Sequence record: OL631481.1
DNA length: 64,000 bases
Reading direction: 5' to 3' (one strand)
Source: Escherichia phage ECML-183-2
In this document: in pieces, positions 1 to 64,000 of the stretch
Position numbering within the stretch: position 1 is the stretch's first letter
Layout of the letters: every line of letters begins with the position of its first letter
The notes under the pieces: generated by a model
What the model was told of the DNA's origin: nothing
What the model saw: the letters and a program-made list of their open reading frames with translations, nothing else
Database searches by the model: none
Made by a program: the position numbers and the translations under genes

Positions 1-272
1 CCTTGTTGTAACCCCTTCATTTCTGTTTTAGTCCAGAAACTATATTGAGCCTTAGATCTGTAACCTTCAGGTAGTGCATTCAGTGTTTTACCAGATATCG
101 GTTGTAAGCTTGCCGCTTCAATAGTAAATGGTTCATATTCTACACTACTTTCTAAGTTAGCAATAACTGAACCAACTGCCTCTTTGTAGACTCGTCTACG
201 ACCTTGGTATTCAGTTAGATCAAGGAGAGTAAATTGATCTAGTAACACTTGTATCTCCTTTTTAGTATACAT
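1..272 (-). CDS. hypothetical protein, N-terminal 90 codons; gene continues beyond window start
   Basis: ATG at 272-270; frame checked open to position 3; not in ORF track because it is edge-truncated; downstream of head genes, so likely neck or tail. Confidence 0.4.
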   Translation of the reverse strand, partial: MYTKKEIQVLLDQFTLLDLTEYQGRRRVYKEAVGSVIANLESSVEYEPFTIEAASLQPISGKTLNALPEGYRSKAQYSFWTKTEMKGLQQ

Positions 273-293
273 CAAAAACAAAGTTTATGCAAG

Positions 294-782
294 TTATTTT
301 TTAGACTTGCTTTTTGTGATTTTTGTTTCGATTGCATTTATCATATATGCCGTATCTATTAAGATATGATTAGAATAGTTGCCTTTATCTTGTCGTATCT
401 TAATTGTCACAGGAGATAAAGGACGATAACGTTGCATTGCAATCGCTTGAGCTATTCCTTCTCTAGAGGCTCTCGCTATAGGCTCAAAAACAGCCAACCC
501 AACATTGTTCATTAGGTAATTTGCAAAAACCTGCTTCATCTTTTTAGCGATATTGTTCTGTGAGATAACAGCACCATCTGTTATAAAAGGGCGAGCAGGT
601 ATGTTGTTTGTTTCATTACCATATTGTTGAATAGCTGCTATTGCAGGAATAGTGAGATCTGATTCAGGATGCCTTTTGTTTGTTAAAAAACCAGCTTCGA
701 TTTGAACTTGTTCAAGGTCCATCATCTTTTTGATAATGGTTTCCCAATCTGTATCGTCACCTGGTAAGATCTCACTTTCCAT
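294..782 (-). CDS. hypothetical structural protein (head-completion/neck region)
   Basis: 162 aa ORF co-directional and tightly packed downstream of capsid genes. Confidence 0.5.
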   Translation of the reverse strand: MESEILPGDDTDWETIIKKMMDLEQVQIEAGFLTNKRHPESDLTIPAIAAIQQYGNETNNIPARPFITDGAVISQNNIAKKMKQVFANYLMNNVGLAVFEPIARASREGIAQAIAMQRYRPLSPVTIKIRQDKGNYSNHILIDTAYMINAIETKITKSKSKK

Positions 783-1330
783 TATTTGTCCCTACGATAA
801 AAAGAAACAGGTCCGTAATTTCGCAAATAATTAACGTTGCGGGTATTACGATCAACACTTGCAACATTACCAAGACCATTCACAGAGTTAGGATCGCTGT
901 TTACTCGATCAATCTCACGAGCATCCACACCGCCAATAAGAACTTTACTGGTTGCTCCTCGTCCTGCCGTGCACCCAGGAATGACCATAAGACCATTTAA
1001 ATAGTTATGATAGATATCTTCCCACGGAGACTTATAAGTTACTTGACCGTTGTTAAATTTAACTTCAACTTCGACTTCACCCATCTTTTCTCTGCGGGAC
1101 ATAGCTCCTCCTGTTTGAGTACTGTTGTTAAGAACATCGTTGTTCCATAGATACTCTAAAACAGAAATCAAGCTGTTCCACAATACTGCACACTTATCCT
1201 TATCTTCATTCCCTATGATATCAATCCAAGTTTGGATGATCTGAATCAGCATTGCATCTGGCAATACTTCTTGAGAAGGGTTATAAACAAGAATTCGGAT
1301 CAGTGGTGCCAACTCTACCGCATTCAGCAT
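782..1330 (-). CDS. hypothetical structural protein
   Basis: 182 aa ORF; stop/start abutting neighbours in the morphogenesis operon. Confidence 0.5.
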   Translation of the reverse strand: MLNAVELAPLIRILVYNPSQEVLPDAMLIQIIQTWIDIIGNEDKDKCAVLWNSLISVLEYLWNNDVLNNSTQTGGAMSRREKMGEVEVEVKFNNGQVTYKSPWEDIYHNYLNGLMVIPGCTAGRGATSKVLIGGVDAREIDRVNSDPNSVNGLGNVASVDRNTRNVNYLRNYGPVSFYRRDK

Positions 1331-1339
1331 AAGCCCACC

Positions 1340-1738
1340 TTATTTTTTACGAAGGGAACGTTTTTTAGCTGGAGTGTCTACCGCTTCTACTTTTAAAACT
1401 TCTTCTTTGATTTTTACAGGTGCATAGTCTTCGTAACTTACAAGATAGTAACCCATGTGTTCTTCACTTGCAAAAGGATGCACAAGAATACCTGTTTCTT
1501 CTCTCAAACGCGTGAGGAAGTGAATGAAGTTTCCACCTAATGCAATACGACCATCTTTCAGATAGAAAGACATTGGTGGCGCAGATACTAATGTTTTATC
1601 AGCATCGATCAGTGGTGAAAGCGATTCGAAATCACGAATCATTTCGTGATAACTAAAGTAACGTTTCAATTCTGGGTTTGACATATCAATCTCCTCGTTG
1701 TAAACTCTTATTGTAAACAGAAAAGGCTCGCCCATCAC
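1340..1738 (-). CDS. hypothetical protein
   Basis: 132 aa ORF immediately downstream of the capsid gene. Confidence 0.5.
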   Translation of the reverse strand: MMGEPFLFTIRVYNEEIDMSNPELKRYFSYHEMIRDFESLSPLIDADKTLVSAPPMSFYLKDGRIALGGNFIHFLTRLREETGILVHPFASEEHMGYYLVSYEDYAPVKIKEEVLKVEAVDTPAKKRSLRKK

Positions 1739-1768
1739 GGACGAGCCTCTAATCTTAACAGAGTTCTA

Positions 1769-2770
1769 TTAAGCCGTAGTCAGTTTAACTACCAGTTCTG
1801 GACGGGTGTTAACTGCGAGCAGCGAGAATTCAGACTGAAGCTGAATAGTGCGGTGCTGGCTGATCATGAAGGTATACAGTTCACGAGCCTGGGTGTTAGC
1901 CAGTTCTGGAGTATCCGCAGGAGCGTAGTGCGCCTGGAACATACCTTCGATACCCATAGGCAGAACATATGCTTCACCAGCAGGAATGTTACCGTGGATA
2001 TCTTCAATGTAAGTTACACCGTTCCATTCGAACACCTGAACATCCATGTTACCGCTAAGGCGGTCACGCAGAAGGTTAGGAGTTCCCTGGAAATACTGAT
2101 ACGCCTGGCGAACAAATGGAGAGTTAACCAGAGATGCGAAAAATTCACGAGAACACAGAGCTACGATACGGGTAGCGGTAGAGCCATCTTGTTTAGTATC
2201 GATGATGTAAGCACGAGCTTCTTGTTCGATAGTGGCTGCTGGAGAAACAGTGGTAGAAGCAAAGTCTACAGCAACAGATTTCTGGGTAGCACCCCATTCG
2301 GTATACCAGTTGTATGCAGAGTTAGCTGCACCACCTACGCCGTTATAGGCACGACCCATAACTGCTTCTGCAAAGATTTTCTCTTTGGTTTTTGCTACGT
2401 CACGCAGAATCTGGGACATATAACGGTTAACAACTTCAGCGTCTGTGCGCAGAGAGTCATTGATTCCTGCCATTGCAAAGCTACGGAAAGATTGAATATC
2501 TTGAGCTTTGATGTTTTTATCCAGAGGGAAGAACGGAATGCGGAACGCTTTCAGTTCTGGATTTTTCATGGTCAGGAAGTTACGCTCACCACCACGCTCA
2601 CGAGCGGAGATCAGAGCATCTTCAGCTTTTTCTTTACCGATTTCAATAGCGGTAGTTGAATGATAGTCAACACTGAACAGATTCAGGCTGGCAATCAGTG
2701 TATCAGGGGAATCCTGAAGTTCGATCATAGGGCTGAAATCTACAACCTGATCTAAAATTACTGCTGGCAT
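1769..2770 (-). CDS. major capsid protein (putative)
   Basis: 333 aa ORF directly after scaffold-like gene in terminase-portal-scaffold-capsid order; the antisense ORF 1853-2659 is rejected. Confidence 0.6.
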   Translation of the reverse strand: MPAVILDQVVDFSPMIELQDSPDTLIASLNLFSVDYHSTTAIEIGKEKAEDALISARERGGERNFLTMKNPELKAFRIPFFPLDKNIKAQDIQSFRSFAMAGINDSLRTDAEVVNRYMSQILRDVAKTKEKIFAEAVMGRAYNGVGGAANSAYNWYTEWGATQKSVAVDFASTTVSPAATIEQEARAYIIDTKQDGSTATRIVALCSREFFASLVNSPFVRQAYQYFQGTPNLLRDRLSGNMDVQVFEWNGVTYIEDIHGNIPAGEAYVLPMGIEGMFQAHYAPADTPELANTQARELYTFMISQHRTIQLQSEFSLLAVNTRPELVVKLTTA

Positions 2771-2791
2771 TATATTAATCTCCTATTAAAA

Positions 2792-3190
2792 TTAAGAAGT
2801 GAAAACGACTTTTTCGGTCAGTTTCAGATCATGTGTTTCCAGTGCTGCTACGCCAGCGTCATCTACCAGGGAGCCATCTTTGTAGTATACTGCAAAGCGG
2901 TTCAGAGTAAGATCACGTACGCCAACAACTGCGGTGAAAGTGTCACCTACTGCTACATCGTCAATACCGAACAGAGCATCAGTCCAAATCAGAACTTTAG
3001 CAGCATCGGCAGCTTCAGCTTTAGCAGCTTCAGTGTTGTCAGCTTTCAGGATAGAACCAATTTTCATGGTTGCTGTTTTAACCAGGTTAACTTCACGTAC
3101 ACAGTGTCCAAGGTCAGAGCTAAACACTCCACCCAGAACCAGGTGTCCGAATTCCTGGCGAGAGTTAGATAAAGTAATTCCTTTAGCCAT
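2792..3190 (-). CDS. hypothetical capsid-associated protein (possible decoration protein)
   Basis: 132 aa ORF between scaffold and capsid genes. Confidence 0.4.
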   Translation of the reverse strand: MAKGITLSNSRQEFGHLVLGGVFSSDLGHCVREVNLVKTATMKIGSILKADNTEAAKAEAADAAKVLIWTDALFGIDDVAVGDTFTAVVGVRDLTLNRFAVYYKDGSLVDDAGVAALETHDLKLTEKVVFTS

Positions 3191-3209
3191 TTAATTTAAT
3201 CTCCTAAGA

Positions 3210-4325
3210 TTATTGTTTCTGGGCTTTTTTAAGTTCAGCAGCTTTCTGACTAATCAGTTCAGAAGAAGATTTAGCTACAGGTTGAGTATTGATCACATCA
3301 ACACCACGTTCTGTTCCAAATTCTTTCTTAACTGCGTCCACTTCTGCACGTGCTTTTTCGAATGCTTTGACGATAGTTTCAGCGATATCTTTATTGTCTA
3401 CCAGATATTTAACGAGAGCTTCAACTTTGTCTTCTTCTACGAAAGAATAGGATTTAACAACAGTTGTATATTCTTCTTCGATACGAGCTTGTTCAGCTTT
3501 ACGAAGTTCTTCTGCTTCCTGTTCTGCCTTAGCGATTTTTTCCTGTGCTTCAAGTTCTGCGGCTGCACGTGCATCTGCGGCTGCTTTTTCTACAGCTTCA
3601 GCGATCTGTGCTTTCATCAGTTCTTGGAATTCAGCAGATTTCAGGAATTCTTCTTTGTTGATATTTTCCAAAGGGGTTTCTCCTTTATTGATTCCAGTTG
3701 TGTTTGCAGATTTATCACCTGCGGGGTTAGCCTCTGCATCCACAGAGTTTGTATTAGCTTTAGCGTGAGCTTTCACTAAATAATCTTTAACTTGACTTTG
3801 TTTCAAGGAACTCTTAACGAGATTACTCAAAGCATCGTCTAAAACGTCCTCAAAGAAATCAATGGAGATCATTACATCACCATCAACAACTTGATAATCA
3901 GTAACACGAACAACAGGTTTAGCAACCTCTTCAACTTCAACATTCAGTCCGTCAACTTTAAAGCCAACAGAGAACATACCGTTATCTGAACAGAAAATTG
4001 CAACGTTCGCATCGAAGTCAGCATCAATAACGTAAACCCAATCCCAACCAGCTTCAAATTTTTCACGCACTTTTTCAGAAATGCGATCCATCACTTGTTG
4101 AATATAGCTTTTACGTAACTCTGTAACATCTTCTCCCATTTTAGTGAGAGCTTCTAACTTTTCAAAAGTTATGTCTGGAGATCCGTCTGACTTAAATAAA
4201 AGGGGGGTATTATAACCAGATGCCGCTCCACCTTGAAAATCAAAAGTGTAAGCAATATGAGCACCTAGTGACTCTTCCGTAGCTTTTCCTGAAAAGTCTA
4301 CGTTAGTTAAATATGTATTTGCCAC
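3210..4325 (-). CDS. scaffolding protein (putative)
   Basis: 371 aa; long Ala/Glu/Lys-rich coiled-coil segment (AEAVEKAAADARAAAELEAQEKIAKAEQEAEELRKAEQARIEEE); lies between portal and capsid. Confidence 0.5.
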   Translation of the reverse strand: MANTYLTNVDFSGKATEESLGAHIAYTFDFQGGAASGYNTPLLFKSDGSPDITFEKLEALTKMGEDVTELRKSYIQQVMDRISEKVREKFEAGWDWVYVIDADFDANVAIFCSDNGMFSVGFKVDGLNVEVEEVAKPVVRVTDYQVVDGDVMISIDFFEDVLDDALSNLVKSSLKQSQVKDYLVKAHAKANTNSVDAEANPAGDKSANTTGINKGETPLENINKEEFLKSAEFQELMKAQIAEAVEKAAADARAAAELEAQEKIAKAEQEAEELRKAEQARIEEEYTTVVKSYSFVEEDKVEALVKYLVDNKDIAETIVKAFEKARAEVDAVKKEFGTERGVDVINTQPVAKSSSELISQKAAELKKAQKQ

Positions 4326-4327
4326 GA

Positions 4328-4807
4328 TTAGTCCTTCTTGACTTTAACGCCCATTGCGCCTATACTCAAACCTTTAAGAACGCCGTCTTTACGAGCTTGA
4401 TATAATTCAGGGTCGTTGAATTGGATTTTAACGAGGGGAGTTCCTTCCACAACGAGTTCGTCACCAATGTAACAATCGACTTCATTTACCCAAGCTTTAA
4501 TTGGAGAAAACTTATCGGTGTTCTTCATGTGACCAAGATTACCACTAATGTTGGTAATATTCTCATTGAAGTTGTCAACCATCTTCCTGATTTCCAAATC
4601 AGACATGCGCTCTCCGTGGAGATCGTCTTCTTCAGGTGGACAATACAAGACCTCAATAACCTGCATCTTTTCTTCATCAAATTTATTTTGTTTGACTAGA
4701 GTTTCAGGTTTTTGAGATGGTATAGAATCTTGTTGGGATTCAGAATTCTCTTTAAAACCAGCGAAGGTTTTGAAGAGTTCCCACAGTGTATCTTTATTGA
4801 GTTCCAT
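4328..4807 (-). CDS. head morphogenesis protein (possible prohead protease)
   Basis: 159 aa ORF between portal and scaffold, the usual protease position; no catalytic motif recognised. Confidence 0.35.
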   Translation of the reverse strand: MELNKDTLWELFKTFAGFKENSESQQDSIPSQKPETLVKQNKFDEEKMQVIEVLYCPPEEDDLHGERMSDLEIRKMVDNFNENITNISGNLGHMKNTDKFSPIKAWVNEVDCYIGDELVVEGTPLVKIQFNDPELYQARKDGVLKGLSIGAMGVKVKKD

Positions 4808-4843
4808 TTGAAACCTCTTAAAAACAGATATCCCATAAATCTT

Positions 4844-4872
4844 AGTCTACAGGATATTTGTTGTTTTGTCAA
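4844..4872 (-). promoter_or_regulatory. sigma70-like promoter (TTGACA-N17-TAGACT) upstream of gene 4328-4807
   Basis: minus-strand TTGACA at 4872-4867, 17 nt spacer, -10-like hexamer at 4849-4844. Confidence 0.35.
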
Positions 4873-4900
4873 TAGAAAAATTAAAAAATATTAAATATTT

Positions 4901-6466
4901 TTAATTCGACAGGTTTTGTGCTGAAGGATCTAAAGCAGAAACAGTATCAGACGTTCCAGTTCCCGCTGTAGCTAAACCATCTCCTGATCGTGAAGTTTTG
5001 TCAGGCATATAGTTATCCATGAATTCAAAGAATTTCTCTTTATTGGCAACAATATCGTCAGGGATGCGATATTCAAAACCAATTTTTTCAAGGAACTCGT
5101 TAATAACTTCTGGGGTTAAAGGTATTGCACCAGAGGCTACCAACTGCTGAATAGCTTTAGCATTTACTTCAATATCAGGATCACCCATTTCACCACTGAC
5201 AAACTTAGGCATATCTTCATCAGAAAGGAAGATATTGTTTAGTCGTAGTGTTTGAGGGATCAGTTGAGAGTTTATAGCTTCTACAACAATATCTACATCT
5301 CGCTCAATAAAATGAGACAATAGTGTTTGTTTGTTGTCAGAAAGCGCAAAACTTCCTGCATCACCATCACCCATAATCAACACACCCGCACCAAAGCGGT
5401 TATAAATATCTAGCTTGCGTTGTTTGATTAGTGCTTGAGTGTCAAACTGTTTACCCGTGCCATCAACACCTTGGAATACAAGATCGTATTGACGCATCAC
5501 TGTGCCTTCATAAACGTCTGAAGGCAATACCATGTAGGCTTGCTCACCAGAGTGCAGGTTAGCGATGTTGGCTTGGAGAACTCGAAGAGATTGTGCTTCA
5601 TCCCCAGCAGGATCTAAAGATGCCCTGTTTAGAATGTCACTTGGAACCTTAAGAACTGGCATACCGCCTAAATCTTTAGATACCCCAATAACCTCAAATT
5701 CCTGAATAAGAGATTTTTCACGCCAGCTACGATATACAGCTAAAAGCGGACTAACTCCTAGTGGGTTATTCTCTGTAATGTTACTACCAACAAATAAAAC
5801 TTTACTGAAAGGAATTTCTTTAATACCAGTTTCTAAAGTTGTATTACCTGGAGCTAACATCGTATTGGTGATATTCTGGTTAACAGATAGAATAGAACGT
5901 CCGTCTGCCGAATATGTAAAAGGTTGAGCCATGTGAAGAGTGTCTTGTGGTCTAAAAGCCAGTTTGGTCAATCGCCAATACCCAAAGTAAGGACTTTTAG
6001 GATCTTCATCCAACTCATAAACTTTCTCTGCGAATGCAAAACCATATTGCTTATATGTCAAAAGTGATCTAACATATTGACGTAGAGGGGCTTGCATATT
6101 GCGTAACATGTAATCAATAAACTTAGCAGCTTTTCTTGACTTTGCCGAGTTTACATTGTATTTTATCTTGAAATCAAAGAATGCTCTATCTACAAAGATA
6201 TATGTAGCGTCAAGAGCAGTAGCTACATCAGGGTCTTCACCCATCTCTTTAAAAGTGCGAATACATTCTGGGAAACGAGTCTCATAAGGTTGCATGAAAT
6301 TCGTAAATGCTTTGATTGAGTTTAATCCGATCGTTCCTATTTCAGGTGACAGGAGTAACGTTTTCTCTTTCTCTGCCTCTTTTGTTGGAGAGAGAGCAGC
6401 TTTATTTGCAGCACCTTTGTCCCAGTATTCTGACTTTTTAGTGTACGTTCTTTTTCCTGTTGACAC
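4901..6466 (-). CDS. portal protein (putative)
   Basis: 521 aa ORF immediately downstream of the large terminase; size and position typical of portal. Confidence 0.55.
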   Translation of the reverse strand: MSTGKRTYTKKSEYWDKGAANKAALSPTKEAEKEKTLLLSPEIGTIGLNSIKAFTNFMQPYETRFPECIRTFKEMGEDPDVATALDATYIFVDRAFFDFKIKYNVNSAKSRKAAKFIDYMLRNMQAPLRQYVRSLLTYKQYGFAFAEKVYELDEDPKSPYFGYWRLTKLAFRPQDTLHMAQPFTYSADGRSILSVNQNITNTMLAPGNTTLETGIKEIPFSKVLFVGSNITENNPLGVSPLLAVYRSWREKSLIQEFEVIGVSKDLGGMPVLKVPSDILNRASLDPAGDEAQSLRVLQANIANLHSGEQAYMVLPSDVYEGTVMRQYDLVFQGVDGTGKQFDTQALIKQRKLDIYNRFGAGVLIMGDGDAGSFALSDNKQTLLSHFIERDVDIVVEAINSQLIPQTLRLNNIFLSDEDMPKFVSGEMGDPDIEVNAKAIQQLVASGAIPLTPEVINEFLEKIGFEYRIPDDIVANKEKFFEFMDNYMPDKTSRSGDGLATAGTGTSDTVSALDPSAQNLSN

Positions 6467-6535
6467 TTGTTCCTCCAGTCAGGTATAAAATCGTTAAGGC
6501 AAGGCTGTATTATATACAACCTCACCTATCTAGTT

Positions 6536-6564
6536 ATAATACACTTTAAAGTGACTTTTGTCAA
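6536..6564 (-). promoter_or_regulatory. sigma70-like promoter (TTGACA-N17-TATTAT) upstream of portal gene
   Basis: minus-strand TTGACA 6564-6559, 17 nt spacer, TATTAT 6541-6536. Confidence 0.45.
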
Positions 6565-6567
6565 CAA

Positions 6568-8643
6568 TTATCTTTTACGGACACTATACGGTTGGTGAAA
6601 TCCGCTGTTCATTCTACTGTATCCTGTAGGAGCATTTGTTGTTGCAGGGATAGCTACTGCTTTGAAAGTATTCTCTTTTGACAGAGTATTGAAACAAGAA
6701 GCAGCAGCATCGGGAATGTCATCTTTAATAGTGGCTGTAGATCTTTCACCATTGAAAGATTCCAATTCTTTATAAAAGTGGGTTAAAGTTTCCACATTAG
6801 GGAAAGAATCTTCAACAATATAAACAAAACCGTTTTGACACGCACTACTAAAAGGCATAAAACGCTGAAGCTTTTTCTTGTTGCCTGGCATAGCATCTGG
6901 TTTAACAACAAAACCCTCTAGAATAAGTTTCTTTGCAGACTCTGTATATTCTATTGTCCCAGCCCCAGATGGGTCTTTAGGAAGAACTACTGTAACTTCT
7001 GGTCCATCAATCTTACATTGATTTAGAATCAGGTTATCCCTTTCCCCAGGTAATCTTCGAAACCTTCCGAAAATTTTACTTTTCTCATCCACAGCATCAT
7101 AATCATAGTCACCAAAGATGTAGATATTACCATCTTGGTCTTTACCCATTTTGACAGATGTTGTATAGTCTGGATAACGATAAGTTTCTGTAGGAACTGA
7201 AACAGCTTTATCCCATGCTCGCATTAGTTTAAGATTATTAGGAACATCTTTATAAGATATCTTATGCAACCATTCACGTTGGAAGAAAGACTCTTTCTGT
7301 ATACGTGCAAACCAACAGCCGTCCAAGAGTTGTGCTCTTTTGATTGCTGTTTGTGATTTAAGCTGTGCTAAATAATTAGGGTTAAGCCTAATCAATTCTG
7401 GGTTATCAAATATTGTCCCACCGATAAATACGAAAGTTTGTGGTTCAATAACAACTGTCTCCCCTGTATTAGGGTTTTCCATGAAACAGTTTTCTGGATA
7501 TTTTTCTTTCAGTTCTTCAGGTGTGTCAGCAAAAACAGGTTCATCATTAACAATGATGAAATATTTTTGTTTACCACACATATCTTCTCTAGGATAACCA
7601 CCCTCATCGAGATAAGGTAATACCCAATTCAAAACCCAACTATCTGCATCGGGGTTACATGTGCACAACATGAAGCTTGTTTCTGATTCTGAACGCATAC
7701 GTCCCAGAAGATAGAGCATTTCATATTGCGTGAAGTGGGTTAACTCGTCAAAACCTACCATTGAATACTGTGTACCCTGATGGTTTGTTTCTGCTGTTAC
7801 GTTATCATTTTCCAAATGGTCAAATTTGAGGGTTCCACCACCAGTTGCTTCAAAAATGATATCCATTGTACTTTCTTTTACGTGCGGTTGTAAAGGAAGA
7901 TACAAACGTTTTGCTTCTGTAAACAGACCACCTGGTTTACGGTGAGCAGTGGTGTTCTTACGGAAAAGTATTCCACCAAACAAAGGGTCTTTGTAGGCGT
8001 ATTTTAAAGCTTTCAGCAATAGCAGACGAGACTTGCCGCTATTCCCAGTAACGAAGCAGTGATCGCCACGTCTAAAGACAATATAGCTGCTTGGAGTCTC
8101 AAAACAATATTTCTTATCATCTGTTGAAATAACCTCGTGTATTTTTAAGTAAGTGCTCTTTTTACCAGGTATGTTAAAAGGAACACGTTTACCGAATGGA
8201 TTTTCTACATAACCTTGCAGGGGTTTTCCTATTTGCTGTAATGCAATAAGATCTCCTACAAGAATCTCGAAATGTTTCTTTGATTTCTTTTTCTTATAGA
8301 ATACAAAACGGTGTTCCATACTAAGTTCTTGGAATAATCCTACACCATTTGTTATTCTGTATAGATTATCTCCATTTAAATCGTATTCTACAAAATAAGG
8401 TGTTACCAATTCTAAACGCTTATTCTTAGGATTGTATTGGTAAATATCCTCTCCCGAATATTCACTAATCTGTCTCCAACCATCTTTTGTAAGATATTCC
8501 GTTTCAGCAGAAACACATCCAGCGGCACCACCATAAATCATAACTTCTGGCATTAAATCCATTGCAAGAGTCTGTTTACCTGGTTGAGCCTTTACTTCAA
8601 TATCTACTCCAGCTAAACTACCTGCTGCCTTTTTCTTTGCCAC
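6568..8643 (-). CDS. terL: terminase large subunit, interrupted by an in-frame mini-intein
   Basis: 691 aa; Walker B-like MVGFDELTHF; CTCNP coupling motif; C-terminal nuclease-like region; Walker A split as YGGAAG / intein / SGKSRLLL. Confidence 0.85.
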   Translation of the reverse strand: MAKKKAAGSLAGVDIEVKAQPGKQTLAMDLMPEVMIYGGAAGCVSAETEYLTKDGWRQISEYSGEDIYQYNPKNKRLELVTPYFVEYDLNGDNLYRITNGVGLFQELSMEHRFVFYKKKKSKKHFEILVGDLIALQQIGKPLQGYVENPFGKRVPFNIPGKKSTYLKIHEVISTDDKKYCFETPSSYIVFRRGDHCFVTGNSGKSRLLLLKALKYAYKDPLFGGILFRKNTTAHRKPGGLFTEAKRLYLPLQPHVKESTMDIIFEATGGGTLKFDHLENDNVTAETNHQGTQYSMVGFDELTHFTQYEMLYLLGRMRSESETSFMLCTCNPDADSWVLNWVLPYLDEGGYPREDMCGKQKYFIIVNDEPVFADTPEELKEKYPENCFMENPNTGETVVIEPQTFVFIGGTIFDNPELIRLNPNYLAQLKSQTAIKRAQLLDGCWFARIQKESFFQREWLHKISYKDVPNNLKLMRAWDKAVSVPTETYRYPDYTTSVKMGKDQDGNIYIFGDYDYDAVDEKSKIFGRFRRLPGERDNLILNQCKIDGPEVTVVLPKDPSGAGTIEYTESAKKLILEGFVVKPDAMPGNKKKLQRFMPFSSACQNGFVYIVEDSFPNVETLTHFYKELESFNGERSTATIKDDIPDAAASCFNTLSKENTFKAVAIPATTNAPTGYSRMNSGFHQPYSVRKR
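8041..8517 (-). mobile_element. mini-intein (about 159 aa) inserted in the TerL P-loop
   Basis: starts CVSAETEYLTKDG (intein block A), internal SMEHRFVF (block B-like), ends ...HCFVTGN followed by Ser; splicing would give GAAGSGKS. Confidence 0.7.
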
Positions 8644-8652
8644 ATTCCCTCC

Positions 8653-8997
8653 TTATTCAGCAATAATACCTTTTTCTTGAAGTGTTTTAATATATGCTTG
8701 TAAACCTAAAACCTTTCGTCTATCTTGCTCCCAAAGAGCATTGTTTTGAGTTTGGTTGTTGACAACTTCAGATCTACTAACCCCTTTTGCAATTTGATTT
8801 TTAGTGTATGGCACAGGTGTCGATACTTTATCCATCAAGTCCGAATCTGGACCTTTAACCTTTTCTATTGCTACGGCCTTACACTCATCAATAAGAACTG
8901 GGGAAGCTTTTGTTGATGATGAACAACCCGTCATCATTAGGGGCAAAGCAAGACATACTGCCAGAATTAGTTTTTGCATAATTCGTTGTATCCTCAT
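8653..8997 (-). CDS. o-spanin-like outer-membrane lipoprotein
   Basis: signal peptide with lipobox-like LMMTGC; start is embedded out of frame in the upstream i-spanin-like gene. Confidence 0.45.
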   Translation of the reverse strand: MRIQRIMQKLILAVCLALPLMMTGCSSSTKASPVLIDECKAVAIEKVKGPDSDLMDKVSTPVPYTKNQIAKGVSRSEVVNNQTQNNALWEQDRRKVLGLQAYIKTLQEKGIIAE

Positions 8998-9280
8998 TGA
9001 TCGTTTGTTTCTTCTTCTCTAAATCTGCTTTTAATTGTGCATTGTTTTTAGACAAATTGTTTATTTGGGTATTTAATAATGCTCTTTCTTCATCTGCTCT
9101 TTTTTGAAGAACATCAAAATCCTGTTTTGCTTTTGCTTGGGCTGCTTGATATAATTGCGTTTGATAGGCAACACCATCTTTGTAGCCAGACTCATGTATC
9201 TTGTTATAAGCAAACATTCCGGCAAGAATAAGAACAACAATTAAAACAAAACCTAATACAGTTTTAGTCTTTAGATTCAT
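8888..9280 (-). CDS. i-spanin-like protein
   Basis: 130 aa; N-terminal TM helix (VLGFVLIVVLILAGMFAY) then coiled-coil-rich periplasmic part; overlaps the lipoprotein gene. Confidence 0.45.
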   Translation of the reverse strand: MNLKTKTVLGFVLIVVLILAGMFAYNKIHESGYKDGVAYQTQLYQAAQAKAKQDFDVLQKRADEERALLNTQINNLSKNNAQLKADLEKKKQTINEDTTNYAKTNSGSMSCFAPNDDGLFIINKSFPSSY

Positions 9281-9479
9281 TATCTTCTACTTCCTCATAA
9301 AATTTTATTTTAGGAAGAGAAGGGGCGTTGTTAACTATCTTCTTCACTTCCATCGGTTGAGCCTCCGCTAGGATCTCTTCCCACGTCTTCTCTGTCATCA
9401 TAAAGTTCTTCCTCCAAGTTCCAAGCCCGTGTGTAATCATTCTTTTTATCTTTATGATAAGAAGAACGGTTAAAATCAT
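9264..9479 (-). CDS. hypothetical protein
   Basis: 71 aa ORF; true start may be an internal Met. Confidence 0.3.
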   Translation of the reverse strand: MILTVLLIIKIKRMITHGLGTWRKNFMMTEKTWEEILAEAQPMEVKKIVNNAPSLPKIKFYEEVEDNESKD

Positions 9480-9564
9480 TTTTAACTACAAAATTGCGCA
9501 TATTTTATCCTCCTCATATCTGATCTTATCACAAAAGTATATACAATTGCAAGTATTAAAAATA

Positions 9565-9595
9565 AAAAAGCCCCTAACCTTTCGGAGAGGGGTGT
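9565..9595 (-). terminator. putative intrinsic terminator
   Basis: GC hairpin (CCCC...GGGG) followed on the minus strand by a T-rich run, just downstream of gene 9642-9938. Confidence 0.45.
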
Positions 9596-9641
9596 TAAAA
9601 ATAACAAGGAGGAGGGGCAAAGCCCCAAGAGAGGAGAGGGA

Positions 9642-9938
9642 TTAGATTACGATCTTTTTAGGAACGTCATCTGTATTCTGCACGGCAGGAGTTTCTTCTT
9701 CCATAGCTTCATAATGTTCTTCTAACCATTCTTCTACTTGCTCTTTAATAGCTTTGGCTGCTTGGAAGCGGAGAGGTTTTGCTGCATCCTTATCATTAAC
9801 AAGTTCAACAATATATCGCATAGCTTCTAAATAATGCTCTGCAAATAATTCTTTTACACTTGCTTGCGCCGCATCCATTGCATAGATCTGTTGCATTTCG
9901 GCTGTTGGTCTTCCACGACCACGTTTTAGTTTAGGCAT
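9642..9938 (-). CDS. small DNA-binding protein, possible terminase small subunit
   Basis: 98 aa; basic N-terminus KRGRGRPT; located upstream of terL. Confidence 0.3.
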   Translation of the reverse strand: MPKLKRGRGRPTAEMQQIYAMDAAQASVKELFAEHYLEAMRYIVELVNDKDAAKPLRFQAAKAIKEQVEEWLEEHYEAMEEETPAVQNTDDVPKKIVI

Positions 9939-10004
9939 AATAAAATCCTCCTAAACTTTATCTTAACATATAAAAAATAATAAGTCAAGTTTTATTCAAT
10001 AGAT

Positions 10005-10030
10005 AGCAAAAAGCCTCCAATAAGGAGGCT
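10005..10030 (-). terminator. intrinsic terminator ending the tRNA transcription unit
   Basis: hairpin GCCTCC-AATAA-GGAGGC followed by TTTTT on the minus strand. Confidence 0.6.
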
Positions 10031-10145
10031 AATAAATACTGTTAATTTGAAATGCTTTATTATGATTGTGCGTTAAGGAGTCGCACCCCTCCATCTTAGA
10101 AGGAACCAGGCAAGGTCTTCAAAGATACCGCTGGCAAGCGATATT

Positions 10146-10224
10146 TGGAGGCGGGAATTGGATTTGAACCAATGATCTCCAGCATATGAAACTGGCGAGG
10201 ACGACCAGACTCCTCTATCCCGCT
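10146..10224 (-). tRNA. tRNA-Met(CAT)
   Basis: hand-folded cloverleaf: anticodon loop TTCATAT, T-arm ATTGG-TTCAAAT-CCAAT, encoded CCA; position 1-72 is an A-C mismatch. Confidence 0.6.
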
Positions 10225-10301
10225 ATTATGTATCCCGTGCTGGATTCGAACCAGCATCACAAAAATTGTGGATCTCTTATCCTGTAAGTCTAACGGGAAA
10301 C

Positions 10302-10375
10302 TGGTTGTTTCGACAAGAATCGAACTTGTGTCTCACGATTATCAGTCGTGGGTTCTACCATTGAACTACGAAACA
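10302..10375 (-). tRNA. tRNA-Ile(GAT)
   Basis: acceptor TGTTTCG/CGAAACA, anticodon stem CACGA/TCGTG with loop CTGATAA, T-loop TTCGATT, encoded CCA. Confidence 0.75.
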
Positions 10376-10438
10376 TTTAAAAGAATATCTCACGTCTGAT
10401 ACAGACTAACCTTTTGTCTGACGCATGAAATATTTAAT

Positions 10439-10515
10439 TGGTCGGAATTGCAGGATTCGAACCTGCGACCCTACGCTCCCAAAGCGTATGCTCTACCAAA
10501 CTGAGCTAAATTCCG
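10439..10515 (-). tRNA. tRNA-Pro(TGG)
   Basis: acceptor CGGAATT/AATTCCG, D-arm GCTC-AGTTTGGTA-GAGC, anticodon loop TTTGGGA, T-arm GCAGG-TTCGAAT-CCTGC, CCA. Confidence 0.8.
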
Positions 10516-10520
10516 TTATA

Positions 10521-10596
10521 TGGCTGGTCTGTCTGGATTTGAACCAAACCTACGACAGTCAAAGTGTCGTGTGCTACCGGACTACACTACAAACCA
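10521..10596 (-). tRNA. tRNA-Gln(TTG)
   Basis: acceptor TGGTTTG/CAGACCA, anticodon stem CGACA/TGTCG with loop CTTTGAC, T-loop TTCAAAT, CCA. Confidence 0.8.
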
Positions 10597-10694
10597 ATAA
10601 ATCATTTAATGAAGGGCAACCAGAAGAAGTGTGAGAGAAGGAGAAAACCATGAGTAAAAGAGAAAGTTTTCTGGCAACCCTTTATTAAATAATT

Positions 10695-10771
10695 TGGAGC
10701 GTTATATCGGATTCGAACCGATGCCACCGACTTGGAAGGACGGGATGCTGAACCGCTAACACTAATAACGC
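10695..10771 (-). tRNA. tRNA-Gly(TCC)
   Basis: acceptor GCGTTAT/ATAACGC, anticodon loop CTTCCAA (one stem mismatch), T-arm ATCGG-TTCGAAT-CCGAT, CCA. Confidence 0.65.
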
Positions 10772-10784
10772 TTTGTATATATTT

Positions 10785-10814
10785 ACTATACTACATTTTA
10801 CTATCGAATGTCAA
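10785..10814 (-). promoter_or_regulatory. sigma70-like promoter (TTGACA-N18-TATAGT) inside the tRNA cluster
   Basis: minus-strand TTGACA 10814-10809, 18 nt spacer, TATAGT 10790-10785; predicted start a few nt upstream of the tRNA-Gly 5' end. Confidence 0.5.
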
Positions 10815-11089
10815 TAGTTATTTAATAGGTGGGACAGTGACGAGTATCCCTTTGGGTGACTAGCCCTACGTTCGGTAAGCTAACTTAAAATAATACAAAA
10901 CCAAAGTCAAATATTATTCTTCGTTGCTGTCGATGGGAGAGCCGCTTCTTCTTTTGCCCCATCCAACCCTACTCCGGTCAAGTTTCAGGTAACTCTTTGT
11001 GTGATCAACACAATACTAAGAACACTGTCTTTCGAACAGACCTTGTGCACAGGATACGACGATCAATCACAGTGCCCTTAATGTTGTGT

Positions 11090-11164
11090 TGGTGCTCCCA
11101 CTCTGAATCGAACAGAGATCCACGGATTACAAAACCGTTGTAATAGCCATTATACTATAGGAGC
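11090..11164 (-). tRNA. tRNA-Thr(TGT)
   Basis: acceptor GCTCCTA/TGGGAGC, anticodon loop TTTGTAA, T-arm CTCTG-TTCGATT-CAGAG, CCA. Confidence 0.65.
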
Positions 11165-11255
11165 AAAGCTGGGACTCGGCAGGATTCGATACCTGCAATT
11201 CCAGAAGCCTCTTGGCGACTGGGGGGTTTACCTTAACTCTACAAGTCCATAATTC

Positions 11256-11341
11256 TGGCGATGAGTATAGGATTTGAACCTATATCGTTCTTTCGAACAC
11301 GGATTAACAGTCCGCCGCTTAAACCATTCAGCCAACTCATC
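11256..11341 (-). tRNA. tRNA with anticodon GTT (Asn-type) but type-II architecture
   Basis: acceptor GATGAGT/ACTCATC, anticodon stem GCGGA/TCCGT with loop CTGTTAA, extra variable hairpin GTTC-GAAA-GAAC, T-arm ATAGG-TTCAAAT-CCTAT, discriminator G, CCA. Confidence 0.5.
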
Positions 11342-11347
11342 TTAATT

Positions 11348-11435
11348 TGGTGGTGAGTGATGGAGTCGAACCACCCGAATCGCAATGATAACAGATTTAC
11401 AGTCTGCCCCGCTACCCCTACGGAATTAACTCACC
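11348..11435 (-). tRNA. tRNA-Tyr(GTA)
   Basis: acceptor GGTGAGT/ACTCACC, anticodon arm CAGA-CTGTAAA-TCTG, long variable arm, discriminator A, CCA. Confidence 0.8.
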
Positions 11436-11565
11436 TAAATGCTAATATTTAAATTCTTTTTAAAATAGCCAGTGTTCACACCACTAACTATGAGGTATCG
11501 GTAAAGTGGTTACCGCCACTTGCCGAAGATTTACTCTGCTAAAGTAAGCTATATTAAAAAGAACT

Positions 11566-11651
11566 TGGCGGTAGATGTAGGACTCGAACCTACACGCCGT
11601 TTCCGACTACAGTTTAGCAAACTGTCGTGGCTACCATTTCACCAATCTACC
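11566..11651 (-). tRNA. tRNA-Ser(GCT)
   Basis: acceptor GGTAGAT/ATCTACC, anticodon arm ACAGT-TTGCTAA-ACTGT, long variable arm, T-arm GTAGG-TTCGAGT-CCTAC, discriminator G, CCA. Confidence 0.8.
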
Positions 11652-11655
11652 AATC

Positions 11656-11746
11656 TGGCGGAAGGAGGGAGAGTCGAACTCCCAAGGCTCTTTCAAGCTC
11701 GGCGGTTTTCAAGACCGTTTTCGTCGCCACGTCGATTTGCCCTTCC
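11656..11746 (-). tRNA. tRNA-Ser(TGA)
   Basis: acceptor GGAAGGG/TCCTTCC, anticodon region ACGGTCTTGAAAACCGCC, long variable arm, T-arm GGGAG-TTCGACT-CTCCC, CCA. Confidence 0.8.
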
Positions 11747-11754
11747 ATACTTAT

Positions 11755-11784
11755 AATCTAACATAAAATAATGTTAGTTGTCAA
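11755..11784 (-). promoter_or_regulatory. sigma70-like promoter directly upstream of tRNA-Ser(TGA)
   Basis: minus-strand TTGACA 11784-11779 with a weak -10 about 17-18 nt downstream; tRNA 5' end at 11746. Confidence 0.35.
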
Positions 11785-11980
11785 TAGTTTTTTAAAACAT
11801 TTTACCATGAATGGTGACTCCACCAACCCCCGTTCTCAGCGAACGGTGCTCTTCGAGCATTTATGTCTTCTAATATAACCGTGGCCTTTGTTTATAATGT
11901 CTGACATACTTACCTCATTCTCTGCCACCATGATCAGTAGTGGGTTCAAATCACTTGAGCTAATTCATGTTAAAATGTTC

Positions 11981-12055
11981 TGGTGTCTTTACAAGGAATC
12001 GAACCTTGACTAAGAGTTTAGAAGACTCCTGTGCTATCCATTACACCATAAAGAC
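11981..12055 (-). tRNA. tRNA-Arg(TCT)
   Basis: acceptor GTCTTTA/TAAAGAC, D-arm GTGT-AATGGATA-GCAC, anticodon loop CTTCTAA, T-arm CAAGG-TTCGATT-CCTTG, CCA. Confidence 0.75.
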
Positions 12056-12057
12056 GT

Positions 12058-12132
12058 TGGTGGCCCTGGCTGGTTTCGATCCAGCTACCTATCGGTTATG
12101 AGCCGACAGCTCTCCCATTGAGCTACAGGGCC
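12058..12132 (-). tRNA. tRNA with CAT anticodon (Ile2-lysidine type or elongator Met)
   Basis: acceptor GGCCCTG/CAGGGCC, D-arm GCTC-AATGGGA-GAGC, anticodon loop CTCATAA, T-arm GCTGG-ATCGAAA-CCAGC, CCA; overall resembles bacterial tRNA-Ile2. Confidence 0.7.
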
Positions 12133-12342
12133 ATAAATGTGGTAACAGAGACGCTGACGATTGTAGAGAACCGCTACATTCTCTAAGACCAAGCCCAACT
12201 TTCAGCGTAAAAGTTCTTGAGCCGAGACTATTCCTTTTCCTCTTTGGTAGCTAACCTCTGAAGAAGTAGTCTCTAACACTATCCGCAGTGCAAGCCTCTC
12301 TTAACAAAAGTCAACGACCCTGTTACCACACTTGATGAACGT

Positions 12343-12372
12343 ATCCTAACATATGAAGGATACGTTTGTCAA
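12343..12372 (-). promoter_or_regulatory. sigma70-like promoter at the upstream end of the tRNA unit
   Basis: minus-strand TTGACA 12372-12367 with a weak -10; overlaps a 9 bp inverted repeat AACGTATCC/GGATACGTT. Confidence 0.3.
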
Positions 12373-12379
12373 TAGTTAT

Positions 12380-12628
12380 TTAAGCATATTCTGCTACTTC
12401 TTCACTATCTTTCTTTTCCAGAAGAGCAACAACCAAAGCTTCTGCGTTAAAAGTATTAATTTCAAGATCCATCTCTCGCATCAGAGCCAAGAAATCAATA
12501 ACTTTAACATCTTTAGTGATTACAATAGAAGTTGTACCATTGTTTTCAGATGTGTATTTTTCTGGATGGAAAAGAAAAACTGCATTGCCGTTACCATCTT
12601 CAAACACGTGTTTTTCTAATAGAGACAT
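12380..12628 (-). CDS. hypothetical protein
   Basis: ORF with AGGAGG RBS before the internal ATG (MSLLEKHVF...). Confidence 0.4.
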   Translation of the reverse strand: MSLLEKHVFEDGNGNAVFLFHPEKYTSENNGTTSIVITKDVKVIDFLALMREMDLEINTFNAEALVVALLEKKDSEEVAEYA

Positions 12629-12636
12629 TGTTCCTC

Positions 12637-12888
12637 CTAATCTGTTAGTTGTTCGTCCTCTACCAAGTTTGACACGAGAACGTCTGTTATACATTGATGC
12701 TGATAAACCCTTTCGGGACTATCATCAAAAGCCAAACCTGTGCAAATAGAACAGAGGTCTGATTCCTTGATGACTCCATTTTTATCACGTCTGGAGTGGT
12801 TTGTCAAATGCCTATTACAAGCACGGCACCTAAAATAAAAACTATTTTGCATATATCCTTCGAACCCCAAATGGGGAGTGATCGGCAT
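12637..12888 (-). CDS. hypothetical Cys-rich (zinc-finger-like) protein
   Basis: 83 aa with CRACNRH ... CSIC motifs. Confidence 0.4.
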   Translation of the reverse strand: MPITPHLGFEGYMQNSFYFRCRACNRHLTNHSRRDKNGVIKESDLCSICTGLAFDDSPERVYQHQCITDVLVSNLVEDEQLTD

Positions 12889-12925
12889 CTCCTCACTTCT
12901 AGTTTAGCACGAAGGATATCTTAAG

Positions 12926-13111
12926 TCAACTAGGAATAATTTTATCCTTTTTGGTTTCATAACCAGTCCAATCTAAATCCTCCCAGCCTTCATCATCGTC
13001 TAACACATTGTCATCATCATAAGATGCAATGTTATAAATAGAACGTGGATTACAAGACATACAATCTTTAATAGGCACATGATGCCATTTGCACGGATTC
13101 TCACTAATCAT
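12926..13111 (-). CDS. hypothetical protein
   Basis: 61 aa ORF at the edge of the AT-rich divergent region. Confidence 0.35.
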   Translation of the reverse strand: MISENPCKWHHVPIKDCMSCNPRSIYNIASYDDDNVLDDDEGWEDLDWTGYETKKDKIIPS

Positions 13112-13590
13112 TGCACACCTCCATTCTTGTTAAGATGTTTCGTACTGTACTTCATACTGATCTATAGATCAAGTATTATTTATAATAATTTATTATTTTA
13201 TTTTTAATTGATAGAAGTTGATCTGTACGTACCAGTTCTGATACACTGTACCTGTTTGTTAGATCTAATAATTATTTATTATTAATATTTAATAATTATT
13301 AATCTAGTACGGAGTACAGTACTTGAGTACAGAGTACTACATCAACAACCTAAAACCTTAACTCGCTGCGCTCGTTAATAGATTTCTAGGGTAGCATACT
13401 TCGAAGACAAAAGTCAAGAGTTTTATTAAAATTATTTTCTGTGTGCAAAAACCTTGCTTAAACAGGTAGCAATAGTATAGTCTATAACATAAGCTTCATA
13501 AGAAGCTCGTAGAGCAAGTTAACTTACTAGGTAAGGTGATTTACATCTTATATATAAAAAGTGCGTCAGAGACGCGTTTAGGAGGCTAGA
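13112..13590. promoter_or_regulatory. AT-rich divergent intergenic control region with palindromes and GTAC-rich repeats
   Basis: perfect 14 bp palindrome TGATCTATAGATCA; repeated AGTACAG/GTACT units; separates minus and plus transcription blocks. Confidence 0.5.
13454..13481 (+). promoter_or_regulatory. sigma70-like promoter (TTGCTT-N16-TATAGT) for the plus-strand early operon
   Basis: hexamers read directly from sequence upstream of first plus-strand gene. Confidence 0.4.
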
Positions 13591-13914
13591 ATGAGATTTA
13601 CAAGACAAGAGGTGGTTGTGCTGGACGAAGCAATGACAATGATCGTCTTTTACTACGAGGATATCTTCTGTGCAGCATATCATTTAAATGACATTCAGAT
13701 TGAATGGCAGCAGATAGCATTCTTGTTGGACAAGAGTAATCATTTAGATGGCTTTGAGTATTTGGAATGGGATGGTGCAAAGGAAGTTAAAATTGTAGGG
13801 TTAAATCACGATCAGATTGTTGACATGCAATGTAAGTTGTGTCATTATCAGTTCTCAAACAAAGTCAAACTCGAAAGGCAATTGGAGGTGGTTAAAGATG
13901 ATAGCACTAATTAG
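13591..13914 (+). CDS. hypothetical protein
   Basis: 107 aa ORF, first gene of the plus-strand block, RBS AGGAGG. Confidence 0.5.
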   Translation: MRFTRQEVVVLDEAMTMIVFYYEDIFCAAYHLNDIQIEWQQIAFLLDKSNHLDGFEYLEWDGAKEVKIVGLNHDQIVDMQCKLCHYQFSNKVKLERQLEVVKDDSTN

Positions 13915-14014
13915 TGAGAATCCAGTCCTTGCAACAATTGTTCTGATTTTTGCCTTATGTGTGGTTCACGATATTCTGGTAAGCTATTTTGACAATAAAG
14001 GAGGTAAGAAATGA
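13898..14014 (+). CDS. small membrane protein (38 aa)
   Basis: RBS GGAGGTGG before ATG; single hydrophobic helix. Confidence 0.35.
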   Translation: MIALISENPVLATIVLIFALCVVHDILVSYFDNKGGKK

Positions 14015-14205
14015 AAGACGTTATTCAAATGGTATTCCGTGTAACTCTAGATGGTATACACGTTGTTAAAGGCACACAGAACTACACAGAAGCGAAAGAA
14101 CACTTCTTAGAGTGGATTGATACACTGAAGACACAAGATGTGTCCTACAGCCGTGTTACGCTTACTGGCGACCATACCCCAATCATGGAGTACGTAAAGA
14201 AATGA
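14011..14205 (+). CDS. hypothetical protein
   Basis: ORF with ATGA stop/start overlap. Confidence 0.5.
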   Translation: MKDVIQMVFRVTLDGIHVVKGTQNYTEAKEHFLEWIDTLKTQDVSYSRVTLTGDHTPIMEYVKK

Positions 14206-14441
14206 GCAACTATCCAATTACAGGCGTAACCTATTCTTGTGTAGCAAAAGGTGGTTTATATACGGTAGTGGAATTTCCAAAACCTGCCGGAATATCTAAA
14301 GTGTTTGATCCTGTGGTTATCTATGAAGATCTTAGAACAGGTCAACGTTACTGGAGATTTGTGAATGACTTTTTAGATCGTATGGAGGTAGTAAGTGGCG
14401 AAAACACCGAAGAAGTTATCAAAGCCAAAGAACGTTACTAA
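14202..14441 (+). CDS. hypothetical protein
   Basis: ORF with ATGA overlap. Confidence 0.5.
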   Translation: MSNYPITGVTYSCVAKGGLYTVVEFPKPAGISKVFDPVVIYEDLRTGQRYWRFVNDFLDRMEVVSGENTEEVIKAKERY

Positions 14442-14748
14442 GAAACAGAAAAACGAGGTTCTCAAAGTAGCCAAATCAGTTCCTAAGAAAGATAAATTTG
14501 ATACGGAGGCATTCGTCTTTGACACACCAATCGAGAAGATTGAAGAAGCGTTGCAACGTCTTGAGGAGCAGGAGGCAGATCCAATGGCTGAACCACTCAC
14601 GGCAGACCAAATTTATTGGTGGGGAATATGGACTTTGCAACTACCAGAAGCAAAACGAAGAGGAATGACTTCAGTTCCTACTTGTGCAAAAGAAGCGGCT
14701 GTGTTAGGTTTGTATGAGAAATCTAAAAAGAGGAGCAAAAAGAAATGA
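14395..14748 (+). CDS. hypothetical lysine-rich protein
   Basis: GTG start after GGAGG; basic N- and C-termini. Confidence 0.4.
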   Translation: MAKTPKKLSKPKNVTKKQKNEVLKVAKSVPKKDKFDTEAFVFDTPIEKIEEALQRLEEQEADPMAEPLTADQIYWWGIWTLQLPEAKRRGMTSVPTCAKEAAVLGLYEKSKKRSKKK

Positions 14749-15026
14749 TCAAGACTTTCCTGAAGTGTGTAAAAGCAACAGATAATGAGTGGTACTCTGG
14801 ATTATTCACGGCTGGCAAGAAATACGAGATCCTCAACGGGACAGGCAAGAAGTTTTCTCTCGTTGTAAACGATGAAGGTACGAAGCAAATGGTATTTGCT
14901 GAAAGTTCTGTTTATGGTATTTTTGAAGTAGTGCAAGAAGGCTCTCCAATGATTCTGGAGTATCATGGCACTAATAAACCATATACTGCTATGGATGTTA
15001 TCAACAACAAGAGGAATGCAAAATGA
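14745..15026 (+). CDS. hypothetical protein
   Basis: ORF, translationally coupled. Confidence 0.5.
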   Translation: MIKTFLKCVKATDNEWYSGLFTAGKKYEILNGTGKKFSLVVNDEGTKQMVFAESSVYGIFEVVQEGSPMILEYHGTNKPYTAMDVINNKRNAK

Positions 15027-15205
15027 TTTTACTCTATTCAGGTAAGGCGAAATACATGCAAGGTGTTAAACGCGTAGAGGTTACTAAGACAGTAACAATC
15101 GGAAAATCCTTTATAGTCTATTATTTCATTATTAATGGGAAGGAGTATGTTGTAGCAAAGACCTTGGTTGATAATGGTAAAACGTGGAAAGTGGAGGCAC
15201 TATGA
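15023..15205 (+). CDS. hypothetical protein
   Basis: ORF, translationally coupled. Confidence 0.4.
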   Translation: MILLYSGKAKYMQGVKRVEVTKTVTIGKSFIVYYFIINGKEYVVAKTLVDNGKTWKVEAL

Positions 15206-15408
15206 TCCCTGTAGCTGGGTGGGTGGTATTGGCAACACTCAATGGGAATGTTACTGTGGAGACTAAAACCATCTTCAAAGCACCAGAAGATTGCTATAAC
15301 TCTTTGGTAACTTGGCCTCATGATACGGATGATAAGGCAGAGTATCAGTGTTTTTACATTGAGGGTAATCCTGTAGAATTTGAGGTTAAAGTGAAGGAGG
15401 AAAAATGA
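15184..15408 (+). CDS. hypothetical protein
   Basis: ORF in operon. Confidence 0.45.
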   Translation: MESGGTMIPVAGWVVLATLNGNVTVETKTIFKAPEDCYNSLVTWPHDTDDKAEYQCFYIEGNPVEFEVKVKEEK

Positions 15409-15875
15409 GAATTAAAGTAACTAAAGCTTACGATGATAACCCGAAGTTTATCTCTTTGAATAAGAGTTATGGTGTAGAAAACGGCGATGAGTTCGAGGTT
15501 ATCGATCTTTTTGAAGACCACGGTTATATTGTCAAAGCCCCAATCACAGAGCAGGCTATTATCATCTTACGCACAGAGGCTGTTGAGGTAGGTTCTGATG
15601 AGCCTCAATATGACAGCCCATACATGACAGAGTGGATCGTAGCTGTGGATGTTGGAGGTATGGTTTCTGTACTGAAAGCTCCTAATCTCCATCCTGGTTT
15701 TACAGAGAACGGTAAGACAGCTTTGGATTATGGGTTGCCAGAAGATGTTGAGAATACACCGCCAGGTATGTACCGTTGGATTTGCTCTTTCCATGAAGAG
15801 AAGGATTGGGAATCAGGGCTTGTAGATGATTGGCATTTTGAAGTGGAGAGTTCTTTTTTAATCATGCCAGCTTAG
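15405..15875 (+). CDS. hypothetical protein
   Basis: 156 aa ORF. Confidence 0.5.
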   Translation: MRIKVTKAYDDNPKFISLNKSYGVENGDEFEVIDLFEDHGYIVKAPITEQAIIILRTEAVEVGSDEPQYDSPYMTEWIVAVDVGGMVSVLKAPNLHPGFTENGKTALDYGLPEDVENTPPGMYRWICSFHEEKDWESGLVDDWHFEVESSFLIMPA

Positions 15876-15885
15876 AGGAGGTTAT

Positions 15886-16230
15886 ATGAAAGTTTGGATA
15901 GATGATATGCGGAACCCAGCCGACTATGGACAGGAAGATGCAATTTGGTTTAAAACGTCACAAGAAGCTATGGCTTTTCTCAATGATCCTGCTAAACTGT
16001 ATCGAAGAGTAACCGAGTGGTCTTTTGACAATGATTTAGGTATGGAGTCAGACCAAGATGGGTATGATGTTTTCCTGTACCTGGAAGAACTTCTGGCGTT
16101 TGGTAAACCTTGCTTTGGTTCACCCACCATTTTCGTGCATACTTCTAATCCCGCCGCTGGGGATAAATTCATGCTTGCAAAAGAATCCATGCTGCGTTAT
16201 GGTATTAAAATGATTCGTGTGCACTATTAA
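15886..16230 (+). CDS. hypothetical protein
   Basis: 114 aa ORF, RBS GAGGAGG. Confidence 0.5.
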   Translation: MKVWIDDMRNPADYGQEDAIWFKTSQEAMAFLNDPAKLYRRVTEWSFDNDLGMESDQDGYDVFLYLEELLAFGKPCFGSPTIFVHTSNPAAGDKFMLAKESMLRYGIKMIRVHY

Positions 16231-16239
16231 GGAGAGAAC

Positions 16240-16383
16240 ATGCATCATTCGGTTTGGTCGGAACAAGAAGAGGACGAAGGTTACTTTATCTACCGAGAAG
16301 AAGAGGATTGGCCCGACACAAGTAATGATCTTTTACTTCCAGATACTAGTTTTATCGAGGATAACTTAAGAGAGGAGGATTAG
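16240..16383 (+). CDS. small acidic protein (47 aa)
   Basis: RBS AGGAGAG before ATG; below ORF-track length cutoff. Confidence 0.3.
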   Translation: MHHSVWSEQEEDEGYFIYREEEDWPDTSNDLLLPDTSFIEDNLREED

Positions 16384-16389
16384 GAAACA

Positions 16390-16746
16390 ATGAGTGGTAT
16401 TGAAAACAATATTTGTTACCAACCTCTTACCTGGATTGGTGAGGGTCATTATGCGCAACGTGTTATCGTCTGTGCTGCGAATAAGTATATTTTGAATAAT
16501 GGTGAAGAGTTAATTATTCCTTGTGTTCGACATGCAAATCCTGTACTATATGCACAGTTAAGCGTGTTGAAAGAAGCAGGTGTAATCAACAAAACTTTGT
16601 GCACACCAGATAATCAAGGCTTTATCGATCAGTATTACAATTGGTGGAGTCGTGCGGATGCTTACGTCATCGCGGAAAATGCTGACCAGATCGACCATGA
16701 GCGTAATGGTCACGACCATGAATTATTTAGCGAGGGATTATACTAA
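16390..16746 (+). CDS. hypothetical protein
   Basis: 118 aa ORF. Confidence 0.5.
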   Translation: MSGIENNICYQPLTWIGEGHYAQRVIVCAANKYILNNGEELIIPCVRHANPVLYAQLSVLKEAGVINKTLCTPDNQGFIDQYYNWWSRADAYVIAENADQIDHERNGHDHELFSEGLY

Positions 16747-17297
16747 TGTTTATTACAAGCGATTTGCATTTTATGCATAAACGTATTCGAGAGTTTGCTC
16801 CTGAATATCGTCCGTGGGAAGATATGGACCACATGACAGAAGCCTTGATCGAAGCATGGAACAAATGTGCTACTACTCCTGGTGTTAAGATGTGGCATTT
16901 GGGCGACTTCTGTTTCGGAACTGAAGAAGATACCCGTAAAATTGCTTCCCGTCTCCAAGGAGATATCACCTACTGTGTTGGGAACCATGACTACAGCAAA
17001 CACCGAGAAGTGCTTGCAGAGTATGGAGAAGTGGTGTATTATGACGAAGTGAAATATCAGAAGCTGTTCTTCGTCTTAAGCCATTACCCTATGGCCTCCT
17101 GGAATAAACAAGGTCGTGGATCAATCATGCTACACGGGCATTCCCACGGATCTTTCCCTGATGAAGCTTATGGTAAAATGTTAGATGTGGGTTGGGATGC
17201 ACACGGAAAAATCTTGCATTTTGATGAGATAATTTCTATGATGAGTAAACGAGATATCGTGACTGTAGACCATCACAAAATAATCAAAGGAGAGTAA
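16746..17297 (+). CDS. calcineurin-like metallophosphoesterase (candidate RNA 3'-end healing phosphatase)
   Basis: motifs DLHF, GDF, GNHD, HGHSHG; directly upstream of ligase and kinase. Confidence 0.65.
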   Translation: MFITSDLHFMHKRIREFAPEYRPWEDMDHMTEALIEAWNKCATTPGVKMWHLGDFCFGTEEDTRKIASRLQGDITYCVGNHDYSKHREVLAEYGEVVYYDEVKYQKLFFVLSHYPMASWNKQGRGSIMLHGHSHGSFPDEAYGKMLDVGWDAHGKILHFDEIISMMSKRDIVTVDHHKIIKGE

Positions 17298-17298
17298 T

Positions 17299-18231
17299 GT
17301 GACTAAATTTAATTGCGACGATTTGGTTGAAAAAGGTTTAGTTCATAAGAAAACATATAAAGAAGGAGAGTATTCTGGTCTATCTGTTCTTAAGTATAAG
17401 AACAAAGTTTTCTGGGATAACTTATGGAGCATTGATTCTCGTCTTCTAGAATGTCGCGGAATCGTTGTTGATGCTGATGACAATGTTGTTATTTGGCCTT
17501 TCACTAAGATTTTTAATCGTTTTGAGAATGGCACAGATCTACCAGCGGATGAACTTGTAGATGTGGTTCGTAAAGTAAATGGTTTTATGGCCTCTGTAGG
17601 TGTATATAAAGGTCAACTTATTGTATCGACAACAGGAAGCCTTGAATCAGATTTTGCAAGTATTGCAAAGAATCATATTGTTTCAGAGTGTGATGACATA
17701 GAACATTTCATCAAATGGACAGAGAGTGCAAAAGCAACTTTCCTTTTTGAAATCTGCGATCCTTCTGATCCGCATATTGTCGAAGAAGAACCAGGTGCAT
17801 ACTTAATTGGTGCCAGAATTCAAAATCCTGATGGGACAAGTTTTATGTTACCTGAAGGTGCTCTTGATGGAATTGCTTCTGTCACCAAATTTAAGCGTCC
17901 TGAAGTTCATTCGATGGTTAAGTTTTCAGATGTTGTTGAAATGTCTAAACATTGTAAACACGAAGGGTTTGTAGTTCGTGAAACAAACTATCCGTTCAAC
18001 TTGCTTTTAAAAATTAAATCACCACACTATCTTACTAAGAAGTTTCTTATGCGTGGTGGAGATAAAAAGTGGGATCTGATTTGGGATAATCCAAAAAATG
18101 CCAAACAAATTGTTGACGAAGAATATTACGCTTTGTTAGAATGGATTCGAAATAATTTTACGAAGACTCAATGGGCTGCTTTAAATCAGCAAGAGCGACG
18201 TGAAAAAATCGAAAACTTCTTTGGGGGATAA
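17299..18231 (+). CDS. ATP-dependent RNA ligase-like nucleotidyltransferase
   Basis: motif I KVNGF, motif IV EGFVVRE, motif V LLKIKS; GTG start; flanked by phosphoesterase and kinase. Confidence 0.6.
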   Translation: MTKFNCDDLVEKGLVHKKTYKEGEYSGLSVLKYKNKVFWDNLWSIDSRLLECRGIVVDADDNVVIWPFTKIFNRFENGTDLPADELVDVVRKVNGFMASVGVYKGQLIVSTTGSLESDFASIAKNHIVSECDDIEHFIKWTESAKATFLFEICDPSDPHIVEEEPGAYLIGARIQNPDGTSFMLPEGALDGIASVTKFKRPEVHSMVKFSDVVEMSKHCKHEGFVVRETNYPFNLLLKIKSPHYLTKKFLMRGGDKKWDLIWDNPKNAKQIVDEEYYALLEWIRNNFTKTQWAALNQQERREKIENFFGG

Positions 18232-18636
18232 ATGAAACAACTTATCATTTTACGTGGCGTTTCAGGTGCTGGTAAATCTACGGTAGCAGAAATTATTTCT
18301 GAAGGTTATTGGCCTATCTGTGAGGCAGATCAATATCATTACACAGAAAGTGGTGTTTACGATTGGAAGCCAGAAAATGTAGGTAAAGCACACGCATGGT
18401 GTCAGAGTATTGTTCGTGATGCTATGAAATCTGATCTTAAAAAGATTATTGTTTCTAACACTTCAACCACAGAGAAAGAACTTAAACCTTATTTAACTCT
18501 TGCTGAAGAGTTTGGTTATCAAGTTATCTCTTTAGTTGTTGAAAATAGACACGGTAACGATTCAATTCACGAGGTTCCACAACATATTCGTGATCAACAA
18601 GAGAAACGTCTTCGTGGTTCACTTAAACTTCAATAA
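18232..18636 (+). CDS. P-loop kinase, polynucleotide 5'-kinase-like
   Basis: Walker A GVSGAGKST near N-terminus; 134 aa; ATGA-coupled to the ligase gene. Confidence 0.55.
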   Translation: MKQLIILRGVSGAGKSTVAEIISEGYWPICEADQYHYTESGVYDWKPENVGKAHAWCQSIVRDAMKSDLKKIIVSNTSTTEKELKPYLTLAEEFGYQVISLVVENRHGNDSIHEVPQHIRDQQEKRLRGSLKLQ

Positions 18637-18645
18637 GGAGAGATA

Positions 18646-18972
18646 ATGCAAATTTATACAGATGATCGTAAATATGAGACAATTTTAGACGAAGATACTG
18701 GACGAATTACCGTTCTCCGTCACGGTGAAGAGTGGCGTGATGAAACTGGGGATAACTATATCTTATCTCTGATTCATCTTATTGAACAAATGCGTGATGA
18801 TTACGCTGAACTGCATTATGAAAATGAGGCGAATAAAGTAAAATTTGAAAATGAATTAGAAGAGAAAGAATCAGAAATGGTATATCTAAAAGAAGAGATC
18901 TCCCGTTTGGAGGAAGAGATTGATGCTCTTCAGGAAGAGATTTACGAACTCAACAACGAACTGAACTCTTAA
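18646..18972 (+). CDS. hypothetical coiled-coil protein
   Basis: 108 aa, Glu/Leu-rich heptads at C-terminus. Confidence 0.45.
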   Translation: MQIYTDDRKYETILDEDTGRITVLRHGEEWRDETGDNYILSLIHLIEQMRDDYAELHYENEANKVKFENELEEKESEMVYLKEEISRLEEEIDALQEEIYELNNELNS

Positions 18973-18981
18973 GGAGAGATT

Positions 18982-19173
18982 ATGAAAAAAGATATCGTTG
19001 TTGTTGGTTGGCTGACTTGCCCTTGTGGTAGTAATGACATAACTGTAAACACAGAGGGTGATAAAAATTATTTATTCTACGGTGATAAAATCACTTGCAA
19101 TACCTGCGGACGTGTTGGTATTATAGAAACCGATGATTGCTGCGTTTTTGAATCTTGGGATGAAGATGAATGA
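18982..19173 (+). CDS. zinc-ribbon protein
   Basis: CPCG ... CNTCG pairs. Confidence 0.45.
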   Translation: MKKDIVVVGWLTCPCGSNDITVNTEGDKNYLFYGDKITCNTCGRVGIIETDDCCVFESWDEDE

Positions 19174-19391
19174 GTACTGCATTTTATGTTCGTAGCGGGG
19201 ACGAGGATTTTCTAGCTACTTTTGATGACGGTGATCTTGAAGATATGTATGAAGATATGCTTGACTATGCCAAAGGGCAAGGTTTCACAAGCATTGATTA
19301 TATGTTGGCAACATCTACAACGTTACTCGACGCAGATTTGGATGAAGTGTGTAACAGATTGAAAATTTCAGTTTTTAAATGGGAGGACTAA
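19170..19391 (+). CDS. small acidic protein
   Basis: 73 aa, Asp/Glu-rich. Confidence 0.4.
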   Translation: MSTAFYVRSGDEDFLATFDDGDLEDMYEDMLDYAKGQGFTSIDYMLATSTTLLDADLDEVCNRLKISVFKWED

Positions 19392-20506
19392 TGCAACAAA
19401 CAAATCAAACGCTGTATGGTAAAGATTCAAAAGGAAAACTTAAACAGTGGACAGTGTATACAGATGGTGCAGTTGTTACTGTAGCTCATGGAAGGGTAGG
19501 TGGAAAAATCACAGAAAAATCTTATACAGCAGAAGCAAAAAACATTGGTCGTTCCAATGAAACAACACCGGAAGAACAAGCTGAACTTGAAGCTTTTGCC
19601 AAATGGACAAAACAGTTAAAGAATGGCTATTATAAAACAAAAGAAGAAGCTGAAAACCATGTTCCTTCCACACCAATGAAATGCCAGGATTATAAAGATT
19701 ATCCTGAAAAGGTTGTGTTCCCTGGTTATGCACAATACAAACTGAACGGGTTACGTTCTATGATTAACATGAAAGGGGAGTGTTTATCAAAAGCTGGGGA
19801 AGTGTATAACCTACCACCTCATTGGAAAGGTATTCCAAACTTTATTAGTGAAGTTGTTGGTCATCCTCTTGATGGTGAAGTGTTTGCTGGGTTAGGTGTC
19901 CTTAGTCTGCAACAAATTAACAGTGCTTGGAAGAAGCATAATGCAAATACACCTTTGCTGAATTATTACGTATACGATATTCCAGTTCCAGGCCTACCGT
20001 TTGAAAAACGTGTTGATGCTCTTGCTGCTCTTAAGGCAGTAGTTGAAGATTATGGTCTTGACGAGCTTATTTGTGTAGTTCATACAGAGTATATTGAAAA
20101 CCAAGAACAGTTTGATGCTTTCTATGAAAAAGCTTTACTTGAGAAAGCTGAAGGTGTAGTATATCGTAATGCTCACGGAGTTTACGAATTTGATAAACGT
20201 TCTTATGACGTTATTAAACGTAAGCCTCGCCACACCCTTGAAGTTAAAGTAACACATTCAAAAAGTGATAAAAATGGCGATGGAGTGTTGACAGGTGAGA
20301 TGGAAAATGGTAAAGTAGTCGAATTCTTAATGCGTAAAGATGCTCATGAGACTATCAATTATCGTAAAGCAGAGAATGCTTCTACCTTGATTAATCAGTT
20401 CGTTGAAATAGAGTATGAAGAATTTTCAGATGAAGGTATTCCAACAAAACCTGTTGGTGTTCGTATTCGAGAAATGATCCCAGGCACTTGGGAACCAGCA
20501 GAATAA
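19379..20506 (+). CDS. ATP-dependent ligase (DNA or RNA), nucleotidyltransferase superfamily
   Basis: motif I YKLNGLR (KxNG), motif IV EGVVYR, motif V VIKRK; 375 aa. Confidence 0.55.
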   Translation: MGGLMQQTNQTLYGKDSKGKLKQWTVYTDGAVVTVAHGRVGGKITEKSYTAEAKNIGRSNETTPEEQAELEAFAKWTKQLKNGYYKTKEEAENHVPSTPMKCQDYKDYPEKVVFPGYAQYKLNGLRSMINMKGECLSKAGEVYNLPPHWKGIPNFISEVVGHPLDGEVFAGLGVLSLQQINSAWKKHNANTPLLNYYVYDIPVPGLPFEKRVDALAALKAVVEDYGLDELICVVHTEYIENQEQFDAFYEKALLEKAEGVVYRNAHGVYEFDKRSYDVIKRKPRHTLEVKVTHSKSDKNGDGVLTGEMENGKVVEFLMRKDAHETINYRKAENASTLINQFVEIEYEEFSDEGIPTKPVGVRIREMIPGTWEPAE

Positions 20507-20515
20507 GGAGGAAAA

Positions 20516-20710
20516 ATGTTCTTAGCCATTTTAATCGTTTTCAGTGTGCTTTCTTTTTATTGTATGAATGCTTCTGAAAACTTTCCTAAGAATTCAAAGA
20601 AAAGAACCGTATGTGTTGCGATTGATTCATGTATGTCTGGAGTTGGGTATGCGGTAGTTTCTTGTTTCTTAGCTTATCATTGTGCAAAATACCTGGAGGC
20701 ATTTTTATGA
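20516..20710 (+). CDS. small membrane protein
   Basis: 64 aa, hydrophobic. Confidence 0.4.
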   Translation: MFLAILIVFSVLSFYCMNASENFPKNSKKRTVCVAIDSCMSGVGYAVVSCFLAYHCAKYLEAFL

Positions 20711-20889
20711 TAATTTTAGCAACAATTCTTATGATGTTGATAGCAATTGCTATTATAATTCTGGCATCTTTTCCGGCGGATAAATGGTATTTCAATATTC
20801 CACGTATGCTTGTTTTCGGTTTCGCAGGGATTTACATGGGTGAGTCTGTAGCAAATATTAGCAACTTTCTAGAAAGCTATTTTAAATAA
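20707..20889 (+). CDS. small membrane protein
   Basis: ATGA overlap; two hydrophobic helices. Confidence 0.4.
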   Translation: MIILATILMMLIAIAIIILASFPADKWYFNIPRMLVFGFAGIYMGESVANISNFLESYFK

Positions 20890-20898
20890 GGAGTTATA

Positions 20899-21624
20899 AT
20901 GATCGAGAATTTTTTTAAAGATATTAAATTCGATACTGAATTTTTCAAAAATGCAGCAAAGCACGTGATTGATTGGAATGCCAAAGCACGAGGTGGTGAA
21001 CAACCGGAATTCACTCAAGAGCTATTTATGTCCCAAATCGGGTTCGTTCGTGAAGAGCTTAAAGAGTATGAAACAGCCGCGAAAGTAAACGATCATGTAG
21101 AACTCTTGGATGCAGCAGCGGATATTTTTGTAGTATCCAGTTATCTGACCTACATGTTCTTTGGTGAAGAACATACGATGAATTTCTTGGACTATGCTGT
21201 AGGCGATGTTTTTACTCCAACTGTGTATACTGATTTTGATGCTTTGGAACAAACATTTACAGAGCCAGTTCAAATGGCACTAATGGCTGCTGGTATTATG
21301 CGTATGTCTCGTGACACTCTAATCCGTTCAAAATATCCAGAAAAGAAAGTTATTAAAGAGGTATTGAAAAGTAATGATTCCAAGTATCCAACTAAACAAC
21401 AGTTGCTGAAAACTTGGAAAACTTCGGATATCGATTCAGCCATTGCACAAGAATGCGCTGCAATTGAAGAACGAAATGCCAATCGTCCAGAAGGGGCATA
21501 CACTGGTGTTCATGCTGTTTATAATGAAAAACAGAAAGTGTATGTGTTCTTTGATGATAAAGGTAAGATCATGAAACCATCGACCTTTGTCAAACCTAAT
21601 ATTGCAGGTATTATTAATAAGTAA
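20899..21624 (+). CDS. MazG-like nucleoside triphosphate pyrophosphohydrolase (putative)
   Basis: all-alpha NTP-PPase-like EExxE...ELLDAAADIFVV motif. Confidence 0.4.
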   Translation: MIENFFKDIKFDTEFFKNAAKHVIDWNAKARGGEQPEFTQELFMSQIGFVREELKEYETAAKVNDHVELLDAAADIFVVSSYLTYMFFGEEHTMNFLDYAVGDVFTPTVYTDFDALEQTFTEPVQMALMAAGIMRMSRDTLIRSKYPEKKVIKEVLKSNDSKYPTKQQLLKTWKTSDIDSAIAQECAAIEERNANRPEGAYTGVHAVYNEKQKVYVFFDDKGKIMKPSTFVKPNIAGIINK

Positions 21625-21680
21625 TGTTGTAAGCCGCCCTTTATGGGCGGTAATGTGAGATGTATTAAATAGGAGGAAAC

Positions 21681-22559
21681 ATGTTTGTAAAATCTTTTAA
21701 ATCCGCTCTGCCTATGGTTGTTGGTGACAATGCTTCTGTAGCATCCCTTAACAGCATTACAGATATTCCTCTGGAATTTGTAACAGCAGAAGGCTCCCAG
21801 TCACACACTATCGGTCTTGTTCGTTTCGAAGATGACTCTAAATTTGTAAAAGAGTTTTCAGATCTTGAACTGCTTAATGTAGGTCAATCTGTGAAGAAGG
21901 TAGATAAAAAGAAAGTTAAACGTATTCTGAATGAACGTCTAGAAGAAATGCGTCAGGACATGGAGAGCGAAGGTAAAGAGTTTTATGTCGATAAAGAAGT
22001 AGTCAAAGCAATGAAAGAAGATATTGAATTTGCACTATTGCCTGAAACAGAACCTGAAGATTTCTTTAACTATGTTGTCTTGGATAAAACTACGAATCTT
22101 CTTTATGTTCTTAATGGAAGTAAAAAGGTTGCAGAAGAGATTACTTCTTTCCTCCGTTCCGTCCTGGGGACTTTCCCTTCGGTAGGTTTTAGTGTGCACG
22201 AAGAAGCTATTGTAAAAGGTTTTGGTGAATTGCTGGAGAATCACGAAGCAGATCGTATTACTCTCGGAAATTATATCAAAATGGAGGATAGCGAGGGCGT
22301 TGTTGTTTGGAGTAAAGAATCTCTATACGAGTCTAAAGCTGTAGAACTAAAAGAAGATGGTAAAGATGTTGTTGCAATCGGTCTTGAATATGACGGTGTT
22401 GTAGATTTTGTAGTGGATAAAGAGTTTAAACTTTCTAAACTACGTTTTCCGAAATATTTTGCAGACGAAGAAGGTAGTATTGAAGCTTCAGTCCTTCTGT
22501 GCTTCAATGAGATTCGAGGTCTGATGGAAGATTTAACCAAAGCAACAATCCTTAAATAA
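21681..22559 (+). CDS. RdgC-like recombination-associated protein (putative)
   Basis: 292 aa; N-terminus and FLRSVLGTFPSVGF segment resemble bacterial RdgC (from memory, not aligned). Confidence 0.4.
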   Translation: MFVKSFKSALPMVVGDNASVASLNSITDIPLEFVTAEGSQSHTIGLVRFEDDSKFVKEFSDLELLNVGQSVKKVDKKKVKRILNERLEEMRQDMESEGKEFYVDKEVVKAMKEDIEFALLPETEPEDFFNYVVLDKTTNLLYVLNGSKKVAEEITSFLRSVLGTFPSVGFSVHEEAIVKGFGELLENHEADRITLGNYIKMEDSEGVVVWSKESLYESKAVELKEDGKDVVAIGLEYDGVVDFVVDKEFKLSKLRFPKYFADEEGSIEASVLLCFNEIRGLMEDLTKATILK

Positions 22560-22563
22560 GTTC

Positions 22564-22592
22564 TTGACTTGCGGGATTAGTTATGATATTAT
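22564..22592 (+). promoter_or_regulatory. sigma70-like promoter (TTGACT-N17-TATTAT)
   Basis: hexamers read directly; followed by hairpin GCCTACC...GGTAGGC plus T-run at 22593-22621. Confidence 0.5.
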
Positions 22593-22631
22593 GCCTACCT
22601 ACTTAATGAGGTAGGCTTTTTAGGAGGCGTT

Positions 22632-22841
22632 ATGAAAAAGATTCTGACAGTCGTTCTTTTAGCTTTTAGTTTCACAGTAGCAGCAGGTCAAATTACTTTA
22701 ATCTTGTCTGATTCTGAAGTTAATGGCAACACAAAATATTGCTACTATTCTAACGCTAACCAAGATGAAGTTATAGCAATCCCGAAAAGTCGTCAATGTC
22801 CGTATACTAAAACATTCTCAACAGAGGATGACGATGAATAA
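22632..22841 (+). CDS. small secreted protein
   Basis: N-terminal signal-peptide-like segment, 69 aa. Confidence 0.45.
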   Translation: MKKILTVVLLAFSFTVAAGQITLILSDSEVNGNTKYCYYSNANQDEVIAIPKSRQCPYTKTFSTEDDDE

Positions 22842-22853
22842 TTAGGGGGAAAT

Positions 22854-23972
22854 ATTAGCGGTTATATTTTAATTAAACCTGAAGATCTTCATTTATATGT
22901 CAACGAAGAAACAGTAGCTGCAATTGATTATGATCAGATCGCTTTCCAAGCAGCGTCTGCATTAGAGAAAAGAACAATCATTGCCAAGCACATCCCTTCA
23001 GGTGCTCAAAAGGAATTTAAAAATAAGACAGAGTTTTGGGGTAAAAGTAAGACTAAAATTGGAGGTTGGCTAGGAGATACAAATGCAGAAAGAGCCTCCA
23101 AAAACAAACGTCCCTTCACAAAGGAAGAGTTCGAAATTATTGATAAGCAATACCCGCCAGAAGATATCGGACACACCTTCCAAGCAGCTAAAACAAAAGT
23201 CTTAGGTATTCTAAAACATCTACGTTTAGAAAAATATTGCGGAGTTATTGGCGTAGGAAAAACTTTCAGACACGCCTTCAAAATGCCTGTAGAATATAAG
23301 TCTGAACGATTAGATATCAAACCACTTCAGCTTTCAGAAACCAAAGATTATCTTGTGGAGTTCCACAATGGTGATGTTGTTACTGTAATAGAGGCTGACG
23401 ATGAGTTAGAGAAGTATGGTTTCCAAGGTTATAAAGATTATAAAAGGACGGGTAAATTTTCTTATATTGTAGTGTCTATAGATAAAGATAGTTTACATAC
23501 TCCTAGTATCCTTTTTAATTTCTACAAAGAGGATGGAGTATTTAAAAATCCAGATATAATTCTTATTGACGAGTCTATTGGCGACATATGGATCGTAGAT
23601 AAAGGTAAAAAGAAAGAAGTTAAAGGTTGGGGAAGTTATTGGTTAGCCTATCAGATGCTAATGGGAGATAAAACAGATAGTATCCGACCTTATCAAGATT
23701 TTGATATTAAGTTTGGAGATATTACTTGTTTTAATCTTCTCTCAGCTTGTAAAACTCAAGCAGAGCTTTTCCAAACAGTTAAAGATACTTACTACTCGTG
23801 GTTCCCAGATGGTGTTAATTTTACTTCTTGGGATGGAGAAGAAGTCCATATGACAACAGACGAATGGATAGAAACAATTTTCCAGTTGGTATACATGAAA
23901 CGCTGGGATAATGACGATACAACATTTGAGAGTATGCTTCAGTCATACATCTCACAACAGGAGGCAGAGTGA
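22854..23972 (+). CDS. 5'-3' exonuclease / flap endonuclease (RNase H-like FEN family); start codon uncertain
   Basis: IDYDQIAF N-terminal motif, EADD, LMGDKTDSI (H3TH-like); conserved N-terminal domain lies in open frame 22842-23282 with no ATG/GTG/TTG. Confidence 0.5.
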   Translation: MSGYILIKPEDLHLYVNEETVAAIDYDQIAFQAASALEKRTIIAKHIPSGAQKEFKNKTEFWGKSKTKIGGWLGDTNAERASKNKRPFTKEEFEIIDKQYPPEDIGHTFQAAKTKVLGILKHLRLEKYCGVIGVGKTFRHAFKMPVEYKSERLDIKPLQLSETKDYLVEFHNGDVVTVIEADDELEKYGFQGYKDYKRTGKFSYIVVSIDKDSLHTPSILFNFYKEDGVFKNPDIILIDESIGDIWIVDKGKKKEVKGWGSYWLAYQMLMGDKTDSIRPYQDFDIKFGDITCFNLLSACKTQAELFQTVKDTYYSWFPDGVNFTSWDGEEVHMTTDEWIETIFQLVYMKRWDNDDTTFESMLQSYISQQEAE

Positions 23973-24928
23973 GCAGATTAACAGAAGAGCAGAAAGCAGA
24001 TATCCTTAGTATGAGTGCAGAGGGTATGTCTTCTCGCAATATTGCAGCAATTGTTTTAGGTAGTCCAACAAGAAAAAGCACAGTAAATGATTTCCTTGCA
24101 CGTTTCGGTGCAAGTAAACAAGAGCCAGTTAAAAAGAAACAACCAGTTATTAAAATTATTGATGTTGAAACTGCACCAGAGATTGCATATACTTTCCGTC
24201 GATTCAAAGCCTTCATTTCTCCAGACCAGGTAATTCGTAGGGGTTATTTGTTATCTTACTCTTCTGCTGATTTGTATACTGGTGAAGTGGAAGGTAAGAA
24301 CTTGTCTTCTTATCCTCTTTTTGATATTGATCATACAGATGATTGGGAGCTTTGCCAAGATCTTTGGAACCTTCTGAATGAGGCAGATGTAGTTGTGGCA
24401 CACAACGGGTATAAGTTTGACCGTGCATACATTAACCAACGATTTGCATATCACGATATGGCTCCTCCTTCTAATTATGTAGTTGTTGATACATTGAAGG
24501 CAGCTAAGAAACAATTTGCACTTCCTTCCAACTCCCTTAAAGAAATGGGAGCATATTTCGAAACAGAAAGTGAAAAACTGGATAACGAGGGGTTCCCTTT
24601 ATGGAAAGCATGTTGTGAAGGTGATCGTGATGCTTTTGAACGTATGCAGATTTACAATGATGGCGATGTTGTTTCACTCCGTGATTTGTATATGAAAATC
24701 CTTCCGTGGATTCCACAGCATCCTAACTTATCCGCTTATTACCCAGATGAGAAAGTCCGTTGTTCTCGTTGCGGCAGTGATCATGTTCACGTTGTTACTG
24801 GTAAGCAATACCACACTGCGGTAAGTTCTTTCGATATCATTCGTTGTGAATCTTGTGGAGGTTTGTCACGTAGTAGAGCAAACACCAGATCCAAAGATAA
24901 ACGAGCAGCAACTATTATTGGAATCTAA
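23969..24928 (+). CDS. DEDDy-type 3'-5' exonuclease with N-terminal HTH-like and C-terminal zinc-finger-like regions
   Basis: Exo I IIDVETAPE, Exo II VVAHNGYKFDRAY, Exo III YNDGD; CSRCG...CESCGG. Confidence 0.5.
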   Translation: MSRLTEEQKADILSMSAEGMSSRNIAAIVLGSPTRKSTVNDFLARFGASKQEPVKKKQPVIKIIDVETAPEIAYTFRRFKAFISPDQVIRRGYLLSYSSADLYTGEVEGKNLSSYPLFDIDHTDDWELCQDLWNLLNEADVVVAHNGYKFDRAYINQRFAYHDMAPPSNYVVVDTLKAAKKQFALPSNSLKEMGAYFETESEKLDNEGFPLWKACCEGDRDAFERMQIYNDGDVVSLRDLYMKILPWIPQHPNLSAYYPDEKVRCSRCGSDHVHVVTGKQYHTAVSSFDIIRCESCGGLSRSRANTRSKDKRAATIIGI

Positions 24929-24934
24929 TAATCA

Positions 24935-24958
24935 GGGAGCTTATTGCTCCCTTTTTTA
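24935..24958 (+). terminator. intrinsic terminator
   Basis: GGGAGC-TTATT-GCTCCC hairpin followed by TTTTTT. Confidence 0.65.
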
Positions 24959-24987
24959 TTGACAAAAATTTGATATTAGTGTATACT
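24959..24987 (+). promoter_or_regulatory. strong sigma70-like promoter (TTGACA-N17-TATACT)
   Basis: consensus -35 and near-consensus -10 with 17 nt spacing, immediately after the terminator. Confidence 0.6.
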
Positions 24988-25014
24988 CTGCTAACCACAA
25001 TAAAAGGAGGAAAT

Positions 25015-25242
25015 ATGAGCATTACATTAACAGGTAACGAAATTTTCGAACTGTTTGAAATGTTAGGTTTGAACTATACCATCGAGAAAGACCCAGATTT
25101 ACTTGACGTTAAAATAACAATTCAAGAAGATACAGCAATCTACAATGATGATGGTGATGTTATCTATCAAGGTAGGGTAGCTTATTATACAGATTACCCA
25201 GAAGAAGGCGCAGTAGGAATTCAGGAGGAAAATTATGTCTAA
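25015..25242 (+). CDS. hypothetical protein
   Basis: start moved to the ATG after RBS AAGGAGG, because the ORF-track start precedes the predicted transcription start. Confidence 0.5.
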   Translation: MSITLTGNEIFELFEMLGLNYTIEKDPDLLDVKITIQEDTAIYNDDGDVIYQGRVAYYTDYPEEGAVGIQEENYV

Positions 25243-25636
25243 TGCTTTTGATAATCAGGTTGACGGTGATCACTACACAAAAATGGCAATGCAACCTATC
25301 GAACTAACTTATTTGGTTGGTGGCACACCTTGTTTTTGCAAATTGGCAAAATACGCAACACGTATTAAAGGTGAACGTCAGATTAACCTAGATAAAGCTA
25401 TTCATTGTATTGAACTAGAAAGAACCCTTATGCAAAATAACACGTATATGGTTCGTGAAAATTATCCATCTATGACAAATGCAGCTAAACATGATCAAGC
25501 TATGCTTCTTATTGATTTCTTCACAAAAGATCCTTTAATCCGAGTGGCACTGAAACACATGTATAACTCTTCTTATGTAGATGCAGTTGAAGCTATTAAA
25601 CAACTTAAGGAACGTATTAGTGGCGAGCAATACTAA
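25235..25636 (+). CDS. hypothetical protein
   Basis: 133 aa ORF. Confidence 0.5.
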   Translation: MSNAFDNQVDGDHYTKMAMQPIELTYLVGGTPCFCKLAKYATRIKGERQINLDKAIHCIELERTLMQNNTYMVRENYPSMTNAAKHDQAMLLIDFFTKDPLIRVALKHMYNSSYVDAVEAIKQLKERISGEQY

Positions 25637-25814
25637 ACAATATGGAGCAGGAGAAGTTTATAAAATATTCAACCGAAAAGGTGATAAACTTTTACTAACT
25701 TTGACTATTCCAGAAACAATGTGCAAGGCGGGGTTAGACCGCCTTTTGTTTTTTAAACACAATATCCCACCAGGGGAATATACAGCTAAAAAGGTGAGCA
25801 ATATTGGCAGGTGA
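25581..25814 (+). CDS. hypothetical protein (uncertain)
   Basis: 77 aa ORF overlapping the upstream gene by 56 nt. Confidence 0.25.
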   Translation: MQLKLLNNLRNVLVASNTKQYGAGEVYKIFNRKGDKLLLTLTIPETMCKAGLDRLLFFKHNIPPGEYTAKKVSNIGR

Positions 25815-26379
25815 ACCAAAAATAATGTGGGGTGAAGGAACACCCTGGAAAACACAAGCGGAATTTTATACTTATCTTAGGGGATGTTTTAGAAAAGCAT
25901 GGATGAGACACCCTAATAAAATTAAGGTTATCAATGCAAGGCGTTTTAAAGTTGATCGCGTAGATAAAGACGGCAATGTAATGCTAGATAAGAAAACTGG
26001 AAAACCAAAACAAGTTTGGAATTGTGAGTGCGAAATATGTGGACATAGAGGAGGAATGAAAGACTTCCAAGTGGATCATATTCACGCAGCAAAACAACTT
26101 CAATGTTTTGATGATATTCCTCTTTTTGTTTTCCGTTTGATCTATGTGAAAGAAGAAGATTTGCGAATGGTTTGTAAATTGTGCAACTCTATTCTTGCTT
26201 ATGCAGACAAGCAAGGCATATCTTTTGAAGAAGCAAAAGCTGAAAAAGAAGCGATAGCTTTGTGTAGAGCTAAGAAAGATAAAGCATGGCTGAAGAAGCG
26301 TAAAATAGAACCTGAAAGCACAGTAGCAAAACGCCGTAAACAAATAGTCAAAATCCTATTGCAGGAAATTGAAAGTTAG
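25804..26379 (+). CDS. HNH-family endonuclease (putative)
   Basis: CECEICGHRGG ... VDHIHA ... CKLCN pattern typical of HNH zinc-finger nucleases. Confidence 0.45.
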   Translation: MAGEPKIMWGEGTPWKTQAEFYTYLRGCFRKAWMRHPNKIKVINARRFKVDRVDKDGNVMLDKKTGKPKQVWNCECEICGHRGGMKDFQVDHIHAAKQLQCFDDIPLFVFRLIYVKEEDLRMVCKLCNSILAYADKQGISFEEAKAEKEAIALCRAKKDKAWLKKRKIEPESTVAKRRKQIVKILLQEIES

Positions 26380-26415
26380 TATAAGATAACTATACTAAAA
26401 GAGAGAGGAGGTTTT

Positions 26416-27024
26416 ATGCAGATAGTATGTGATTGGGATTTAGTTGTGGCTCCGTTAGATGTTGCTTGGTTAGAATGGTTGAATAAGATTAGTGGCCTTG
26501 GTGTTAAAATCGACACATTCACAAAAAATGCAGATTATGATCTTACCAACTATTTTCCTGGTTTCAGGGAAGAGTTCAACATAGATCCTTACGGATTTCT
26601 GGATAATCCTCATCTCTACGATACTATGGGTTTTGTTCCAGGTATGCCAGATTTCTTAAAGTATGTTTCAAGGAAAGGTAGCAATCTTTTGATCGCGAGT
26701 GTGACAAAAGGTGGTCACTTAAGTTCTAAACATAAACATGTTTTAAGAACATTAGATACGATTGATTTTAGCAAAGGGTCTGGTAACGGCTTTTTTGCTA
26801 CGAAAGAAAAATACTTATTACCTTGTGATATAGCAATAGATGACAGGGCTGATAACCTATTATATTTTCCAGATGAAGTAGTTAAAATATATTTTAATAC
26901 ACCTTATAAAGATAACCATCTAGAAGAACTAAAGAAAAAACCAAATGTTGTGATCACAGGTTTAGAAGATCAGTGGCTAACATGTTTGGATGTTTTTAAC
27001 ACTTTGAACAATTTTAAAAACTAA
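26416..27024 (+). CDS. HAD-superfamily 5'(3')-deoxyribonucleotidase-like protein
   Basis: N-terminal DxD motif (VCDWDLVVAP) typical of HAD phosphatases. Confidence 0.45.
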   Translation: MQIVCDWDLVVAPLDVAWLEWLNKISGLGVKIDTFTKNADYDLTNYFPGFREEFNIDPYGFLDNPHLYDTMGFVPGMPDFLKYVSRKGSNLLIASVTKGGHLSSKHKHVLRTLDTIDFSKGSGNGFFATKEKYLLPCDIAIDDRADNLLYFPDEVVKIYFNTPYKDNHLEELKKKPNVVITGLEDQWLTCLDVFNTLNNFKN

Positions 27025-27033
27025 GGAGAAAAA

Positions 27034-28032
27034 ATGACAAAACAGATTTCGGCTAGTATTATTGCACATTCCATCACTGAAGACGGAAAAGAGATTGTAA
27101 CTTTCGAACTTGAATATCCACGTATTATTCATTCAGAACTGATGACTCACCGCCTGTTCAGTCGTAACGCTGCTTCTAGCCGTGCTATACCTGTTAAAAC
27201 ACTGATCGAAATGGTGCGAAATCAGCCTGCTCGTCCTTATCGTTTTGGGGCTAACCAACCTGGTATGCAGGATAAAGGTGTTGATCATGACGCGCTTATT
27301 GATGCAGGTTATACTGCTCAAGAGTGGTGGGATCTTGCCGCGCTTAGTGCAGCACGTTTCGCAGAAGAATTCTCTTTGGCAGGGTACCACAAACAAGTTG
27401 CAAACCGTCTTCTGGAACCTTTCCAACGAATTAAAACAGTTCTGACAGCAACAGAATATGAAAATTTCTGGTGGCTACGTGATGACAAAGAAGCCGATCC
27501 TACTATCGAAGCTTTGGCTAAAGAGATGCACAGAGAGTATGAAGGATCTACACCAGAAGTGCTGAAACCAGGGCAATGGCACACACCTTATGTAGACCAT
27601 TTCTATGATAATATTGGCACAGAAGGTGACGATCATTTTGTTTTTGGTGGATACTACGTTCAAGATGAATCTGGAGAAGTTGTTGTGCTTACTTTGGAAG
27701 AAGCCAAAGCTATTTCAGCTTCGTGTTGTGCACAGGTTAGCTATCGTCGTTTAAATGCAACTAAAGATAAAGCTTTAGATATCTATGGTCGTTTGCTAAC
27801 TGGGCGCAAGGTTCATGCTTCTCCGTTTGAACATCAAGCCACCCCAATGCAAGAAACATGCGAACAATATGGAGAGAACTGTTTTGAAGATTTGTTTATC
27901 AATGCTCCTTGGGATTTTAACTCTTGGGAACCAGGTATTACCCATGTAGATCGTAATGGTAAGTTTTGGTCTGGCAATTTCAAAGGTTGGATTCAACATC
28001 GTCAACTTTTAACAAATCATACTAAATGGTGA
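27034..28032 (+). CDS. thyX: FAD-dependent thymidylate synthase ThyX-like
   Basis: ThyX-like signature HRLFSRNAASSR (RHR-x7-S type); 332 aa. Confidence 0.55.
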   Translation: MTKQISASIIAHSITEDGKEIVTFELEYPRIIHSELMTHRLFSRNAASSRAIPVKTLIEMVRNQPARPYRFGANQPGMQDKGVDHDALIDAGYTAQEWWDLAALSAARFAEEFSLAGYHKQVANRLLEPFQRIKTVLTATEYENFWWLRDDKEADPTIEALAKEMHREYEGSTPEVLKPGQWHTPYVDHFYDNIGTEGDDHFVFGGYYVQDESGEVVVLTLEEAKAISASCCAQVSYRRLNATKDKALDIYGRLLTGRKVHASPFEHQATPMQETCEQYGENCFEDLFINAPWDFNSWEPGITHVDRNGKFWSGNFKGWIQHRQLLTNHTKW

Positions 28033-28130
28033 TCTGTTTAAATAGTTATTGACTTTAGTATTAGTTTTAGTATAATATAGCACAATACTGGGAGGAGGTG
28101 AGTCCTCCCATTCAAAATGAAGGAGAAAAT

Positions 28131-28541
28131 ATGTCATTAGTAAATACTACAACTTGGGCTACCGTAAGCATGTCTACTGTAATGTCTACCCCTATCTGGA
28201 AACTAGAATCAAATAAACACAATGGTAATATCCCACACGAGAAACAAAATGCTGTTATTAGAGCATCGCTTGTAATGCTGGGTATGGCTGAAGATTCACA
28301 CTATTCTGTTGAGCGTAATGTGAATATCCGAAGCAATAACGATAAGCGAGTAGTGTTTGCAAATACAACGCTTTTCACTTTCCCTGTTTCACCTAATTGT
28401 GGTTTTAAACGAATCTACCAAGAAAATGATATTTTTCATTTTGGTGATGAAGAATTTACAGGTTGGGGTGCGTCACATATTAAGATGGATGATTTCGGTA
28501 ACTCTTATGATCCTGCGAAAGCAGATGATACTAATCAATGA
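28131..28541 (+). CDS. hypothetical protein
   Basis: start at ATG after AAGGAG; the ORF-track GTG start sits too close to the GGAGG. Confidence 0.45.
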   Translation: MSLVNTTTWATVSMSTVMSTPIWKLESNKHNGNIPHEKQNAVIRASLVMLGMAEDSHYSVERNVNIRSNNDKRVVFANTTLFTFPVSPNCGFKRIYQENDIFHFGDEEFTGWGASHIKMDDFGNSYDPAKADDTNQ

Positions 28542-28792
28542 GAGGGACAATGACTGATAATAAATATGAAGGCTGTGAAATCGAAGTCTATTTTGATGAA
28601 ACTGTTGGTTGTAATGTAACTGTAATTCTAGACACTTCAAAACGTTTATCTCCTAAAAGACAAGAAGCAGACCGTCGAGCAAAAGCAAAAGGGTTTGATG
28701 ACATAACTCATTTTGAAGGTTTTCTATATGCTAATGGACTTTTTAATGAAATGAAGTTCGGTTATGATGTAGATGTTTTGAATATGCATTAA
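28538..28792 (+). CDS. hypothetical protein
   Basis: 84 aa, ATGA-coupled. Confidence 0.45.
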   Translation: MRGTMTDNKYEGCEIEVYFDETVGCNVTVILDTSKRLSPKRQEADRRAKAKGFDDITHFEGFLYANGLFNEMKFGYDVDVLNMH

Positions 28793-28808
28793 TAATAGGG
28801 AGGAGAAG

Positions 28809-31052
28809 TTGATTCGTTTTGTAACTAAATCTAACGGTAAGACAGAGGAGTTTAATCCAGAAAAACTTCGCAAGTGGTCTGAATTTGCAGCAGGTAAACT
28901 AAACTGGTCTGAAATTGAATTAGAAGCTGTGAAGCGGTGTTATGACGGTGTGTCTACACGTGATCTGCATAAAGCAATGATTGCAGCGTGTATTGACAAG
29001 AAAACACAAGCTTACAGTGATATGGCAGGAAGGCTTCTTCTGGGTATGATTTACAAACAGGCTCATGGGGGATACCACAGTATCCCTTCACTGAATACCT
29101 TTTATCATGATATGGTAGAACGTGGACATTGGGCTAAAATGGATTATACTGATGAAGAGATCAAAGAAATCGGTAAGATTGTAAAACATAATAAAAACCT
29201 AACTTATGGTTATTCTGTTTTACGCCAAATGGTAGATAAATATCTTATTCGAGATGCGGTGAACGATGTAGTACATGAGTCGCCACAGTTTCTTTTCATT
29301 GGTATTGCAATGAAGGTTATGGAGATCCAACCAAAAGAACGCCGTATAGAAGATATTAAAAAACTTTATACTTATGTTAGTGATCTTAAGATTAATCTGC
29401 CATCACCATATCTGACAACTCTACGAACTCCAATCAAAGGAAGTGCGTCTTGTTGTTTATTCCGTGCGGATGATACGGCAGAATCTTTAGCTATTGCTAA
29501 TTACTTAGCTCACGAATATACGTTGAATAACGCAGGTATTGGTGTTAATCTTCAAACTCGTGCCACAGGTCAAGGTGTTAAGAACAATCGTATTATTCAT
29601 GGTGGTCTTCTTCCGTATCTGAAATGGATGGAAGATAGTGTTGGAGCTTCGAAGCAAGCAAGCCGTGGAGGTAGTGCTACAGTTACCTTTACCATACTTG
29701 AACCAGACTTCGACGATCTGATTCGACTGAAGAATCCAACAACACCTATAGATAAACGAGTAGACAAACTAGATTATTCTATTGTTGTTAACCGTTCGTT
29801 CTTGCGTCGAGCAGCAAAAAACGAAGATTGGATGTTAGTTAGTTGTGATGATGCTCCTGAACTTTATGAAGCTTTGTATAAAAGTGAAGAAGAGTTTGAT
29901 GCAGTTTATGACAAAGTAAGCCGTCGTCGCATTAAGAAAAAATTTGTTAAGGCTCGTGATCTTCTGACAGAGATTATTGTTCAACGTGCAGAAACAGGAC
30001 GTATTTACATGTTCTTTGCTGACAACGTTAACAACCATACACCTTTCCTGGATACGGTGTATCAATCAAACCTGTGTCAAGAGATCTTCTTACCAACTAA
30101 AGCTTTCCACAGTATGCCGGATCTCTTTACTGGTGAGAATACAGAAGATCAAGAATTGGCTTTATGCTTCTTATCTTCTATTGTTGCTGGTCGTGTCTTA
30201 CCTGAAGAATATGAGGATGTTGCATACTACACTGTATTGACAATTGACAACGTTATTGAAACAATGGATTATCCATTTAAACATAACGAAATAACTGCTA
30301 AAGCACGTAGATCTATTGGTGTAGGCATTACAAACTTAGCGCATTACTTGGCAAGTAATTTTGTAAATTATTCAGATGCTTATGCTAAAAAATTAATGCA
30401 TGAACTTGCAGAACGTCATTACTTTTGGTTGGCAAAAGCCTCTCTGCGTCTGGCTAAGGAAAAAGGTAATGCGGAATGGATCGATAAAACCAAATGGCCT
30501 CAAGGTTGGCTACCAATTGACACTTATGCTAAAACAGTAGATAGTATCGGTAATTTTGATCTTAAAATGGACTGGGAAGGCTTACGTGCTGAAATCATTG
30601 AACAAGGTGGTATCCGTAACAGTGTCTTGGCTGCTATTGCACCTAATGAGTCCAGCAGTTTGGTAAGCAATACTACTAACTCTCTGTACCCTGTTCGTGA
30701 TACTATTATGTATAAACAAAGTCAGAAAGGTAGCGTATTATTTATTGTTCCAGACTACGAAAAACTGAAAATGTTCTACCAATCCGCCTGGGATACTCCG
30801 GCTAAAGACCTTGCAGAAATGTATGGTATCTTTACCAAGTTTACAGACCAAGGAATTTCTTGTGATTCTTGGTTAGATTATTCTAAATTGGTAGGGGGAC
30901 GTTTATCAGTTAAAGAAGAGATGAAATTTATTTTGAACTTTGCTAGACTGGGTGGTAAGTCATTGTATTACCTTAATAGTAGAACAAAATCAGCAGATTC
31001 TTTAGCACAAGAAGATTCTGAAGACGAAGGGTGTAGTGCCTGTAAAATGTAG
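28809..31052 (+). CDS. nrdA: ribonucleotide reductase large subunit (class I, NrdA)
   Basis: 747 aa; ATP-cone-like N-terminus; NLCQEI active-site motif; TTG start after GGGAGGAG. Confidence 0.85.
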   Translation: MIRFVTKSNGKTEEFNPEKLRKWSEFAAGKLNWSEIELEAVKRCYDGVSTRDLHKAMIAACIDKKTQAYSDMAGRLLLGMIYKQAHGGYHSIPSLNTFYHDMVERGHWAKMDYTDEEIKEIGKIVKHNKNLTYGYSVLRQMVDKYLIRDAVNDVVHESPQFLFIGIAMKVMEIQPKERRIEDIKKLYTYVSDLKINLPSPYLTTLRTPIKGSASCCLFRADDTAESLAIANYLAHEYTLNNAGIGVNLQTRATGQGVKNNRIIHGGLLPYLKWMEDSVGASKQASRGGSATVTFTILEPDFDDLIRLKNPTTPIDKRVDKLDYSIVVNRSFLRRAAKNEDWMLVSCDDAPELYEALYKSEEEFDAVYDKVSRRRIKKKFVKARDLLTEIIVQRAETGRIYMFFADNVNNHTPFLDTVYQSNLCQEIFLPTKAFHSMPDLFTGENTEDQELALCFLSSIVAGRVLPEEYEDVAYYTVLTIDNVIETMDYPFKHNEITAKARRSIGVGITNLAHYLASNFVNYSDAYAKKLMHELAERHYFWLAKASLRLAKEKGNAEWIDKTKWPQGWLPIDTYAKTVDSIGNFDLKMDWEGLRAEIIEQGGIRNSVLAAIAPNESSSLVSNTTNSLYPVRDTIMYKQSQKGSVLFIVPDYEKLKMFYQSAWDTPAKDLAEMYGIFTKFTDQGISCDSWLDYSKLVGGRLSVKEEMKFILNFARLGGKSLYYLNSRTKSADSLAQEDSEDEGCSACKM

Positions 31053-31063
31053 TAGGAGAACAG

Positions 31064-31720
31064 ATGAAGAAGGGTAAACGTAAAGTTACCGTTCTCACAG
31101 AGAGGGGAGAAATCCCCTTGATTGTGGATGTTGAACGTAGATTGTGGGAAGGTGGTGTTATCAATGGAAAAAGGGTTAATACATTCATAGATCCTTCCTA
31201 TGCAGCTTGGAAAGGCATGTTTAATCGTGCATATAGTATGGAAAACATTAGACCAGGTTATAAAGATGTTACCGTGTGTGATGCTTGGTTCACCTTTTCA
31301 AACTTTGATAACTGGTATCAAGAACATAACGTGGAAGGCTTTGTTTTAGATAAAGATCTTGTTCTTGAAGGAAATACTGTTTACTGTCCTGAATATTGTA
31401 GGTTTGTTCCTCCTTACATAAATACACTCTTAAGTTATGCTAAGAGGTATGAAAGAAAATACTTACTAGGAGCACATGTTAGGAAAGATGGTAAGATTTA
31501 TGCCAAAGCTTCTGGGAGCAAAGGTAAGCATTTAGGTTACTTCGCTACAGAGGAAGAGGCACACTTCGCTTGGCTAAAGGATAAAGCTAAGTCAATCAGG
31601 GAAACAGCGGATCGTTACAAAGAGGAAGAACATTTTTATCCAGAGGTGTACAACACTCTTGTAAACAAGGCGGATTTCTATTGGCACCTGGCGGAAACAA
31701 AAACAGTATTTCGAGGCTAA
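31064..31720 (+). CDS. AP2-domain DNA-binding protein, probable free-standing homing endonuclease
   Basis: C-terminal GKHLGYFATEEEAHFAW AP2-like segment; inserted between nrdA and nrdB. Confidence 0.45.
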   Translation: MKKGKRKVTVLTERGEIPLIVDVERRLWEGGVINGKRVNTFIDPSYAAWKGMFNRAYSMENIRPGYKDVTVCDAWFTFSNFDNWYQEHNVEGFVLDKDLVLEGNTVYCPEYCRFVPPYINTLLSYAKRYERKYLLGAHVRKDGKIYAKASGSKGKHLGYFATEEEAHFAWLKDKAKSIRETADRYKEEEHFYPEVYNTLVNKADFYWHLAETKTVFRG

Positions 31721-31727
31721 ATATAAA

Positions 31728-31748
31728 GGGGCTTCGGCCCCTTTTTTA
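31728..31748 (+). terminator. hairpin GGGGCTTCGGCCCC plus T-run (copy 1 of 3)
   Basis: perfect 5 bp GC stem with TTCG tetraloop followed by TTTTTT. Confidence 0.55.
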
Positions 31749-31761
31749 TTGAGGAGAGATT

Positions 31762-32100
31762 ATGAGCACACTTATAGTTTTACCTGGAGTAACCCCAATC
31801 TACCGTCCTGGGTTTAAGCCTTTGTTGATTCCCCCTGAAGATTTTACCCCTGTTTGGTGTCACCATTATCTCGGCGGACTTCAAATAGCTAATATCCAGA
31901 TTTGGGAATCTTTTTATCCAGAAGCTACGGCTTACGCAATAACAAGGGCAAGAAGTGAAGAAACAGTGACTGTTATACTCGGTAGAAGCGTATGGCAAGC
32001 ATTAGAAGGTTTCTACCGGACTAATGGTGTTGAGGAACATGATATTTTAAACTTAAAAGGTTTTTGTGAAATAGTGGAGGATTTAAATGGCAGCAATTAA
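31762..32100 (+). CDS. hypothetical protein
   Basis: 112 aa ORF between the endonuclease gene and nrdB. Confidence 0.45.
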   Translation: MSTLIVLPGVTPIYRPGFKPLLIPPEDFTPVWCHHYLGGLQIANIQIWESFYPEATAYAITRARSEETVTVILGRSVWQALEGFYRTNGVEEHDILNLKGFCEIVEDLNGSN

Positions 32101-33175
32101 TTTACATAACGAAGTTTACAAAACAGGAAAATATCCAGTATTTTTAGGGGAACAATTAGGGATTTTTGATTCTGTTAACGTAACTTATCCAGAAATGCAT
32201 AAACTCTACAAACTTCAAAAAGCACAAGATTGGGATGAGAATGAAGTTAATCTGGATCAGACACGTAAAGATTTCGTAGCTTGTTCTAAAAACAACTATG
32301 ATGTTATGATTAAAAACTTATCGTTCCAATGGGAAAATGATTCTCTTGCAAAATCAATCATCACTTTGTTCTCTCCATTCTTGAGTAACAATGAAGCCTG
32401 TGCTATGATGATGAAGCAGAGTGAAATGGAAGTTCTCCATGCGTTAACGTATTCTGAAATAATCCGTCAATGTACTCCAGATCCAATTGAAGTCATCAAT
32501 CAGATTATGATTAATGATAAAATTTTCAATCGTATGGGTATCATTGCTGATATCATGGGTCAGTTGGAAGAAGCTGGTCATAAGTATGCTCTAGGATTGA
32601 TTGAAGCTAACGATGAACTTCGCTTGCTGATTCTTAAAGGGATGGTAGCCCTGATTGGATTAGAAGGTATTCAGTTTATATCTTCCTTCTCTGCTACTTT
32701 TGCTATGGCAGAACAACAACTGTTTGTTGGGGCTTGTAAACTGATCCAGAAAATTATGCTAGATGAAATCTTGCATGTTAAGATGGACTATGCTGTAATT
32801 GATGCATTGATGCATGACCCAATTTGGCGTAAAATTTACGAAGATAATATTGAAGAGTTGACTTTGATCCTCGACACTGTTGTTGAACAAGAGGAACAGT
32901 GGTGTGACTACCTGTTTAGTGAAGGTCGTTTTATTGTAGGTCTTAACGCCGAATTGTCTAAACAGTGGGTTTATTTCAATGCTGCTCCTATTTATCGTCG
33001 ATTGAAAATGAAAGCCAAGTTTAAAGCACCTAAACATAGTCCTTTAGCTTGGATGGAAAAATGGTTGAATCCTGATTTGATTCAGTCAGCAGCCCAAGAG
33101 ATTCAGTTAACTAATTACAAATTGAATTCAGCTAACAAAGATCTCTCTGATGATGAGGAGCTTGACTTCGAATGA
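32087..33175 (+). CDS. nrdB: ribonucleotide reductase small subunit (NrdB)
   Basis: 362 aa; two ExxH ferritin-like motifs (EVLH, EILH); adjacent to nrdA. Confidence 0.75.
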   Translation: MAAINLHNEVYKTGKYPVFLGEQLGIFDSVNVTYPEMHKLYKLQKAQDWDENEVNLDQTRKDFVACSKNNYDVMIKNLSFQWENDSLAKSIITLFSPFLSNNEACAMMMKQSEMEVLHALTYSEIIRQCTPDPIEVINQIMINDKIFNRMGIIADIMGQLEEAGHKYALGLIEANDELRLLILKGMVALIGLEGIQFISSFSATFAMAEQQLFVGACKLIQKIMLDEILHVKMDYAVIDALMHDPIWRKIYEDNIEELTLILDTVVEQEEQWCDYLFSEGRFIVGLNAELSKQWVYFNAAPIYRRLKMKAKFKAPKHSPLAWMEKWLNPDLIQSAAQEIQLTNYKLNSANKDLSDDEELDFE

Positions 33176-33381
33176 TTTTGAAATGTGTTGGTATAATCGA
33201 CACATTCAAAGACGTTTTTGATAAAGGGGCTTCTTATGAAGCCTCTGAAATGAAGAATGGTTTTTGTGATGTATTCGGTAAACGCCTGAAGAAAAATGGC
33301 GATCCTTGGCTAGGAGTTATGTCTTGTGGTCATATTATTGTAAATGGTGTTGCCAAATTTGAAATAATTAAGGAGGAATAG
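33172..33381 (+). CDS. hypothetical protein
   Basis: 69 aa, ATGA-coupled to nrdB. Confidence 0.4.
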   Translation: MILKCVGIIDTFKDVFDKGASYEASEMKNGFCDVFGKRLKKNGDPWLGVMSCGHIIVNGVAKFEIIKEE

Positions 33382-33533
33382 TGGCTGAAAAACTTATTTT
33401 TTGTCCTGTGTGCGGTGGGACGGGACAGATGGAAGTGGAAATTATGGTAACATTTCCTTGCCTGAATTGTCATGGTGAGGGACGAGTAGTAGTCTTTGAA
33501 AAAGAAGGGTTGGAGGTAGAAGATGGAGAGTGA
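33381..33533 (+). CDS. small zinc-ribbon protein (50 aa)
   Basis: GTG after AGGAGG; CPVCGGTG ... CLNCHGEG. Confidence 0.35.
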   Translation: MAEKLIFCPVCGGTGQMEVEIMVTFPCLNCHGEGRVVVFEKEGLEVEDGE

Positions 33534-33687
33534 AAAAGAGTATGTTCGCATTCCACGAGAATTAACAGATCACATTGCAGAAGCAATAGCTTTCGAAGCT
33601 AGATGTTGTGGAGGCATTGCTTACGATATTTATGAAGCAATTATTAAAGCTGCTCAAGAAGAGGAGGAGATGAAAAATGGGTATTGA
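33523..33687 (+). CDS. small hypothetical protein (54 aa)
   Basis: ATG with upstream GGAGG; below ORF-track cutoff. Confidence 0.3.
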   Translation: MESEKEYVRIPRELTDHIAEAIAFEARCCGGIAYDIYEAIIKAAQEEEEMKNGY

Positions 33688-34003
33688 TATCGAATGGCGT
33701 ATGTTACAGGGTGCACCTTTTAATAAGTGGGAAGAGGCTGTAGGAGAAGATCCTAGAATTGAAGAAGAATTTGATGGAGATTTTAACTGGTTCTTACAAG
33801 AAGGTCTTGACTTAAGTCGAATCTCTCCTTTCTACGATGCTGATGAGTCTTATTGCATATATGGTATTTATTTAGAAGGCGGAGAAGGAAGCGTAGCTGT
33901 AGATCTTGAGCAAGTAAATGAGAATGCAAAAGAAGCCTATGCAGAGCTACTTGAAAAATATAACATTAAAACGGAAACTATTATTTCTCAACATGTCTGG
34001 TAA
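33677..34003 (+). CDS. hypothetical protein
   Basis: 108 aa, acidic. Confidence 0.45.
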   Translation: MGIDIEWRMLQGAPFNKWEEAVGEDPRIEEEFDGDFNWFLQEGLDLSRISPFYDADESYCIYGIYLEGGEGSVAVDLEQVNENAKEAYAELLEKYNIKTETIISQHVW

Positions 34004-34012
34004 GGAGAGAAA

Positions 34013-34579
34013 ATGAAAGTAGAAAAAACAAAAATTGAAGGTGCGGTAATTATCAAACCAGACGTTTATAAAGATGACCGTGGTTTCTTTTTAGAAACAT
34101 ATAATGAACAAAAATACGAAGATATCATTGGTAGACAAACTTTCGTTCAAGATAACATGTCTAAATCAAACTTCGGTGTTTTGCGAGGAATGCACTTTCA
34201 AACAAATAATCCGCAAGGTAAGCTTGTTCGTTGTGTAAGTGGTGAAGTATTGGATTTCGCTGTAGACTTACGTAAAGATAGTCCTACTTACGGTGCTTGG
34301 GACGGTGTTGTTCTTCGTGCACGACACCATACGCAGTTTTGGCTTCCACCTGGTTTGGCACATGGTTTTATAGTTTTGAGTATGGATGCTATCTTTGAAT
34401 ACAAATGCACAACTCCATACGACCCTTCTAGTGAAGAAAGTTTACGTTGGGATGATCCTGATATAGGGATCGATTGGGGCTTCGATATGATTTTTGATGA
34501 AGGTTTTAAACCTATCCTATCAACAAAAGATGCAATGGCTAAATCTTTTCAACAGTTACGTAGCGAGGGTGTATGCTAA
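34013..34579 (+). CDS. rmlC: dTDP-4-dehydrorhamnose 3,5-epimerase (RmlC-like cupin)
   Basis: DDRGFF, VLRGMHFQ, GKLVRCVSGEV, LPPGLAHGF segments match the RmlC family. Confidence 0.75.
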   Translation: MKVEKTKIEGAVIIKPDVYKDDRGFFLETYNEQKYEDIIGRQTFVQDNMSKSNFGVLRGMHFQTNNPQGKLVRCVSGEVLDFAVDLRKDSPTYGAWDGVVLRARHHTQFWLPPGLAHGFIVLSMDAIFEYKCTTPYDPSSEESLRWDDPDIGIDWGFDMIFDEGFKPILSTKDAMAKSFQQLRSEGVC

Positions 34580-35415
34580 CATATCTGGTATTGGGTGGTA
34601 ATGGACAACTGGGACAAGCTTTACGTAAAGTTGCCCCTGCAAATGTATCTTTAATTTATCCTAAAGAACGTGTAGATATTACAAATTTTGAAGCTGTGCG
34701 AAACGCTATTGTTGAAGATTATGTAGATGGTGTTATTAATTGCGCCGCTTATACGGCTGTAGATAAAGCCGAACAAGATTTTGCTACTGCTTTGGCTGTT
34801 AATGCTTATGGCCCTGCAAATATTGCGGCAGTGTGCAGCAAACTTAAAATTGATTTTGTGCATATTTCCACAGACTATATTTTTAATTATTCTCATCCTA
34901 TTTTTGAAGACACTGCACCTAACCCAATAAACAATTATGGGTATACGAAAGAACTTGGTGAAAAAATGGTGCGAGGAGTTAACCCAAATGCATATATTAT
35001 TCGAACAGCCTCGGTATATAGCGAATTTGGAAATAACTTTCTAAAAACCATGTTGTCTCGCTATAATGATGGACAACGTGATTTTATTATTGTTGCTGAT
35101 CAGTTCTCTTGTCCAACATATGCTCCAGATTTAGCAGAAGCTATTTTTGAAGTATTAAAAACAGGTTGGTCAAGGTCTGTTAAGACTTACCATTTTGCAG
35201 GAAGCCATCTTATTTCTTGGGCGGAGTTTGCGGAAAAGATCTTGACACAGATGCCAGAACCTGTTAAGATATCGGCGGTATCAGCTTCAACCTATAATGC
35301 TCCAGCAGCACGTCCGGTGAAGTCACAACTAATAACCAGTCACTATCTTACAAAATCAGATTTAAATAAAGGTATTGAACAGTCTTTAGCAGTATTACTT
35401 AATAAGGAGAGGTAA
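34573..35415 (+). CDS. rmlD: dTDP-4-dehydrorhamnose reductase (RmlD-like)
   Basis: N-terminal Rossmann GGNGQLG; 280 aa; overlaps rmlC by 7 nt. Confidence 0.65.
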   Translation: MLTYLVLGGNGQLGQALRKVAPANVSLIYPKERVDITNFEAVRNAIVEDYVDGVINCAAYTAVDKAEQDFATALAVNAYGPANIAAVCSKLKIDFVHISTDYIFNYSHPIFEDTAPNPINNYGYTKELGEKMVRGVNPNAYIIRTASVYSEFGNNFLKTMLSRYNDGQRDFIIVADQFSCPTYAPDLAEAIFEVLKTGWSRSVKTYHFAGSHLISWAEFAEKILTQMPEPVKISAVSASTYNAPAARPVKSQLITSHYLTKSDLNKGIEQSLAVLLNKER

Positions 35416-35675
35416 TGGAATTTGTAATTTTTGGTAAACCTAACTGTCAATTTTGCGAAATGTCAAAACAACTATTAACCATGCGCAATAAACAGTTTGA
35501 ATATTTAAGTCTTGATCAAGACTATGATTTAGAATCAATGACTAAAACAGTTGTTGATCTTACCGGAGTTCCTCCACGCACATTTCCACAAATTCTGTCT
35601 GAAGTGAACGGGGAGGTAACATACGTAGGCGGTTTTACCGAACTGCGTGATCTCATGGCTCAAATTGCGGAGTAA
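35415..35675 (+). CDS. glutaredoxin-like protein (NrdH/NrdC-type redoxin)
   Basis: 86 aa with CQFC active-site motif near N-terminus. Confidence 0.6.
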   Translation: MEFVIFGKPNCQFCEMSKQLLTMRNKQFEYLSLDQDYDLESMTKTVVDLTGVPPRTFPQILSEVNGEVTYVGGFTELRDLMAQIAE

Positions 35676-35680
35676 CAATT

Positions 35681-35830
35681 ATGAAAAGTAAACAGAAACG
35701 TAAGATCTTTTCTCGTGCTTTGGCAAATGAGCTGAAGTCCAACATAAAGAAAACGAAACCAAAACGTGAAACTTCTCCAGAACATCTGTTGTTTAATGAG
35801 TTGGATCACGGAGTAGGAGACGACGAATAG
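35681..35830 (+). CDS. small basic protein (49 aa)
   Basis: below ORF-track cutoff; weak RBS. Confidence 0.25.
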   Translation: MKSKQKRKIFSRALANELKSNIKKTKPKRETSPEHLLFNELDHGVGDDE

Positions 35831-35837
35831 GAAGTAA

Positions 35838-36338
35838 ATGGCTAAAGTAGTAGATGAGTTTGATATGCTACGAGTCGATGAAGGACTGAAGCTTACTGTT
35901 TATCAAGATCATCTTGGTTATTGGACAGTTGGCATAGGACACCTTCTGACTAAAATAAAAGATAAAGCAAAGGCTATTCAAATCTTAGATAATCTCCTTG
36001 GTCGTAAGACCAATGGAGTTATCACAGAAAAAGAAGCCCGTCAAATCTTTGCTGACGATGTTGCAAAAGTGAAGAGAGACATAAAAAACAGTGCTATCTT
36101 ATCACCAATCTATGATAAGGTGAGTGATACTCGTAAATTGGGAATAATCAACATGGTTTTCCAGTTGGGGTTAAAAGGTGCTGAAGGGTTTAAAAATAGC
36201 TTGACTTTAATCAGCAATGCATATTATACTCAAGCAGGTAAAAACATGCGTAAAAGCCGATGGTATAGCCAGACGCCAAACCGTGCTGAACGAGTAATTA
36301 AAGTTCTGACTTCTGGAACTTTAGATGCTTACAACTAA
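35838..36338 (+). CDS. T4-type lysozyme (GH24 muramidase)
   Basis: EGLKLTVYQD ... GYWTVGIGHL matches the T4 lysozyme catalytic region. Confidence 0.75.
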   Translation: MAKVVDEFDMLRVDEGLKLTVYQDHLGYWTVGIGHLLTKIKDKAKAIQILDNLLGRKTNGVITEKEARQIFADDVAKVKRDIKNSAILSPIYDKVSDTRKLGIINMVFQLGLKGAEGFKNSLTLISNAYYTQAGKNMRKSRWYSQTPNRAERVIKVLTSGTLDAYN

Positions 36339-36342
36339 TAAA

Positions 36343-36360
36343 GGGGCTTCGGCCCCTTCT
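36343..36360 (+). terminator. hairpin GGGGCTTCGGCCCC (copy 2 of 3)
   Basis: identical stem-loop; weak T-tract, so may be an attenuator or processing site. Confidence 0.4.
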
Positions 36361-36375
36361 AAAAGGAGTGCTACT

Positions 36376-37134
36376 ATGGGAAATAAAACCGCAGCTAAAA
36401 CACAACGGCAGAAACTGGCTAATTCAGCAAAGATTGAAAGCCGTTATGCAGCAAAAGCGGTAGGTAATGACGATTACCGTTTAGATGAATTTATGCCTGA
36501 AGGGGACCAAAATAAGATTGTTCAAAGCATGATTTGGAATGATCTGACTGTTGTAAATGCTCCGGCAGGGACTGGTAAAACCTCTGTTGCTTTATGGAAA
36601 GCTTTGCAGATGCTTCGTTCAGGAGACTTCCGTAAACTACTTTTTATCAAGAACCCTACTGAAGTCGGAGATGACCAGATTGGTTTCTTGTCTGGGGATA
36701 AAACAGATAAACTAGCAGCACACTATGAATCTACAAAACGTATTTTCCAGCAATTCATGACAGCCAACAAATTGGAAAACGATATTGGATCAGGTAAGAT
36801 CGAATTGAATATTCCTAACTATTTGTTGGGGGCTACCCTGGATAATACAATCGTCATTATTGACGAAGCACAACTTATGTCAACAGAAACACTTAAACTT
36901 CTTATTGAACGTGCAGGTATTAATACGCATGTTATTGTATTAGGCGATGTTCGCCAGACATATGCAATTAAAAAACGTAGCAATGGTCTGCATCAAATTT
37001 TGGAACTTTTATATCCAGAAAATGAAGAAGGTGTTCGTGAGCCAATTGTAGATTTTATTGGATACGTTGAACTGACAACGGACGATAATAAACGTGGACG
37101 TTTGTCTAAACTGATTACTGAAGTGTTTATTTAA
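36376..37134 (+). CDS. phoH: PhoH-like ATPase
   Basis: Walker A APAGTGKTS; start moved to ATG after AAAAGGAG. Confidence 0.7.
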   Translation: MGNKTAAKTQRQKLANSAKIESRYAAKAVGNDDYRLDEFMPEGDQNKIVQSMIWNDLTVVNAPAGTGKTSVALWKALQMLRSGDFRKLLFIKNPTEVGDDQIGFLSGDKTDKLAAHYESTKRIFQQFMTANKLENDIGSGKIELNIPNYLLGATLDNTIVIIDEAQLMSTETLKLLIERAGINTHVIVLGDVRQTYAIKKRSNGLHQILELLYPENEEGVREPIVDFIGYVELTTDDNKRGRLSKLITEVFI

Positions 37135-37166
37135 TAATGTGGCAGGGAAGCCATTTATAAGGAGGA

Positions 37167-37670
37167 TTGATGGGTGTAGCAACAATAGCTATCGGAAGAA
37201 GCGGTATAGATGAGTGCTATCAAACGGGACTCGTAAAACCTAACGAATTTCGTCAAATTTGTGTAAACCATATTGAAAAAGAGATTGCTCTTACTTTAGA
37301 GAATATGACCCTCCGAGATAAACTGGAAATGTTTAAATGTTGGTGTCTAGGAGAAGATTGGCTTTTAAACCATTTTCAAGAACTTTCTGATAGTAAAGAA
37401 AGCTTGTTTGATTGTATAATAGGAATAGCTGGCTCCGATCCTAGCCTTCTGCACATAACAGAAGAAGAGGCGAAGTTACTGTTCTTAAGTAATTTGTTTA
37501 ATAAGAAAGCACTGCTTGTTCGTGATTGCAGTGATCTTCTTAATAACCCGCTCGCAACGTCTGATCAAATTTTTGTTGACAAAGAGACACTACGTGCGAT
37601 AGAATACATCTGCAAATATGTGAATGGCGGGAAAGCGGTTCTTAAAACATTAACAGAGGAGGAAGAATAG
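37167..37670 (+). CDS. hypothetical protein
   Basis: 167 aa ORF immediately upstream of the HslV-like gene. Confidence 0.45.
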   Translation: MMGVATIAIGRSGIDECYQTGLVKPNEFRQICVNHIEKEIALTLENMTLRDKLEMFKCWCLGEDWLLNHFQELSDSKESLFDCIIGIAGSDPSLLHITEEEAKLLFLSNLFNKKALLVRDCSDLLNNPLATSDQIFVDKETLRAIEYICKYVNGGKAVLKTLTEEEE

Positions 37671-38362
37671 TGACGACAATTATTGCAACCAAAAATAAGA
37701 TTTTGAGTGACGGTAAGGTAACTTTTGGTGGACGTGTAGATTCTATTAATTTCAAAAAGGTCCGAAAAATTGGAGATTACCTTGTAGGTGGTGCTGGTCG
37801 TCTGACCTCCGTGCTTTCTTTCTTTCAATGGTTTGAACAAAATCTACAGTGCGAAGCAGCACGTGATGCTGTCCCTGGTTTGATGATTCACTCTGATCCA
37901 GATAAAGAAGATGAAGAGTTTATTGCACTTGTTGTTCATCCAGACGGACGTATTTTCCTGCACGAAGGTAACAACCCAACACGTGCATATCCGATTGATG
38001 AAGAATATTATGCAGTAGGAAGTGGGTCAGACTTTGCTTTAGCTGCTCTTGATGCAGGGGCAACACCAGAACAGGCTATGGAAGTAGCTAAAAAGCGAGA
38101 TGCTTTTTCTGGTGGTGAAACATTTATTGAAGAACAAGACGAGATTATTGAATTAACAGATGATGATTTAGAAAACTTCTCCAAAGAAGAATTGATCAAT
38201 CTTTTGAAATTCGGTAATCCCTACGGTGAAGAAGAACCTCGTAACGTGGCAGGTAACGAGGCGGATACTGAAGAAAAATCTGTTGCAGAAAACAACTTGA
38301 CTTCTAAATCTGAAAATATTAATCTCGTAAATGTGGCGGATTTCGAAGGAACCGCTATTTAA
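37670..38362 (+). CDS. HslV-like Ntn-hydrolase peptidase with acidic C-terminal extension
   Basis: MTTIIATKN N-terminus (Thr after Met), KVRK, GGAG, AVGSGSDFALAALDAG core similar to HslV; about 80 aa acidic tail. Confidence 0.55.
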   Translation: MTTIIATKNKILSDGKVTFGGRVDSINFKKVRKIGDYLVGGAGRLTSVLSFFQWFEQNLQCEAARDAVPGLMIHSDPDKEDEEFIALVVHPDGRIFLHEGNNPTRAYPIDEEYYAVGSGSDFALAALDAGATPEQAMEVAKKRDAFSGGETFIEEQDEIIELTDDDLENFSKEELINLLKFGNPYGEEEPRNVAGNEADTEEKSVAENNLTSKSENINLVNVADFEGTAI

Positions 38363-38367
38363 CAAAC

Positions 38368-38390
38368 TGCCCCTTCGGGGGCATTTCTTA
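38368..38390 (+). terminator. hairpin TGCCCC-TTCG-GGGGCA followed by a U-rich tail
   Basis: read directly. Confidence 0.45.
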
Positions 38391-38407
38391 AACATAGGAG
38401 ATTAATA

Positions 38408-38842
38408 ATGTTACAAGTTCCTGCTAAGTTTGTTGAAGGCGCTATCCACTCTTACCGTCAAACATGTAAGAGGGCAAGAAACTGTTTAGATGGTCTGGTG
38501 GCAAAAACCTATACTGTTGAAAAGAAGAAACGTTGGTTTGGCAAAGATGTTTACGAAGTTAATATTTTTGGTGAACATAAACTAAACCACGATACTCCTG
38601 AAAACATGTTAGAAATATTTCTAAGAGATGACAAAATATCTCCTATGGATTACCAACTTTTAAAATTTTATGATTCTTCTTTGGCTATTGATAAGTTTGT
38701 TGAAGATATTCTGTCTAGAAAAACAGATAAAAACACTTATCCTCTAGAGGCTGATCAAATAGGATTATTAAACGAGATTTCATCCTTTAAAGAGTTGGAT
38801 AATATTACAAAAGAGGAGATTTTAGATGGCATTAGATTATGA
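38408..38842 (+). CDS. hypothetical protein
   Basis: 144 aa. Confidence 0.5.
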   Translation: MLQVPAKFVEGAIHSYRQTCKRARNCLDGLVAKTYTVEKKKRWFGKDVYEVNIFGEHKLNHDTPENMLEIFLRDDKISPMDYQLLKFYDSSLAIDKFVEDILSRKTDKNTYPLEADQIGLLNEISSFKELDNITKEEILDGIRL

Positions 38843-39335
38843 TCGCCCAACGAGCGATTATTATCCGACACCGCAAAAAGCAATCAATAGTTTGTTTAGT
38901 GTTATAGATTTCAAAAATCTAAAGGAAGAAGGTTGGGTTTTTGCAGAACCTTGCAGAGGTGAAGCTGAAGCGATTTATCGCCATTTTCCTGAAGGTTCAG
39001 AATATTGCGAACTTGAAGAAGGTAAAGATTATTTTAGTCACGAATGGGAAAATCGTCCCGACATTATAATCACAAATCCTCCATTTAAGTTAGCAATGGA
39101 GTTCTTGGAAAAGAGCTTAAAAGAGGCGGATGTTTGTATTTATCTTCTTCGGTTGGGCTTCTTGGAGTCAAAGAAACGACGAGAGTTCCATCAAAAGAAT
39201 CCACCAACAAACCTTATAGTCCTTTCAGAACGGCCTTCGTTTGTTGCAGGTGGAACAGATAAGACAGCATACGCTTGGTATGTATACGACCCAAAGAATC
39301 GTTTGGGCCTCTCTCAACCATTTTATTTTGTTTAA
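38826..39335 (+). CDS. phage Dam-type N6-adenine DNA methyltransferase
   Basis: DYYPTP and IIITNPPF (motif IV) in a 169 aa protein. Confidence 0.55.
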   Translation: MALDYDRPTSDYYPTPQKAINSLFSVIDFKNLKEEGWVFAEPCRGEAEAIYRHFPEGSEYCELEEGKDYFSHEWENRPDIIITNPPFKLAMEFLEKSLKEADVCIYLLRLGFLESKKRREFHQKNPPTNLIVLSERPSFVAGGTDKTAYAWYVYDPKNRLGLSQPFYFV

Positions 39336-39347
39336 GGAGTGTGAACT

Positions 39348-39584
39348 ATGGGTAAACTAATTATGACAGTGGCTATTGATTTTGATGAAGTAGATGAAAG
39401 CCTCAACCTTTCACTTTCTACTGACGTAGATGGCGAAATGGATAATATTGAAGCAGCTACTGCTCTTTTCTTCAAAAAAGCCATTGAAGTTTATGCCGAA
39501 CATGCTGCAAATCAGGCAGTAGATTACGGTGGTATCGTGCGAGCTTTAGTTCACTCTACCGAGGGCAATGACTGGGAAGATTAA
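39348..39584 (+). CDS. hypothetical protein
   Basis: 78 aa. Confidence 0.45.
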   Translation: MGKLIMTVAIDFDEVDESLNLSLSTDVDGEMDNIEAATALFFKKAIEVYAEHAANQAVDYGGIVRALVHSTEGNDWED

Positions 39585-39787
39585 TGGCTTACAATTATTA
39601 CTGCATTTATGCACATGAGAAGAAAAAAGGTGACACTGGGACTAACGTTTATGCGGAGTCCGAATCTCATGCAAAAGAGATTGGTGCTATCCTTTTATCA
39701 CGCTGGACTGGAAATAATTACAGTGCAGAAGATATGTTTGCAGAAGTGGATTCTAGTATCCAAGAAGGCAACATAACAACTACGTGA
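39584..39787 (+). CDS. hypothetical protein
   Basis: 67 aa. Confidence 0.4.
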   Translation: MAYNYYCIYAHEKKKGDTGTNVYAESESHAKEIGAILLSRWTGNNYSAEDMFAEVDSSIQEGNITTT

Positions 39788-39792
39788 TATAC

Positions 39793-39820
39793 TTATACTC
39801 CCTTTTCGGAGGGAGTATTT
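39793..39820 (+). terminator. hairpin ACTCCC-TTTTCGG-AGGGAGT plus T-run
   Basis: read directly. Confidence 0.45.
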
Positions 39821-39832
39821 TAAGGAGGGATT

Positions 39833-40027
39833 ATGCAGAGCGGAGAAGAACTTTTAGAGAAACAATTCTCAACGCGTCAACAAGCTTTAAGTTATATGGT
39901 TTTTCTAAGCAATCTTGATGTGAATGAGATACTTTTACGGCGCGAAGGTAATTTCTGGAGCGTTAAATATCATGCAACAAGGTCTGTAATCTACCTGGAA
40001 GAGGCGGAATTCTCTTTGGTAGAATGA
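39833..40027 (+). CDS. hypothetical protein
   Basis: 64 aa. Confidence 0.4.
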   Translation: MQSGEELLEKQFSTRQQALSYMVFLSNLDVNEILLRREGNFWSVKYHATRSVIYLEEAEFSLVE

Positions 40028-40041
40028 TCCGAGGAGTAGTT

Positions 40042-40614
40042 ATGCGTTCAACTTTCACTGGCAAAATAAATGCTGGTTTGATTTTTACAGCAGTAAGCAT
40101 TCTTAGCAAAAAGTTTAAAGTTGTTAACTTACCTGTGTGTGTCGATTTCGATCATGTTTTTGATCCTTCGAACCCCACTCGTTGCATAGTAAGGAGCAAT
40201 GTTGAAAACCCAACAGAAAATCTTTTTTATGTAACAAAACCATCTCAAAGCATACTTAACCAGGTTGAGGCGAAATTGATACCTAACGGTAAATATTACT
40301 CCTTTTTACCTTGTAAGTCGGTTGAAGTAGAGAATAGCAATACTTTCGCTAATAACTTGTCTGTATTCGTTTTCTTTGTTTCACAGGAAGACGAAACAGA
40401 TGAAATGGTAGCAACAGTGAGATCACTTTATGACTCTTTAGGGGTTGTTTATAGTCAACAAGTGTGCGAAAATAATAAAGCCTGTGTAGATTTCATTATC
40501 AACGGTATTTGTGTTTGTAGAGTAGAATCTTTTTGGCTGCACGATACATATGTGACTGTAGCAGAGGTTATATCTGAACCAAGATTTAGTCATGCGGTTT
40601 CGTTAATAATTTGA
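40042..40614 (+). CDS. hypothetical protein
   Basis: start moved to ATG after GAGGAG. Confidence 0.45.
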   Translation: MRSTFTGKINAGLIFTAVSILSKKFKVVNLPVCVDFDHVFDPSNPTRCIVRSNVENPTENLFYVTKPSQSILNQVEAKLIPNGKYYSFLPCKSVEVENSNTFANNLSVFVFFVSQEDETDEMVATVRSLYDSLGVVYSQQVCENNKACVDFIINGICVCRVESFWLHDTYVTVAEVISEPRFSHAVSLII

Positions 40615-40624
40615 GGAGGAAGGA

Positions 40625-40954
40625 ATGGAAATTACTACAGAACAAGCCCTTATCGACGAGGGTCGTAAAATCTTAGAAAAGTATTTAGGGGAGATTCATA
40701 AAACCCCTGGCTATTTGGGTTGGAGAATTGTTGAAGCTGTAGATTTCCTTCCTCGTAACAGTAAAAACGTCGAAATGCGATCTCTTTTCTTATTAGTAAA
40801 GGTGGATGGGGATACGCCTTTTAAAGATGCCGCAGAACATATTGAAAAAGTTGAAGAGAAAGCTTATGCAGAATTTGCCGATCTTGTTTTAGAACAAGAG
40901 ATTGAAGGAAAGGTGAATATTTTTATTTTCTTAGATTTTGAGGAGGATAAGTGA
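40625..40954 (+). CDS. hypothetical protein
   Basis: 109 aa. Confidence 0.45.
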   Translation: MEITTEQALIDEGRKILEKYLGEIHKTPGYLGWRIVEAVDFLPRNSKNVEMRSLFLLVKVDGDTPFKDAAEHIEKVEEKAYAEFADLVLEQEIEGKVNIFIFLDFEEDK

Positions 40955-41694
40955 TCATACACAGAGAAATTACTGTTAAAAGCGATCAAGATCTTTTTAT
41001 AATTGGAGATCTACACGGTTGTTATAATTTGTATGAAAAAGGAAAGGCAAAGTTAGGTATCCGAGATACAGATGTGGTTGTATCTCTAGGAGATCTTACT
41101 GACCGTGGAAAGCAAAACTTTCGTTGTGTTTTAGAATTTACTCGTAAACACAATCGCTACGCTATTCGTGGCAATCATGAAGACATGATGATTAAAGGTA
41201 TGCTGGAAGGAGATCGTAGCTACTACGAGTGTTGGTATCAAAATGGAGGATATACGGTCTTTGAAGAATGTGGTGAAGAAGGAGCTACAGCCTTAGCAAT
41301 GATGACAGAAGATTTACCTGTTGTTCTCATTGTTAACTACAGAGGCATGAAACTTGCGTTTATTCATGGTGGGTATCCATCTTCTTTGGAATATCTCCCT
41401 GTAACAGATATTCCAGAATACATTTCGAAGATGACAAAAACACAGGAAAACCGTTTTGCTGAAGCACTTATGTGGGACAGAGATATGGTAGACTGTGCTA
41501 AAGAGGGAATGAAACTTCCTGTTGTGATGGGTGTGGATTATGTGTTTCATGGACACTCTTATGTAAAAACACCTATTATCAATGCGAATCGTGTTTATAT
41601 GGATACTGGATCTGTGTTCAATAATAACTTAACATTTGCTTATTTCGATATGGACGGTGGTCTTCAATTTTATTCAACTCTTGAGGAGGATTAA
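40951..41694 (+). CDS. Ser/Thr protein phosphatase (lambda-PPase-like metallophosphatase)
   Basis: GDLHGCY, GDLTDRG, GNHED motifs. Confidence 0.7.
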   Translation: MIIHREITVKSDQDLFIIGDLHGCYNLYEKGKAKLGIRDTDVVVSLGDLTDRGKQNFRCVLEFTRKHNRYAIRGNHEDMMIKGMLEGDRSYYECWYQNGGYTVFEECGEEGATALAMMTEDLPVVLIVNYRGMKLAFIHGGYPSSLEYLPVTDIPEYISKMTKTQENRFAEALMWDRDMVDCAKEGMKLPVVMGVDYVFHGHSYVKTPIINANRVYMDTGSVFNNNLTFAYFDMDGGLQFYSTLEED

Positions 41695-42002
41695 TGTATA
41701 AGATTACAATTATTCAAAGTGTAGGTAATATCCGTAAAGAAGTTATCTTAGAAACAGAAGATGTTAATCTTGTTCGTGAGATTGTTTTTAAGGAAGATAA
41801 CCTGCAAACTGTAGAATCGGATGCACCGAATCTTATGGTGGATCAAGAATATTCTGAACTTCGTCGTATTTTTGAAGAGATTCAGAAGAAAGAAACACAA
41901 CCTACCATAAAACCTTTTGGTCCTTATGATCCGAGCAATCCTAGCAGTCCTTGGATCATGAGAAATACGGAACCCTATACACCTTTTGAAATTACTTGTT
42001 GA
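41694..42002 (+). CDS. hypothetical protein
   Basis: 102 aa. Confidence 0.45.
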   Translation: MYKITIIQSVGNIRKEVILETEDVNLVREIVFKEDNLQTVESDAPNLMVDQEYSELRRIFEEIQKKETQPTIKPFGPYDPSNPSSPWIMRNTEPYTPFEITC

Positions 42003-42009
42003 GGTGATT

Positions 42010-42591
42010 ATGGCAGAACTGTTCTATACGGGAGTTGGAAGTAGAGACATATCTGAAGAAGAGTGGGCTTTGATGGTAGGCATAGGGAAATGGCTTTCAA
42101 ACCTTGGGTTTAAATTAAGGTCTGGGAAGGCAGAGGGTAGTGATTCTGCTTTTGAAACAGGTGTCCAAGAGTCTGAAAATCCTACTAACAAGGAGATTTA
42201 TGTTCCTTGGGAAAATTTCAAAGGTAATCAGATTCCAGGTGATGTTATTGTTCTTGCAAAACCAGATACAATGAACTATGCTATCTCTGTGCAATGGATC
42301 AAAGATGTTCACCCAGCTTATGAAAAGCTTAAGCAGGGTGCTAGAAAATTGCACCAACGTAATGTGCATCAAGTGTTAGGCAGAGATTTGGAGAATCCTG
42401 CTCCATCATGTTTCTTGTTGGCTTGTGCTAATACTGATAAACATGGAGATGCAAAAGGTGGAACAGCTACGGCTTGGAAGATAGCTAAAGCCAATAATGT
42501 TCCTTGTTTAAACATTCGTGGGAAAACAAAACAAGAGATTTACGATTTTCTACGACCTTTGGTAATGAGGGCAATAACAAGTGATTCCTAG
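42010..42591 (+). CDS. DprA/SLOG-like Rossmann-fold protein (putative)
   Basis: GVGSRD ... RSGKAEGSDSAFETG resembles the DprA/LOG-type GxAxGxD motif; start moved to ATG after GAGGTGA. Confidence 0.35.
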   Translation: MAELFYTGVGSRDISEEEWALMVGIGKWLSNLGFKLRSGKAEGSDSAFETGVQESENPTNKEIYVPWENFKGNQIPGDVIVLAKPDTMNYAISVQWIKDVHPAYEKLKQGARKLHQRNVHQVLGRDLENPAPSCFLLACANTDKHGDAKGGTATAWKIAKANNVPCLNIRGKTKQEIYDFLRPLVMRAITSDS

Positions 42592-43093
42592 ACGTAAACG
42601 TGGTGAACAAAGAACAAACTTGGCAGAAATCTTAGATTACAACATGGTTAATGATGTGACAAAAGAAATTCTCCCTGTTGTAGAAGATATTCTTCGTAGA
42701 GGGTTACGATTCTGCTCTGATCGGGTGCATTTCATGTGGACACATAAAAGTGACTCCGCTTTGAATTTCTATCCTTTGGACTATACTCTGAACAATACGG
42801 AGATGAAAGATATCAACAAATACTTAATGGGATATAAAGATATAACAGAAACTGTTCTTGGAGAATTGGCAGAAATCTTGGCTAACGATATCCTTAGAAA
42901 TATTAATAAGGCTCTTGACAGAAGCCCAGCAGGAGTAGTAGTATCTTTTGCTGTGCCAGATATGGTTAAATATGAGTCTACAATACCTAATAAAGCTTAT
43001 GCCTTTCTTCGGAGAGACGTTCGTGGAAATGTGTTGGAGATGGAGTCAAACTACAAGATTGAGGAGGTTTTATGGCAGAGTTCGGATCAGTAA
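42581..43093 (+). CDS. hypothetical protein
   Basis: 170 aa. Confidence 0.45.
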   Translation: MIPRRKRGEQRTNLAEILDYNMVNDVTKEILPVVEDILRRGLRFCSDRVHFMWTHKSDSALNFYPLDYTLNNTEMKDINKYLMGYKDITETVLGELAEILANDILRNINKALDRSPAGVVVSFAVPDMVKYESTIPNKAYAFLRRDVRGNVLEMESNYKIEEVLWQSSDQ

Positions 43094-43362
43094 CAAGTTT
43101 TGAAAGTAACTTCGTTACCGCTTGGGAAGCTTGGGATGAAATGGGTGTTGGGGAACTTTATTTTTACAATGTAACACTACGTCCAGAGTATGCTTACCTG
43201 GTACCAGAAGGAACAGTTCAAATTGGCATGTATTTGTCTTCTCAAGACGGTGTTGTTCAATTTGAGTTTTATTCTAACACAACGGACAACGAATTTACAT
43301 ACCGCGCATTTCATGTCAACATGTCTTTAGGAGAGGAGAAATTTTATGACGACCAAGTTTAA
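43072..43362 (+). CDS. hypothetical protein
   Basis: 96 aa. Confidence 0.4.
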   Translation: MAEFGSVTSFESNFVTAWEAWDEMGVGELYFYNVTLRPEYAYLVPEGTVQIGMYLSSQDGVVQFEFYSNTTDNEFTYRAFHVNMSLGEEKFYDDQV

Positions 43363-43543
43363 AACAGTAGAAGAAGCCGTAAAAGCAGCTTATGAGGCTT
43401 TAGCGGAAGCAGAGCAGTTAGCAGATGAGACTGGTAAAGGTTTCCGTTTCTCCCCTGAATATGGGATGGGTGGTTATTATGATCCAGAAGACGAAAATGA
43501 GAACACTGGAACAAATTGGCATCCATCTTCTTTAAGTTGTTAA
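43346..43543 (+). CDS. small protein with C-terminal W-x-SS-x-C tail (family member 1)
   Basis: ends NWHPSSLSC. Confidence 0.4.
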   Translation: MTTKFKTVEEAVKAAYEALAEAEQLADETGKGFRFSPEYGMGGYYDPEDENENTGTNWHPSSLSC

Positions 43544-43554
43544 TAGGAGGTAAA

Positions 43555-43824
43555 GTGGGAATCGAAGATATCAAAGGTTATAAACCGCATACCGATGACA
43601 AAATTGGTAAAGTGAATGCTATTAAAGATGCTGAAGTTCGATTAGGATTAATCTTTGATGCTCTAATGTCTGAATTGTGGGCTGAACTGGACGATTGTGA
43701 AGATTTGGAAGAGTCTACCAATATATCCACCCGCCTTGACCAAATTTCAATAGCAAAGACTAAGTTGAAAGAAGCTTCTATGTGGGCCTGTCGTTCCGTT
43801 TTCCAACCAGAGGAGAAATACTAA
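43555..43824 (+). CDS. hypothetical protein
   Basis: GTG after TAGGAGG. Confidence 0.4.
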   Translation: MGIEDIKGYKPHTDDKIGKVNAIKDAEVRLGLIFDALMSELWAELDDCEDLEESTNISTRLDQISIAKTKLKEASMWACRSVFQPEEKY

Positions 43825-44042
43825 TGAGTTATCGTAATGTTGAAGAATTAACTGAAAAAGCCCAAGCTATTATGGCTTTAGTGGACGAACTTACAAAAGA
43901 AGCTGAAGATGCTGGTTTTGGTCTTAGTTTGGAAGATGACGCAATCTGTTTTGAAGATTGGCAATCCTCTTCTTGTTATGGTGAAGGTGATGATGGTTTC
44001 GTCGTTAATTCTCAAGGCGTTTGGCACAGTAGTAGCTGTTAA
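43824..44042 (+). CDS. small protein with C-terminal W-x-SS-x-C tail (family member 2)
   Basis: ends GVWHSSSC. Confidence 0.4.
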   Translation: MSYRNVEELTEKAQAIMALVDELTKEAEDAGFGLSLEDDAICFEDWQSSSCYGEGDDGFVVNSQGVWHSSSC

Positions 44043-44051
44043 GGAGAGATT

Positions 44052-44324
44052 GTGGAGTCTGAAGGCGAACTGCTGATAAAAAAGAAAGTTAAAGAGATGG
44101 AACAAGCACAAAGAAAGTTTCGTAAGGAAATTGAAGAACTTTGTGAACAGTTTCAGGAACAAGCTTGGATAGGTGACTACGGTAACGGAGAAACTTATTA
44201 CCCTACAGGAACACCAGCCGCAGATCACTATATTGATTTCATTTGTGAAGATTATGGTGTAGAGTTGGATGAAAATGGTTTAACCACAAGAGGTGTTTGG
44301 ATCTCTTCTTCCTCAATGTGTTAG
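44052..44324 (+). CDS. small protein with C-terminal W-x-SS-x-C tail (family member 3)
   Basis: ends GVWISSSSMC; GTG start. Confidence 0.4.
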   Translation: MESEGELLIKKKVKEMEQAQRKFRKEIEELCEQFQEQAWIGDYGNGETYYPTGTPAADHYIDFICEDYGVELDENGLTTRGVWISSSSMC

Positions 44325-44333
44325 TAAATAATA

Positions 44334-44356
44334 ACCCGCTTCGGCGGGTTTTTTAT
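44334..44356 (+). terminator. intrinsic terminator
   Basis: ACCCGC-TTCG-GCGGGT followed by TTTTTT. Confidence 0.65.
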
Positions 44357-44384
44357 TGACAGGAATCTGGAAGCTTGATAAACT
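44356..44384 (+). promoter_or_regulatory. sigma70-like promoter (TTGACA-N17-TAAACT)
   Basis: read directly after the terminator. Confidence 0.45.
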
Positions 44385-44414
44385 TAACCTATCAACCAAT
44401 AGAGGAGAAATATT

Positions 44415-45356
44415 ATGGTGTTAATTGGTAGCCGTGCATTACAAATTCATGCTATGGACATGGGAAAAGACTTGTATCGCCCTTGTGTAGATTTAGATTA
44501 CCTGTGTACAGAACAAGAGTGGGAAGAATTATCAAAAATGTTCTCTCAAGATGAGTTTGTTGAACTTGTAGAACGTAAAGGGAACAAGGGCCATGTCAAA
44601 ATGATAGCTGGTGCACATTTGGAATACGATATTGCTTCTCAAGGAGATAGCACAGAAGCTTTGATTAGTTATTGTGAAGATTCTGATGATGTTCGTCGAA
44701 CTTACGCTGGACACGTTGTTGCTCCTTTAGATGTGCTCTACCTTCTTAAAATGAGTCATCGTTTTAAAAAGGATAGTCCTCACTTCTTTAAAACTATGAA
44801 AGATATTCATTTCATGCGATCACTAGGCGCAAAGATCCCAGAAAATCTTAAGAGTGTTTACGAGTTGCGTGAGAAAGAAACATACACTTACTCTCATCCA
44901 AACTTAAACGTGAGAAGTAAAGATTTCTTTAAAGGTGATGAGGTTCCGTATGTTTATGATCATGATTCTATCCATGAAGCAATCGCGGTAATGGATGCTC
45001 CGGCATATAAATCTTATATGAAAGATGGAAGTGAAGTTATGACCAGCAAAGAAAAGTTTTTTGCTCAACCAAAACATGTGCGCCTGTTAGGTGTTTATGA
45101 AGAAGCGTGTGTTTTGGCTTTGGAACGTTCACAAATTCCTTTCGGTGGAGAGATCGGAGGTCCAACCCCTAAGCAAAGTTTTATAATGGCTTTATCTAAA
45201 GTCTGCACATCCATCACTAGTGGTTGGTTTAGGGAATATGCTTGGGAAAACTTTTATGTTGTTATTAAGCTATATGAAAACATGGGCGAAAACGACTATG
45301 TTGAACGTTTTAAAGCTAATCAACATGTAGTAAAGCCTTTTGAAGGAGGTTATTAA
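44415..45356 (+). CDS. hypothetical protein (possible nucleotidyltransferase fold)
   Basis: N-terminal GS ... DLD arrangement loosely resembling Pol-beta-type NTases; spacing is atypical. Confidence 0.25.
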   Translation: MVLIGSRALQIHAMDMGKDLYRPCVDLDYLCTEQEWEELSKMFSQDEFVELVERKGNKGHVKMIAGAHLEYDIASQGDSTEALISYCEDSDDVRRTYAGHVVAPLDVLYLLKMSHRFKKDSPHFFKTMKDIHFMRSLGAKIPENLKSVYELREKETYTYSHPNLNVRSKDFFKGDEVPYVYDHDSIHEAIAVMDAPAYKSYMKDGSEVMTSKEKFFAQPKHVRLLGVYEEACVLALERSQIPFGGEIGGPTPKQSFIMALSKVCTSITSGWFREYAWENFYVVIKLYENMGENDYVERFKANQHVVKPFEGGY

Positions 45357-45357
45357 T

Positions 45358-45753
45358 ATGTGTGGATATCTTTCAGAAAGTTATTTCAAAGTGACGCATG
45401 AGGATTTAGAAAAAGCACGATTGAAACTGACAGCTATTATTGAATACTCTAATACTGTTGATCACAGATTAAAGACTACTAAAGTATCTGTTCCTTGTTG
45501 GTTAGGTTTACGGCATAAAATAATGTCTCAACATGACCATGTTGTTCGAGAGATGCATGGTTGGTGTTGGTTTCACGATGTGGCTCTGCATTTTGGTTAT
45601 ATTACAGAAGAAGAGCATAGATTCTGTGAACTAACATATCGTATTCCAACCCTTCACGATTTAGATTTGTGGAAGAAAGCAAACGAGATTTTTCTTACAG
45701 AAAGTGATTGGCGTAAAGTTATGGCTTGTCTTGAATGGAGGGGTAATGAGTAA
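45358..45753 (+). CDS. hypothetical protein
   Basis: start at ATG after GGAGG. Confidence 0.45.
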   Translation: MCGYLSESYFKVTHEDLEKARLKLTAIIEYSNTVDHRLKTTKVSVPCWLGLRHKIMSQHDHVVREMHGWCWFHDVALHFGYITEEEHRFCELTYRIPTLHDLDLWKKANEIFLTESDWRKVMACLEWRGNE

Positions 45754-46429
45754 AACAGTTTTGTCTATGTTTGACGGATCTGGGATCATGGTGTTACGTT
45801 ATGCCGAAGCAGGTCACAAGTGTTTTTGTGTAAACGCTGATGAAGGGGATCACGGTAAATACGAGGTTAGGATGGAGCACCCAAACATAACCTATGTGAA
45901 TGCCTGGATAGATTCTACATTCAACCCTGAAGATCATGGGATACCTAAACCCGATATTATTTTTGGATTTCCACCTTGCACTATGTTAGCAGGTAGTGGT
46001 AGCAAACACGAACGCAGCACAGAGGAATTGGATGAAGCTTTAGCTAATATTCGTGTAGTGGAAGCTTTGGGTAACAAATATAATGTTCCTTGGATGATTG
46101 AGAACCCAGTAGGTAAACTTTCAACCTTATGGCGTAAACCCGATTTTTACTTTGATCCTTATGAGTATGGTGGGTATTTGTTTGAAGAGGAAGGAAGCTT
46201 TCATCCTAAAATGCCTACCCGTGATGGGTATACAAAGAAAACTTGTATTTGGCACGGCAATGGTTTTGTTCAACCAGTGAAGAAACCAGTAGATCATATA
46301 GGCTGCTTCTGGGGTTGGAAAAGCTTAGGCGGAGCTAGTGCAAAAACAAAACAACTTAGATCCCTAACCGCACGTGGTTTTGCTCGTGCCGTGTTTTTGT
46401 CTAACAATCTTCTAGATAAGGAGAAATAA
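45746..46429 (+). CDS. C5-cytosine DNA methyltransferase-like protein (small)
   Basis: motif I-like FDGSG, motif IV-like FPPC, motif VI-like IENPVG; only about 227 aa. Confidence 0.4.
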   Translation: MSKTVLSMFDGSGIMVLRYAEAGHKCFCVNADEGDHGKYEVRMEHPNITYVNAWIDSTFNPEDHGIPKPDIIFGFPPCTMLAGSGSKHERSTEELDEALANIRVVEALGNKYNVPWMIENPVGKLSTLWRKPDFYFDPYEYGGYLFEEEGSFHPKMPTRDGYTKKTCIWHGNGFVQPVKKPVDHIGCFWGWKSLGGASAKTKQLRSLTARGFARAVFLSNNLLDKEK

Positions 46430-47046
46430 TGTCAAATTCAAAACCAGTAGTTGCTTATCAAGTAGATCGTAATGATGGTGAAGGTAGTGTTGTAGTTTTT
46501 GATACACATGGTCTTGCAGCAAGACGCAAAGGTGCTTGTCTACTGGACATTGGTGGTGAAGATGAATACTGCACTGTACGTAGAGTAAAAGAATTTGATC
46601 AATATGCTGAAAAAGGTTTTGTACCCGTGAAAGCACTATTAGAAGCTGGATGGTGGATACCTAGTGCACATGATTATGATATTTTGGAAGATACAGATGA
46701 ATTCAACAGTGAAGATTTTGTTTTTTCTCTGGATGAAAAATGCGTTTGGAAGGACTGGGATGAAATGGAACGCCATGCTTATTTTATAAACGAAGCATTA
46801 GATCGTAAAACTTGGTTTGAGAATACAGTTAAAGCAGCGTATCCTCAATTTACTTTTACACAGTTTTGGGGTGGCCCACATCATATTACTCATACAGCAT
46901 ATTTCGAGTTCCCAGGCTCACGTTATAAAGGTACTGTTTATTGGGATTGGGACGAGGACAAAGAACCTTCTGCTCAAGACTTCCGTTGCTATGTTTGTCA
47001 AGGTGATCAAGAAGCCCTTGACAAATACCTACAAAGTCTGGTATAG
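46429..47046 (+). CDS. hypothetical protein
   Basis: 205 aa. Confidence 0.45.
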   Translation: MSNSKPVVAYQVDRNDGEGSVVVFDTHGLAARRKGACLLDIGGEDEYCTVRRVKEFDQYAEKGFVPVKALLEAGWWIPSAHDYDILEDTDEFNSEDFVFSLDEKCVWKDWDEMERHAYFINEALDRKTWFENTVKAAYPQFTFTQFWGGPHHITHTAYFEFPGSRYKGTVYWDWDEDKEPSAQDFRCYVCQGDQEALDKYLQSLV

Positions 47047-47064
47047 TGCCAACATCTGAACAAA

Positions 47065-47092
47065 GCCTCCTGTTTCAGGGGGCTTTTCTTTT
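47065..47092 (+). terminator. hairpin plus T-run
   Basis: GCCTCC...GGGGGC stem followed by TTTTCTTTT. Confidence 0.45.
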
Positions 47093-47104
47093 ATAGGAGG
47101 GAAT

Positions 47105-47584
47105 ATGTTTCAAGTAAATGTCAATGTGCATAATAGTTACTCTGATTGTGAAACGTGTGGCTATAATTCATCTAATGTTGTTCGTATTAGTGGCGATTTA
47201 GGAGAAGCTTCTTTTGGAGAAGAAGCAAGTTGCTTTAGTGGTATGGATGCAGAATGGAATGATATTGCACATTGGTTGGTGAGCAAACTAAAAGAAAAAG
47301 AGAAACCATTTCCTACTCTGCTTGATCGTTCTCTTGTGGAAGACGCAGGTAAAGCATATGCAGACTATGCGTATGCAGACGGTAAATATTTGGAAGATGA
47401 TAAGGCTAACCATTTGCTTTATGTTTACTATGAAGCTGAATCTGCCTACGATAATTATTACAGCATGTCTAACATCCTACGTCTGTTTGCAGAGTTTGAT
47501 ATTTATTTCGAAGTAGAATTTTCAGAAGATGATGTTTATGAATATGATTCTTATGATCCATTTGAGGAGGAAGAGGGTGAATGA
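47105..47584 (+). CDS. highly acidic protein (possible DNA mimic)
   Basis: 159 aa, Asp/Glu/Tyr-rich C-terminus (EDDVYEYDSYDPFEEEEGE). Confidence 0.4.
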   Translation: MFQVNVNVHNSYSDCETCGYNSSNVVRISGDLGEASFGEEASCFSGMDAEWNDIAHWLVSKLKEKEKPFPTLLDRSLVEDAGKAYADYAYADGKYLEDDKANHLLYVYYEAESAYDNYYSMSNILRLFAEFDIYFEVEFSEDDVYEYDSYDPFEEEEGE

Positions 47585-48168
47585 TAGAACGAAAACCCTT
47601 ACCAGATAGAGACTACTTGTTATCAAGGTTTAGTGTGGAGAATGGTCGTCTTGTTTGGAAACCTAAACCTTCTACAACAAAAGAGAACAAAAGATGGAAT
47701 AGCAGATACGCAGGGAAGATTGCAGGGACTATTGATAAAGCTGGTTACTCTCATGTCAAAATAGACGGTATTGTATACTTGGAGCACAGAGTTTGTTTTA
47801 AAATGTACCATAATTACTGTCCAGATGTTATAGATCATGATGACGGCAATAAGCTTAATAATGCGGAAAGTAATTTATTGGATAGTAACTATTTATTAAA
47901 TAATAACAATAGACATGTGGATGGGTTAGAAGGTATTTATGAAAAGGATGGTGTTTTTCTTTGGGTTATAAACTACAACCAAGAAACTTTCTCTGTTTCA
48001 GGTTTCAAAACTAAAGAGGAAGCTACTGTAGCTAGAGCTTTAGCAAAACAAGAAATTTTGAAAGGATCTTATATCAAAAAAGAAAAGAAGCGTATAGATA
48101 ACACTTCAGGATTAAGTTGTGTGTTTGTGGCAACAAGAGAGAACATTCTTTTTCAAGTTTGTGTTTGA
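47581..48168 (+). CDS. HNH homing endonuclease (HNH_3-like)
   Basis: LEHRV ... IDHDDGNKLNNAESNL signature. Confidence 0.6.
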   Translation: MIERKPLPDRDYLLSRFSVENGRLVWKPKPSTTKENKRWNSRYAGKIAGTIDKAGYSHVKIDGIVYLEHRVCFKMYHNYCPDVIDHDDGNKLNNAESNLLDSNYLLNNNNRHVDGLEGIYEKDGVFLWVINYNQETFSVSGFKTKEEATVARALAKQEILKGSYIKKEKKRIDNTSGLSCVFVATRENILFQVCV

Positions 48169-48308
48169 CAAGACCACGTATTGCAAATATGGTTTCAACG
48201 ATCCAGAGAGATGTGCTATAGCTCTGGAGAAGCTAAGGTTGAAGGTGATGAAAGAAAAATATAAACCTGCAAATAAAAGCATTTGCGAAAAACATAAGGA
48301 GGAGATTT

Positions 48309-49124
48309 ATGCCGCGTAGAGTCATATTCATAACTGGCGCAGGACTATCTGTGGATAGCGGTATCCCAGCTTTTAGAACAGATACTTCTTCAGGGGAGGC
48401 GTTATGGTCTTCTTATAATCTTTCTGAAGTCTGTGACATTTTCAACTTCCGTGACGGTTATCAGCAAGAACAAGGTATTCTGGATGCTATGGGCGGTTTA
48501 GATGCGGAAGGATATAACCTCTACCGTAAAACTCACGACTTTTACAATAAACGTCGCGCGGAATTAGAGAAAGTTGACCCGAATCCGGCACATCTTCAGA
48601 TTGGGGAATGGTTCAAAAAACATGGTGCAGAAAAGATTATTAACATCACTACTAACGTTGATGACCTCCTTGAACGAGCAGGAGTAGATAGGGAAGAAGT
48701 GCTACATGTGCATGGTTTTCTTCCTGAAATTACTTTTCAAAGAAAAGCTGGACAACCTACAATTGTAAAAGATGTTGGTTATCAAGCCATAGATGTAGAT
48801 GACTACCATTATGTAAAACCTAATGTAATCTTCTTTGGGGAAGCTGCTCCACTTTACACAGATATGTATCATATTTTTGATACACTGACGGCTCAAGATA
48901 TGGTTATCGTTGTAGGCTGCTCTAACCAAGTAATCAACTTCAACTGGGAACTCTTCCCTGCCCTGAATATTGGGGTTAAGATGGTTGTAGTTAACCCAGG
49001 TTTGAATTTTGTAGAACAAACTCTCTACGAAGAACGTGGAGTGCTTGTCTACCGAGAGAAAGCAGGAACAGTCTTCAGTGATGAAGGCTTTATCAAAATG
49101 GTTGAAGACCATTTAAACAAATAA
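48309..49124 (+). CDS. Sir2-family (sirtuin-like) NAD-dependent protein lacking the zinc ribbon
   Basis: ITGAGLSVDSGIPAFR, LHVHGF, PNVIFFGE, VIVVGCS; no CxxC pairs. Confidence 0.65.
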   Translation: MPRRVIFITGAGLSVDSGIPAFRTDTSSGEALWSSYNLSEVCDIFNFRDGYQQEQGILDAMGGLDAEGYNLYRKTHDFYNKRRAELEKVDPNPAHLQIGEWFKKHGAEKIINITTNVDDLLERAGVDREEVLHVHGFLPEITFQRKAGQPTIVKDVGYQAIDVDDYHYVKPNVIFFGEAAPLYTDMYHIFDTLTAQDMVIVVGCSNQVINFNWELFPALNIGVKMVVVNPGLNFVEQTLYEERGVLVYREKAGTVFSDEGFIKMVEDHLNK

Positions 49125-49133
49125 ACCACTCAA

Positions 49134-49152
49134 GGGGCTTCGGCCCCTTTCT
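49134..49152 (+). terminator. hairpin GGGGCTTCGGCCCC (copy 3 of 3)
   Basis: identical 14-mer followed by TTTCTT. Confidence 0.4.
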
Positions 49153-49167
49153 TATTAGGAGAATAAA

Positions 49168-49440
49168 ATGACTGAAGAAATCCGTGATTACTACCTTGCA
49201 CATTACGTTTACTACTTTGCCAATGCTACACAAAAAGGGGAAGGTAATCTTTACTTGGCAACAGGACATGGAACAGGCGTTAGGAAATCCAATATTGATA
49301 ATGCCTTGGCTCAAGTGGCTGCGGGGCTAGAAGATAAACTTCAAACACCTGTAGTTGTAGTGATGCAAAATATAAGTTACCTAGCAAGTTGTACTGAAAC
49401 CGAATTTAACGCGTCTGAGACGCAATCTAACGAAGAATAA
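49168..49440 (+). CDS. hypothetical protein
   Basis: 90 aa; last plus-strand gene. Confidence 0.45.
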   Translation: MTEEIRDYYLAHYVYYFANATQKGEGNLYLATGHGTGVRKSNIDNALAQVAAGLEDKLQTPVVVVMQNISYLASCTETEFNASETQSNEE

Positions 49441-49446
49441 AACAAA

Positions 49447-49475
49447 GGCACCCAAGTGGGTGCCTTTTCTATTTT
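49447..49475 (+). terminator. intrinsic terminator closing the plus-strand block
   Basis: GGCACCC-AAGT-GGGTGCC followed by TTTTCTATTTT. Confidence 0.65.
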
Positions 49476-49509
49476 AGAGCGTCTCTGTTCGATTTAGGTG
49501 GGTTCTAGC

Positions 49510-49740
49510 TTACTTGTGTAGTGCTCTCTCGTATAACTCAATAATTAATTCATCTTCTACTGTAATACGCGCCATTTGATCCGTCTTAAGGATTGTTGGT
49601 TGGTAGTGGTGCATTTCACTATTGATACTACAATCCCATTCGTCATAACCTAAATACTCTCCTACATGGACCTTAACCATAAAGGGAAACGGGTTATCTA
49701 CCAAAAATGCCATACAACCTTCTTCGATTTTATTTAACAC
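49510..49740 (-). CDS. hypothetical protein
   Basis: 76 aa; GTG start after AGGAGG; lies between convergent terminators. Confidence 0.35.
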   Translation of the reverse strand: MLNKIEEGCMAFLVDNPFPFMVKVHVGEYLGYDEWDCSINSEMHHYQPTILKTDQMARITVEDELIIELYERALHK

Positions 49741-49764
49741 ACGACCTCCTATTGCTACAGATAT

Positions 49765-49788
49765 GAAAAAACCCGCCGAAGCGGGTTC
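49765..49788 (-). terminator. intrinsic terminator for the minus-strand block
   Basis: ACCCGC-TTCG-GCGGGT followed by TTTTTT on the minus strand. Confidence 0.6.
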
Positions 49789-49831
49789 TATTGCTACGAT
49801 AGGATCACTATCCTATAGTATTGTTTCTGTG

Positions 49832-50113
49832 TCAAGCCTTAGCGTAGAAAAACTTCTCATATTCAGATTTTGTTACGATTGTGGGGCAATCTTTTGTTCC
49901 ATCCTCGATAACAGGGGCTTCTACCATTCTGGTGTTGAATAAGCAATAAGTTCCACGCATGTAAATACCCAGTTTTGTTTCTACGATGTGCTCTTTACTT
50001 ACGCTTGAAAACTTAATCTCACCATCGGAGTCTCTTATAGCAATAAGCGCATGTTCGGGCCAATCTTTTCCTTTTGCTCCTAAAGCATTATACAATTCTT
50101 GAACGAGTTCCAT
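49832..50113 (-). CDS. hypothetical protein
   Basis: 93 aa. Confidence 0.45.
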   Translation of the reverse strand: MELVQELYNALGAKGKDWPEHALIAIRDSDGEIKFSSVSKEHIVETKLGIYMRGTYCLFNTRMVEAPVIEDGTKDCPTIVTKSEYEKFFYAKA

Positions 50114-50125
50114 ATGACCTCCTTA

Positions 50126-50326
50126 TTAAATAACAAATTTTTCTTCTTCTGGCTTATCATAATCTGGAGAATAAACATGTGCGGGATTAAAACCTTTAAA
50201 ATTTCCGCGACCTTTACGTGGACAGTTGAATGTGCGAGCTTGATGATCCCCAAAAGATTTCCCACAATGCATACATTTAAAATCAGTGCGTTTAGTCATG
50301 CCATATCTCCTTTTAAAAGGCTGCAC
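50126..50326 (-). CDS. small zinc-finger protein
   Basis: CMHCGKSF ... FNCPRKGRG. Confidence 0.4.
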   Translation of the reverse strand: MQPFKRRYGMTKRTDFKCMHCGKSFGDHQARTFNCPRKGRGNFKGFNPAHVYSPDYDKPEEEKFVI

Positions 50327-50462
50327 CTGTTGAAGATGCAGCTTTGATAGATTATTTAGATGAGTCTAAAATGTCTTTTACTTTTGCCGTGATAACGTCT
50401 TGATATTTGTTAATAAGATAGCCTACAACTACACCTACGATAAATGAAACCATTATTTCTCC

Positions 50463-51071
50463 TTATTTAAGTGGTGAGAGAACAATCTCTCGGTTTTTTA
50501 AGAACCAAAGCACGTCATCTTGATCATAGTCTGATCCCTCTGTAGTAGAATTTTTGATAGAATCAAAAAACCAACGAGGTATACCAAAACAACTTCCAGA
50601 TGACTGCATGTCTTTCTGCGACATTTTAAATGTGATTGGAAAATCACAATTATCAATCTCTCGGATATCTGCTGAAGATAAGATTGTAACTTCAACCAGT
50701 TCGTCGTTAGATGTAGTATCGTTGTCTTCCTGAATAATGTCAAATGCTTTTTGCACATCTTTTGCATCTAATGTTAAACCTGTGGCTTTCTGAAAAGCCG
50801 AAACAAAAATTAGAGCTTCTTCAGAGCAAGGGGCTTCCAGCAAATGAGCCATAATAGGTGACAAGCAAATGTTAAGATCTTTGTCATACCAACGAACAAT
50901 CCACACAGGCGTTGCTCCGTTTTGTTTGTCACGAGCCAAAATTGTAACGTGCTGACCTTCTTCTGGTATATGATACAAACCAGAAAAACCAGGACCTGTA
51001 GTAGATTTTTTGACACGTGCTACGTGTCCAACTTCTAAAGGATCTTTACCATCCCAAATCTTCTCTTCCAT
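50463..51071 (-). CDS. hypothetical protein
   Basis: 202 aa. Confidence 0.5.
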   Translation of the reverse strand: MEEKIWDGKDPLEVGHVARVKKSTTGPGFSGLYHIPEEGQHVTILARDKQNGATPVWIVRWYDKDLNICLSPIMAHLLEAPCSEEALIFVSAFQKATGLTLDAKDVQKAFDIIQEDNDTTSNDELVEVTILSSADIREIDNCDFPITFKMSQKDMQSSGSCFGIPRWFFDSIKNSTTEGSDYDQDDVLWFLKNREIVLSPLK

Positions 51072-51079
51072 ATAACCTC

Positions 51080-51343
51080 CTAAATAACATCTTTGAAATA
51101 GTGAATCACTTCAATATTATGGTACAAAGTGCTTCGCTCTTTTGTGTACTCTGTTTTAGTAACAAACACTTTTGCAATACCGTACTTATGTGCTGGTAGG
51201 TTTGGATTGGTTTGCATAATTTCTTTCACTACATTTATAGTTTCGTGCTCGGATTCCCAATAAGTGAAGTAACCCTCACTATCAACGATTAAAGACTCGT
51301 TTTCAAGATCTACAAAACAGAAAAATATTGACGGATGGCTCAT
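51080..51343 (-). CDS. hypothetical protein
   Basis: 87 aa. Confidence 0.45.
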   Translation of the reverse strand: MSHPSIFFCFVDLENESLIVDSEGYFTYWESEHETINVVKEIMQTNPNLPAHKYGIAKVFVTKTEYTKERSTLYHNIEVIHYFKDVI

Positions 51344-51507
51344 TCTTTTTCTTCAACCTTCCTCAAAGCTTTTTGATCGAATATGGCGTGTTGCAATTCC
51401 CCGTTTTCATCGAACCAAGTTACTTTACAAGATTCACCATAACTTTCTATTACTGTCATTCGTTTGTTTGCACCTTTAAGGCAAACCACATCACCTACTT
51501 GCATCAT
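51340..51507 (-). CDS. small protein (55 aa), DUF2158-like
   Basis: ATGA-coupled at both ends; MMQVGDVVCLKGANKRMTVIES...; below ORF-track cutoff. Confidence 0.4.
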   Translation of the reverse strand: MMQVGDVVCLKGANKRMTVIESYGESCKVTWFDENGELQHAIFDQKALRKVEEKE

Positions 51508-51953
51508 GATTGAGTTCCTTTTTGTTTTTCAATAGCTGCACGAATTTCTGCTAAAGGTTCTGCTACCAAGTCTTCAACTTCTTGGATTTGTTCATTCATC
51601 ACATCACGAACCATTTGAATACGCTCTTCAAGGGAAACAGCAAGTTCATCTGCATAAGCCATATTAAGAACGTGGTAGAAATTTTCTTGTGCACTTAAAG
51701 CACCAGATAACAAATAATCCTGATCTTCCTCTGGTAAAAGCATGTGTTGCTCATATTCAGCAAAAGTGTTTTTGTTAATCTCAAGCAAAGCACCCATCAT
51801 AACATCATACTGATAATTTTTATGACCAGGATTGTTTAAAATAATATCTTCAAAGATATTAAGAAGAATCTTAGTAACAAAAGCATTGTTTTCGGCACCT
51901 TCCATCTGACGGATTACCGTGATTACTTCTTTTTCTTTAGCGTTTTGGCTCAT
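51504..51953 (-). CDS. hypothetical protein
   Basis: 149 aa. Confidence 0.5.
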   Translation of the reverse strand: MSQNAKEKEVITVIRQMEGAENNAFVTKILLNIFEDIILNNPGHKNYQYDVMMGALLEINKNTFAEYEQHMLLPEEDQDYLLSGALSAQENFYHVLNMAYADELAVSLEERIQMVRDVMNEQIQEVEDLVAEPLAEIRAAIEKQKGTQS

Positions 51954-52143
51954 AGTGTTTCTCCTCTGATTCTATTTCGATATAGCCTGTGGTTTTGCAC
52001 GGGTTACACTCGTAAATTTGACCTACATCCGCCATAACATATCCTTCACCACCACAATAGGGGCAAGGCATAGGAGGACAAGGTATGGACGTAATGATTG
52101 TTACGACATTATCAATTTTCAACATTTTCGCCATTATTACCAT
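51937..52143 (-). CDS. small zinc-ribbon protein
   Basis: CPYCGGEG ... CNPC. Confidence 0.4.
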   Translation of the reverse strand: MVIMAKMLKIDNVVTIITSIPCPPMPCPYCGGEGYVMADVGQIYECNPCKTTGYIEIESEEKHYEPKR

Positions 52144-52385
52144 TCCGCTATTAACGTCAAACCAAGTGCATCGTTAAAACGCTCAACATTTGAGTATAGG
52201 TATGGAGGGGTTATTTGCTCTAAAATCTGTGCTGCTTCCACTTGGTGCTCTATGTTTTGAGAAGTTCGGGCATAAACTAAGACACCCATTTTATTCAAAA
52301 TAAAAACAGAATCAGACCCATCCAGCTTATCAACGGCTGCATACATTTTAGTCATATCTTCTCCTGGATTACCATTCAGCAACAA
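52137..52385 (-). CDS. hypothetical protein
   Basis: 82 aa. Confidence 0.4.
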   Translation of the reverse strand: MLLNGNPGEDMTKMYAAVDKLDGSDSVFILNKMGVLVYARTSQNIEHQVEAAQILEQITPPYLYSNVERFNDALGLTLIAEW

Positions 52386-52584
52386 GACTAGGATTCATAG
52401 CAAAAGCTTTGAAAGTTGTTATGTCATGACTAACATTAAAACTAACACCTTTTACTTTCTCTAATATTTGAACTTTCGTCTCTCCGTCCCACGGTAGGAT
52501 GATAACACCATCTTCTGTGATCAACCACCAATGGTTCTCTCCATCTCGTGAATCTTTTGCTTTGTATAGAAAATTGGAACTCAT
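52369..52584 (-). CDS. hypothetical protein
   Basis: 71 aa. Confidence 0.4.
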   Translation of the reverse strand: MSSNFLYKAKDSRDGENHWWLITEDGVIILPWDGETKVQILEKVKGVSFNVSHDITTFKAFAMNPSLVAEW

Positions 52585-52945
52585 TCTTCCTCCTGTTCGG
52601 TATTATTCACCTGTGAGACACAATGTAACACAAGCTTTGTGAGTTTGTCAAGGATCTAATTACATTCTACACAAGAAGAGGGGTTAATAACTATAGGAAT
52701 AGTCTCACTATAGGTGCAATACTAGTTAAGAGTTAGATTGATAGGTAAGACTTATCTTAAACAGATAATTGATAGGTGAGTCACCATTGACTTTTTCAAA
52801 AAAGTATGGTACCCTAAACATATGTTTACGAGCGATAGCGAGTAGTAGATTTCTATATAATAATGTTTCATGTTACTCACGACAGTGAGGTATGAAACGT
52901 AAGTTAAGGTAGATAAACTATGATCATCTATCTACCATCTATTAA
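52585..52945. promoter_or_regulatory. non-coding region with direct repeats and a long hairpin
   Basis: direct repeats ATTGATAGGT(A/G)AG x2; imperfect hairpin GTTTCAT...ACTCAC/GTGAG...ATGAAAC; 11-mer CTCACTATAGG. Confidence 0.4.
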
Positions 52946-53155
52946 TCAATATAGATCTAATGTTAGACTAACAGTTATCCAACAAACAATAGCAGTCCAT
53001 ATAACAAGTAATGATCTACAAACTACATCCCATTCAAATACATTGTATGTTAACCATTCTCCCATCACAACAGAAGAACCTAACCAACATCCAACAATAA
53101 CTATAATCCAATAAAAGAATCCTACAGTAGAGTATACAGCAAAAGCTTTTAACAT
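52946..53155 (-). CDS. small membrane protein
   Basis: 69 aa, two hydrophobic helices. Confidence 0.35.
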   Translation of the reverse strand: MLKAFAVYSTVGFFYWIIVIVGCWLGSSVVMGEWLTYNVFEWDVVCRSLLVIWTAIVCWITVSLTLDLY

Positions 53156-53568
53156 CTTTCCTCCAAAAGTTGTTCAACAGTTTGACGAGTATGATTGTCC
53201 CAGTAAACCTTAGTGAAGTCAAGAGTTCCTTGTTCGTTTCTCTTAGTTTCGAAGAAGTATCCGCCTTCTCTTTCTACTCTGTCTCTAATGTGCTCTATGA
53301 GGTGCTTTTTACAAGATGCTGATAAACAGTGGTCATATTCCCCACGAAGCAATGCTATAGCTGCAAGCCTGTTATCACCAACTTGAGATATTGTCCAAGA
53401 AAGCATACTACCTTTTATACCTAAAGGTGTTTGTCGAATGGAATATCCACCATGCCTACTGATAGAAATTATGGCAAGTGGTTCTCCTGTTAGGGATCTT
53501 CCTAATGCACCTTCTGTTGGACTTCCTTCAATAACACGTTTGAAAAAGGCTTTGATCTTACCTAACAT
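53149..53568 (-). CDS. hypothetical protein
   Basis: 139 aa. Confidence 0.45.
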   Translation of the reverse strand: MLGKIKAFFKRVIEGSPTEGALGRSLTGEPLAIISISRHGGYSIRQTPLGIKGSMLSWTISQVGDNRLAAIALLRGEYDHCLSASCKKHLIEHIRDRVEREGGYFFETKRNEQGTLDFTKVYWDNHTRQTVEQLLEERC

Positions 53569-53585
53569 AAGTCCCCCTTAAAAAT

Positions 53586-53720
53586 TTACTTGTTTAAAGT
53601 ATCTCTTACTTGTTCTGCTTGACGTTTAGTAATAAAAGTCCCAACCGAAACGTTAAACTCATTGACTACAGAGAACGATCCATCACGGTTCTCACGAATA
53701 TTAAACAATTTCTTACTCAT
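53586..53720 (-). CDS. small protein (44 aa)
   Basis: strong RBS AAGGAGGTAGA before ATG; below ORF-track cutoff. Confidence 0.35.
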   Translation of the reverse strand: MSKKLFNIRENRDGSFSVVNEFNVSVGTFITKRQAEQVRDTLNK

Positions 53721-54288
53721 TTCTACCTCCTTCAATGCTTTGTGCCGTACCATCCCAAGCCATTAGAATGTTTTCCAATAGTTCACGAGGCTCTTTAAAC
53801 CAAACTTCCATTTCATCAAGGATCTCGTCCGTGTCGTAAGTATAACCTGGAACACCAAGTTCACATTTCTTAAGATAGCTTTCTAACCAGCGGTGATAAT
53901 TCTTAACCCATTCATACTGTGCTACCTTTTCTTTTACCCAATCTACACGATCTTTATCATAATGTTGAGTGCCAAGGAAAAAACCATTGTGGAAACTTTC
54001 CTCACCGAAAGGATAAATTGGATCTAAACCATCTTCTTCAAATAACATTTTTAATCTGTTTGATGTAGATTTCTTAGTTTCTGAATTGTAGTTTGTGGTT
54101 ATAAGCCAATCTTCCAAACAACGACACAAACCTTGACGAGAATCCCAAGGAAAAACACAATCTCCGACAGGAGCTTGTTTCGCCCATTTCAACCAGCCTT
54201 TAAAAAAGTTATACAGTATGTAGTCTTCAGTGTAATACATTATCTCCTCCTTTACGTATACAATAACACCCCGAAGAACGGGGTGCAA
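53713..54288 (-). CDS. paralog family member (WL...GLC...PF...R-x-WVK signature), long form
   Basis: shares the conserved motif set with 55180-55578, 58065-58391, 58824-59150, 62097-62411. Confidence 0.5.
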   Translation of the reverse strand: MHPVLRGVIVYVKEEIMYYTEDYILYNFFKGWLKWAKQAPVGDCVFPWDSRQGLCRCLEDWLITTNYNSETKKSTSNRLKMLFEEDGLDPIYPFGEESFHNGFFLGTQHYDKDRVDWVKEKVAQYEWVKNYHRWLESYLKKCELGVPGYTYDTDEILDEMEVWFKEPRELLENILMAWDGTAQSIEGGRNE

Positions 54289-54291
54289 CTG

Positions 54292-54903
54292 TTATTTAAT
54301 CTGTTTGAAAATTTCGTTTGGAACGGTACCGTTTAAAATACCTTCTACGATCTCTTGTGCAGATGTGTAAGAGAGTCCAAAAGAAGCTACGCCTAAAATT
54401 GCCTCCTTCAAAGGATCTGGCAGGGGTTCAAAATTACCTGCAACAAAGCCACCTGCACAAGCAGCGCCTTCATCATCCCAGAAAACAACTGCTACATCGT
54501 TACCATGCGAAGTTGTGCGATGTGCAATAACTTCAACTTCGGTGCCTTCTTTAGGAACAGAATAAGAACTGTCCCAAGAATATCTTTCCAAGTCAGGAAC
54601 AAAGATAACCTTTTCACCTACTGGCGGCAGTTCACAACGATAATACCAAGAATTTTTTTCGTTCATTGCTTTATTTTCCTCCACGTCTTCAAAAGTAACG
54701 ATCCAATCGTAGCCGTAAGAAAACGGATATTTTAGATCTAAAGAATAAGTTTGACCTAGATCGTCCTCAACAAGAACCATCCTGTCAAAGTTTGCGATGT
54801 TAGGATTATGTTTAATGACAGGGTATGTTTCCCCTACAGTAAATTGTCCTAAATGGTAAAGTTCATCTCTCCAAGTAATTTGGACATAAGTGCATTGAAT
54901 CAT
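54292..54903 (-). CDS. hypothetical protein
   Basis: 203 aa. Confidence 0.5.
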   Translation of the reverse strand: MIQCTYVQITWRDELYHLGQFTVGETYPVIKHNPNIANFDRMVLVEDDLGQTYSLDLKYPFSYGYDWIVTFEDVEENKAMNEKNSWYYRCELPPVGEKVIFVPDLERYSWDSSYSVPKEGTEVEVIAHRTTSHGNDVAVVFWDDEGAACAGGFVAGNFEPLPDPLKEAILGVASFGLSYTSAQEIVEGILNGTVPNEIFKQIK

Positions 54904-54907
54904 AAAA

Positions 54908-55180
54908 TCACCCCCAAGAAATATTTATATATCTTACAATGTTTGCACTGTCTAAAGCCATGTTTGCACCACACCCACGCTCGCGCCAGTAACTAACAAT
55001 ACCTTCACAGATACTCTCTTGTATCTTCTTATCACTTGGCATTTCTAGTATAAGACTTGGGTTGTGGATGTTTATGTTATAATATCCTTCCTCTGCGGCT
55101 TGAGCTACCAATTTACTTACTTTTTCAAAGTACGGGGAATTAGTGGCATCTGCTATTGTTTTTAAGGTTTGTCTATCCAT
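54908..55180 (-). CDS. hypothetical protein
   Basis: 90 aa. Confidence 0.45.
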   Translation of the reverse strand: MDRQTLKTIADATNSPYFEKVSKLVAQAAEEGYYNINIHNPSLILEMPSDKKIQESICEGIVSYWRERGCGANMALDSANIVRYINISWG

Positions 55181-55578
55181 TATTCTGCCTCATCATAGAA
55201 GAAATCCAACTCTTGTTCCAGTTGTTTAACTTGATCCTTAACCCACTGTACACGTTTTTCATTAAACATGCAACGTTTTTCCTTACACTCTTGCTCAAAA
55301 GATTTTGCTGTGTTAAACGGGAAAGTTGTATCTAAACCAGCATTTTCAAAACTGGCTAATTGCATACCATAAACAGAATATGCTAAAGAATGATCGGCTC
55401 GAAATTCATCACTTATATACATACGTAGACCTCGGCATAAGCCAACATCAGCGTAACCACTTTCTCTTGGAAAGAGACGGAGGTGTTCTAACCAATTATT
55501 ATAGAAATCTAAAAGAATCCTCTTACACTTCAAATCGATTGTCATAAAAAGTTTCTCCTTCATCGAACAAGTTGGCAA
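55180..55578 (-). CDS. paralog family member (WL...GLC...PF...R-x-WVK signature)
   Basis: FYNNWLEHL ... GLCRGL ... FPFN ... KRVQWVKDQ. Confidence 0.5.
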   Translation of the reverse strand: MPTCSMKEKLFMTIDLKCKRILLDFYNNWLEHLRLFPRESGYADVGLCRGLRMYISDEFRADHSLAYSVYGMQLASFENAGLDTTFPFNTAKSFEQECKEKRCMFNEKRVQWVKDQVKQLEQELDFFYDEAE

Positions 55579-55945
55579 GATTGTTCACGGCAATCTGGGT
55601 GGAAAGAAGACAACTGTTTGCAGACACATAAGCACGAGCTATTTTGTAAACATAGGCTTTCGTATTACAATTGTCTAGGATCGGAAGACTTTCGTCGATA
55701 GCATCTATAACACTAAACATCACATCTAAAACTTTAATTGTAAGTATTGTATCTATATCTTCGTAACCTTTTTCAATCCGACCTGAATAGAAAGCATAGT
55801 CCTCAACAGTTCGTCGTTTAAACTGGCGCATAAAATCGGAACCATCTGTAGTAGAATTGAACAAATTTTCAAAAAATACCTCCCATCCGGCAAAAAGGGC
55901 TGACAGCATGATTAAGTGATCTACAGATTCATTTTCTTGTTTCAT
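55523..55945 (-). CDS. hypothetical protein
   Basis: 140 aa; start may be an internal Met. Confidence 0.4.
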   Translation of the reverse strand: MKQENESVDHLIMLSALFAGWEVFFENLFNSTTDGSDFMRQFKRRTVEDYAFYSGRIEKGYEDIDTILTIKVLDVMFSVIDAIDESLPILDNCNTKAYVYKIARAYVSANSCLLSTQIAVNNLANLFDEGETFYDNRFEV

Positions 55946-55953
55946 ATCCTCTC

Positions 55954-56631
55954 CTATTTAATGTTCAATCTAGCACACAAGCGAGAAACAGTTTTAGCAT
56001 CCCACTTACCACCACGTGCTGTTGCGATTTTCTTACTATTGAATTTTTCAGCAATAGTTTTGTAAGGTGTATTTAAATCTCTAAGGATCTCCAAGCGTTC
56101 ACGAAATGTCTCTGCAAAAGCGTCTGCTTTAACAGAATTGTATTCCATTTTTCCTTTTCTACGTGCAGCGGCAGTTTTAGGATTAGCACTGCCTAACAAA
56201 ACACCTTTGCTTTTTGCTACAGCAAGACCCTTTTTAATACGATCAGCAATACCTCTAACTTCTTGTTCAGCCAGAACAGACAGAAGCTGTATAACCATTT
56301 TATCTGCGTCTGGCATGATGGCTATCTTAACATCGATCATTTCTAGAAGAGTTGCTACGGAGGCGTTGTTACGACCCAAGCGGTCAACTTTAGCTACCAA
56401 TAAAGTTGCTCCGGTAGCTTTACACATTTCAACCGCTTTAACCAGTTCCTTACGTTGCTTCCAATCGCCCTTACCAGAATAGTATTCAGAAAATTGACCA
56501 ATAACTTCAGCATCAGGCACAGAGTCTAAGAAGTAACGGATATCGTTCTCTTGGCTCTCCATACCATATTGTGCCTCACCTTTTTTCTGTTTAGAAAGAC
56601 GACTGTAAACAACAAACTTTTTCATAACCAC
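55954..56631 (-). CDS. small serine recombinase (resolvase/invertase family)
   Basis: N-terminal VVYSRLS (catalytic Ser context), VAKVDRLGRN, GIADRIKKG; C-terminal HTH-like region. Confidence 0.65.
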   Translation of the reverse strand: MVMKKFVVYSRLSKQKKGEAQYGMESQENDIRYFLDSVPDAEVIGQFSEYYSGKGDWKQRKELVKAVEMCKATGATLLVAKVDRLGRNNASVATLLEMIDVKIAIMPDADKMVIQLLSVLAEQEVRGIADRIKKGLAVAKSKGVLLGSANPKTAAARRKGKMEYNSVKADAFAETFRERLEILRDLNTPYKTIAEKFNSKKIATARGGKWDAKTVSRLCARLNIK

Positions 56632-56695
56632 TCCTAAACCATTGCTGTATTCTCACTTTACAAAACGAATAAACACTTGTCAAGGTATTTATTAT

Positions 56696-56908
56696 TTACA
56701 GCCATTCTACTTTTAAGCAGTATTCTTCGACATGTTGTTTACGCTTGTTTTTGTCTATGTAAGTGTATTCAACAAATGTCCCAAGATAATCCTTGTCCAC
56801 ATTGTGTTGGCTATTAATTGGACATTTAGTACGACAAACCCGTTGCCACTGACGAAGAATTACGGCTTTGTTTTTAGGATCAAAGGGATGAGGGTAATGT
56901 GCCTTCAT
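56696..56908 (-). CDS. hypothetical protein
   Basis: 70 aa. Confidence 0.4.
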   Translation of the reverse strand: MKAHYPHPFDPKNKAVILRQWQRVCRTKCPINSQHNVDKDYLGTFVEYTYIDKNKRKQHVEEYCLKVEWL

Positions 56909-57232
56909 TCACGCCTCCTGTTTTAGTCGAAAAATATTTTGAATAACGAGAGATGTATAGTTATCACTTAGTCCCATAAGTTCTACTTCCAAGTTTCGAA
57001 TATCTTCCACCGTAGGAGGATATGTTGGTAAAAATGCTTGAGCATTGCCAGATCCAACCTCATTGCTGTAAGCAGTTGTAAAATTGTAAGATACAAAACA
57101 TGAAACACCTTTTTGTCGGTACCCGATTAATCGACGAATACACCAGATAAGAGCCAAACCTATGAGAACACCTCCTAAACCAGCTAACAAGAAGGATAAG
57201 TTCATAATAGCTTCGTTAACAACTGCTTGCAT
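56909..57232 (-). CDS. membrane protein
   Basis: 107 aa, N-terminal TM helix. Confidence 0.45.
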   Translation of the reverse strand: MQAVVNEAIMNLSFLLAGLGGVLIGLALIWCIRRLIGYRQKGVSCFVSYNFTTAYSNEVGSGNAQAFLPTYPPTVEDIRNLEVELMGLSDNYTSLVIQNIFRLKQEA

Positions 57233-57242
57233 TCTTTTCTCC

Positions 57243-57542
57243 TTAGTTATGTAAACCCAAATGTGCTACAACTTCTCTACGATAAGATAACTGCATAGCG
57301 ATTTTATAGCCAGGATGAAAACCATTTACATCAATGTCATCAAACCAAACCTCAAACGAACCGTGCTTAAGAGTCATTAAGTTGATATACCATTCGATAA
57401 TATAATGATCGTCAGCAATACCTTCGATGTAAAATTCTCGGCAACAGTGAGATAGGTCTTCACTTGTTTCACGTTTCCAGTCTTTGATAGCACCCTTCTC
57501 TTTGGCTTTATTCAGAATCTTGATCAGGTCTTCAACTTGCAT
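57243..57542 (-). CDS. hypothetical protein
   Basis: 99 aa. Confidence 0.45.
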   Translation of the reverse strand: MQVEDLIKILNKAKEKGAIKDWKRETSEDLSHCCREFYIEGIADDHYIIEWYINLMTLKHGSFEVWFDDIDVNGFHPGYKIAMQLSYRREVVAHLGLHN

Positions 57543-57596
57543 GTTTCTCTCCTTTTGTGGTTAATCTTTATATTTTAAATATTGTACCGTCTTCTG

Positions 57597-58010
57597 TCAA
57601 ATAGCCTCTTTCTCTAAAACAACTCTTTGGATCACAACATCTTCAATGTTTGCCAAACAATGACCCAAAGTCAATCCTGCCTTGAAAGGTGCTTGTAGTT
57701 TGGATTCGGCTTCTACGCGAACAGAATGTTCCGCTCCGCACATGGTGTAATCTACACGGTAAACATTTAAACCTAAGAACATAGATTCTTCTTCTTCACA
57801 ACAAGGATTGAGTTCAGCCCATTCCCAAGCATCTCCTTCTAAAGCAAATGGAGTGTTGTAATTGAAGAAAGTGCAGCGCGGATATTCCCCGTTGAAAGAA
57901 TCTTTCAACAGGATATATTTCTTACCATTTGCATGGAAGAGTTCTCCTTTGATAACCTTACCTACAAGGATATCACTGTTAGTGGAACGGGTGCAAATAA
58001 ATTTTTTCAT
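57597..58010 (-). CDS. hypothetical protein
   Basis: 137 aa. Confidence 0.45.
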   Translation of the reverse strand: MKKFICTRSTNSDILVGKVIKGELFHANGKKYILLKDSFNGEYPRCTFFNYNTPFALEGDAWEWAELNPCCEEEESMFLGLNVYRVDYTMCGAEHSVRVEAESKLQAPFKAGLTLGHCLANIEDVVIQRVVLEKEAI

Positions 58011-58064
58011 GATTTTCTCCTCTCTGTTTCGATGAGATGATTATGACAAAGACAGATCCTTCTG

Positions 58065-58391
58065 TCAACCAATTATTTCTTCTGCTACACGTTCTTTTAC
58101 CCAGTTCACACGATCCACATTCAAATGACAACGGCTTTTTTCCGCTTCTAAGGTGTACTTTCCAAAATTACTGTTGAAAGGCAACACCATAACCAAACCT
58201 TTGAGGTAGAACTGCTCATGCATTTCATCCAGTACAGGTTCGTATCGTTCGCTTTCTCCTATGTCGTAAAAATCATAGAGGTTCGTGCACAAACCTGTGC
58301 AACGGGTGAACGGTTCACCTTCAGGAGCACCAGCTTCCAACCATGCCAAATACGTGCGGTAAAATGTTAATAGTTCTTCGCTCATTTCCAC
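58065..58391 (-). CDS. paralog family member (WL...GLC...PF...R-x-WVK signature)
   Basis: YRTYLAWLEAGAPEGEPF ... GLCTNL ... HLNVDRVNWVKER. Confidence 0.5.
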   Translation of the reverse strand: MEMSEELLTFYRTYLAWLEAGAPEGEPFTRCTGLCTNLYDFYDIGESERYEPVLDEMHEQFYLKGLVMVLPFNSNFGKYTLEAEKSRCHLNVDRVNWVKERVAEEIIG

Positions 58392-58594
58392 TCTCCTTCG
58401 TGATAGTAAACCTCAAAAGAATAGTAAGTGAACATGCTCATTGTAACACCTGCCATTTCTGGATCAAAGGGGGTGTTGTTATACATGTCAACTACTGCCT
58501 GACCCGCTGCTTTGGCATGTGCTGCTGAATCACAGGCACAAACATCTTTCTCCCACGGAAACTTGCCATCATACTTAAGACGGACAATCCACAT
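58382..58594 (-). CDS. hypothetical protein
   Basis: 70 aa. Confidence 0.4.
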   Translation of the reverse strand: MWIVRLKYDGKFPWEKDVCACDSAAHAKAAGQAVVDMYNNTPFDPEMAGVTMSMFTYYSFEVYYHEGEWK

Positions 58595-58596
58595 GC

Positions 58597-58824
58597 TTAT
58601 TCCTCCATCTCAAACCATTCAGGGAACACTTTATGGAAGACACGGGTTGTTTCCAAAAGGAATTCCAATTCTTTTTCCAGATCTGCGTTCCAATCGTGCA
58701 CTTTAACATTGATTGCCAATGCACTTGCACGGCGACTTAATTCTTGACAGATTGGATCACGCAGAACTATTGAGTCGTAAAACTGACAAACAGCTTCAAG
58801 TTCATACCAGTTATAATCCGACAT
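58597..58824 (-). CDS. hypothetical protein
   Basis: 75 aa. Confidence 0.4.
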   Translation of the reverse strand: MSDYNWYELEAVCQFYDSIVLRDPICQELSRRASALAINVKVHDWNADLEKELEFLLETTRVFHKVFPEWFEMEE

Positions 58825-59150
58825 TATTCATCCTCCTCTGCAATACGATCTCTTACCCAATTAATTCTGTCCACGTTCAGGTGACAGGCATCTGCATCTG
58901 ACTCTAAGACATATGCATCGTAGTTCTCATTGAAAGGGAGTTCTTGATTCAACACTTTATGGTAAAACTGTGCGTGCATTTCATCTGACAAGGTTGTTAT
59001 AATGGGGTTGTAATTACCTCTGTGCACATAATCGAACAAGTTGGCACACAAACCACAATCCCGCCGAAAAGGTTTACCATCAGGAGCACCAACATCAATC
59101 CATGCTAGATAAATTTTATAAAACTCCATCAACCTTGCGCTTGTTTTCAT
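58824..59150 (-). CDS. paralog family member (WL...GLC...PF...R-x-WVK signature)
   Basis: YKIYLAWIDVGAPDGKPF ... GLCANL ... HLNVDRINWVRDR. Confidence 0.5.
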   Translation of the reverse strand: MKTSARLMEFYKIYLAWIDVGAPDGKPFRRDCGLCANLFDYVHRGNYNPIITTLSDEMHAQFYHKVLNQELPFNENYDAYVLESDADACHLNVDRINWVRDRIAEEDE

Positions 59151-59388
59151 TTAGCCACCTCGTTAGTTTTTCTTGCTCTTTGTTTGCGCGTTCTAAGCTT
59201 CTGAACTTTAAACAGAGGGAACGAGAATCCCTACCCATGCACAAGCTTTCATCTAAGCTGTGCTCCCCAACCAACCAAAGAGAGTATGTTTGAACATCTA
59301 ACCCATAGTTTCTGTCTTTCCATAATCTCACCCCAAGAACATCAAAAGGAGCTTCCGCGACTAAAGAAAGGAACCGATCTTTATTCAT
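59116..59388 (-). CDS. hypothetical protein
   Basis: 90 aa. Confidence 0.4.
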   Translation of the reverse strand: MNKDRFLSLVAEAPFDVLGVRLWKDRNYGLDVQTYSLWLVGEHSLDESLCMGRDSRSLCLKFRSLERANKEQEKLTRWLNENKRKVDGVL

Positions 59389-59450
59389 ATTACACCACCT
59401 TACTCACGTTGATAATGTATGTATACCATACATAAAATAAATGTCAAGGC

Positions 59451-59651
59451 TTATCGACACAGATAGTTGTAACGATCTGCTTTATCCTCTGCTTCAGCAA
59501 AGTCAGCAATCAAGGAAGTTTTAAGTTCTTCCAACTCTTTCACCCAAGAGTCGTAATCGTTCTGTGTTTCTCCAATAGTTTGGAGAAAACAATCGTCGTA
59601 GCCAATAGACATGGCTAACTCGATAATACGTTCCAGTTTTTCTTCCATCAC
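59451..59651 (-). CDS. hypothetical protein
   Basis: 66 aa. Confidence 0.4.
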   Translation of the reverse strand: MMEEKLERIIELAMSIGYDDCFLQTIGETQNDYDSWVKELEELKTSLIADFAEAEDKADRYNYLCR

Positions 59652-60010
59652 TTCTCTCCTTCTACAGACTTCTGTTTAACATAGAAGTAAGCACCACGAG
59701 CAAGATACAAATCATGTTCAATATCGCTCACAGGAAAACCATTTGGATTTTTAAAACCATCTTCTACAGCCAAAATGAGAGATCGTAAACTGATAGCTAA
59801 CAACTCCATTTGATCTTGTAGTTTTCTATTTTCTGCGTAAAGGTTTTTGCATTTTTGTTCTGCATTTTTCCATTGTTCTAATGCATGATCATAGCGGTGC
59901 ATAAGAATAGCTTTTTCTTGTTCACGCTTAAAAGTTTCTTCACAAATGAAACCTGTGCCTAAACCAGTTTCTTCGTCTTTGACAAACACTTCAACAAAAT
60001 CTTTAGACAT
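59648..60010 (-). CDS. hypothetical protein
   Basis: start moved to internal ATG with AGGAG RBS, which removes overlap with the upstream gene. Confidence 0.45.
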   Translation of the reverse strand: MSKDFVEVFVKDEETGLGTGFICEETFKREQEKAILMHRYDHALEQWKNAEQKCKNLYAENRKLQDQMELLAISLRSLILAVEDGFKNPNGFPVSDIEHDLYLARGAYFYVKQKSVEGEK

Positions 60011-60011
60011 A

Positions 60012-60302
60012 TTATCTCCTATTTGCTTTCGGATACTCCCAACCCTCTGGGAGATCTTCTTTACACATCCACTCAAAAGGCCAGCGACAATAACTGTGCC
60101 ACTTTCCATCGAGATACAAACAATCTTCATCTACTGGTCCACAAGGGTTGATAACTACAACACACCCTTTCGCTCGCCAATATTGAACTATTTCAGGGTA
60201 AAAACAAGAAACGTCGGTCCACTCCCAAATACGTTCATCATTCAGACGGTAGGCTGCTGGTAATGTTTCTTTCATAGTATTAAACCTGAGCCAAGGAGTC
60301 AC
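60012..60302 (-). CDS. hypothetical Cys/Trp-rich protein
   Basis: 96 aa. Confidence 0.45.
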   Translation of the reverse strand: MTPWLRFNTMKETLPAAYRLNDERIWEWTDVSCFYPEIVQYWRAKGCVVVINPCGPVDEDCLYLDGKWHSYCRWPFEWMCKEDLPEGWEYPKANRR

Positions 60303-60516
60303 GCCAATTACGGCTATCTCCTTCTCCTAAATACCAGTAATCCGCAGCATTAAAAACTTGATAAGGAATACGCCACGCATAAGCGAAATCTGGAATCTCC
60401 GGTTTATGACTGTAACCATAACGCTCGCCACTCGAATCTGTTGCAATATAATTAACAAATTCAGGAACCTCTAAAATTTCACCTTGATACTCTACACGCT
60501 TGAAGCCATCTTCCAC
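60280..60516 (-). CDS. hypothetical protein
   Basis: 78 aa. Confidence 0.4.
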   Translation of the reverse strand: MEDGFKRVEYQGEILEVPEFVNYIATDSSGERYGYSHKPEIPDFAYAWRIPYQVFNAADYWYLGEGDSRNWRDSLAQV

Positions 60517-60736
60517 TTGTTCCTCCCCCTTCTACCAGAAGGGCAAGAAGTTTGATGTGAGGGCAAGTGAAATCTTGTCCTGGATAACGTGAACGGATAT
60601 CAGTTAACAATGCGATCACAGCATCCGATAACTCTTTATAATCCTCATATCTTACAAATGTGCCTTCTGTCGGATCATCAGGACACAAACGCCAAACATC
60701 GTTGCAGTTTACAGCATAATGTCGCACTTTAGTCAT
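60479..60736 (-). CDS. hypothetical protein
   Basis: 85 aa. Confidence 0.4.
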   Translation of the reverse strand: MTKVRHYAVNCNDVWRLCPDDPTEGTFVRYEDYKELSDAVIALLTDIRSRYPGQDFTCPHIKLLALLVEGGGTSGRWLQACRVSR

Positions 60737-60745
60737 AAATACCCC

Positions 60746-61144
60746 TTATCGTTGCGTACAATCAGCTTCTAGAGTAAGAACATTCGTTATTGTTTTATCA
60801 TTTTTTAGAAATGCAAACCAAGCCAAAGTGTCTCGATACTCTGTGCGCATCATTACTACTTCAGTAGTGCCAATAAATTGTTGTGAACCGTACATAGCAC
60901 TACCATCTTTACTTTTTTCTCCTGTGTATTGCAGAATGCCACTCATCAAAGCACCGCCTGAATTTTTAAGGATAAAGGAGTTATCTTTATTAATGACAAC
61001 AGAAGCCATTTTCTTAGGACCAGAAATCACTTCACCTTTCAGATTTTTAACAACCACATCTGACACACACTCATAAACTTGAGACGCACTTGCTGTTCCA
61101 AGTGATGCAATGAGTAACAACAAACCTACGATGATCTTTTTCAT
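60746..61144 (-). CDS. secreted protein
   Basis: N-terminal signal peptide MKKIIVGLLLLIASLGTASAS. Confidence 0.5.
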   Translation of the reverse strand: MKKIIVGLLLLIASLGTASASQVYECVSDVVVKNLKGEVISGPKKMASVVINKDNSFILKNSGGALMSGILQYTGEKSKDGSAMYGSQQFIGTTEVVMMRTEYRDTLAWFAFLKNDKTITNVLTLEADCTQR

Positions 61145-61240
61145 ATAAACTCTCCTCTTTGTTTACCCGATGCGCCCCCTGTTGGGCGGAAAGGGTTGTA
61201 CGCAAAATTTTTAGCTCCAATCGTCGGGTGTCCCGACTCC

Positions 61241-61447
61241 TTACGCTTTTAATGTTTTAACAGAATGACAAGCTTTGCAAACAATAACCGGAACAAGTTC
61301 ATCTCCATTATCCGCATAAATCACTGTTTTCTTCATTCTGCCACCACATGAACAATACTCTGTATGATCCGCTGGAATATTAAATATTCCGTAATCACTT
61401 TCATACTGTTTCTTACATATGGACACTGCTTTCGTAAAACAAGACAT
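61241..61447 (-). CDS. small zinc-ribbon protein
   Basis: CSCGG ... CKAC. Confidence 0.4.
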   Translation of the reverse strand: MSCFTKAVSICKKQYESDYGIFNIPADHTEYCSCGGRMKKTVIYADNGDELVPVIVCKACHSVKTLKA

Positions 61448-61449
61448 GC

Positions 61450-61671
61450 CTACTCCGCAAGAACCTTCACTTCGTCAGAGAAGAATACGTAATCACAACC
61501 TTCCCAAACATCTTCTTCAAACCACTCCCATCCCTCGACTTTGGACATTTCTTCTATCGTAACAAAGAATGTTGTCATATCCTCACTAACAAGATGTGCT
61601 TCAACAACAAAAGGAATCTGAACATTCTCAAAACCAACATAACCCAATACATCACAAACTCTAATTTTCAT
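61450..61671 (-). CDS. hypothetical protein
   Basis: 73 aa. Confidence 0.4.
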   Translation of the reverse strand: MKIRVCDVLGYVGFENVQIPFVVEAHLVSEDMTTFFVTIEEMSKVEGWEWFEEDVWEGCDYVFFSDEVKVLAE

Positions 61672-61672
61672 A

Positions 61673-61873
61673 TTATGCTCCTCTGTAGATTATGTTGGTG
61701 CGTTCACACTCTGCTACCAGCAAGCGATTAGCAATGTTATCCATAGGAACATCAATCTCTACACTCCAGGCATTGATACACACTTCTTCAATCTTTGCTC
61801 CCAACGTTTGTGCGATCAGAGCAACAGCCCCAGCATATTCAAGTTTAATCTCAATTACCATTTTGCACCTCAA
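61673..61873 (-). CDS. hypothetical protein
   Basis: 66 aa. Confidence 0.4.
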   Translation of the reverse strand: MRCKMVIEIKLEYAGAVALIAQTLGAKIEEVCINAWSVEIDVPMDNIANRLLVAECERTNIIYRGA

Positions 61874-61875
61874 GG

Positions 61876-62142
61876 TTATTTGTCTTGCTTGTATCTTACA
61901 AGGCGATCACACTCCAGGTCAAGAAATTTCTCCGCATTTCGTTCATGTTTGAGCACAATACATTGTTCTTTCCAGTCTGTAGCTCTTTGCTGCGCTGCTC
62001 CTGGGTCAAAATCCCAAAGCCATGCCGCGAAAAGAACAACTACCCAAAGCCATACCGCGAAAAGAACAACTATAACAATTACTAAGAAACTAAACACTAT
62101 TGGCATTGCACATCCTCCTGTGTAGCATGATCTTTTACCCAT
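61876..62142 (-). CDS. membrane protein
   Basis: 88 aa with hydrophobic stretch IVFSFLVIVIVVLFAVWLWVVVLFAAWLW. Confidence 0.4.
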   Translation of the reverse strand: MGKRSCYTGGCAMPIVFSFLVIVIVVLFAVWLWVVVLFAAWLWDFDPGAAQQRATDWKEQCIVLKHERNAEKFLDLECDRLVRYKQDK

Positions 62143-62411
62143 TTTATACGGGCAGCATTCAAATGCAATAGCCCGTTTCTTTGTGCAAAATCATATTTAA
62201 ACCAGTCTCCGTCATCAAACGGGTATTCTTCAGACAACCCTGCTTCTCGAAATTGCATTTGCATTTCATAATTTAGATCATCGTAACCACCAGTCCAAAG
62301 GTAGAGGCAACTGCACAAACCTTTATCGTGCCAGAAAGGATTATTATCTGGAGCACCAGCTAACAGCCAATTATGATAGGCTTGATAAAATTCTTTAAGT
62401 TCTTCTGACAT
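62097..62411 (-). CDS. paralog family member (WL...GLC...PF...R-x-WVK signature)
   Basis: YQAYHNWLLAGAPDNNPF ... GLCSCL ... HLNAARIKWVKDH. Confidence 0.5.
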   Translation of the reverse strand: MSEELKEFYQAYHNWLLAGAPDNNPFWHDKGLCSCLYLWTGGYDDLNYEMQMQFREAGLSEEYPFDDGDWFKYDFAQRNGLLHLNAARIKWVKDHATQEDVQCQ

Positions 62412-62609
62412 TTAACCCCCTGTGTACAGTGTTGAAAGATACACAGCAAAAGCATTCTCGGCTGTTTTAACCTCCTCTTCAAGATCTTCACGCTCTGTTG
62501 GCGTTAGCGCATTTCGCACAGCAGCGTCTGCTTCTCGGATTTTTCTTACTAAACGTGAAACATCTTTCAGTTGTTGAAAAGTAGCCATAATCTTCCTCCT
62601 TTTAGTCAA
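62412..62609 (-). CDS. hypothetical protein
   Basis: 65 aa. Confidence 0.4.
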   Translation of the reverse strand: MTKRRKIMATFQQLKDVSRLVRKIREADAAVRNALTPTEREDLEEEVKTAENAFAVYLSTLYTGG

Positions 62610-62901
62610 ACCAGTTGTATTCGGAAGGGTAACGAGCGTAGTTTGGCTTGTACCCCAGTCTTTTCATCTTAACAGACATACGAGTGAAGCCAAAGGTTGT
62701 TTTGCCCTTAGACATAAACTTCTTCCCACTCTTCATTGGCTTCTTAGGGTTTTTGATCGTCTGGTGTAACGCTCGCGCAAGCCACAGAGTGTATGCGCTC
62801 GGCACTTGATTAACTTTCATCTTGTTACCTTTCATCGAAACCTCCTTAGTGAACTTCGTGCCAAGTGCCAAACTCTTCTGCTGATACTTTAGGAACGGCA
62901 T
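62602..62901 (-). CDS. hypothetical basic protein
   Basis: 99 aa, Lys-rich. Confidence 0.4.
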   Translation of the reverse strand: MPFLKYQQKSLALGTKFTKEVSMKGNKMKVNQVPSAYTLWLARALHQTIKNPKKPMKSGKKFMSKGKTTFGFTRMSVKMKRLGYKPNYARYPSEYNWFD

Positions 62902-63073
62902 GAGTTTCTCGATATTTGTTTAAAGCTTTCTCAATGGCTGTAGCAAAAACATCTTGTGATTTATAAGGCATATAATAAGAGCGTCCCATGTATGCCACTG
63001 CATCACGTAATTCTTCTGCTTGCTCTTGTGTAACTGTCAATGTGATAGTAACCATTATTTCACCTCCGACCAA
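62846..63073 (-). CDS. hypothetical protein
   Basis: 75 aa. Confidence 0.4.
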   Translation of the reverse strand: MVGGEIMVTITLTVTQEQAEELRDAVAYMGRSYYMPYKSQDVFATAIEKALNKYRETHAVPKVSAEEFGTWHEVH

Positions 63074-63354
63074 TCAATAGTGATCCACTCGTATGCCCCG
63101 TTCAGATCCATTTCTTTATAAACAATAAGCCCACGCTCACGAAGAATTGCTACTGCTTCATCCATCCACTTCACCTGATTGTAGATCGCCCCTGGGTGGG
63201 TAGGGGAATTATCTAGACCAAAATCAGATGGCGTGAAATTTCTTGAAGAGTTTCCCGCTCGTGCTTCAGCAAAACATGTCTCGATCACTTCTTCAACAGG
63301 GAAGTTGAAGGAAGCTTCTTTTGCAATACGGCGTAACTGTTCAGTCAGATTCAT
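63055..63354 (-). CDS. hypothetical protein
   Basis: 99 aa. Confidence 0.45.
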   Translation of the reverse strand: MNLTEQLRRIAKEASFNFPVEEVIETCFAEARAGNSSRNFTPSDFGLDNSPTHPGAIYNQVKWMDEAVAILRERGLIVYKEMDLNGAYEWITIDWSEVK

Positions 63355-63381
63355 CTTATTCTCCTTTCGTTGTGTGAAACA

Positions 63382-63819
63382 TTACAGCAGATCTAATGCT
63401 TTCAACTCTTCTTTCAATGATTCAGGCAGGTCACATTCAATGTCAATCAGAGATAACAAGTGACCAACAATGCCTTCCAGATGTTGATACTCACTATAAC
63501 TTATAAATTCAGAATTGTAAACAGAAACATCCTTAGTTTCTTTCACAACTTCCCCCGCAGACACACACATAAAAAAGTTACGCTCTCCGCGAGCTAACAA
63601 TATCTCCCAACTCCTGAACGGATACTGTCCAGCTTCAATAATATCTCCGCTGTCCAATAAAGTCAATGAGCAAACAGACCCTGATTCACTAACATCTTCG
63701 ACGCGGAAACAAGACCCTTCAATCAAAGCTGCCATTTTGAAATTTTCATCAGAAATCATAGAGAAAGCTTCACATGCAGCTTTGCTTTTGAAACAGTAAA
63801 CAGCATTAACTTTGAACAT
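63382..63819 (-). CDS. hypothetical protein
   Basis: 145 aa; RBS AAGGAG. Confidence 0.5.
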   Translation of the reverse strand: MFKVNAVYCFKSKAACEAFSMISDENFKMAALIEGSCFRVEDVSESGSVCSLTLLDSGDIIEAGQYPFRSWEILLARGERNFFMCVSAGEVVKETKDVSVYNSEFISYSEYQHLEGIVGHLLSLIDIECDLPESLKEELKALDLL

Positions 63820-63828
63820 AATAGCTCC

Positions 63829-64000
63829 TTATTTTATTACCGCAGTAGGCTCAATACTAACAACACCAATACGCTCATAGATCTCAACAGTAGAAATTGG
63901 ATATTCTTCCTTCATCTTTTTTGCTTCCGTGGCGATCTCTTCATAAGAATGTGACACCAATTGGACATTCATGCCTTTAACAATAGCATAGTGTTTAAAA
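63829..64000 (-). CDS. hypothetical protein, C-terminal part (gene begins beyond window end)
   Basis: frame checked open from 63999 down to tandem stops at 63839-63834. Confidence 0.35.
   Translation of the reverse strand, partial: FKHYAIVKGMNVQLVSHSYEEIATEAKKMKEEYPISTVEIYERIGVVSIEPTAVIK

Follow-up and report, generated by a model that had tools for sequence, protein, structure and literature searches.

The sir2 gene and its surroundings

The DNA analysed here, called the window below, is a stretch of 64,000 nucleotides from the Phapecoctavirus Escherichia phage ECML-183-2 (sequence record OL631481.1). It carries a sirtuin gene, sir2, which follows a strong ribosome-binding site and ends in a TAA stop codon (49122-49124). 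The gene is located in a plus-strand block shared with nucleotide-metabolism and repair genes, where it is flanked by an HNH endonuclease gene and by small ORFs without an assigned function. About 30 kb upstream of sir2, the window holds a full RNA-repair cassette (15886-21624), and 10 tRNA genes are also present. The features of the cassette, the gene and its product are collected in Table 1.

Table 1. Features of the RNA-repair cassette and of the sir2 locus in the window of ECML-183-2
Feature	Position	Strand	Remarks
cREC (cyclic-phosphate-processing receiver)	15886..16230	+	Pfam PF20274, E 3.9e-17; synteny
Calcineurin-like metallophosphoesterase	16746..17297	+	Member of RNA-repair cassette
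T4 Rnl1-type RNA ligase	17299..18231	+	Pfam PF09511, E 1.1e-15; RNA-repair cassette
Small P-loop nucleotide/polynucleotide kinase (AAA_33)	18232..18636	+	In relatives sir2 comes directly after
ATP-dependent DNA ligase	19379..20506	+	In relatives directly downstream of sir2
MazG-like nucleotide pyrophosphohydrolase	20899..21624	+	RNA-repair cassette
Shine-Dalgarno AAGGAGG	48296..48302	+	6 bases 5' of sir2 ATG; read from sequence
sir2 coding sequence	48309..49124	+	271 aa, ATG start; single-domain canonical sirtuin of phage clade PHROG 2162
NAD-binding signature GAGLSVDSGIPAFR	48336..48377	+	aa 10-23
FYNKRR	48540..48557	+	aa 78-83; Y79/R82 align with CobB Y92/R95
TTNVD	48648..48662	+	aa 114-118; variant of sirtuin TQN(I/V)D motif
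Catalytic His135 codon	48711..48713	+	Second His of LHVHG; aligns with catalytic His of CobB, Sir2-Af2 and Sir2Tm
Zinc-binding module remnant	48717..48818	+	aa 137-170; predicted three-stranded antiparallel sheet
PNVIFFGE	48822..48845	+	About aa 171-179; FGE substrate and NAD loop
Terminator-like hairpin	49132..49149	+	Just past sir2 stop; consensus match only

A canonical sirtuin core with a module lacking zinc ligands

The original prediction of a Sir2-family enzyme was confirmed by profile searches. The product matches Pfam SIR2 (PF02146) with an E value of 3.2e-21 and a score of 76.5 bits (cut-off 24), over positions 1-178 of the 180 in the profile, and it matches PHROG 2162 over its full length (E 1.2e-95). 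Because of these two scores, its sirtuin motifs cannot be put down to chance. The sirtuin fold, a Rossmann domain with a small domain, is present, and the four motifs first picked out by eye, namely the NAD-binding signature, LHVHGF (aa 132-137), PNVIFFGE and VIVVGCS (aa 199-205), all occur verbatim, with the NAD-binding and catalytic-His signatures intact.

Conservation was read in query coordinates from a MAFFT alignment of 143 representatives of the clade. Residues G10, A11, G12, S17, G18, F22 and R23 of the NAD-binding signature are invariant, as are H135 and G136; of the 143, essentially all have the catalytic His, N116 and D118, and most have the FGE loop, which is partly variable. The NAD+ pocket is retained as GAGxS, F22/R23, N116, D118, G203/S205 and N229. 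In TTNVD, where N116 and D118 stand, the Gln of TQN(I/V)D has become Thr115, a replacement found in all close homologues. The canonical GTSLxVxP peptide-binding stretch that follows GxS is replaced by a clade-invariant GCSNQVINFNWELFP. The enzyme is apparently active and uses NAD.

The acyl-lysine tunnel can be compared with that of CobB, whose residue numbering in the alignment was fixed by the Y92A mutant chain 6rxs. The engineered acyl-pocket residues A76, Y92, I131 and V187 of CobB align with C42, Y79, V117 and V173, and the tunnel-lining residues C42, V117, V173 and F176 are retained; C42, V117 and V173 are invariant in the clade. Most of the representatives keep the Y79/R82 pair, which corresponds to the Tyr/Arg pair (CobB Y92/R95) by which class III sirtuins recognise anionic acyl-lysine. 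A search of the PDB with the clade profile placed class III enzymes in the top ranks: CobB (1.5e-24), Sir2-Af2 (2e-18), Sir2-Af1 (9e-17) and SIRT5 (1.3e-14), followed at lower rank by Sir2Tm (3e-12) and SIRT2/1 (about 1e-8). CobB is the top match of the sir2 product in both sequence and fold. The two have the NAD+ pocket, catalytic His, Tyr/Arg pair and acyl-tunnel residues in common, and their zinc modules are about equally long, but the phage protein is only about 25% identical to CobB, lacks the Cys4 ligands, and differs in the Thr of TTNVD and in the peptide-binding stretch. It scored under the cut-off of every NCBIfam CobB/deacylase model (best 98.4 bits against 243), including the CobB equivalog NF040867 with the related PRK00481 models (84.3 bits against 320).

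C42 and C204 are the only cysteines of the product. It contains no CxxC, as was first noticed, and neither does any of its 120 closest database homologues. No Cys lies within aa 137-170. Coordination of zinc through His, Asp or Glu was considered and rejected, since no such residue is conserved in that segment. A structure model predicts that the three-stranded sheet of the module persists (strands 136-144, 152-155 and 168-173; pLDDT about 94-96). The original prediction that the zinc module is missing therefore stands for the Cys4 ligands and fails for the module: the four ligands are gone, and the beta-sheet itself is predicted to be retained. The Cys4 site has been reported as necessary for deacetylation by canonical sirtuins (PMC12700824).

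Distribution and gene neighbourhoods of the phage clade

Escherichia phage nepoznato encodes a "Sir2-like protein" that matches the sir2 product at 100% identity, and homologues occur in 992 of 50,697 phage records (about 2%), with the ORF intact (at least 80% coverage) in 918. PHROG 2162, named 'Sir2 (NAD-dependent deacetylase)', takes in the Sir2/CobB proteins of T5-like, rV5-like, phAPEC8-like, KVP40-like and jumbo phages, and its carriers include T5-like, rV5-like and phAPEC8-like phages from therapy cocktails. The sir2 product is 47-59% identical to its T5-like and rV5-like counterparts, the range also seen among Demerecviridae, Vequintavirinae and Stephanstirmvirinae, and phage families that have nothing else in common show no variation in the NAD-binding and catalytic residues. 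Members of the clade share with the sir2 product the lack of zinc cysteines, TTNVD and FYNKRR; compared with the rV5-like form, the helical small domain of the Phapecoctavirus protein contains an insertion of roughly 20-30 aa.

For cellular homologues, 185,579 species genomes were scanned twice; one scan returned no locus and the other a single one, which proved to be a T4-like phage contig from a MAG. The clade is essentially restricted to phages. Recent capture of a host cobB was ruled out, because identity to CobB is about 25%. Among more distant zinc-less Sir2 representatives, the cluster members are nearly all metagenomic contigs, together with one 'Bacteriophage sp.'

This coliphage sirtuin without zinc ligands belongs to a clade that is already known: some thousand phage genomes carry the annotation, and the literature has treated it; the original prediction had missed this widely annotated clade, its published loss of zinc and its possible role in RNA repair. 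Skliros et al. reported zinc-ligand loss in phage Sir2 in 2016 (PMC5107563). In the Vibrio phage proteins that they described, a zinc ligand of the finger domain is absent while the catalytic His and lysine tunnel are retained, and activation of host acetyl-CoA synthetase was proposed from modelling and transcript data only (PMC5107563). The Sir2/CobB proteins of KVP40, phiSt2 and phiGrn1 (schizoT4-like Vibrio phages) belong to the same clade, with about 35% identity between the sir2 product and the nt-1 homologue, but host range and genome context differ from those of ECML-183-2. Iyer, Burroughs, Anantharaman and Aravind in 2022 treated phage Sir2 as a distinct clade and put forward the RNA-repair hypothesis (PMC9503650, section 3.7.3). 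Our finding of sir2 adds nothing beyond the existing annotation and these two papers. We found no biochemical study in the literature on the enzymology of Sir2 from T5, rV5, phAPEC8 or KVP40.

Gene order was compared at 59 loci. At 14 of these, sir2 lies inside a cassette of metallophosphoesterase, Rnl1, cREC, kinase, Sir2, DNA ligase and MazG; they belong to rV5-like and roughly 146-kb Klebsiella/Cronobacter-type myoviruses, and their Sir2 proteins are 42-56% identical. At 28 T5-like loci, a HAD_SAK_2 'Swiss Army Knife RNA repair' phosphatase (PF18143, 4.4e-19) follows within about 500 bp of sir2; tblastn found no homologue of it in the 64-kb window. Because the loci are phylogenetically clumped, the 14 and 28 loci amount to about three independent contexts. 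The jumbo phage SE_PL has the order 2H phosphoesterase, Sir2, unassigned ORF, Nudix and cREC, the first gene encoding an Acb1-family 2H phosphodiesterase directly upstream of Sir2 (PF23474, 1.7e-16). The cREC gene belongs to the cassette that flanks sir2 in related phages and is a candidate functional partner. Phapecoctavirus sir2 adjoins neither RNA-repair nor NAD-salvage genes; in this lineage it has been split from the cassette, yet not lost.

Genes for NAD metabolism form a second kind of neighbourhood. NAMPT is encoded directly upstream of the sir2 relative in one other phage lineage; in SE_PL, the genes for an NMNAT and a NAPRT-family protein precede it by 2-4 kb; and a NADAR gene occurs near sir2 in relatives. 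The position of sir2 beside nicotinamide-recycling genes in these two other lineages fits turnover of NAD+ with release of nicotinamide.

Candidate functions of the sir2 product

Our best guess, held with rather less than even confidence, is that sir2 encodes an NAD+-dependent single-domain sirtuin which serves as a deacylase for anionic acyl-lysines. The phage branch would have derived from class III (CobB/SIRT5-like) sirtuins and lost the zinc ligands, the small beta-sheet module holding together without the metal. The enzyme would bind NAD+, expel nicotinamide and move ADP-ribose onto the carbonyl oxygen of an N-acyl-lysine, and the products would be free lysine and O-acyl-ADP-ribose. Succinyl, malonyl or glutaryl, which are negatively charged at the far end, would be the likeliest acyl groups, with acetyl as a further one, on target proteins of the host or the phage. 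Gene order in relatives suggests that its purpose and targets may be tied to the RNA/DNA end-repair enzymes of the phage and to the supply of NAD+. Deacylation of host targets had been among the roles originally listed and is still a live option. As a deacylase, the protein would offer a clear case from nature of a zinc-independent canonical sirtuin, and of phages rewriting host lysine acylation. Several observations run the other way: loss of the zinc site, the change of Gln to Thr in TQN(I/V)D, the replaced peptide-binding stretch, the sub-cut-off scores in all NCBIfam CobB/deacylase models, and a context in three phage lineages that points to RNA-end or cyclic-phosphate chemistry and not to protein modification.

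A role in RNA repair is possible, and we rank it nearly as likely as deacylation. According to this proposal the sir2 product uses NAD+ in the manner of Tpt1/KptA. In the latter, an oxygen nucleophile attacks C1'' of NAD+, and attack by the ribose 2''-OH follows; Tpt1/KptA also co-occurs with a kinase, a cyclic-phosphate-processing enzyme and an Rnl1-type ligase in fungal tRNA splicing. The likeness lies only in possible chemistry and context, for the two enzymes have unrelated folds and no similarity in sequence. In the sirtuin, the 2'-phosphate of an RNA or another RNA-end phosphate would attack C1'' of NAD+, with departure of nicotinamide, and the 2''-OH of the ADP-ribose, activated by His135, would then take the phosphate off as ADP-ribose 1''-2''-cyclic phosphate. 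This step would finish the repair of tRNA or mRNA by kinase, phosphoesterase, cREC and Rnl1 after cutting by host anticodon nucleases, and RNA ends or the ADP-ribose by-product would be handled by the 2H, HAD, Nudix and MazG enzymes encoded nearby. The 14 loci with sir2 inside the cassette, the 28 with an adjacent HAD_SAK_2 phosphatase, the gene order in SE_PL, and the complete cassette with its tRNA genes in the window all speak for the proposal, which is also in print (PMC9503650, section 3.7.3); zinc loss, the Gln-to-Thr change and a remodelled VYP stretch would fit a change of substrate. Against it, the supporting loci reduce to about three independent contexts, and in ECML-183-2 itself sir2 is remote from the cassette. 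Furthermore, a kinase, phosphoesterase and Rnl1 make up a heal-and-seal system of the T4 type, and such repair leaves behind no 2'-phosphate that would need removal. As in desuccinylases, the clade conserves a hydrophobic acyl-lysine tunnel with a distal Tyr/Arg site for anions; an RNA backbone would probably fit such a tunnel poorly, and to our knowledge no sirtuin has been demonstrated to act on RNA.

Stated more broadly, the protein is possibly a PF02146 sirtuin with a nucleic-acid-linked acceptor, either removing RNA 2'-phosphates or ADP-ribosylating RNA ends, or reversing N-acyl damage on charged tRNA, which is the more speculative version. Such an enzyme would join cREC, kinase, phosphoesterase and Rnl1 against anticodon nucleases or tRNA-targeting toxins. 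RNA repair, if true, would bring nucleic acids within the reach of sirtuin chemistry and give phages one more step in countering tRNA-cleaving defences.

The original prediction had compared the protein to the zinc-less defence sirtuins ThsA and DSR, as a free NADase, ADP-ribosyltransferase or anti-defence factor that depletes or reshapes host NAD+, ADP-ribosylates host targets or disturbs NAD-derived immune signals. We consider this improbable. ThsA, DSR1/2, SIR2-HerA, SIR2-APAZ, Avs5 and FAM118 (SIR2_2) do share with the sir2 product a Rossmann-type sirtuin core and NAD+ as substrate, and they bind no zinc, as the sir2 product, which has no zinc ligands, probably does not either; relatives of sir2 stand near counter-defence-associated genes such as the Acb1-family phosphodiesterase of SE_PL, and near NAMPT/NMNAT salvage and NADAR genes. 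Some canonical sirtuins also have weak ADP-ribosyltransferase activity. However, the defence proteins lack the entire zinc beta-sheet module (PMC12700824), whereas the sir2 product lacks only its cysteines. It fell below the cut-off of Pfam SIR2_2 (PF13289; 12.2 bits against 24.5, E 0.2) and matched no sirtuin model of PADLOC, where its sole match was to an unrelated model (E 0.038). Comparison of structures puts its fold about twice nearer to deacylases than to defence NADases. The single-domain protein of 271 aa has no sensor or partner domain (SLOG, HerA, pAgo or STAND) and no operon partner, and no macrodomain was matched among the ORFs flanking sir2. Class M sirtuins (SirTM), which are macrodomain-linked and ADP-ribosylating, have no catalytic His and come with a macrodomain gene (PMC8556138), unlike sir2, whose H135 is invariant. 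An unregulated NADase would, moreover, hurt the phage's own need for NAD+, and relatives pair sir2 with NAD+ synthesis.

That sir2 is what is left of a captured host cobB, decayed, functionless and catalytically dead, as zinc-site loss and the low identity to CobB might suggest, is very improbable in view of the invariant NAD-binding and catalytic residues, the identity kept among three phage groups, the many records with an intact ORF and the strong ribosome-binding site.

The sir2 gene and its phage relatives

The sir2 reading frame spans 271 codons from an ATG start to a TAA stop, with a Shine-Dalgarno sequence (AAGGAGG) six bases before the ATG and a short GC-rich hairpin immediately 3' of the TAA. 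Its product matches the Pfam Sir2 model over nearly the full profile (E 3.2e-21; 76.5 bits, cut-off 24), a score far above what chance would give. The four sirtuin strings quoted in the original prediction were all found in the translation, and the reported lack of a CxxC zinc module also stands, the only cysteines being C42 and C204. The feature is confirmed as real and correctly described. It is not new: GenBank has an annotated identical protein, a PHROG is devoted to the family, and both the zinc loss and the clade (the phage sirtuins of PHROG 2162, without zinc cysteines) have been published.

The 4 kb around sir2 are 98.3% identical to Escherichia phage nepoznato, a Phapecoctavirus of the Stephanstirmvirinae (phAPEC8-like myoviruses of about 150 kb), and the sir2 product is 100% identical to the Sir2-like product of that phage. 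About 80 related records match the 4-kb region, every one of which calls the gene a Sir2-like protein or NAD-dependent deacetylase, and PHROG 2162, 'Sir2 (NAD-dependent deacetylase)', matches the product over its full length (E 1.2e-95). A phage sirtuin of this clade is very widespread; of 50,697 phage records, 992 gave a Sir2 homologue in a translated search, and for 918 of these the coverage was at least 80%. Identity to the sir2 product is 63-100% in Phapecoctaviruses, 50-59% in T5-like Demerecviridae, about 47% in rV5-like Vequintavirinae, about 35% in KVP40/nt-1-like Vibrio phages and about 28-37% in jumbo phages.

Two scans of cellular genomes (one genome per species, 185,579 bacterial and archaeal species) detected no close relative of sir2, and the lone distant relative lies on a 43-kb contig of a metagenome-assembled genome (MAG) named 'Bacilli bacterium' (JBOFGC010000083.1), which has genes for endonuclease VII, NrdD/NrdG and a NADAR/gp30.3-like protein besides its NAMPT-Sir2 pair. 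The first three of these show that it is a T4-like phage contig binned into a bacterial MAG, not a bacterial chromosome, and at the sensitivity of these scans the clade is essentially phage-restricted.

Skliros et al. (2016) modelled the Sir2/CobB protein of KVP40-like Vibrio phages, in which the zinc ligand is absent from the finger domain and the catalytic His and lysine tunnel are kept, pointed out homologues in T5 and other phages, and suggested host acetyl-CoA synthetase as a substrate for deacetylation (PMC5107563). Removal of RNA 2'-phosphates, as by KptA, was put forward for the clade in 2022 (PMC9503650). Our literature searches brought up no enzymatic or genetic study of a clade member.

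Fold and residues of the sir2 product

The original prediction linked zinc loss to defence NADases such as ThsA and DSR, and this link is not supported. The SIR2_2 model, which covers both proteins, gave 12 bits against a cut-off of 24.5, and the PADLOC sirtuin models did not match the product. By sequence the nearest solved structures are E. coli CobB (1.5e-24 to a 20-member clade profile), Archaeoglobus Sir2-Af1 and Sir2-Af2, and SIRT5. An AlphaFold2 model built from the 20-member clade alignment is confident (mean pLDDT 87.1, pTM 0.87) and poorly predicted only in the cofactor-binding loop, residues 23-33; its top Foldseek match is CobB (E 8e-16, TM 0.84 on target). In a structure comparison, values were 20.6 for Sir2-Af1, 17-18.5 for PfSir2A, SIRT4, SIRT1 and SIRT2, 13.8 for SirTM, 12.4 for PsSIR2, 11.8 for KomC, 11.6 for HerA-Sir2, 10.5 for ThsA, 10.3 for Avs5 and 9.3 for FAM118B.

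Residues invariant in the 20 aligned members are G10-A11-G12, S17, G18, F22, R23, Y79, R82, R83, T114-T115-N116, D118, H135-G136, F175-F176, E178, G203, S205 and N229, and H135 falls at the position of the catalytic His in CobB and Sir2-Af2. When the register of the acyl pocket was taken from engineered CobB chains (A76G, Y92A, I131C/L, V187Y) and the wild type in the same profile alignment, CobB A76, Y92, R95, I131 and V187 fell on C42, Y79, R82, V117 and V173. Such a Tyr/Arg pair typifies the class III sirtuins, among them SIRT5 and CobB, which remove succinyl, malonyl and glutaryl groups.

Whereas SIR2_2 proteins are without the zinc module entirely (PMC12700824), the sir2 product keeps the module without its cysteines. 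Residues 137-170, of similar length to the Cys4 segment of CobB and Sir2-Af2, are predicted to form three antiparallel strands (pLDDT about 94-96), and this segment holds no cysteine and no alternative zinc ligand conserved among the clade members aligned. The TQN(I/V)D motif could be located in 116 close homologues, every one of which has Thr in place of its Gln, and the GTSLxVxP stretch, which in canonical sirtuins helps bind the substrate peptide, is replaced by GCSNQVINFNWELFP, fixed in the close clade. The helical small domain contains a variable insertion of about 20-30 aa that is missing from rV5-like members.

All proteins of a 1.84-billion-sequence library (50% identity clusters) were surveyed, and the best 143 full-length representatives were aligned. 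Position 115 was Gln with at least three module cysteines in 74 representatives and Thr with fewer than three in 35; the remaining combinations were Thr with at least three (11) and Gln with fewer than three (10). Among these representatives, zinc-ligand loss and the Q-to-T change are correlated yet separable, and the ligands have been lost more than once within this CobB-like neighbourhood. Between a strict zinc-less set (n=34; Thr at 115, at most one module cysteine) and a CobB-like set (n=68; Gln at 115, at least four), Thr115 versus Gln was the sole consistent difference.

Gene context and the acceptor of ADP-ribose

In the window a complete RNA-repair cassette (15886-21624) lies on the same strand as sir2, about 30 kb upstream. 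It also holds an unknown-function ORF (PHROG 839) between cREC and the metallophosphoesterase, and the slot between the kinase and DNA ligase contains three small ORFs, where many related phages have sir2.

Coordinates of sir2, the RNA-repair cassette and other features of the window
Feature	Position	Strand	Basis
Large terminase ORF, 691 aa	6568-8643
10 tRNA genes (Met x2, Ile, Pro, Gln, Gly, Thr, Asn, Ser, Arg)	10146-12132	-
tRNA-Gln	10521-10596	-
cREC	15886-16230	+	PF20274, 3.9e-17
Calcineurin-like phosphoesterase	16746-17297	+	Pfam Metallophos
Rnl1-type RNA ligase	17299-18231	+	PF09511, 1.1e-15
Small P-loop kinase	18232-18636	+	Pfam AAA_33
ATP-dependent DNA ligase	19379-20506	+	nepoznato annotation
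MazG-like pyrophosphohydrolase	20899-21624	+	Pfam PRA-PH
'Histidyl tRNA synthetase', 196 aa	40024-40614		PHROG name
NinI-like metallophosphatase	40951-41694
'DprA-like', 201 aa	41986-42591		PHROG name
Near-consensus promoter-like site	47018-47047
Terminator-like hairpin	47062-47086
HNH_3 homing-endonuclease gene (ORFs 47581-48168 and 48119-48319)	47581-48319		PHROG 99, 4.7e-32
sir2	48309-49124	+	Pfam Sir2
10-bp hairpin	49444-49467

Fifty-nine loci (55 viral contigs with relatives and four annotated records) were searched with the cassette proteins of the window. In 14 of them sir2 lies within the same cassette, mostly between the kinase and DNA ligase and in rV5-like loci between cREC and MazG, an in-cassette arrangement confirmed in the FV3 record. 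The 14 come from rV5-like phages and from several myovirus groups of roughly 146 kb, and their Sir2 proteins share 42-56% identity with the query. In 28 T5-like loci a HAD Swiss Army Knife RNA repair gene (PF18143, 4.4e-19) starts at most about 500 bp past the end of sir2. Salmonella jumbo phage SE_PL has the order 2H phosphoesterase, Sir2, unassigned ORF, Nudix and cREC, with NMNAT and a NAPRT-family gene 2-4 kb upstream, and on the T4-like MAG contig the gene immediately before sir2 is NAMPT, with the NADAR gene nearby. At the 7 loci of the Phapecoctavirus lineage, some of them from relatives of the window, no RNA-repair or NAD-salvage gene adjoins sir2, and its neighbours are a DNA methyltransferase, small unknown ORFs and, in the window genome, an HNH endonuclease. 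The loci are phylogenetically clumped, and rather than dozens of independent contexts they represent about three for RNA-end processing and two for NAD salvage.

The sir2 product would bind NAD+, expel nicotinamide and pass ADP-ribose to an oxygen nucleophile with the assistance of H135. This is the most secure part of our reading and very probably correct, because the catalytic residues are invariant and the gene recurs beside nicotinamide-recycling enzymes. As to the acceptor, we tentatively favour an acyl-lysine, and thus a deacylase, with less than even confidence; homology points this way, as do the hydrophobic tunnel residues and the distal Tyr/Arg anion site, both of which are kept, and that site would best suit a succinyl-type acyl chain. 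A Tpt1-like enzyme acting on RNA phosphate would suit the gene context in three lineages, the lost zinc site, the replacement of Gln by Thr and the altered stretch for peptide binding; however, T4-type heal-and-seal repair leaves no 2'-phosphate, the lysine tunnel would fit an RNA backbone poorly, and sir2 has been retained in the Phapecoctavirus lineage after separation from the cassette. We regard this enzyme as somewhat less likely than the deacylase. A NADase or anti-defence role is improbable for a protein missed by the SIR2_2 model, and a dead remnant is barely credible. The remaining probability goes to other possibilities, for instance that the product deacylates catalytic lysines of the repair enzymes themselves or N-acylated aminoacyl-tRNA.

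Other features of the window and of related loci

Relative to the intact 246-aa gp194 of nepoznato, the HNH_3 gene, which adjoins sir2 upstream and overlaps its start, is broken into two ORFs by a 2-bp deletion at an (AG)n run near 48136. Coverage of the 4-kb query, in which this gene lies, is at least 80% for nepoznato and one other record only and 79% or less for other relatives, from which we infer that the other relatives probably lack the gene. In nepoznato an HNH endonuclease gene occupies the site of tRNA-Gln between tRNA-Pro and tRNA-Gly. The terminase ORF, unbroken in the window, is annotated in nepoznato as two pieces around an HNH endonuclease gene over a span about 970 bp longer, which suggests a mobile intron or intein-like insertion in nepoznato that is absent from the window genome.

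The 10-bp hairpin downstream of sir2 is perfect and GC-rich, has T-runs on both strands, lies at the junction of plus- and minus-strand gene blocks and resembles a bidirectional terminator; another strong terminator-like hairpin follows just past the promoter-like site. Two genes situated 4-8 kb upstream accompany sir2 in the Phapecoctavirus lineage, with the NinI-like gene between them. Their PHROG names, 'histidyl tRNA synthetase' (for so short a protein) and 'DprA-like', are doubtful, and neither has a Pfam match; the latter possibly has a SLOG-type nucleotide-binding domain.

In Salmonella phage Seafire, gp117 (7129-7668 of its locus) is named 'Sir2 (NAD-dependent deacetylase)' in RefSeq and is really a HAD_SAK_2 RNA-repair phosphatase (PF18143, 4.4e-19); the mislabel stems from PHROG 18062, a 92-position 'Sir2' family that matches only the C-terminal half of the phosphatase. 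In SE_PL, gp284 (4510-4956 of its locus), directly upstream of Sir2, matches the anti-CBASS Acb1 2H phosphodiesterase family (PF23474; 60.7 bits, cut-off 27) and the downstream Nudix gene is Nudt16-like; the region could be an RNA-repair island or a counter-defence island.

Follow-up and report, generated by a model that had tools for sequence, protein, structure and literature searches.

Early inhibitors of lytic phages and the N4 homologue

Lytic phages encode small acidic early inhibitors, such as Ocr (gp0.3), gp0.4 and gp2 of T7, gp8 of N4, and anti-CRISPR and other anti-defence proteins. The five proteins discussed here, named A to E, are encoded by Escherichia phage ECML-183-2 within a window of 64,000 nucleotides (the whole stretch analysed, sequence record OL631481.1). 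Their family resembles these inhibitors in size, acidity, location in the early region, accessory presence and the absence of an enzymatic signature, but searches of Pfam and PDB reveal no similarity in sequence or fold. Unlike the ArdA/Ocr-type or Acr families, it is hardly ever encountered on plasmids or in the bacterial genomes scanned. Acb2, Tad1 and Tad2 are phage proteins that act as nucleotide-signal sponges. They are likewise small and contain conserved polar residues, a likeness that is relevant only if the family binds or converts a small molecule; compared with them, tandem-domain versions of the A–E family hint at oligomeric sites.

A family member is also found in N4, namely gp3 (ABK54374.1, 104 aa). 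A tblastn search with copy D matches N4 positions 1226–1525 with 32% identity (E 7e-8), and a profile of the window copies and their relatives scores gp3 with 63.8 bits over profile positions 3–104. On these matches, gp3 is a true homologue of A–E. It has the same length and the GLC, PF and HLN..R..W motifs, but is single-copy in N4 and shows neither the consensus of the GAP..PF loop nor the paired E and Q of helix 3. The gene is located in the early region transcribed by vRNAP, between gp2 and gp15/16. As gp3 is itself uncharacterised, the homology names the family and does not explain its role. A literature survey including N4 gp3, CRISPRi-ART and phage Tn-seq yielded no functional data for any member.

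Homologues in podoviruses are encoded on the plus strand within the first 0.4–6.6 kb of the genome. Such left-end genes are present in N4, SPSP, JWDelta, Axy10/22/24, Frozen, RG-2014, RSB1, phiAp1, JG068, RHEph09, and RHph_N37. The JG068 homologue is gp5, one of 11 small genes preceding the primase gene.

Five paralogues in the ECML-183-2 window

An initial annotation grouped five minus-strand open reading frames (ORFs) into one paralogous family. All five are present with the ends proposed there, and their homology is confirmed. Each matches PHROG 2510 nearly over its full length, covering profile positions of about 4–123, with E-values of 2.4e-27 (A), 4.1e-26 (B), 3.8e-31 (C), 3e-31 (D) and 8e-29 (E). 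The profile search suggested at the time unites the five copies and excludes the rest of the window: against every six-frame ORF, a five-copy profile scores A–E with E-values of 2e-51 to 4e-39. As the next-ranked ORF reaches only E=0.5, the window contains no sixth copy. On this profile evidence, A–E are true members of a large uncharacterised phage family, PHROG 2510 / pVOG VOG7392. Both catalogue clusters are labelled 'unknown function', and the annotators of nepoznato and tuntematon assigned the VOG7392 tag to the orthologues in these phages. Weaker matches of the family are to PHROGs 6418, 27059 and 2176. No Pfam or NCBIfam model was found to cover A–E, and none of the five matches a PADLOC defence-protein model at E<=1. 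Weak Pfam matches (YaeQ, QueG DUF1730, LisH and others) were each limited to one member and were rejected.

Pairwise BLASTP comparisons give 51% identity for C and D, 38–39% for E with C or D, and about 26–31% for A and B with all others. All-versus-all BLASTP detects no other paralogue family in the 64 kb and no duplicated neighbour gene within the window. Since no neighbour was duplicated alongside the copies, there is no conserved partner gene. Neighbour joining places A, B and E at the same distance from C/D as from homologues in unrelated phages. C and D are the only pair that look like the product of a recent duplication, so that the repeated duplication postulated initially is reduced to a single clear local pair.

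The ordered motifs described in the initial annotation are in register in the alignment of A–E, and the inconsistent positions that it had named as a refuting observation were not seen. GLCxxL and R[IV]xWV[KR][DE] are present in all five copies, and GAPxGxPF is restricted to C, D and E, as had been stated. Two motifs hold in part. HLN is found in C, D and E and is replaced by HYD in A and MFN in B, while PF(N/D) is found in four copies and not in A, where PF is followed by G. The conserved core comprises F-Y-x-x-Y-x-x-W-L, GAP..PF, GLC, EM..QF..AGL, PF and H-L-N-x-x-R-I-x-W-V, with the other positions varying. The five proteins are acidic, with a pI of 4.5–5.1 and a net charge of −5 to −10.

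Gene boundaries and the fusion in copy A

All five genes lie on the minus strand. Copy A, the orthologue of phAPEC8_0054, is read in the window as 53713..54240, with the family domain at about 53905–54240 (112 aa) and an in-frame fusion to the next gene. Copy B (55180..55545, 121 aa) corresponds to phAPEC8_0051 and copy C (58065..58385, 106 aa) to phAPEC8_0044; relatives annotate coding sequences (CDSs) of 366 nt and 321 nt, respectively. Copy D (58824..59150, 108 aa) is the orthologue of phAPEC8_0041 and was chosen for structure modelling. Copy E (62097..62411, 104 aa) is the orthologue of phAPEC8_0030, and its exact sequence is present on 318 contigs. The TTG/GTG starts first given to A, B and C were over-extended: relatives are annotated with downstream ATGs, which map to window positions 54240 (A), 55545 (B) and 58385 (C). 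A Shine-Dalgarno-like sequence precedes the ATG of every copy, with AAGGAGGAG ahead of ATG 54240 in A and GAAGGAGA in B; the TTGs first given as starts to A and B lack one.

The "long C-terminal extension" ascribed to one copy is a neighbouring gene joined to A by a frameshift and lies outside the family. Within the 191-aa ORF of A, residues 20–136 match PHROG 2510 and residues 127–191 match PHROG 19887 (E 1.4e-44). The latter homologue (53713..53912, minus strand) is readable here only as the C-terminal extension of A. In all seven relatives checked it is a separate gene of 67 aa that overlaps the end of A, and a separate 204-nt CDS is annotated in SF1-1, PNJ1809-36, phAPEC8, nepoznato, tuntematon and EF1-1; the counterpart of A in relatives is a 339-nt gene. 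The two frames are fused by a shortened G-run at 53907..53909 (minus strand). The window reads CAGTATGAATGGGTTAAGAA at this site, with GGG on the coding strand, one base fewer than the GGGG of all seven relatives. Judged from this comparison, the fusion stems from an error in sequencing or from a private mutation and is not a family feature. The frameshift affects only the 3' end of A and leaves the family domain untruncated. Elsewhere in the window, the 60280–60736 gene is apparently split, and a C-run near 60529 is linked to this split.

Promoters and terminator in the block

The one-strand block of small genes surrounding the paralogues is as originally described, and its genes are uncharacterised. 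Three predicted sigma-70-like promoters were located on the minus strand. The first (58040..58068) reads TTGACA-17-CATAAT with a TG element, matches the consensus at 11 of 12 positions and begins at the stop codon of C. It is 96–100% conserved in eight relatives, including those without C. The second (57572..57600, TTGACA-17-TAAAAT, 11/12) lies in the next intergenic gap and was recovered in four relatives, two of which show a changed -35 hexamer or spacer. The third (56655..56683, TTGACA-17-TAAAGT, 10/12) is located upstream of a serine-recombinase gene and is 98–100% conserved in seven relatives. Across the block, 46 sigma-70-like matches were counted against 38 +/- 6.3 in shuffled sequence. 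As this total is not above the shuffled level, only placement and conservation argue for promoter function. A terminator-like element at 54266..54286 (minus strand), consisting of a G+C-rich hairpin and a T-rich tail, lies between A and its upstream gene, and the Schickermooser annotation marks a putative terminator there as well. From the conserved promoters and the early location of the homologues, early timing of A–E in ECML-183-2 is inferred.

Family distribution

At 50% identity the family numbers 2081 representatives, of which 1303 match at E<=1e-10. Tandem fusions of two domains are frequent among them, and one protein has three domains. Almost all carriers are virulent phages (N4-like, T7-like, T1-like, rV5-like, phi92-like and others), with 264 phage records and hosts among the alpha-, beta- and gamma-proteobacteria. 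Outside phages, it is found on one of 72,556 plasmids, itself a phage-plasmid, and in one of 185,579 bacterial species genomes, on a short 3.8-kb MAG contig; the latter figure derives from a pattern scan and is limited by the pattern. An earlier pattern scan of bacterial genomes found no family member, and an IMG/VR pattern scan recovered eight loci, too few for neighbour association. A second word-indexed search, with an 88-sequence profile, gave only 15 close relatives, none of them with a fused partner domain. The one apparent fusion, of P0025 with a response-regulator domain, originates from a 1.1-kb contig and was treated as a chimera.

Proposed role of the family

The best explanation offered, tentatively and at slightly less than an even chance, is that A–E, as intact and separately translated paralogues, are early, acidic, host-directed binding proteins serving takeover or counter-defence. 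Host RNA polymerase would transcribe the block at an early stage of infection, and each paralogue would work alone as a stoichiometric binder of host components. Conserved residues would make up the scaffold, while variable surfaces may give each paralogue its own target, with host takeover or a neutralised host response as the outcome. Copy number would differ between related phages as accessory content. In favour of this reading are the homologues in the N4 early region and at the left ends of N4-like and T7-like genomes, the conserved near-consensus promoters inside intergenic gaps of the block, the polymorphic copy number among relatives and the near confinement to virulent phages. The acidity of the proteins, the intact orthologues, the individual start sites, the single-domain model and the absence of a duplicated neighbour also count in its favour.

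The very different hosts of the carriers speak against targets among strain-specific defence systems. With the confinement to virulent phages and the proteobacterial spread, a conserved target in the host or the phage agrees no less well than a strain-specific defence system does. No characterised inhibitor of similar sequence or fold was found in searches including Pfam, PDB and PADLOC, and no anti-defence or anti-restriction homology was detected (Ocr, ArdA/ArdB, Acr, Acb, Tad, Gad and others).

Predicted fold and conserved polar residues

The structure prediction suggested in the initial annotation succeeded for copy D, whose AlphaFold2 model is confident (pLDDT 91.4, pTM 0.84) and shows five helices. 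According to this model, every copy forms one compact, acidic domain with approximately 100 residues and five helices. No relative of the modelled fold was found in PDB. Modelling of the tandem member P0026 without an alignment, for the domain–domain interface, gave an unusable result (pLDDT 39.5).

Among 149 members, C37 is conserved in 99%, R95 in 100%, N92 in 90%, Q62 in 89%, H90 in 84% and E58 in 81%. This polar conservation exceeds the need of a pure scaffold and may point to an active or ligand-binding site; it counts against the binder reading above. An unlikely alternative is that the domain works as a small enzyme or binds a small molecule, for instance as a sponge that takes up a host immune signal or as a modifier that depends on a cofactor. 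Its putative polar cluster would consist of the N-terminal Cys of helix 2, placed by the model in the first turn of that helix, the His-x-Asn-x-x-Arg at the start of helix 5 and the Glu/Gln of helix 3. The tandem two- and three-domain proteins would fit inter-domain sites, and the wide host range of the carriers fits a universal ligand. However, about 16% of members carry Y, F or M in place of the His, and the E/Q pair is lost in A, B and N4 gp3, which would have to be diverged or inactive versions. Moreover, helix capping or a structural Gly/Pro role would plausibly account for several of the 'polar' positions. A papain-like Cys-His-Asn triad was set aside because the fold consists solely of helices and the His varies among members.

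A possible role in the phage's own programme

Less probable still is a function as cofactor of the phage's own transcription, replication or genome entry, as N4 gp1 and gp2 are for RNAPII. The N4 gene adjoins gp1 and gp2 in the early region and is kept across N4-like genera, and strong purifying selection, above all on copy E, would be in agreement with such a role. However, the transcription and replication strategies of T7-like, N4-like, T1-like, rV5-like and phi92-like carriers are unrelated, and the acidity of the proteins makes nucleic-acid binding unlikely. N4 genetics lists only gp1, gp2, gp15 and gp16 for middle transcription. Single copies also come and go between near-identical phages, which suggests that they are dispensable.

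Copy number and selection in related phages

Related phages carry four to nine copies per locus. The block of phAPEC8 contains seven copies and that of phiWec179 nine. One or two further copies of the relatives lie shortly beyond the position equivalent to the right end of the window; in phAPEC8, the two additional copies phAPEC8_0018/0019 are at the equivalent of about 1.4–2 kb past base 64000. Copy C is absent from nepoznato and Schickermooser, and no orthologue of D was detected in the EF1-1 locus. In the Justusliebigvirus ALITA, one copy is split.

Orthologues of A–E among Phapecoctaviruses are 90–99% identical and all intact, including seven of seven for A. The dN/dS values are 0.14 (A), 0.11 (B), 0.28 (C), 0.29 (D) and 0.01 (E), comparable to those of neighbouring genes. 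Neither frameshifts or stop codons in orthologues nor dN/dS values near 1 were found for A–E. The intact orthologues and low dN/dS indicate that the copies are not pseudogenes and do not diverge rapidly at present. The rapid divergence assumed in the initial annotation is not borne out: the divergence is old and selection is now purifying. That most copies are redundant, decaying or functionless remnants of duplication, of which at most one matters, is hardly credible and already largely refuted by ortholog integrity and dN/dS, for although copy number varies among relatives and the ALITA copy is split, each copy of A–E has its own ATG and Shine-Dalgarno sequence, and paralogues only 26–51% identical are conserved at 90–99% within each lineage.

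Significance

With more than 2000 clusters at 50% identity, the family still lacks a Pfam model, a solved structure and an assigned function, and coliphages that are candidates for therapy carry five to nine copies. N4 gp3 offers a compact domain in a tractable model phage, so that one structure and one interaction screen could clear a sizeable portion of phage 'dark matter'. Such work would tell whether multi-copy early families of this type serve in takeover, in counter-defence or for a different purpose.

A broader suggestion, speculative and somewhat unlikely, concerns the family as a whole. It may represent a widespread class of early proteins, encoded by virulent phages of proteobacteria, that adopt a five-helix fold not seen before. 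In this class, the near-invariant Cys/His/Asn/Arg cluster would act as the site at which a factor common to all proteobacteria is bound or modified, such as a conserved host machine or signalling molecule. The five to nine copies in Stephanstirmvirinae would then be a diversified form of this activity. If this is true, characterising a single member such as N4 gp3 would at once supply the annotation of more than 2000 protein clusters.

Gene content and gene models

Five paralogs on the minus strand, designated copies A (53713-54240), B (55180-55545), C (58065-58385), D (58824-59150) and E (62097-62411), had been proposed as one gene family in the initial annotation. All five ORFs are present and match PHROG 2510 (E 1e-26 to 1e-31), and 15 columns of their in-register alignment are invariant. 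A five-copy profile searched against all 654 six-frame ORFs of the window scores the copies at E 2e-51 to 4e-39 and the next best ORF at only E 0.5, so that no sixth copy was found there. According to an all-versus-all BLASTP of the window ORFs, they form the sole paralog family of the 64 kb. Pairwise identity is 51% for C and D, 38-39% for either of these with E, and 26-31% for A and B with everything else. The motifs listed for the family are essentially right, with HLN and GAPxGxPF restricted to C, D and E, but copy A carries PFG rather than PF(N/D).

The gene models required correction. The ATG starts annotated in relatives for A, B and C correspond to 54240, 55545 and 58385, and Shine-Dalgarno-like sequences precede the ATG starts of all five copies, whereas the TTG starts initially chosen for A and B lack them. 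The supposed long C-terminal extension of copy A belongs to a separate family, PHROG 19887 (E 1.4e-44). It is a gene of its own in SF1-1, PNJ1809-36, phAPEC8, Schickermooser, nepoznato, tuntematon and EF1-1, encoding 67 aa in most relatives and fewer in Schickermooser, and overlaps the end of the 112-aa A gene. The window reads GGG at 53907-53909, where seven of seven relatives have GGGG, and a collection of 15 billion sequences contains no fused protein. A C-run near 60529 is one C longer than in SF1-1 and PNJ1809-36, splitting the PHROG 23941 gene (148-152 aa in relatives) into two overlapping minus-strand ORFs (60479-60736 and 60280-60516). Because this second single-base homopolymer difference disrupts a gene that is whole in relatives, assembly error is a reasonable explanation for both frameshifts.

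Genomic setting and expression signals

The 10 kb around the copies share 96-97% identity with Phapecoctavirus genomes, including PNJ1809-36, Mt1B1_P17 and phAPEC8. These are E. coli myoviruses of about 150 kb within the Stephanstirmvirinae. WCD43455.1 of Escherichia phage ECML-183-2 is identical to the copy D protein. The copies lie in a minus-strand block of small genes (50-64 kb), whose other tested members all belong to narrow PHROGs of unknown function, bar one serine recombinase or DNA invertase (55954-56631, minus strand; PHROG 125, E 2.6e-32). The latter has a conserved sigma-70-like promoter upstream and is truncated in Schickermooser.

Three further minus-strand genes of the block deserve mention. 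The 137-aa gene at 57597-58010 matches PHROG 37387 over the first 74 of 184 positions only; its product has 184 aa in phAPEC8, phiWec179 and nepoznato and, as here, 137 aa in SF1-1, PNJ1809-36 and EF1-1. The C-terminal half varies naturally. The 132-aa protein encoded at 60746-61144 starts with a signal-peptide-like sequence, MKKIIVGLLLLIASLGTASA, and is probably secreted or a lipoprotein; the records of SF1-1 and EF1-1 call it an "RNA ligase", apparently a misannotation. The small ORF at 61876-62142, annotated as a 66-aa gene in relatives, overlaps the 3' end of copy E and contains a very hydrophobic segment, IVFSFLVIVIVVLFAVWLWVVVLFAAWLW; its product is probably a small membrane protein. Elsewhere in the window, ten tRNA genes (Met twice, Ile, Pro, Gln, Gly, Thr, Asn, Ser and Arg) cluster on the minus strand at 10146-12132. 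The sign of the GC skew flips at about 13-14 kb and again at about 49-50 kb, in both cases where the coding strand switches (minus, plus, minus).

The intergenic gaps of the block contain three predicted near-consensus promoters of the sigma-70 type, all on the coding strand. Conservation is 96-100% for two of them across 7-8 relatives; the third turned up in four relatives only, in altered form in two of these. The total number of promoter-like matches in the block is not above that of shuffled sequence. A predicted hairpin terminator precedes copy A. These promoters and the terminator suggest transcription by the host polymerase, and thus early expression.

Selection, duplication and copy number

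Nei-Gojobori estimates of dN/dS, based on comparing each window gene with 6-8 of its orthologs, are 0.14 (A), 0.11 (B), 0.28 (C), 0.29 (D) and 0.01 (E), within the 0.03-0.40 range of 19 neighbouring genes. The postulated rapid divergence is therefore not ongoing. All copies are intact in these comparisons and are not pseudogenes.

In a neighbour-joining tree of 149 family members, C and D are sisters, the copies of the phAPEC8_0018/0019 type form a clade confined to Stephanstirmvirinae, and A, B and E are no nearer to C/D than they are to members from unrelated phages. The suggested repeated duplication therefore holds, as recent local events, only for C/D and the tandem group outside the window; A, B and E are either old duplicates or separate acquisitions.

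Copy number per locus, determined by profile scan, is nine in phiWec179, seven in phAPEC8, five each in SF1-1, PNJ1809-36, EF1-1, Schickermooser and nepoznato, and four each in two Justusliebigviruses. phAPEC8 adds the tandem pair 0018/0019, whose equivalents are expected about 1.4-2 kb past base 64000. Copy C is absent from the Schickermooser and nepoznato loci, and no ortholog of copy D was detected in that of EF1-1. Directly upstream of the 0018/0019-type copies, beyond the right end of the window, lies a stretch of about 1.5-1.7 kb without annotated CDS, conserved in all Stephanstirmvirinae loci fetched (5512-7022 of the phAPEC8 record, L005/L016; 1612-3157 of L004; 1458-2988 of L009; 7746-9474 of L010; 6069-7823 of L011).

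Distribution of the family

When 1.84 billion representatives were searched exhaustively with a profile, 2081 members reached E<=0.001 and 1303 reached E<=1e-10; many of them have two domains in tandem, and one has three. With copy D as tblastn query, 264 of 50,697 phage records matched in 641 places; these phages infect, among others, Escherichia, Klebsiella, Rhizobium, Achromobacter, Erwinia, Salmonella, Ralstonia, Pseudomonas and Delftia. Searching viral models by structure adds Burkholderia and Pectobacterium phages, with weaker matches in Acinetobacter phages; every protein matched is labelled "uncharacterized".

N4 gp3 also belongs to the family. N4-like and T7-like podoviruses carry the gene on the plus strand, 0.4-6.6 kb from the left end. 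gp3 is located between the genes for gp2 and RNAPII, which are early products, and the JG068 member, gp5, is found among small genes ahead of the primase. On metagenomic phage contigs, too, small unannotated genes surround the member in long arrays on one strand. An early-region location applies wherever early regions are defined.

Only one of 72,556 plasmids carries the domain, as a 159-aa protein (49153-49632 of NZ_CP148392.1 from E. coli). This 92.8-kb non-mobilizable, phage-plasmid-like replicon also encodes Phd/Doc, a PAPS reductase-family protein and DUF968, and is a rare example of a carrier that is not virulent. In 185,579 genomes representing species, one pattern-limited scan gave no match and the other a single 3.8-kb MAG contig; within the limits of these scans, the family is almost absent outside phages.

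Possible function

Copy D is confidently predicted by AlphaFold2 as a five-helix domain (17-sequence alignment; pLDDT 91.4, pTM 0.84), and the family has no solved structural relative. Pfam, NCBIfam and PADLOC contain no model that matches it, and none of the weak Pfam matches recurs across 88 members. The literature searched assigns no function to N4 gp3, to phAPEC8_0030, 0041, 0044, 0051 and 0054, or to the PHROG and pVOG clusters.

The family is intact, selectively maintained, multi-copy and restricted to mostly virulent phages. Regarding its mode of action, we infer, tentatively and with slightly less than even confidence, stand-alone host-directed binding proteins with paralog-specific targets: each paralog would bind its own host target, acting alone, for takeover or counter-defence. 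Since the family is nearly absent from plasmids and prophages and spans a broad range of host classes, a conserved target fits at least as well as a specific anti-defence role.

A ligand-binding or enzymatic role is less likely. In its favour are the tandem-domain forms and the polar residues that, besides aromatic, Gly or Pro core positions, are the most conserved among 149 members (R 100%, C 99%, N 90%, Q 89%, H 84%, E 81%); the E/Q pair is missing in A, B and, likewise, N4 gp3, and the His in B. Even less probable is a phage-directed cofactor, given the acidic charge of the proteins (pI 4.5-5.1 for the window copies), the copy-number polymorphism and the occurrence of the family in phages whose replication and transcription strategies are unrelated.

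The initial observation is thus confirmed with corrected gene models, and its interpretation is partly supported. Already catalogued yet functionally dark, the family is a sensible candidate for a single structure determination and a single interaction screen.

What the first reader, a model, noticed from the sequence alone, without database searches (positions are those of the whole stretch)
55954..56631. Small serine recombinase in an otherwise lytic-looking genome
The product has the resolvase/invertase catalytic core (VVYSRLS, VAKVDRLGRN, GIADRIKKG) and a C-terminal HTH-like region. No integrase-sized recombinase or attachment-site-like feature is evident in the window. Possible roles are concatemer or dimer resolution, or inversion of a DNA segment, as Gin/Cin/Hin do for tail-fibre switching.
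Basis: partly seen in the sequence, partly recalled or inferred. Interest (0 to 1): 0.55.

Follow-up and report, generated by a model that had tools for sequence, protein, structure and literature searches.

The report
Early serine recombinase in lytic coliphage
The window, from a phAPEC8-like (Phapecoctavirus) virulent coliphage, carries an intact and strongly conserved small serine recombinase that databases already annotate; its DNA target and role are still unknown, and the evidence argues against a tail-fibre inversion switch.

Summary
The ORF is real. It is a 223-aa serine recombinase (CDS 55954-56625, minus strand); the true start is the ATG two codons inside the reported GTG. All six residues critical in Tn3 resolvase are kept in 36 homologues. 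Thirty-four nucleotide differences from three relatives are all synonymous. The window is a Phapecoctavirus (about 98% identical to many coliphages). All 64 close relatives have the gene, variously annotated as DNA invertase, resolvase or serine recombinase, and nobody has studied it. Homologues form a phage clade (Justusliebigvirus 57%, Shewanella and Vibrio phages 35-38%, a few ICP1 isolates 30%). The sister group is a large bacterial and plasmid clade, including sole recombinases of 6-kb plasmids. The C-terminal domain is a truncated large-serine-recombinase "recombinase domain", not the Hin/γδ HTH. A σ70-type promoter always sits directly upstream, about 10 kb from the genome's left end. 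Gin/Hin-like inversion is disfavoured: no conserved inverted repeats, and both the tail-fibre module and this locus are colinear in about 65 genomes. Integration is disfavoured: no copies in 5,426 complete E. coli genomes. I found no recombination site. Best guess, at low confidence: a resolvase-type enzyme acting early on phage DNA (monomerisation or cyclisation). It is a new member of a known kind, of modest interest.

The parts
55954..56625 (-). Coding sequence of the serine recombinase (223 aa, ATG start, TAG stop)
   Evidence: ORF list and sequence; Pfam PF00239 E=5e-18; identical 672-nt CDS annotated in relatives; 34 nucleotide differences from three relatives, all synonymous.
56593..56595 (-). 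Codon of the catalytic serine (Ser-11, equivalent to Ser-10 of Tn3/γδ resolvase)
   Evidence: This column is invariant in 36 homologues, as are Y7, R9, R58, D81, R82 and R85; the D36 equivalent is always E or D. The residues critical in Tn3 resolvase are taken from PMC2794168.
55969..56181 (-). C-terminal five-helix DNA-binding domain (residues 149-219), a truncated 'recombinase domain' of the large-serine-recombinase type carrying a TARGGKW motif
   Evidence: AlphaFold2 model with pLDDT 88.6. Weak PF07508 match at residues 189-218. Profile and Foldseek alignments extend into Bxb1, SPβ and PhiC31 integrases. No HTH_7 match.
56655..56683 (-). σ70-type promoter TTGACA-17-TAAAGT directly upstream of the gene
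   Evidence: Consensus scan, 10 of 12 matches. An equivalent TTGAC(A/T)-16/17-TAnnnT sits directly upstream of the orthologues in alia, FKP3, ICP1, Shewanella 1/40, ESCO13, phiWec181, Tr1 and an IMG/VR contig.
56631..56635 (-). Ribosome-binding site AGGAG, 5 nt before the ATG
   Evidence: Read from the sequence.
54292..55945 (-). Four ORFs of unknown function (140, 132, 90 and 203 aa), tightly packed downstream and probably co-transcribed with the recombinase
   Evidence: ORF list. They match only PHROGs of unknown function and no Pfam family. They are not conserved next to the gene in phiWec181, Tr1 or Justusliebigvirus, so a functional link is unlikely.
54266..54286 (-). Terminator-like hairpin that would end the transcription unit
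   Evidence: Consensus scan. Schickermooser's record annotates a terminator after the orthologous last ORF of this unit.

Best explanation
The gene encodes an active site-specific serine recombinase of the resolvase/invertase superfamily. Host RNA polymerase transcribes it from its own σ70-type promoter soon after DNA entry. By analogy with all studied family members, dimers would bind a short dyad-symmetric site and two bound sites would synapse into a tetramer. Ser-11 would then cut all four strands, forming 5'-phosphoserine links, one half of the tetramer would rotate by 180 degrees, and the ends would be rejoined. The most likely substrate is the phage's own DNA at a site not yet identified. 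The most likely role is a resolvase-type deletion or fusion reaction early in infection: turning dimeric or concatemeric replication forms into monomers, or joining the two terminal repeats to make a circle. An inversion switch and integration are both unlikely. Shown here: the fold, the intact active site, purifying selection, the early-type promoter, the distribution among phages, and the absence of inversion or integration signatures. Inferred: that it recombines DNA at all, which DNA it acts on, and the biological role.
For: Catalytic-domain match and structure. All six Tn3-critical residues are kept in 36 homologues at 29-100% identity. Differences from three relatives (11, 16 and 7 nt) are all synonymous. 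The gene is present in all 64 Phapecoctavirus-level records and forms a phage clade with 86% bootstrap support. Full-length homologues (35-40% identity, same C-terminal domain) are the only recombinase on 5.8-6.4 kb plasmids of Klebsiella, Marinovum and Synechococcus, where multimer resolution is the expected job. Several plasmid homologues have a 12+2+12 or 16+2+16 dyad 35-100 bp upstream, as resolvase genes do. The upstream promoter is conserved across distant orthologues. The gene lies about 10.3 kb from the left physical end of the genome.
Against: I found no recombination site. Orthologues share no dyad in or near the gene. The dyad overlapping the -35 box in the window is not conserved in ESCO13, which has the same protein. 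Genome-wide, 26-bp dyads occur at the chance level. A phage with fixed ends and a 329-bp terminal repeat has no obvious need for dimer resolution. The gene sits at different places in sister genera and is present in only 8 of about 82 ICP1 records, so it is not wired into the replication or packaging machinery. The resolvase role of the plasmid homologues is itself inferred, not tested.
Confidence: 0.35

Rival explanations
1. It is a DNA invertase of the Gin/Cin/Hin kind. It flips a segment bounded by inverted sites to switch tail fibres or another phase-variable function.
For: PHROG 125 is labelled 'DNA invertase', and a profile of the family matches the Gin catalytic domain best in the PDB (6e-18). 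A 38-nt, 74% inverted repeat flanks the gene (54925-54962 / 57061-57098), the arrangement seen for hin. It is one of only two local inverted repeats of that quality in the 64 kb.
Against: The right arm is absent from ESCO13, which has the identical protein. Both arms are absent from phiWec181 and Tr1. The 11-bp core is mutated without compensation in iGC_PHA_EC001. Both arms lie inside ORFs. None of the 64 close relatives has the segment in the other orientation. The tail-fibre module is one same-strand block, colinear in about 65 genomes that differ by cassette replacement rather than inversion. The whole genome has no inverted repeats of 20 bp or more except terminators. There is no HTH_7 domain.
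Confidence: 0.06
2. It acts on DNA other than the phage's own, for example the host chromosome, resident plasmids or competing mobile elements. It would be an early host-takeover or inter-element weapon that cuts or rearranges a foreign site.
For: I found no cis site in the phage. The gene is expressed from an early host-type promoter. It is accessory, lying in a variable region of ICP1, a phage known for arms races with satellites. Relatives of the same architecture are common on bacterial plasmids and chromosomes, so cognate sites could exist in hosts.
Against: There is no direct evidence. Hosts of the phage clade are very diverse (Escherichia, Klebsiella, Citrobacter, Vibrio, Shewanella), so a shared foreign target is hard to imagine. 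No precedent is known to me.
Confidence: 0.15
3. It supports a plasmid-like carrier state. It would keep circular phage genomes monomeric so that they are inherited in dividing cells. This is a special case of the resolvase idea, with persistence as the selected function.
For: The nearest non-phage relatives are plasmid-borne. A preprint (10.1101/2024.12.31.630880) retains a phage cluster made of Phapecoctavirus and Justusliebigvirus in its screen for 'persistent virulent phages' in E. coli isolate assemblies. It notes that 19 of 55 lifestyle predictions for that cluster were 'temperate'.
Against: No replication-initiator or partition genes were reported in those phages. Megablast with a 3-kb probe spanning the gene finds no match in 5,426 complete E. 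coli genomes or 72,556 PLSDB plasmids.
Confidence: 0.1
4. It is an integrase of the small serine type, as in filamentous phage φRSM (recalled from memory, not checked here), giving a cryptic temperate lifestyle.
For: It is the only site-specific recombinase in the genome. Lifestyle predictors sometimes call these phages temperate.
Against: Megablast finds no integrated copy of this region in 20,395 records of complete E. coli genomes. Relatives have no annotated repressor or lysogeny module. No attachment-site-like repeat was found.
Confidence: 0.03
5. It has been retained for a non-recombination job, such as DNA-binding regulation, or it is a selfish passenger 'moron' cassette with no benefit to the phage.
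For: The promoter and gene move as a unit between loci. The flanks vary on both sides among phiWec181, Tr1 and ESCO13. The Schickermooser record has a cluster of small indels in the 5' half of the gene.
Against: The invariant catalytic residues and purely synonymous divergence argue for selection on catalysis. The gene is kept in every close relative. The Schickermooser indels are packed into about 200 bp of otherwise clean sequence, which looks more like a local sequencing or assembly error.
Confidence: 0.1

Closest known systems
Tn3 / γδ resolvase (small serine recombinases; PDB 5cy1, 1gdt)
   Same: Best single-sequence PDB matches (3e-6 to 6e-6). Same catalytic fold and long αE helix. Y6, R8, S10, D36 (as E), R68 and R71 are all conserved.
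   Different: There is no HTH_7 DNA-binding domain, no transposon context, and no three-subsite res in the 64-bp upstream spacer. Identity is only about 20-25% in the catalytic domain.
Gin / Hin / Cin DNA invertases (PDB 4m6f, 3uj3)
   Same: Best profile match for the catalytic domain (6e-18). Phage-encoded and of similar size.
   Different: The C-terminal domain is different. No inverted crossover sites or invertible segment were found. The gene is not next to tail-fibre genes. Enhancer/Fis dependence is unknown.
Large serine recombinases (Bxb1, SPβ SprA, PhiC31 integrases)
   Same: The C-terminal helices carry the conserved G..IA..LN..G..T.RG..W motif of the first part of their 'recombinase domain' (PF07508). 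Foldseek and HMM alignments run through it.
   Different: It is less than half their size. It lacks the rest of the recombinase domain, the zinc-ribbon domain and the coiled coil that define attP/attB selectivity. There are no att sites and no lysogeny.
Uncharacterised ~220-aa 'recombinase family proteins' of bacterial plasmids and chromosomes (e.g. WP_179373436.1 on a 5.8-kb Klebsiella aerogenes plasmid; AKP00225.1 on Marinovum pMaD11)
   Same: Same length and two-domain architecture, with 35-40% identity end to end.
   Different: The phage proteins form their own clade (86% bootstrap) with a changed N-terminal motif: RLSKxK..QYG instead of RVST..QGxSGLGLEAQ. Several plasmid genes have a dyad with a 2-bp centre upstream, and the phage genes do not. 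None has been tested experimentally, as far as I could find.
Cre/loxP of phage P1 (a functional analogy only; Cre is a tyrosine recombinase; recalled from memory)
   Same: A phage enzyme that can cyclise terminally repeated incoming DNA and resolve dimers. This is the role proposed here.
   Different: An unrelated protein family. P1 is a temperate plasmid-prophage, and loxP is known, whereas no site is known here.

Membership tests
Serine recombinase superfamily (Pfam PF00239 Resolvase) | N-terminal catalytic domain scoring above the curated cut-off | tested here: met
   65.9 bits against a cut-off of 23.3, residues 7-144. The predicted fold matches Sin, γδ and TP901 catalytic domains.
Serine recombinase superfamily (Pfam PF00239 Resolvase) | Nucleophilic serine and the other residues critical for catalysis (Tn3 Y6, R8, S10, D36, R68, R71) | tested here: met
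   Y7, R9, S11, R82 and R85 are invariant, and position 47 is E or D, in 36 homologues. The residue list comes from PMC2794168.
Serine recombinase superfamily (Pfam PF00239 Resolvase) | Actual DNA cleavage and strand exchange at a specific site | not testable with these tools
   This needs biochemistry or genetics. I found no published work on this protein.
Hin/Gin/Cin/Pin DNA invertases | C-terminal HTH_7-type (Hin-like) DNA-binding domain | tested here: not met
   The Pfam scan at E<=0.1 returns only PF00239 and a weak PF07508 match. The model shows a five-helix domain that aligns with large serine recombinases.
Hin/Gin/Cin/Pin DNA invertases | Two inverted ~26-bp crossover sites bounding an invertible segment at or next to the gene | tested here: not met
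   The only flanking inverted repeat is not conserved with the protein. No orientation variants occur in 64 relatives. No genome-wide inverted repeats of 20 bp or more exist apart from terminators. Short, diverged sites cannot be fully excluded.
Hin/Gin/Cin/Pin DNA invertases | Fis-dependent enhancer | not testable with these tools
   I did not attempt a sequence test for a Fis-dependent enhancer; showing one needs experiment.
Tn3/γδ-type transposon resolvases | res site with several resolvase-binding dyads immediately upstream of the gene, overlapping its promoter | tested here: not met
   The upstream spacer is 64 bp and holds a promoter. Its one partial dyad is not conserved in ESCO13 or phiWec181. 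Orthologues share no dyad from -200 to +900.
Tn3/γδ-type transposon resolvases | Linkage to a transposase and terminal inverted repeats | tested here: not met
   Neighbours are small phage ORFs of unknown function.
Large serine recombinases (phage integrases) | Full recombinase domain plus zinc-ribbon domain and coiled coil (about 450-700 aa) | tested here: not met
   The protein is 223 aa. PF07508 is matched only at profile positions 19-48 of 102 and below the cut-off.
Large serine recombinases (phage integrases) | Integration into a host attB (prophage copies exist) | tested here: not met
   No match to this region in 5,426 complete E. coli genomes or in PLSDB.
Plasmid-type ~220-aa serine recombinases (uncharacterised clade; presumed multimer resolvases) | End-to-end homology with the same two-domain architecture | tested here: met
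   35-40% identity over 95-99% of the protein in 115 of the 124 matching plasmids. Shared invariant columns.
Plasmid-type ~220-aa serine recombinases (uncharacterised clade; presumed multimer resolvases) | Dyad-symmetric site with a 2-bp centre upstream of the gene | tested here: not met
   Present in the Klebsiella plasmid and in 3 of 41 bacterial loci scanned, against 0 of 110 control windows reaching the same palindrome score. Absent from the phage orthologues.

The most novel reading that the evidence does not exclude
The recombinase site may lie inside the 329-bp direct terminal repeats. In that case this early enzyme would join the two ends of the injected linear genome into a circle, a Cre/lox-like cyclisation in a virulent myovirus with fixed ends. 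The same reaction could keep such circles monomeric and so underlie the reported persistence of these 'virulent' phages in bacterial isolates.
Probability: 0.1. Interest if true: 0.7.

Novelty: new member of a known kind. Interest (0 to 1): 0.3.

Why it matters
Recombinase genes are used as red flags when phages are screened for therapy, and this one probably explains why lifestyle predictors sometimes call Phapecoctavirus 'temperate'. Showing that it is not an integrase, with no prophage copies and no large-serine-recombinase architecture, is useful in practice. In biological terms, a catalytically intact site-specific recombinase kept under strict purifying selection in a whole subfamily of virulent 150-kb phages has no explained job. 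Finding its site would show whether these phages pass through a circular or plasmid-like stage, or whether they use the enzyme against other DNA. The compact two-domain protein could also be a small recombinase tool.

Tried and rejected
(1) Inverted repeat flanking the gene (54925-54962 / 57061-57098). It looked notable, as one of only two local inverted repeats with at least 28 of 38 matches in the window. I rejected it because it is not conserved with the protein and no flipped genomes exist.

(2) Partial dyad AATAAATACCTTGACAAGTGTTTATT over the -35 box. I rejected it because its right half differs in ESCO13 and phiWec181, which have the same or a similar protein.

(3) Dyads at the promoters of FKP3 and Shewanella 1/40. 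They are not shared with sister phages.

(4) Genome-wide scans of a complete relative for repeats and for 12+2+12 or 14+n+14 palindromes. The 12+2+12 dyads occur at the chance level. The longer palindromes exceed the Markov controls (29 against 1-17), but the hits are terminator hairpins, AT-rich stretches and the palindromes of the CDS-free end region described in item 6.

(5) Candidate dyad TACGATAGGATC-AC-TATCCTATAGTA (window 49795-49820). It is not conserved in Justusliebigvirus.

(6) The palindrome cluster in the 1.5-kb CDS-free region of relatives. It is conserved and shows one compensatory change, but the palindromes have odd lengths and share no half-site. The region turned out to hold the genome ends and terminal repeat. 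This remains a lead, not a result.

(7) Neighbouring genes in the window and in ICP1. All are of unknown function, with no accessory factor or partition genes.

(8) Literature. No functional study exists, only annotation-level remarks.

(9) Looking up contigs that encode the exact protein gave one short Logan contig and was uninformative.

(10) The first genome-contig scan, using the broad alignment, failed for lack of a conserved stretch. It was redone with a narrower alignment.

Full report
**Observation.** The ORF reported at 55954-56631 on the minus strand exists and contains the quoted motifs. It matches the Pfam resolvase catalytic domain (PF00239, E=5.4e-18, residues 7-144) and PHROG 125, which is labelled 'DNA invertase' (1e-32). 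The GTG at 56629-56631 overlaps the ribosome-binding site AGGAG at 56631-56635. Relatives annotate a 672-nt CDS. The real start is therefore the ATG at 56623-56625, and the product is 223 aa.

**What the window is.** The region is 97-98% identical to many Phapecoctavirus genomes (phAPEC8, ESCO5, ESCO13, ukendt and others; subfamily Stephanstirmvirinae), which are 145-155-kb myoviruses of E. coli. In those records the gene is named 'DNA invertase', 'resolvase', 'serine recombinase', 'recombinase family protein' or 'hypothetical protein'. In some records the label 'methionine ABC transporter ATP-binding protein' also falls on it. The gene's existence is therefore already on record. I found no functional study. 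One paper states without evidence that it keeps concatemers as single genomes (PMC10282059). Another says ESCO5 and ESCO37 have no recombinase (PMC10269720).

**The protein.** I aligned 36 homologues spanning 29-100% identity. Y7, R9, S11, Q25, R58, D81, R82 and R85 are invariant, and position 47 is always E or D. These positions include the six residues whose mutation abolishes catalysis in Tn3 resolvase: Y6, R8, S10, D36, R68 and R71 (PMC2794168). An AlphaFold2 model (pLDDT 88.6) shows three parts: the α/β catalytic core, a long αE helix (residues 109-139) and a five-helix C-terminal domain (149-219). Foldseek and HMM searches match the catalytic domains of Sin, γδ/Tn3 and Gin. Through the C-terminal helices they also match the large serine recombinases Bxb1, SPβ SprA and PhiC31. 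Pfam finds only a weak, sub-threshold match to the first third of the 'Recombinase' domain (PF07508) and no HTH_7. The architecture is therefore a small serine recombinase with a truncated DNA-binding domain of the large-serine-recombinase type.

**Selection and distribution.**
- Against three relatives the gene differs at 11, 16 and 7 nucleotides, with no amino-acid change.
- All 64 Phapecoctavirus-level records carry it.
- The two Schickermooser records show a cluster of small indels within about 200 bp of otherwise clean sequence. This looks more like a local sequence error than decay.
- More distant homologues occur in phiWec181 (74%), Citrobacter phage Tr1 (67%), Justusliebigvirus (57%) and Klebsiella relatives (52-55%).
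- They also occur in Vibrio and Shewanella phages of 127-149 kb (35-38%) and in ICP1 (30%).
- In ICP1 the gene is accessory. Only 8 of about 82 records, the 2017 DRC isolates, have that block.
- A neighbour-joining tree puts the phage proteins in one clade (86% bootstrap), apart from the bacterial and plasmid homologues.
- The bacterial and plasmid group is large.
- It includes 5.8-6.4-kb plasmids on which this is the only recombinase.

**Genomic setting.**
- *Array.* The gene lies in a long same-strand array of small genes of unknown function.
- *Transcription unit.* A σ70-type promoter (TTGACA-17-TAAAGT, 56683-56655) lies directly upstream. Four small ORFs follow, and then a terminator-like hairpin at 54286-54266.
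- *Promoter conservation.* A comparable promoter sits directly in front of every orthologue examined.
- *Distance from the genome end.* Phage Schickermooser has a 329-bp direct terminal repeat (PMC6563267), which I confirmed in its record. It maps into a 1.5-kb CDS-free region about 10.3 kb upstream of the recombinase. The gene is thus among the first DNA to enter the cell.
- *Position differs between sister genera.* In Justusliebigvirus it lies between a methyltransferase block and the HisRS-like...DprA-like genes, and in Shewanella phage 1/40 it is also near DprA. In the window that slot (39788-39832) holds only a hairpin, and the gene sits in the opposite, convergent gene array.
- *Variable flanks.* Within the Phapecoctavirus-like phages the flanks on both sides vary.

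**Test of the inversion idea.**
- A complete relative (iGC_PHA_EC001, assembled here from three loci) has all tail-fibre genes in one same-strand block.
- Its genome has no inverted repeat of 20 bp or more apart from terminators.
- A 25-kb query over the tail module finds about 65 close relatives, all colinear. They differ by cassette replacement, not orientation.
- The locus itself is colinear in all relatives.
- One inverted repeat flanks the gene, which is the arrangement seen for hin: 54925-54962 and 57061-57098, 28 of 38 matches. Only two local repeats of that quality exist in the window, and by my hand estimate the chance of one bracketing this gene is about 0.01.
- However, its right arm is missing from ESCO13, which encodes the identical protein. 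Both arms are missing from phiWec181 and Tr1. Its core is mutated in iGC_PHA_EC001, and both arms lie inside ORFs. I treat it as chance.

**Test of integration.** Megablast with the 3-kb region around the gene finds nothing in 5,426 complete E. coli genomes (20,395 records) or in 72,556 PLSDB plasmids.

**Search for a site.** Some plasmid and bacterial homologues have textbook crossover-type dyads 35-100 bp upstream of the gene:
- TATCATTTGTTTGCCG-nn-CGGCAAATTTATGATA
- CAACTACATACG-AG-CGTATGTAGTTG
- ATATTGTAAACG-AA-CGTTTACAATAT

Three of 41 bacterial loci have such a dyad, and none of 110 control windows reached the same palindrome score; the Klebsiella plasmid is a further case. The phage orthologues have nothing comparable from -200 to +900. 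The partial dyad at the window's -35 box is not conserved where the protein is. Genome-wide, 26-bp dyads with a 2-bp centre occur at the chance level (11 observed against 4-10 in Markov controls). The site therefore remains unknown.

**Interpretation.** The data show an active-looking, selected, early-expressed serine recombinase that is neither a Hin/Gin-type switch nor an integrase. I favour a resolvase-type reaction on phage DNA (monomerisation or cyclisation) at a confidence of about 0.35. The reasons are homology to the plasmid clade and the lack of any better-supported alternative. The reasons for caution are the missing site, the fixed-end genome, the changing position of the gene and its accessory status in ICP1.

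The rivals are:
- action on foreign DNA (0.15);
- maintenance of a carrier state (0.10);
- a non-recombination or selfish role (0.10);
- inversion (0.06);
- integration (0.03).

The carrier-state idea draws on a preprint that retains a Phapecoctavirus/Justusliebigvirus cluster in its screen for 'persistent virulent phages' in E. coli isolate assemblies. The remaining probability is 'something else'.

**Novelty.** This is a new, uncharacterised member of a well-known enzyme superfamily, and its presence is already annotated. The open and modestly interesting question is why virulent phages of this group keep a site-specific recombinase at all.

Noticed in passing
window 56696-56908 (-): The 70-aa ORF just upstream of the recombinase is a DUF7202 (PF23832) protein. 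It matches the T4-type 'tk.3' gene at about 78-82% DNA identity in many T-even-like phages, which suggests fairly recent exchange between unrelated myovirus groups. Several records mislabel it 'ABC transporter ATP-binding protein'.
   Followed up: partly
window 12135-12333 (-): A ~200-nt element closed by a long stem lies immediately 5' of the tRNA array. It folds at -80 kcal/mol (z = -4.6 against shuffles) and matches no Rfam family. It could be a structured leader or an unknown RNA.
   Followed up: partly
window 11351-11435 (-): Rfam's tRNA model finds an eleventh tRNA-like sequence (39 bits) that ARAGORN did not report.
   Followed up: no
window 55180-55578 and 58065-58391 (-): Two paralogous small ORFs (PHROG 2510, unknown function) lie on either side of the recombinase. 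Related copies occur in the Justusliebigvirus array, so this is a repeated gene family within the early region.
   Followed up: no
L011:29367-30912 (relative iGC_PHA_EC001, record 129367-130912; outside the window) and L009:18121-19942: A 1.5-kb CDS-free region is 65-81% conserved between Phapecoctavirus and Justusliebigvirus and contains three palindromes. The first (ATTAGCaCGCTATG-7-CATAGCGaGCTAAT) shows a compensatory CG-to-GC change in both arms in the other genus. No Rfam family matches. The region holds the physical genome ends.
   Followed up: partly
L099:1-329 = L100:2167-2495 (Schickermooser); L011:30298-30626: The 329-bp direct terminal repeat is confirmed in the record. The sequence starting at each repeat boundary is similar (AGCAAGTTCTCTTA and AGCACTTCTTA) and both boundaries are conserved in Justusliebigvirus. 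These may be the terminase cutting motifs.
   Followed up: partly
L011:21477-29409 (relative; outside the window): A family of direct repeats (for example ACGTAGGGCGGCAATGGTGCCGCTCA and CTGATAAGATGTATCACATAGGGCGG) recurs in the gaps between many small genes of the leftmost array. They look like promoter-plus-hairpin cassettes, reminiscent of the 'PeSL' elements of T4-type phages (recalled from memory).
   Followed up: no
window 13168-13303: An AT-rich cluster of overlapping palindromes lies in the non-coding gap between divergent gene blocks next to the tRNA region. It is among the strongest palindromes in the genome and could be an origin or a regulatory region.
   Followed up: no
window 39788-39832 (+): A hairpin (TACTCCC-TTTTC-GGGAGTA followed by a T run) sits exactly where Justusliebigvirus carries its promoter-plus-recombinase cassette. 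It marks the 'empty' version of that insertion point.
   Followed up: partly
L017:2417-2770 (Schickermooser MK373788.1): The 5' half of the recombinase gene carries about a dozen small indels within about 200 bp, while the flanking sequence is clean. The record therefore annotates only the C-terminal 128 aa. This is probably a local sequencing or assembly error, but it could be a natural null allele.
   Followed up: partly
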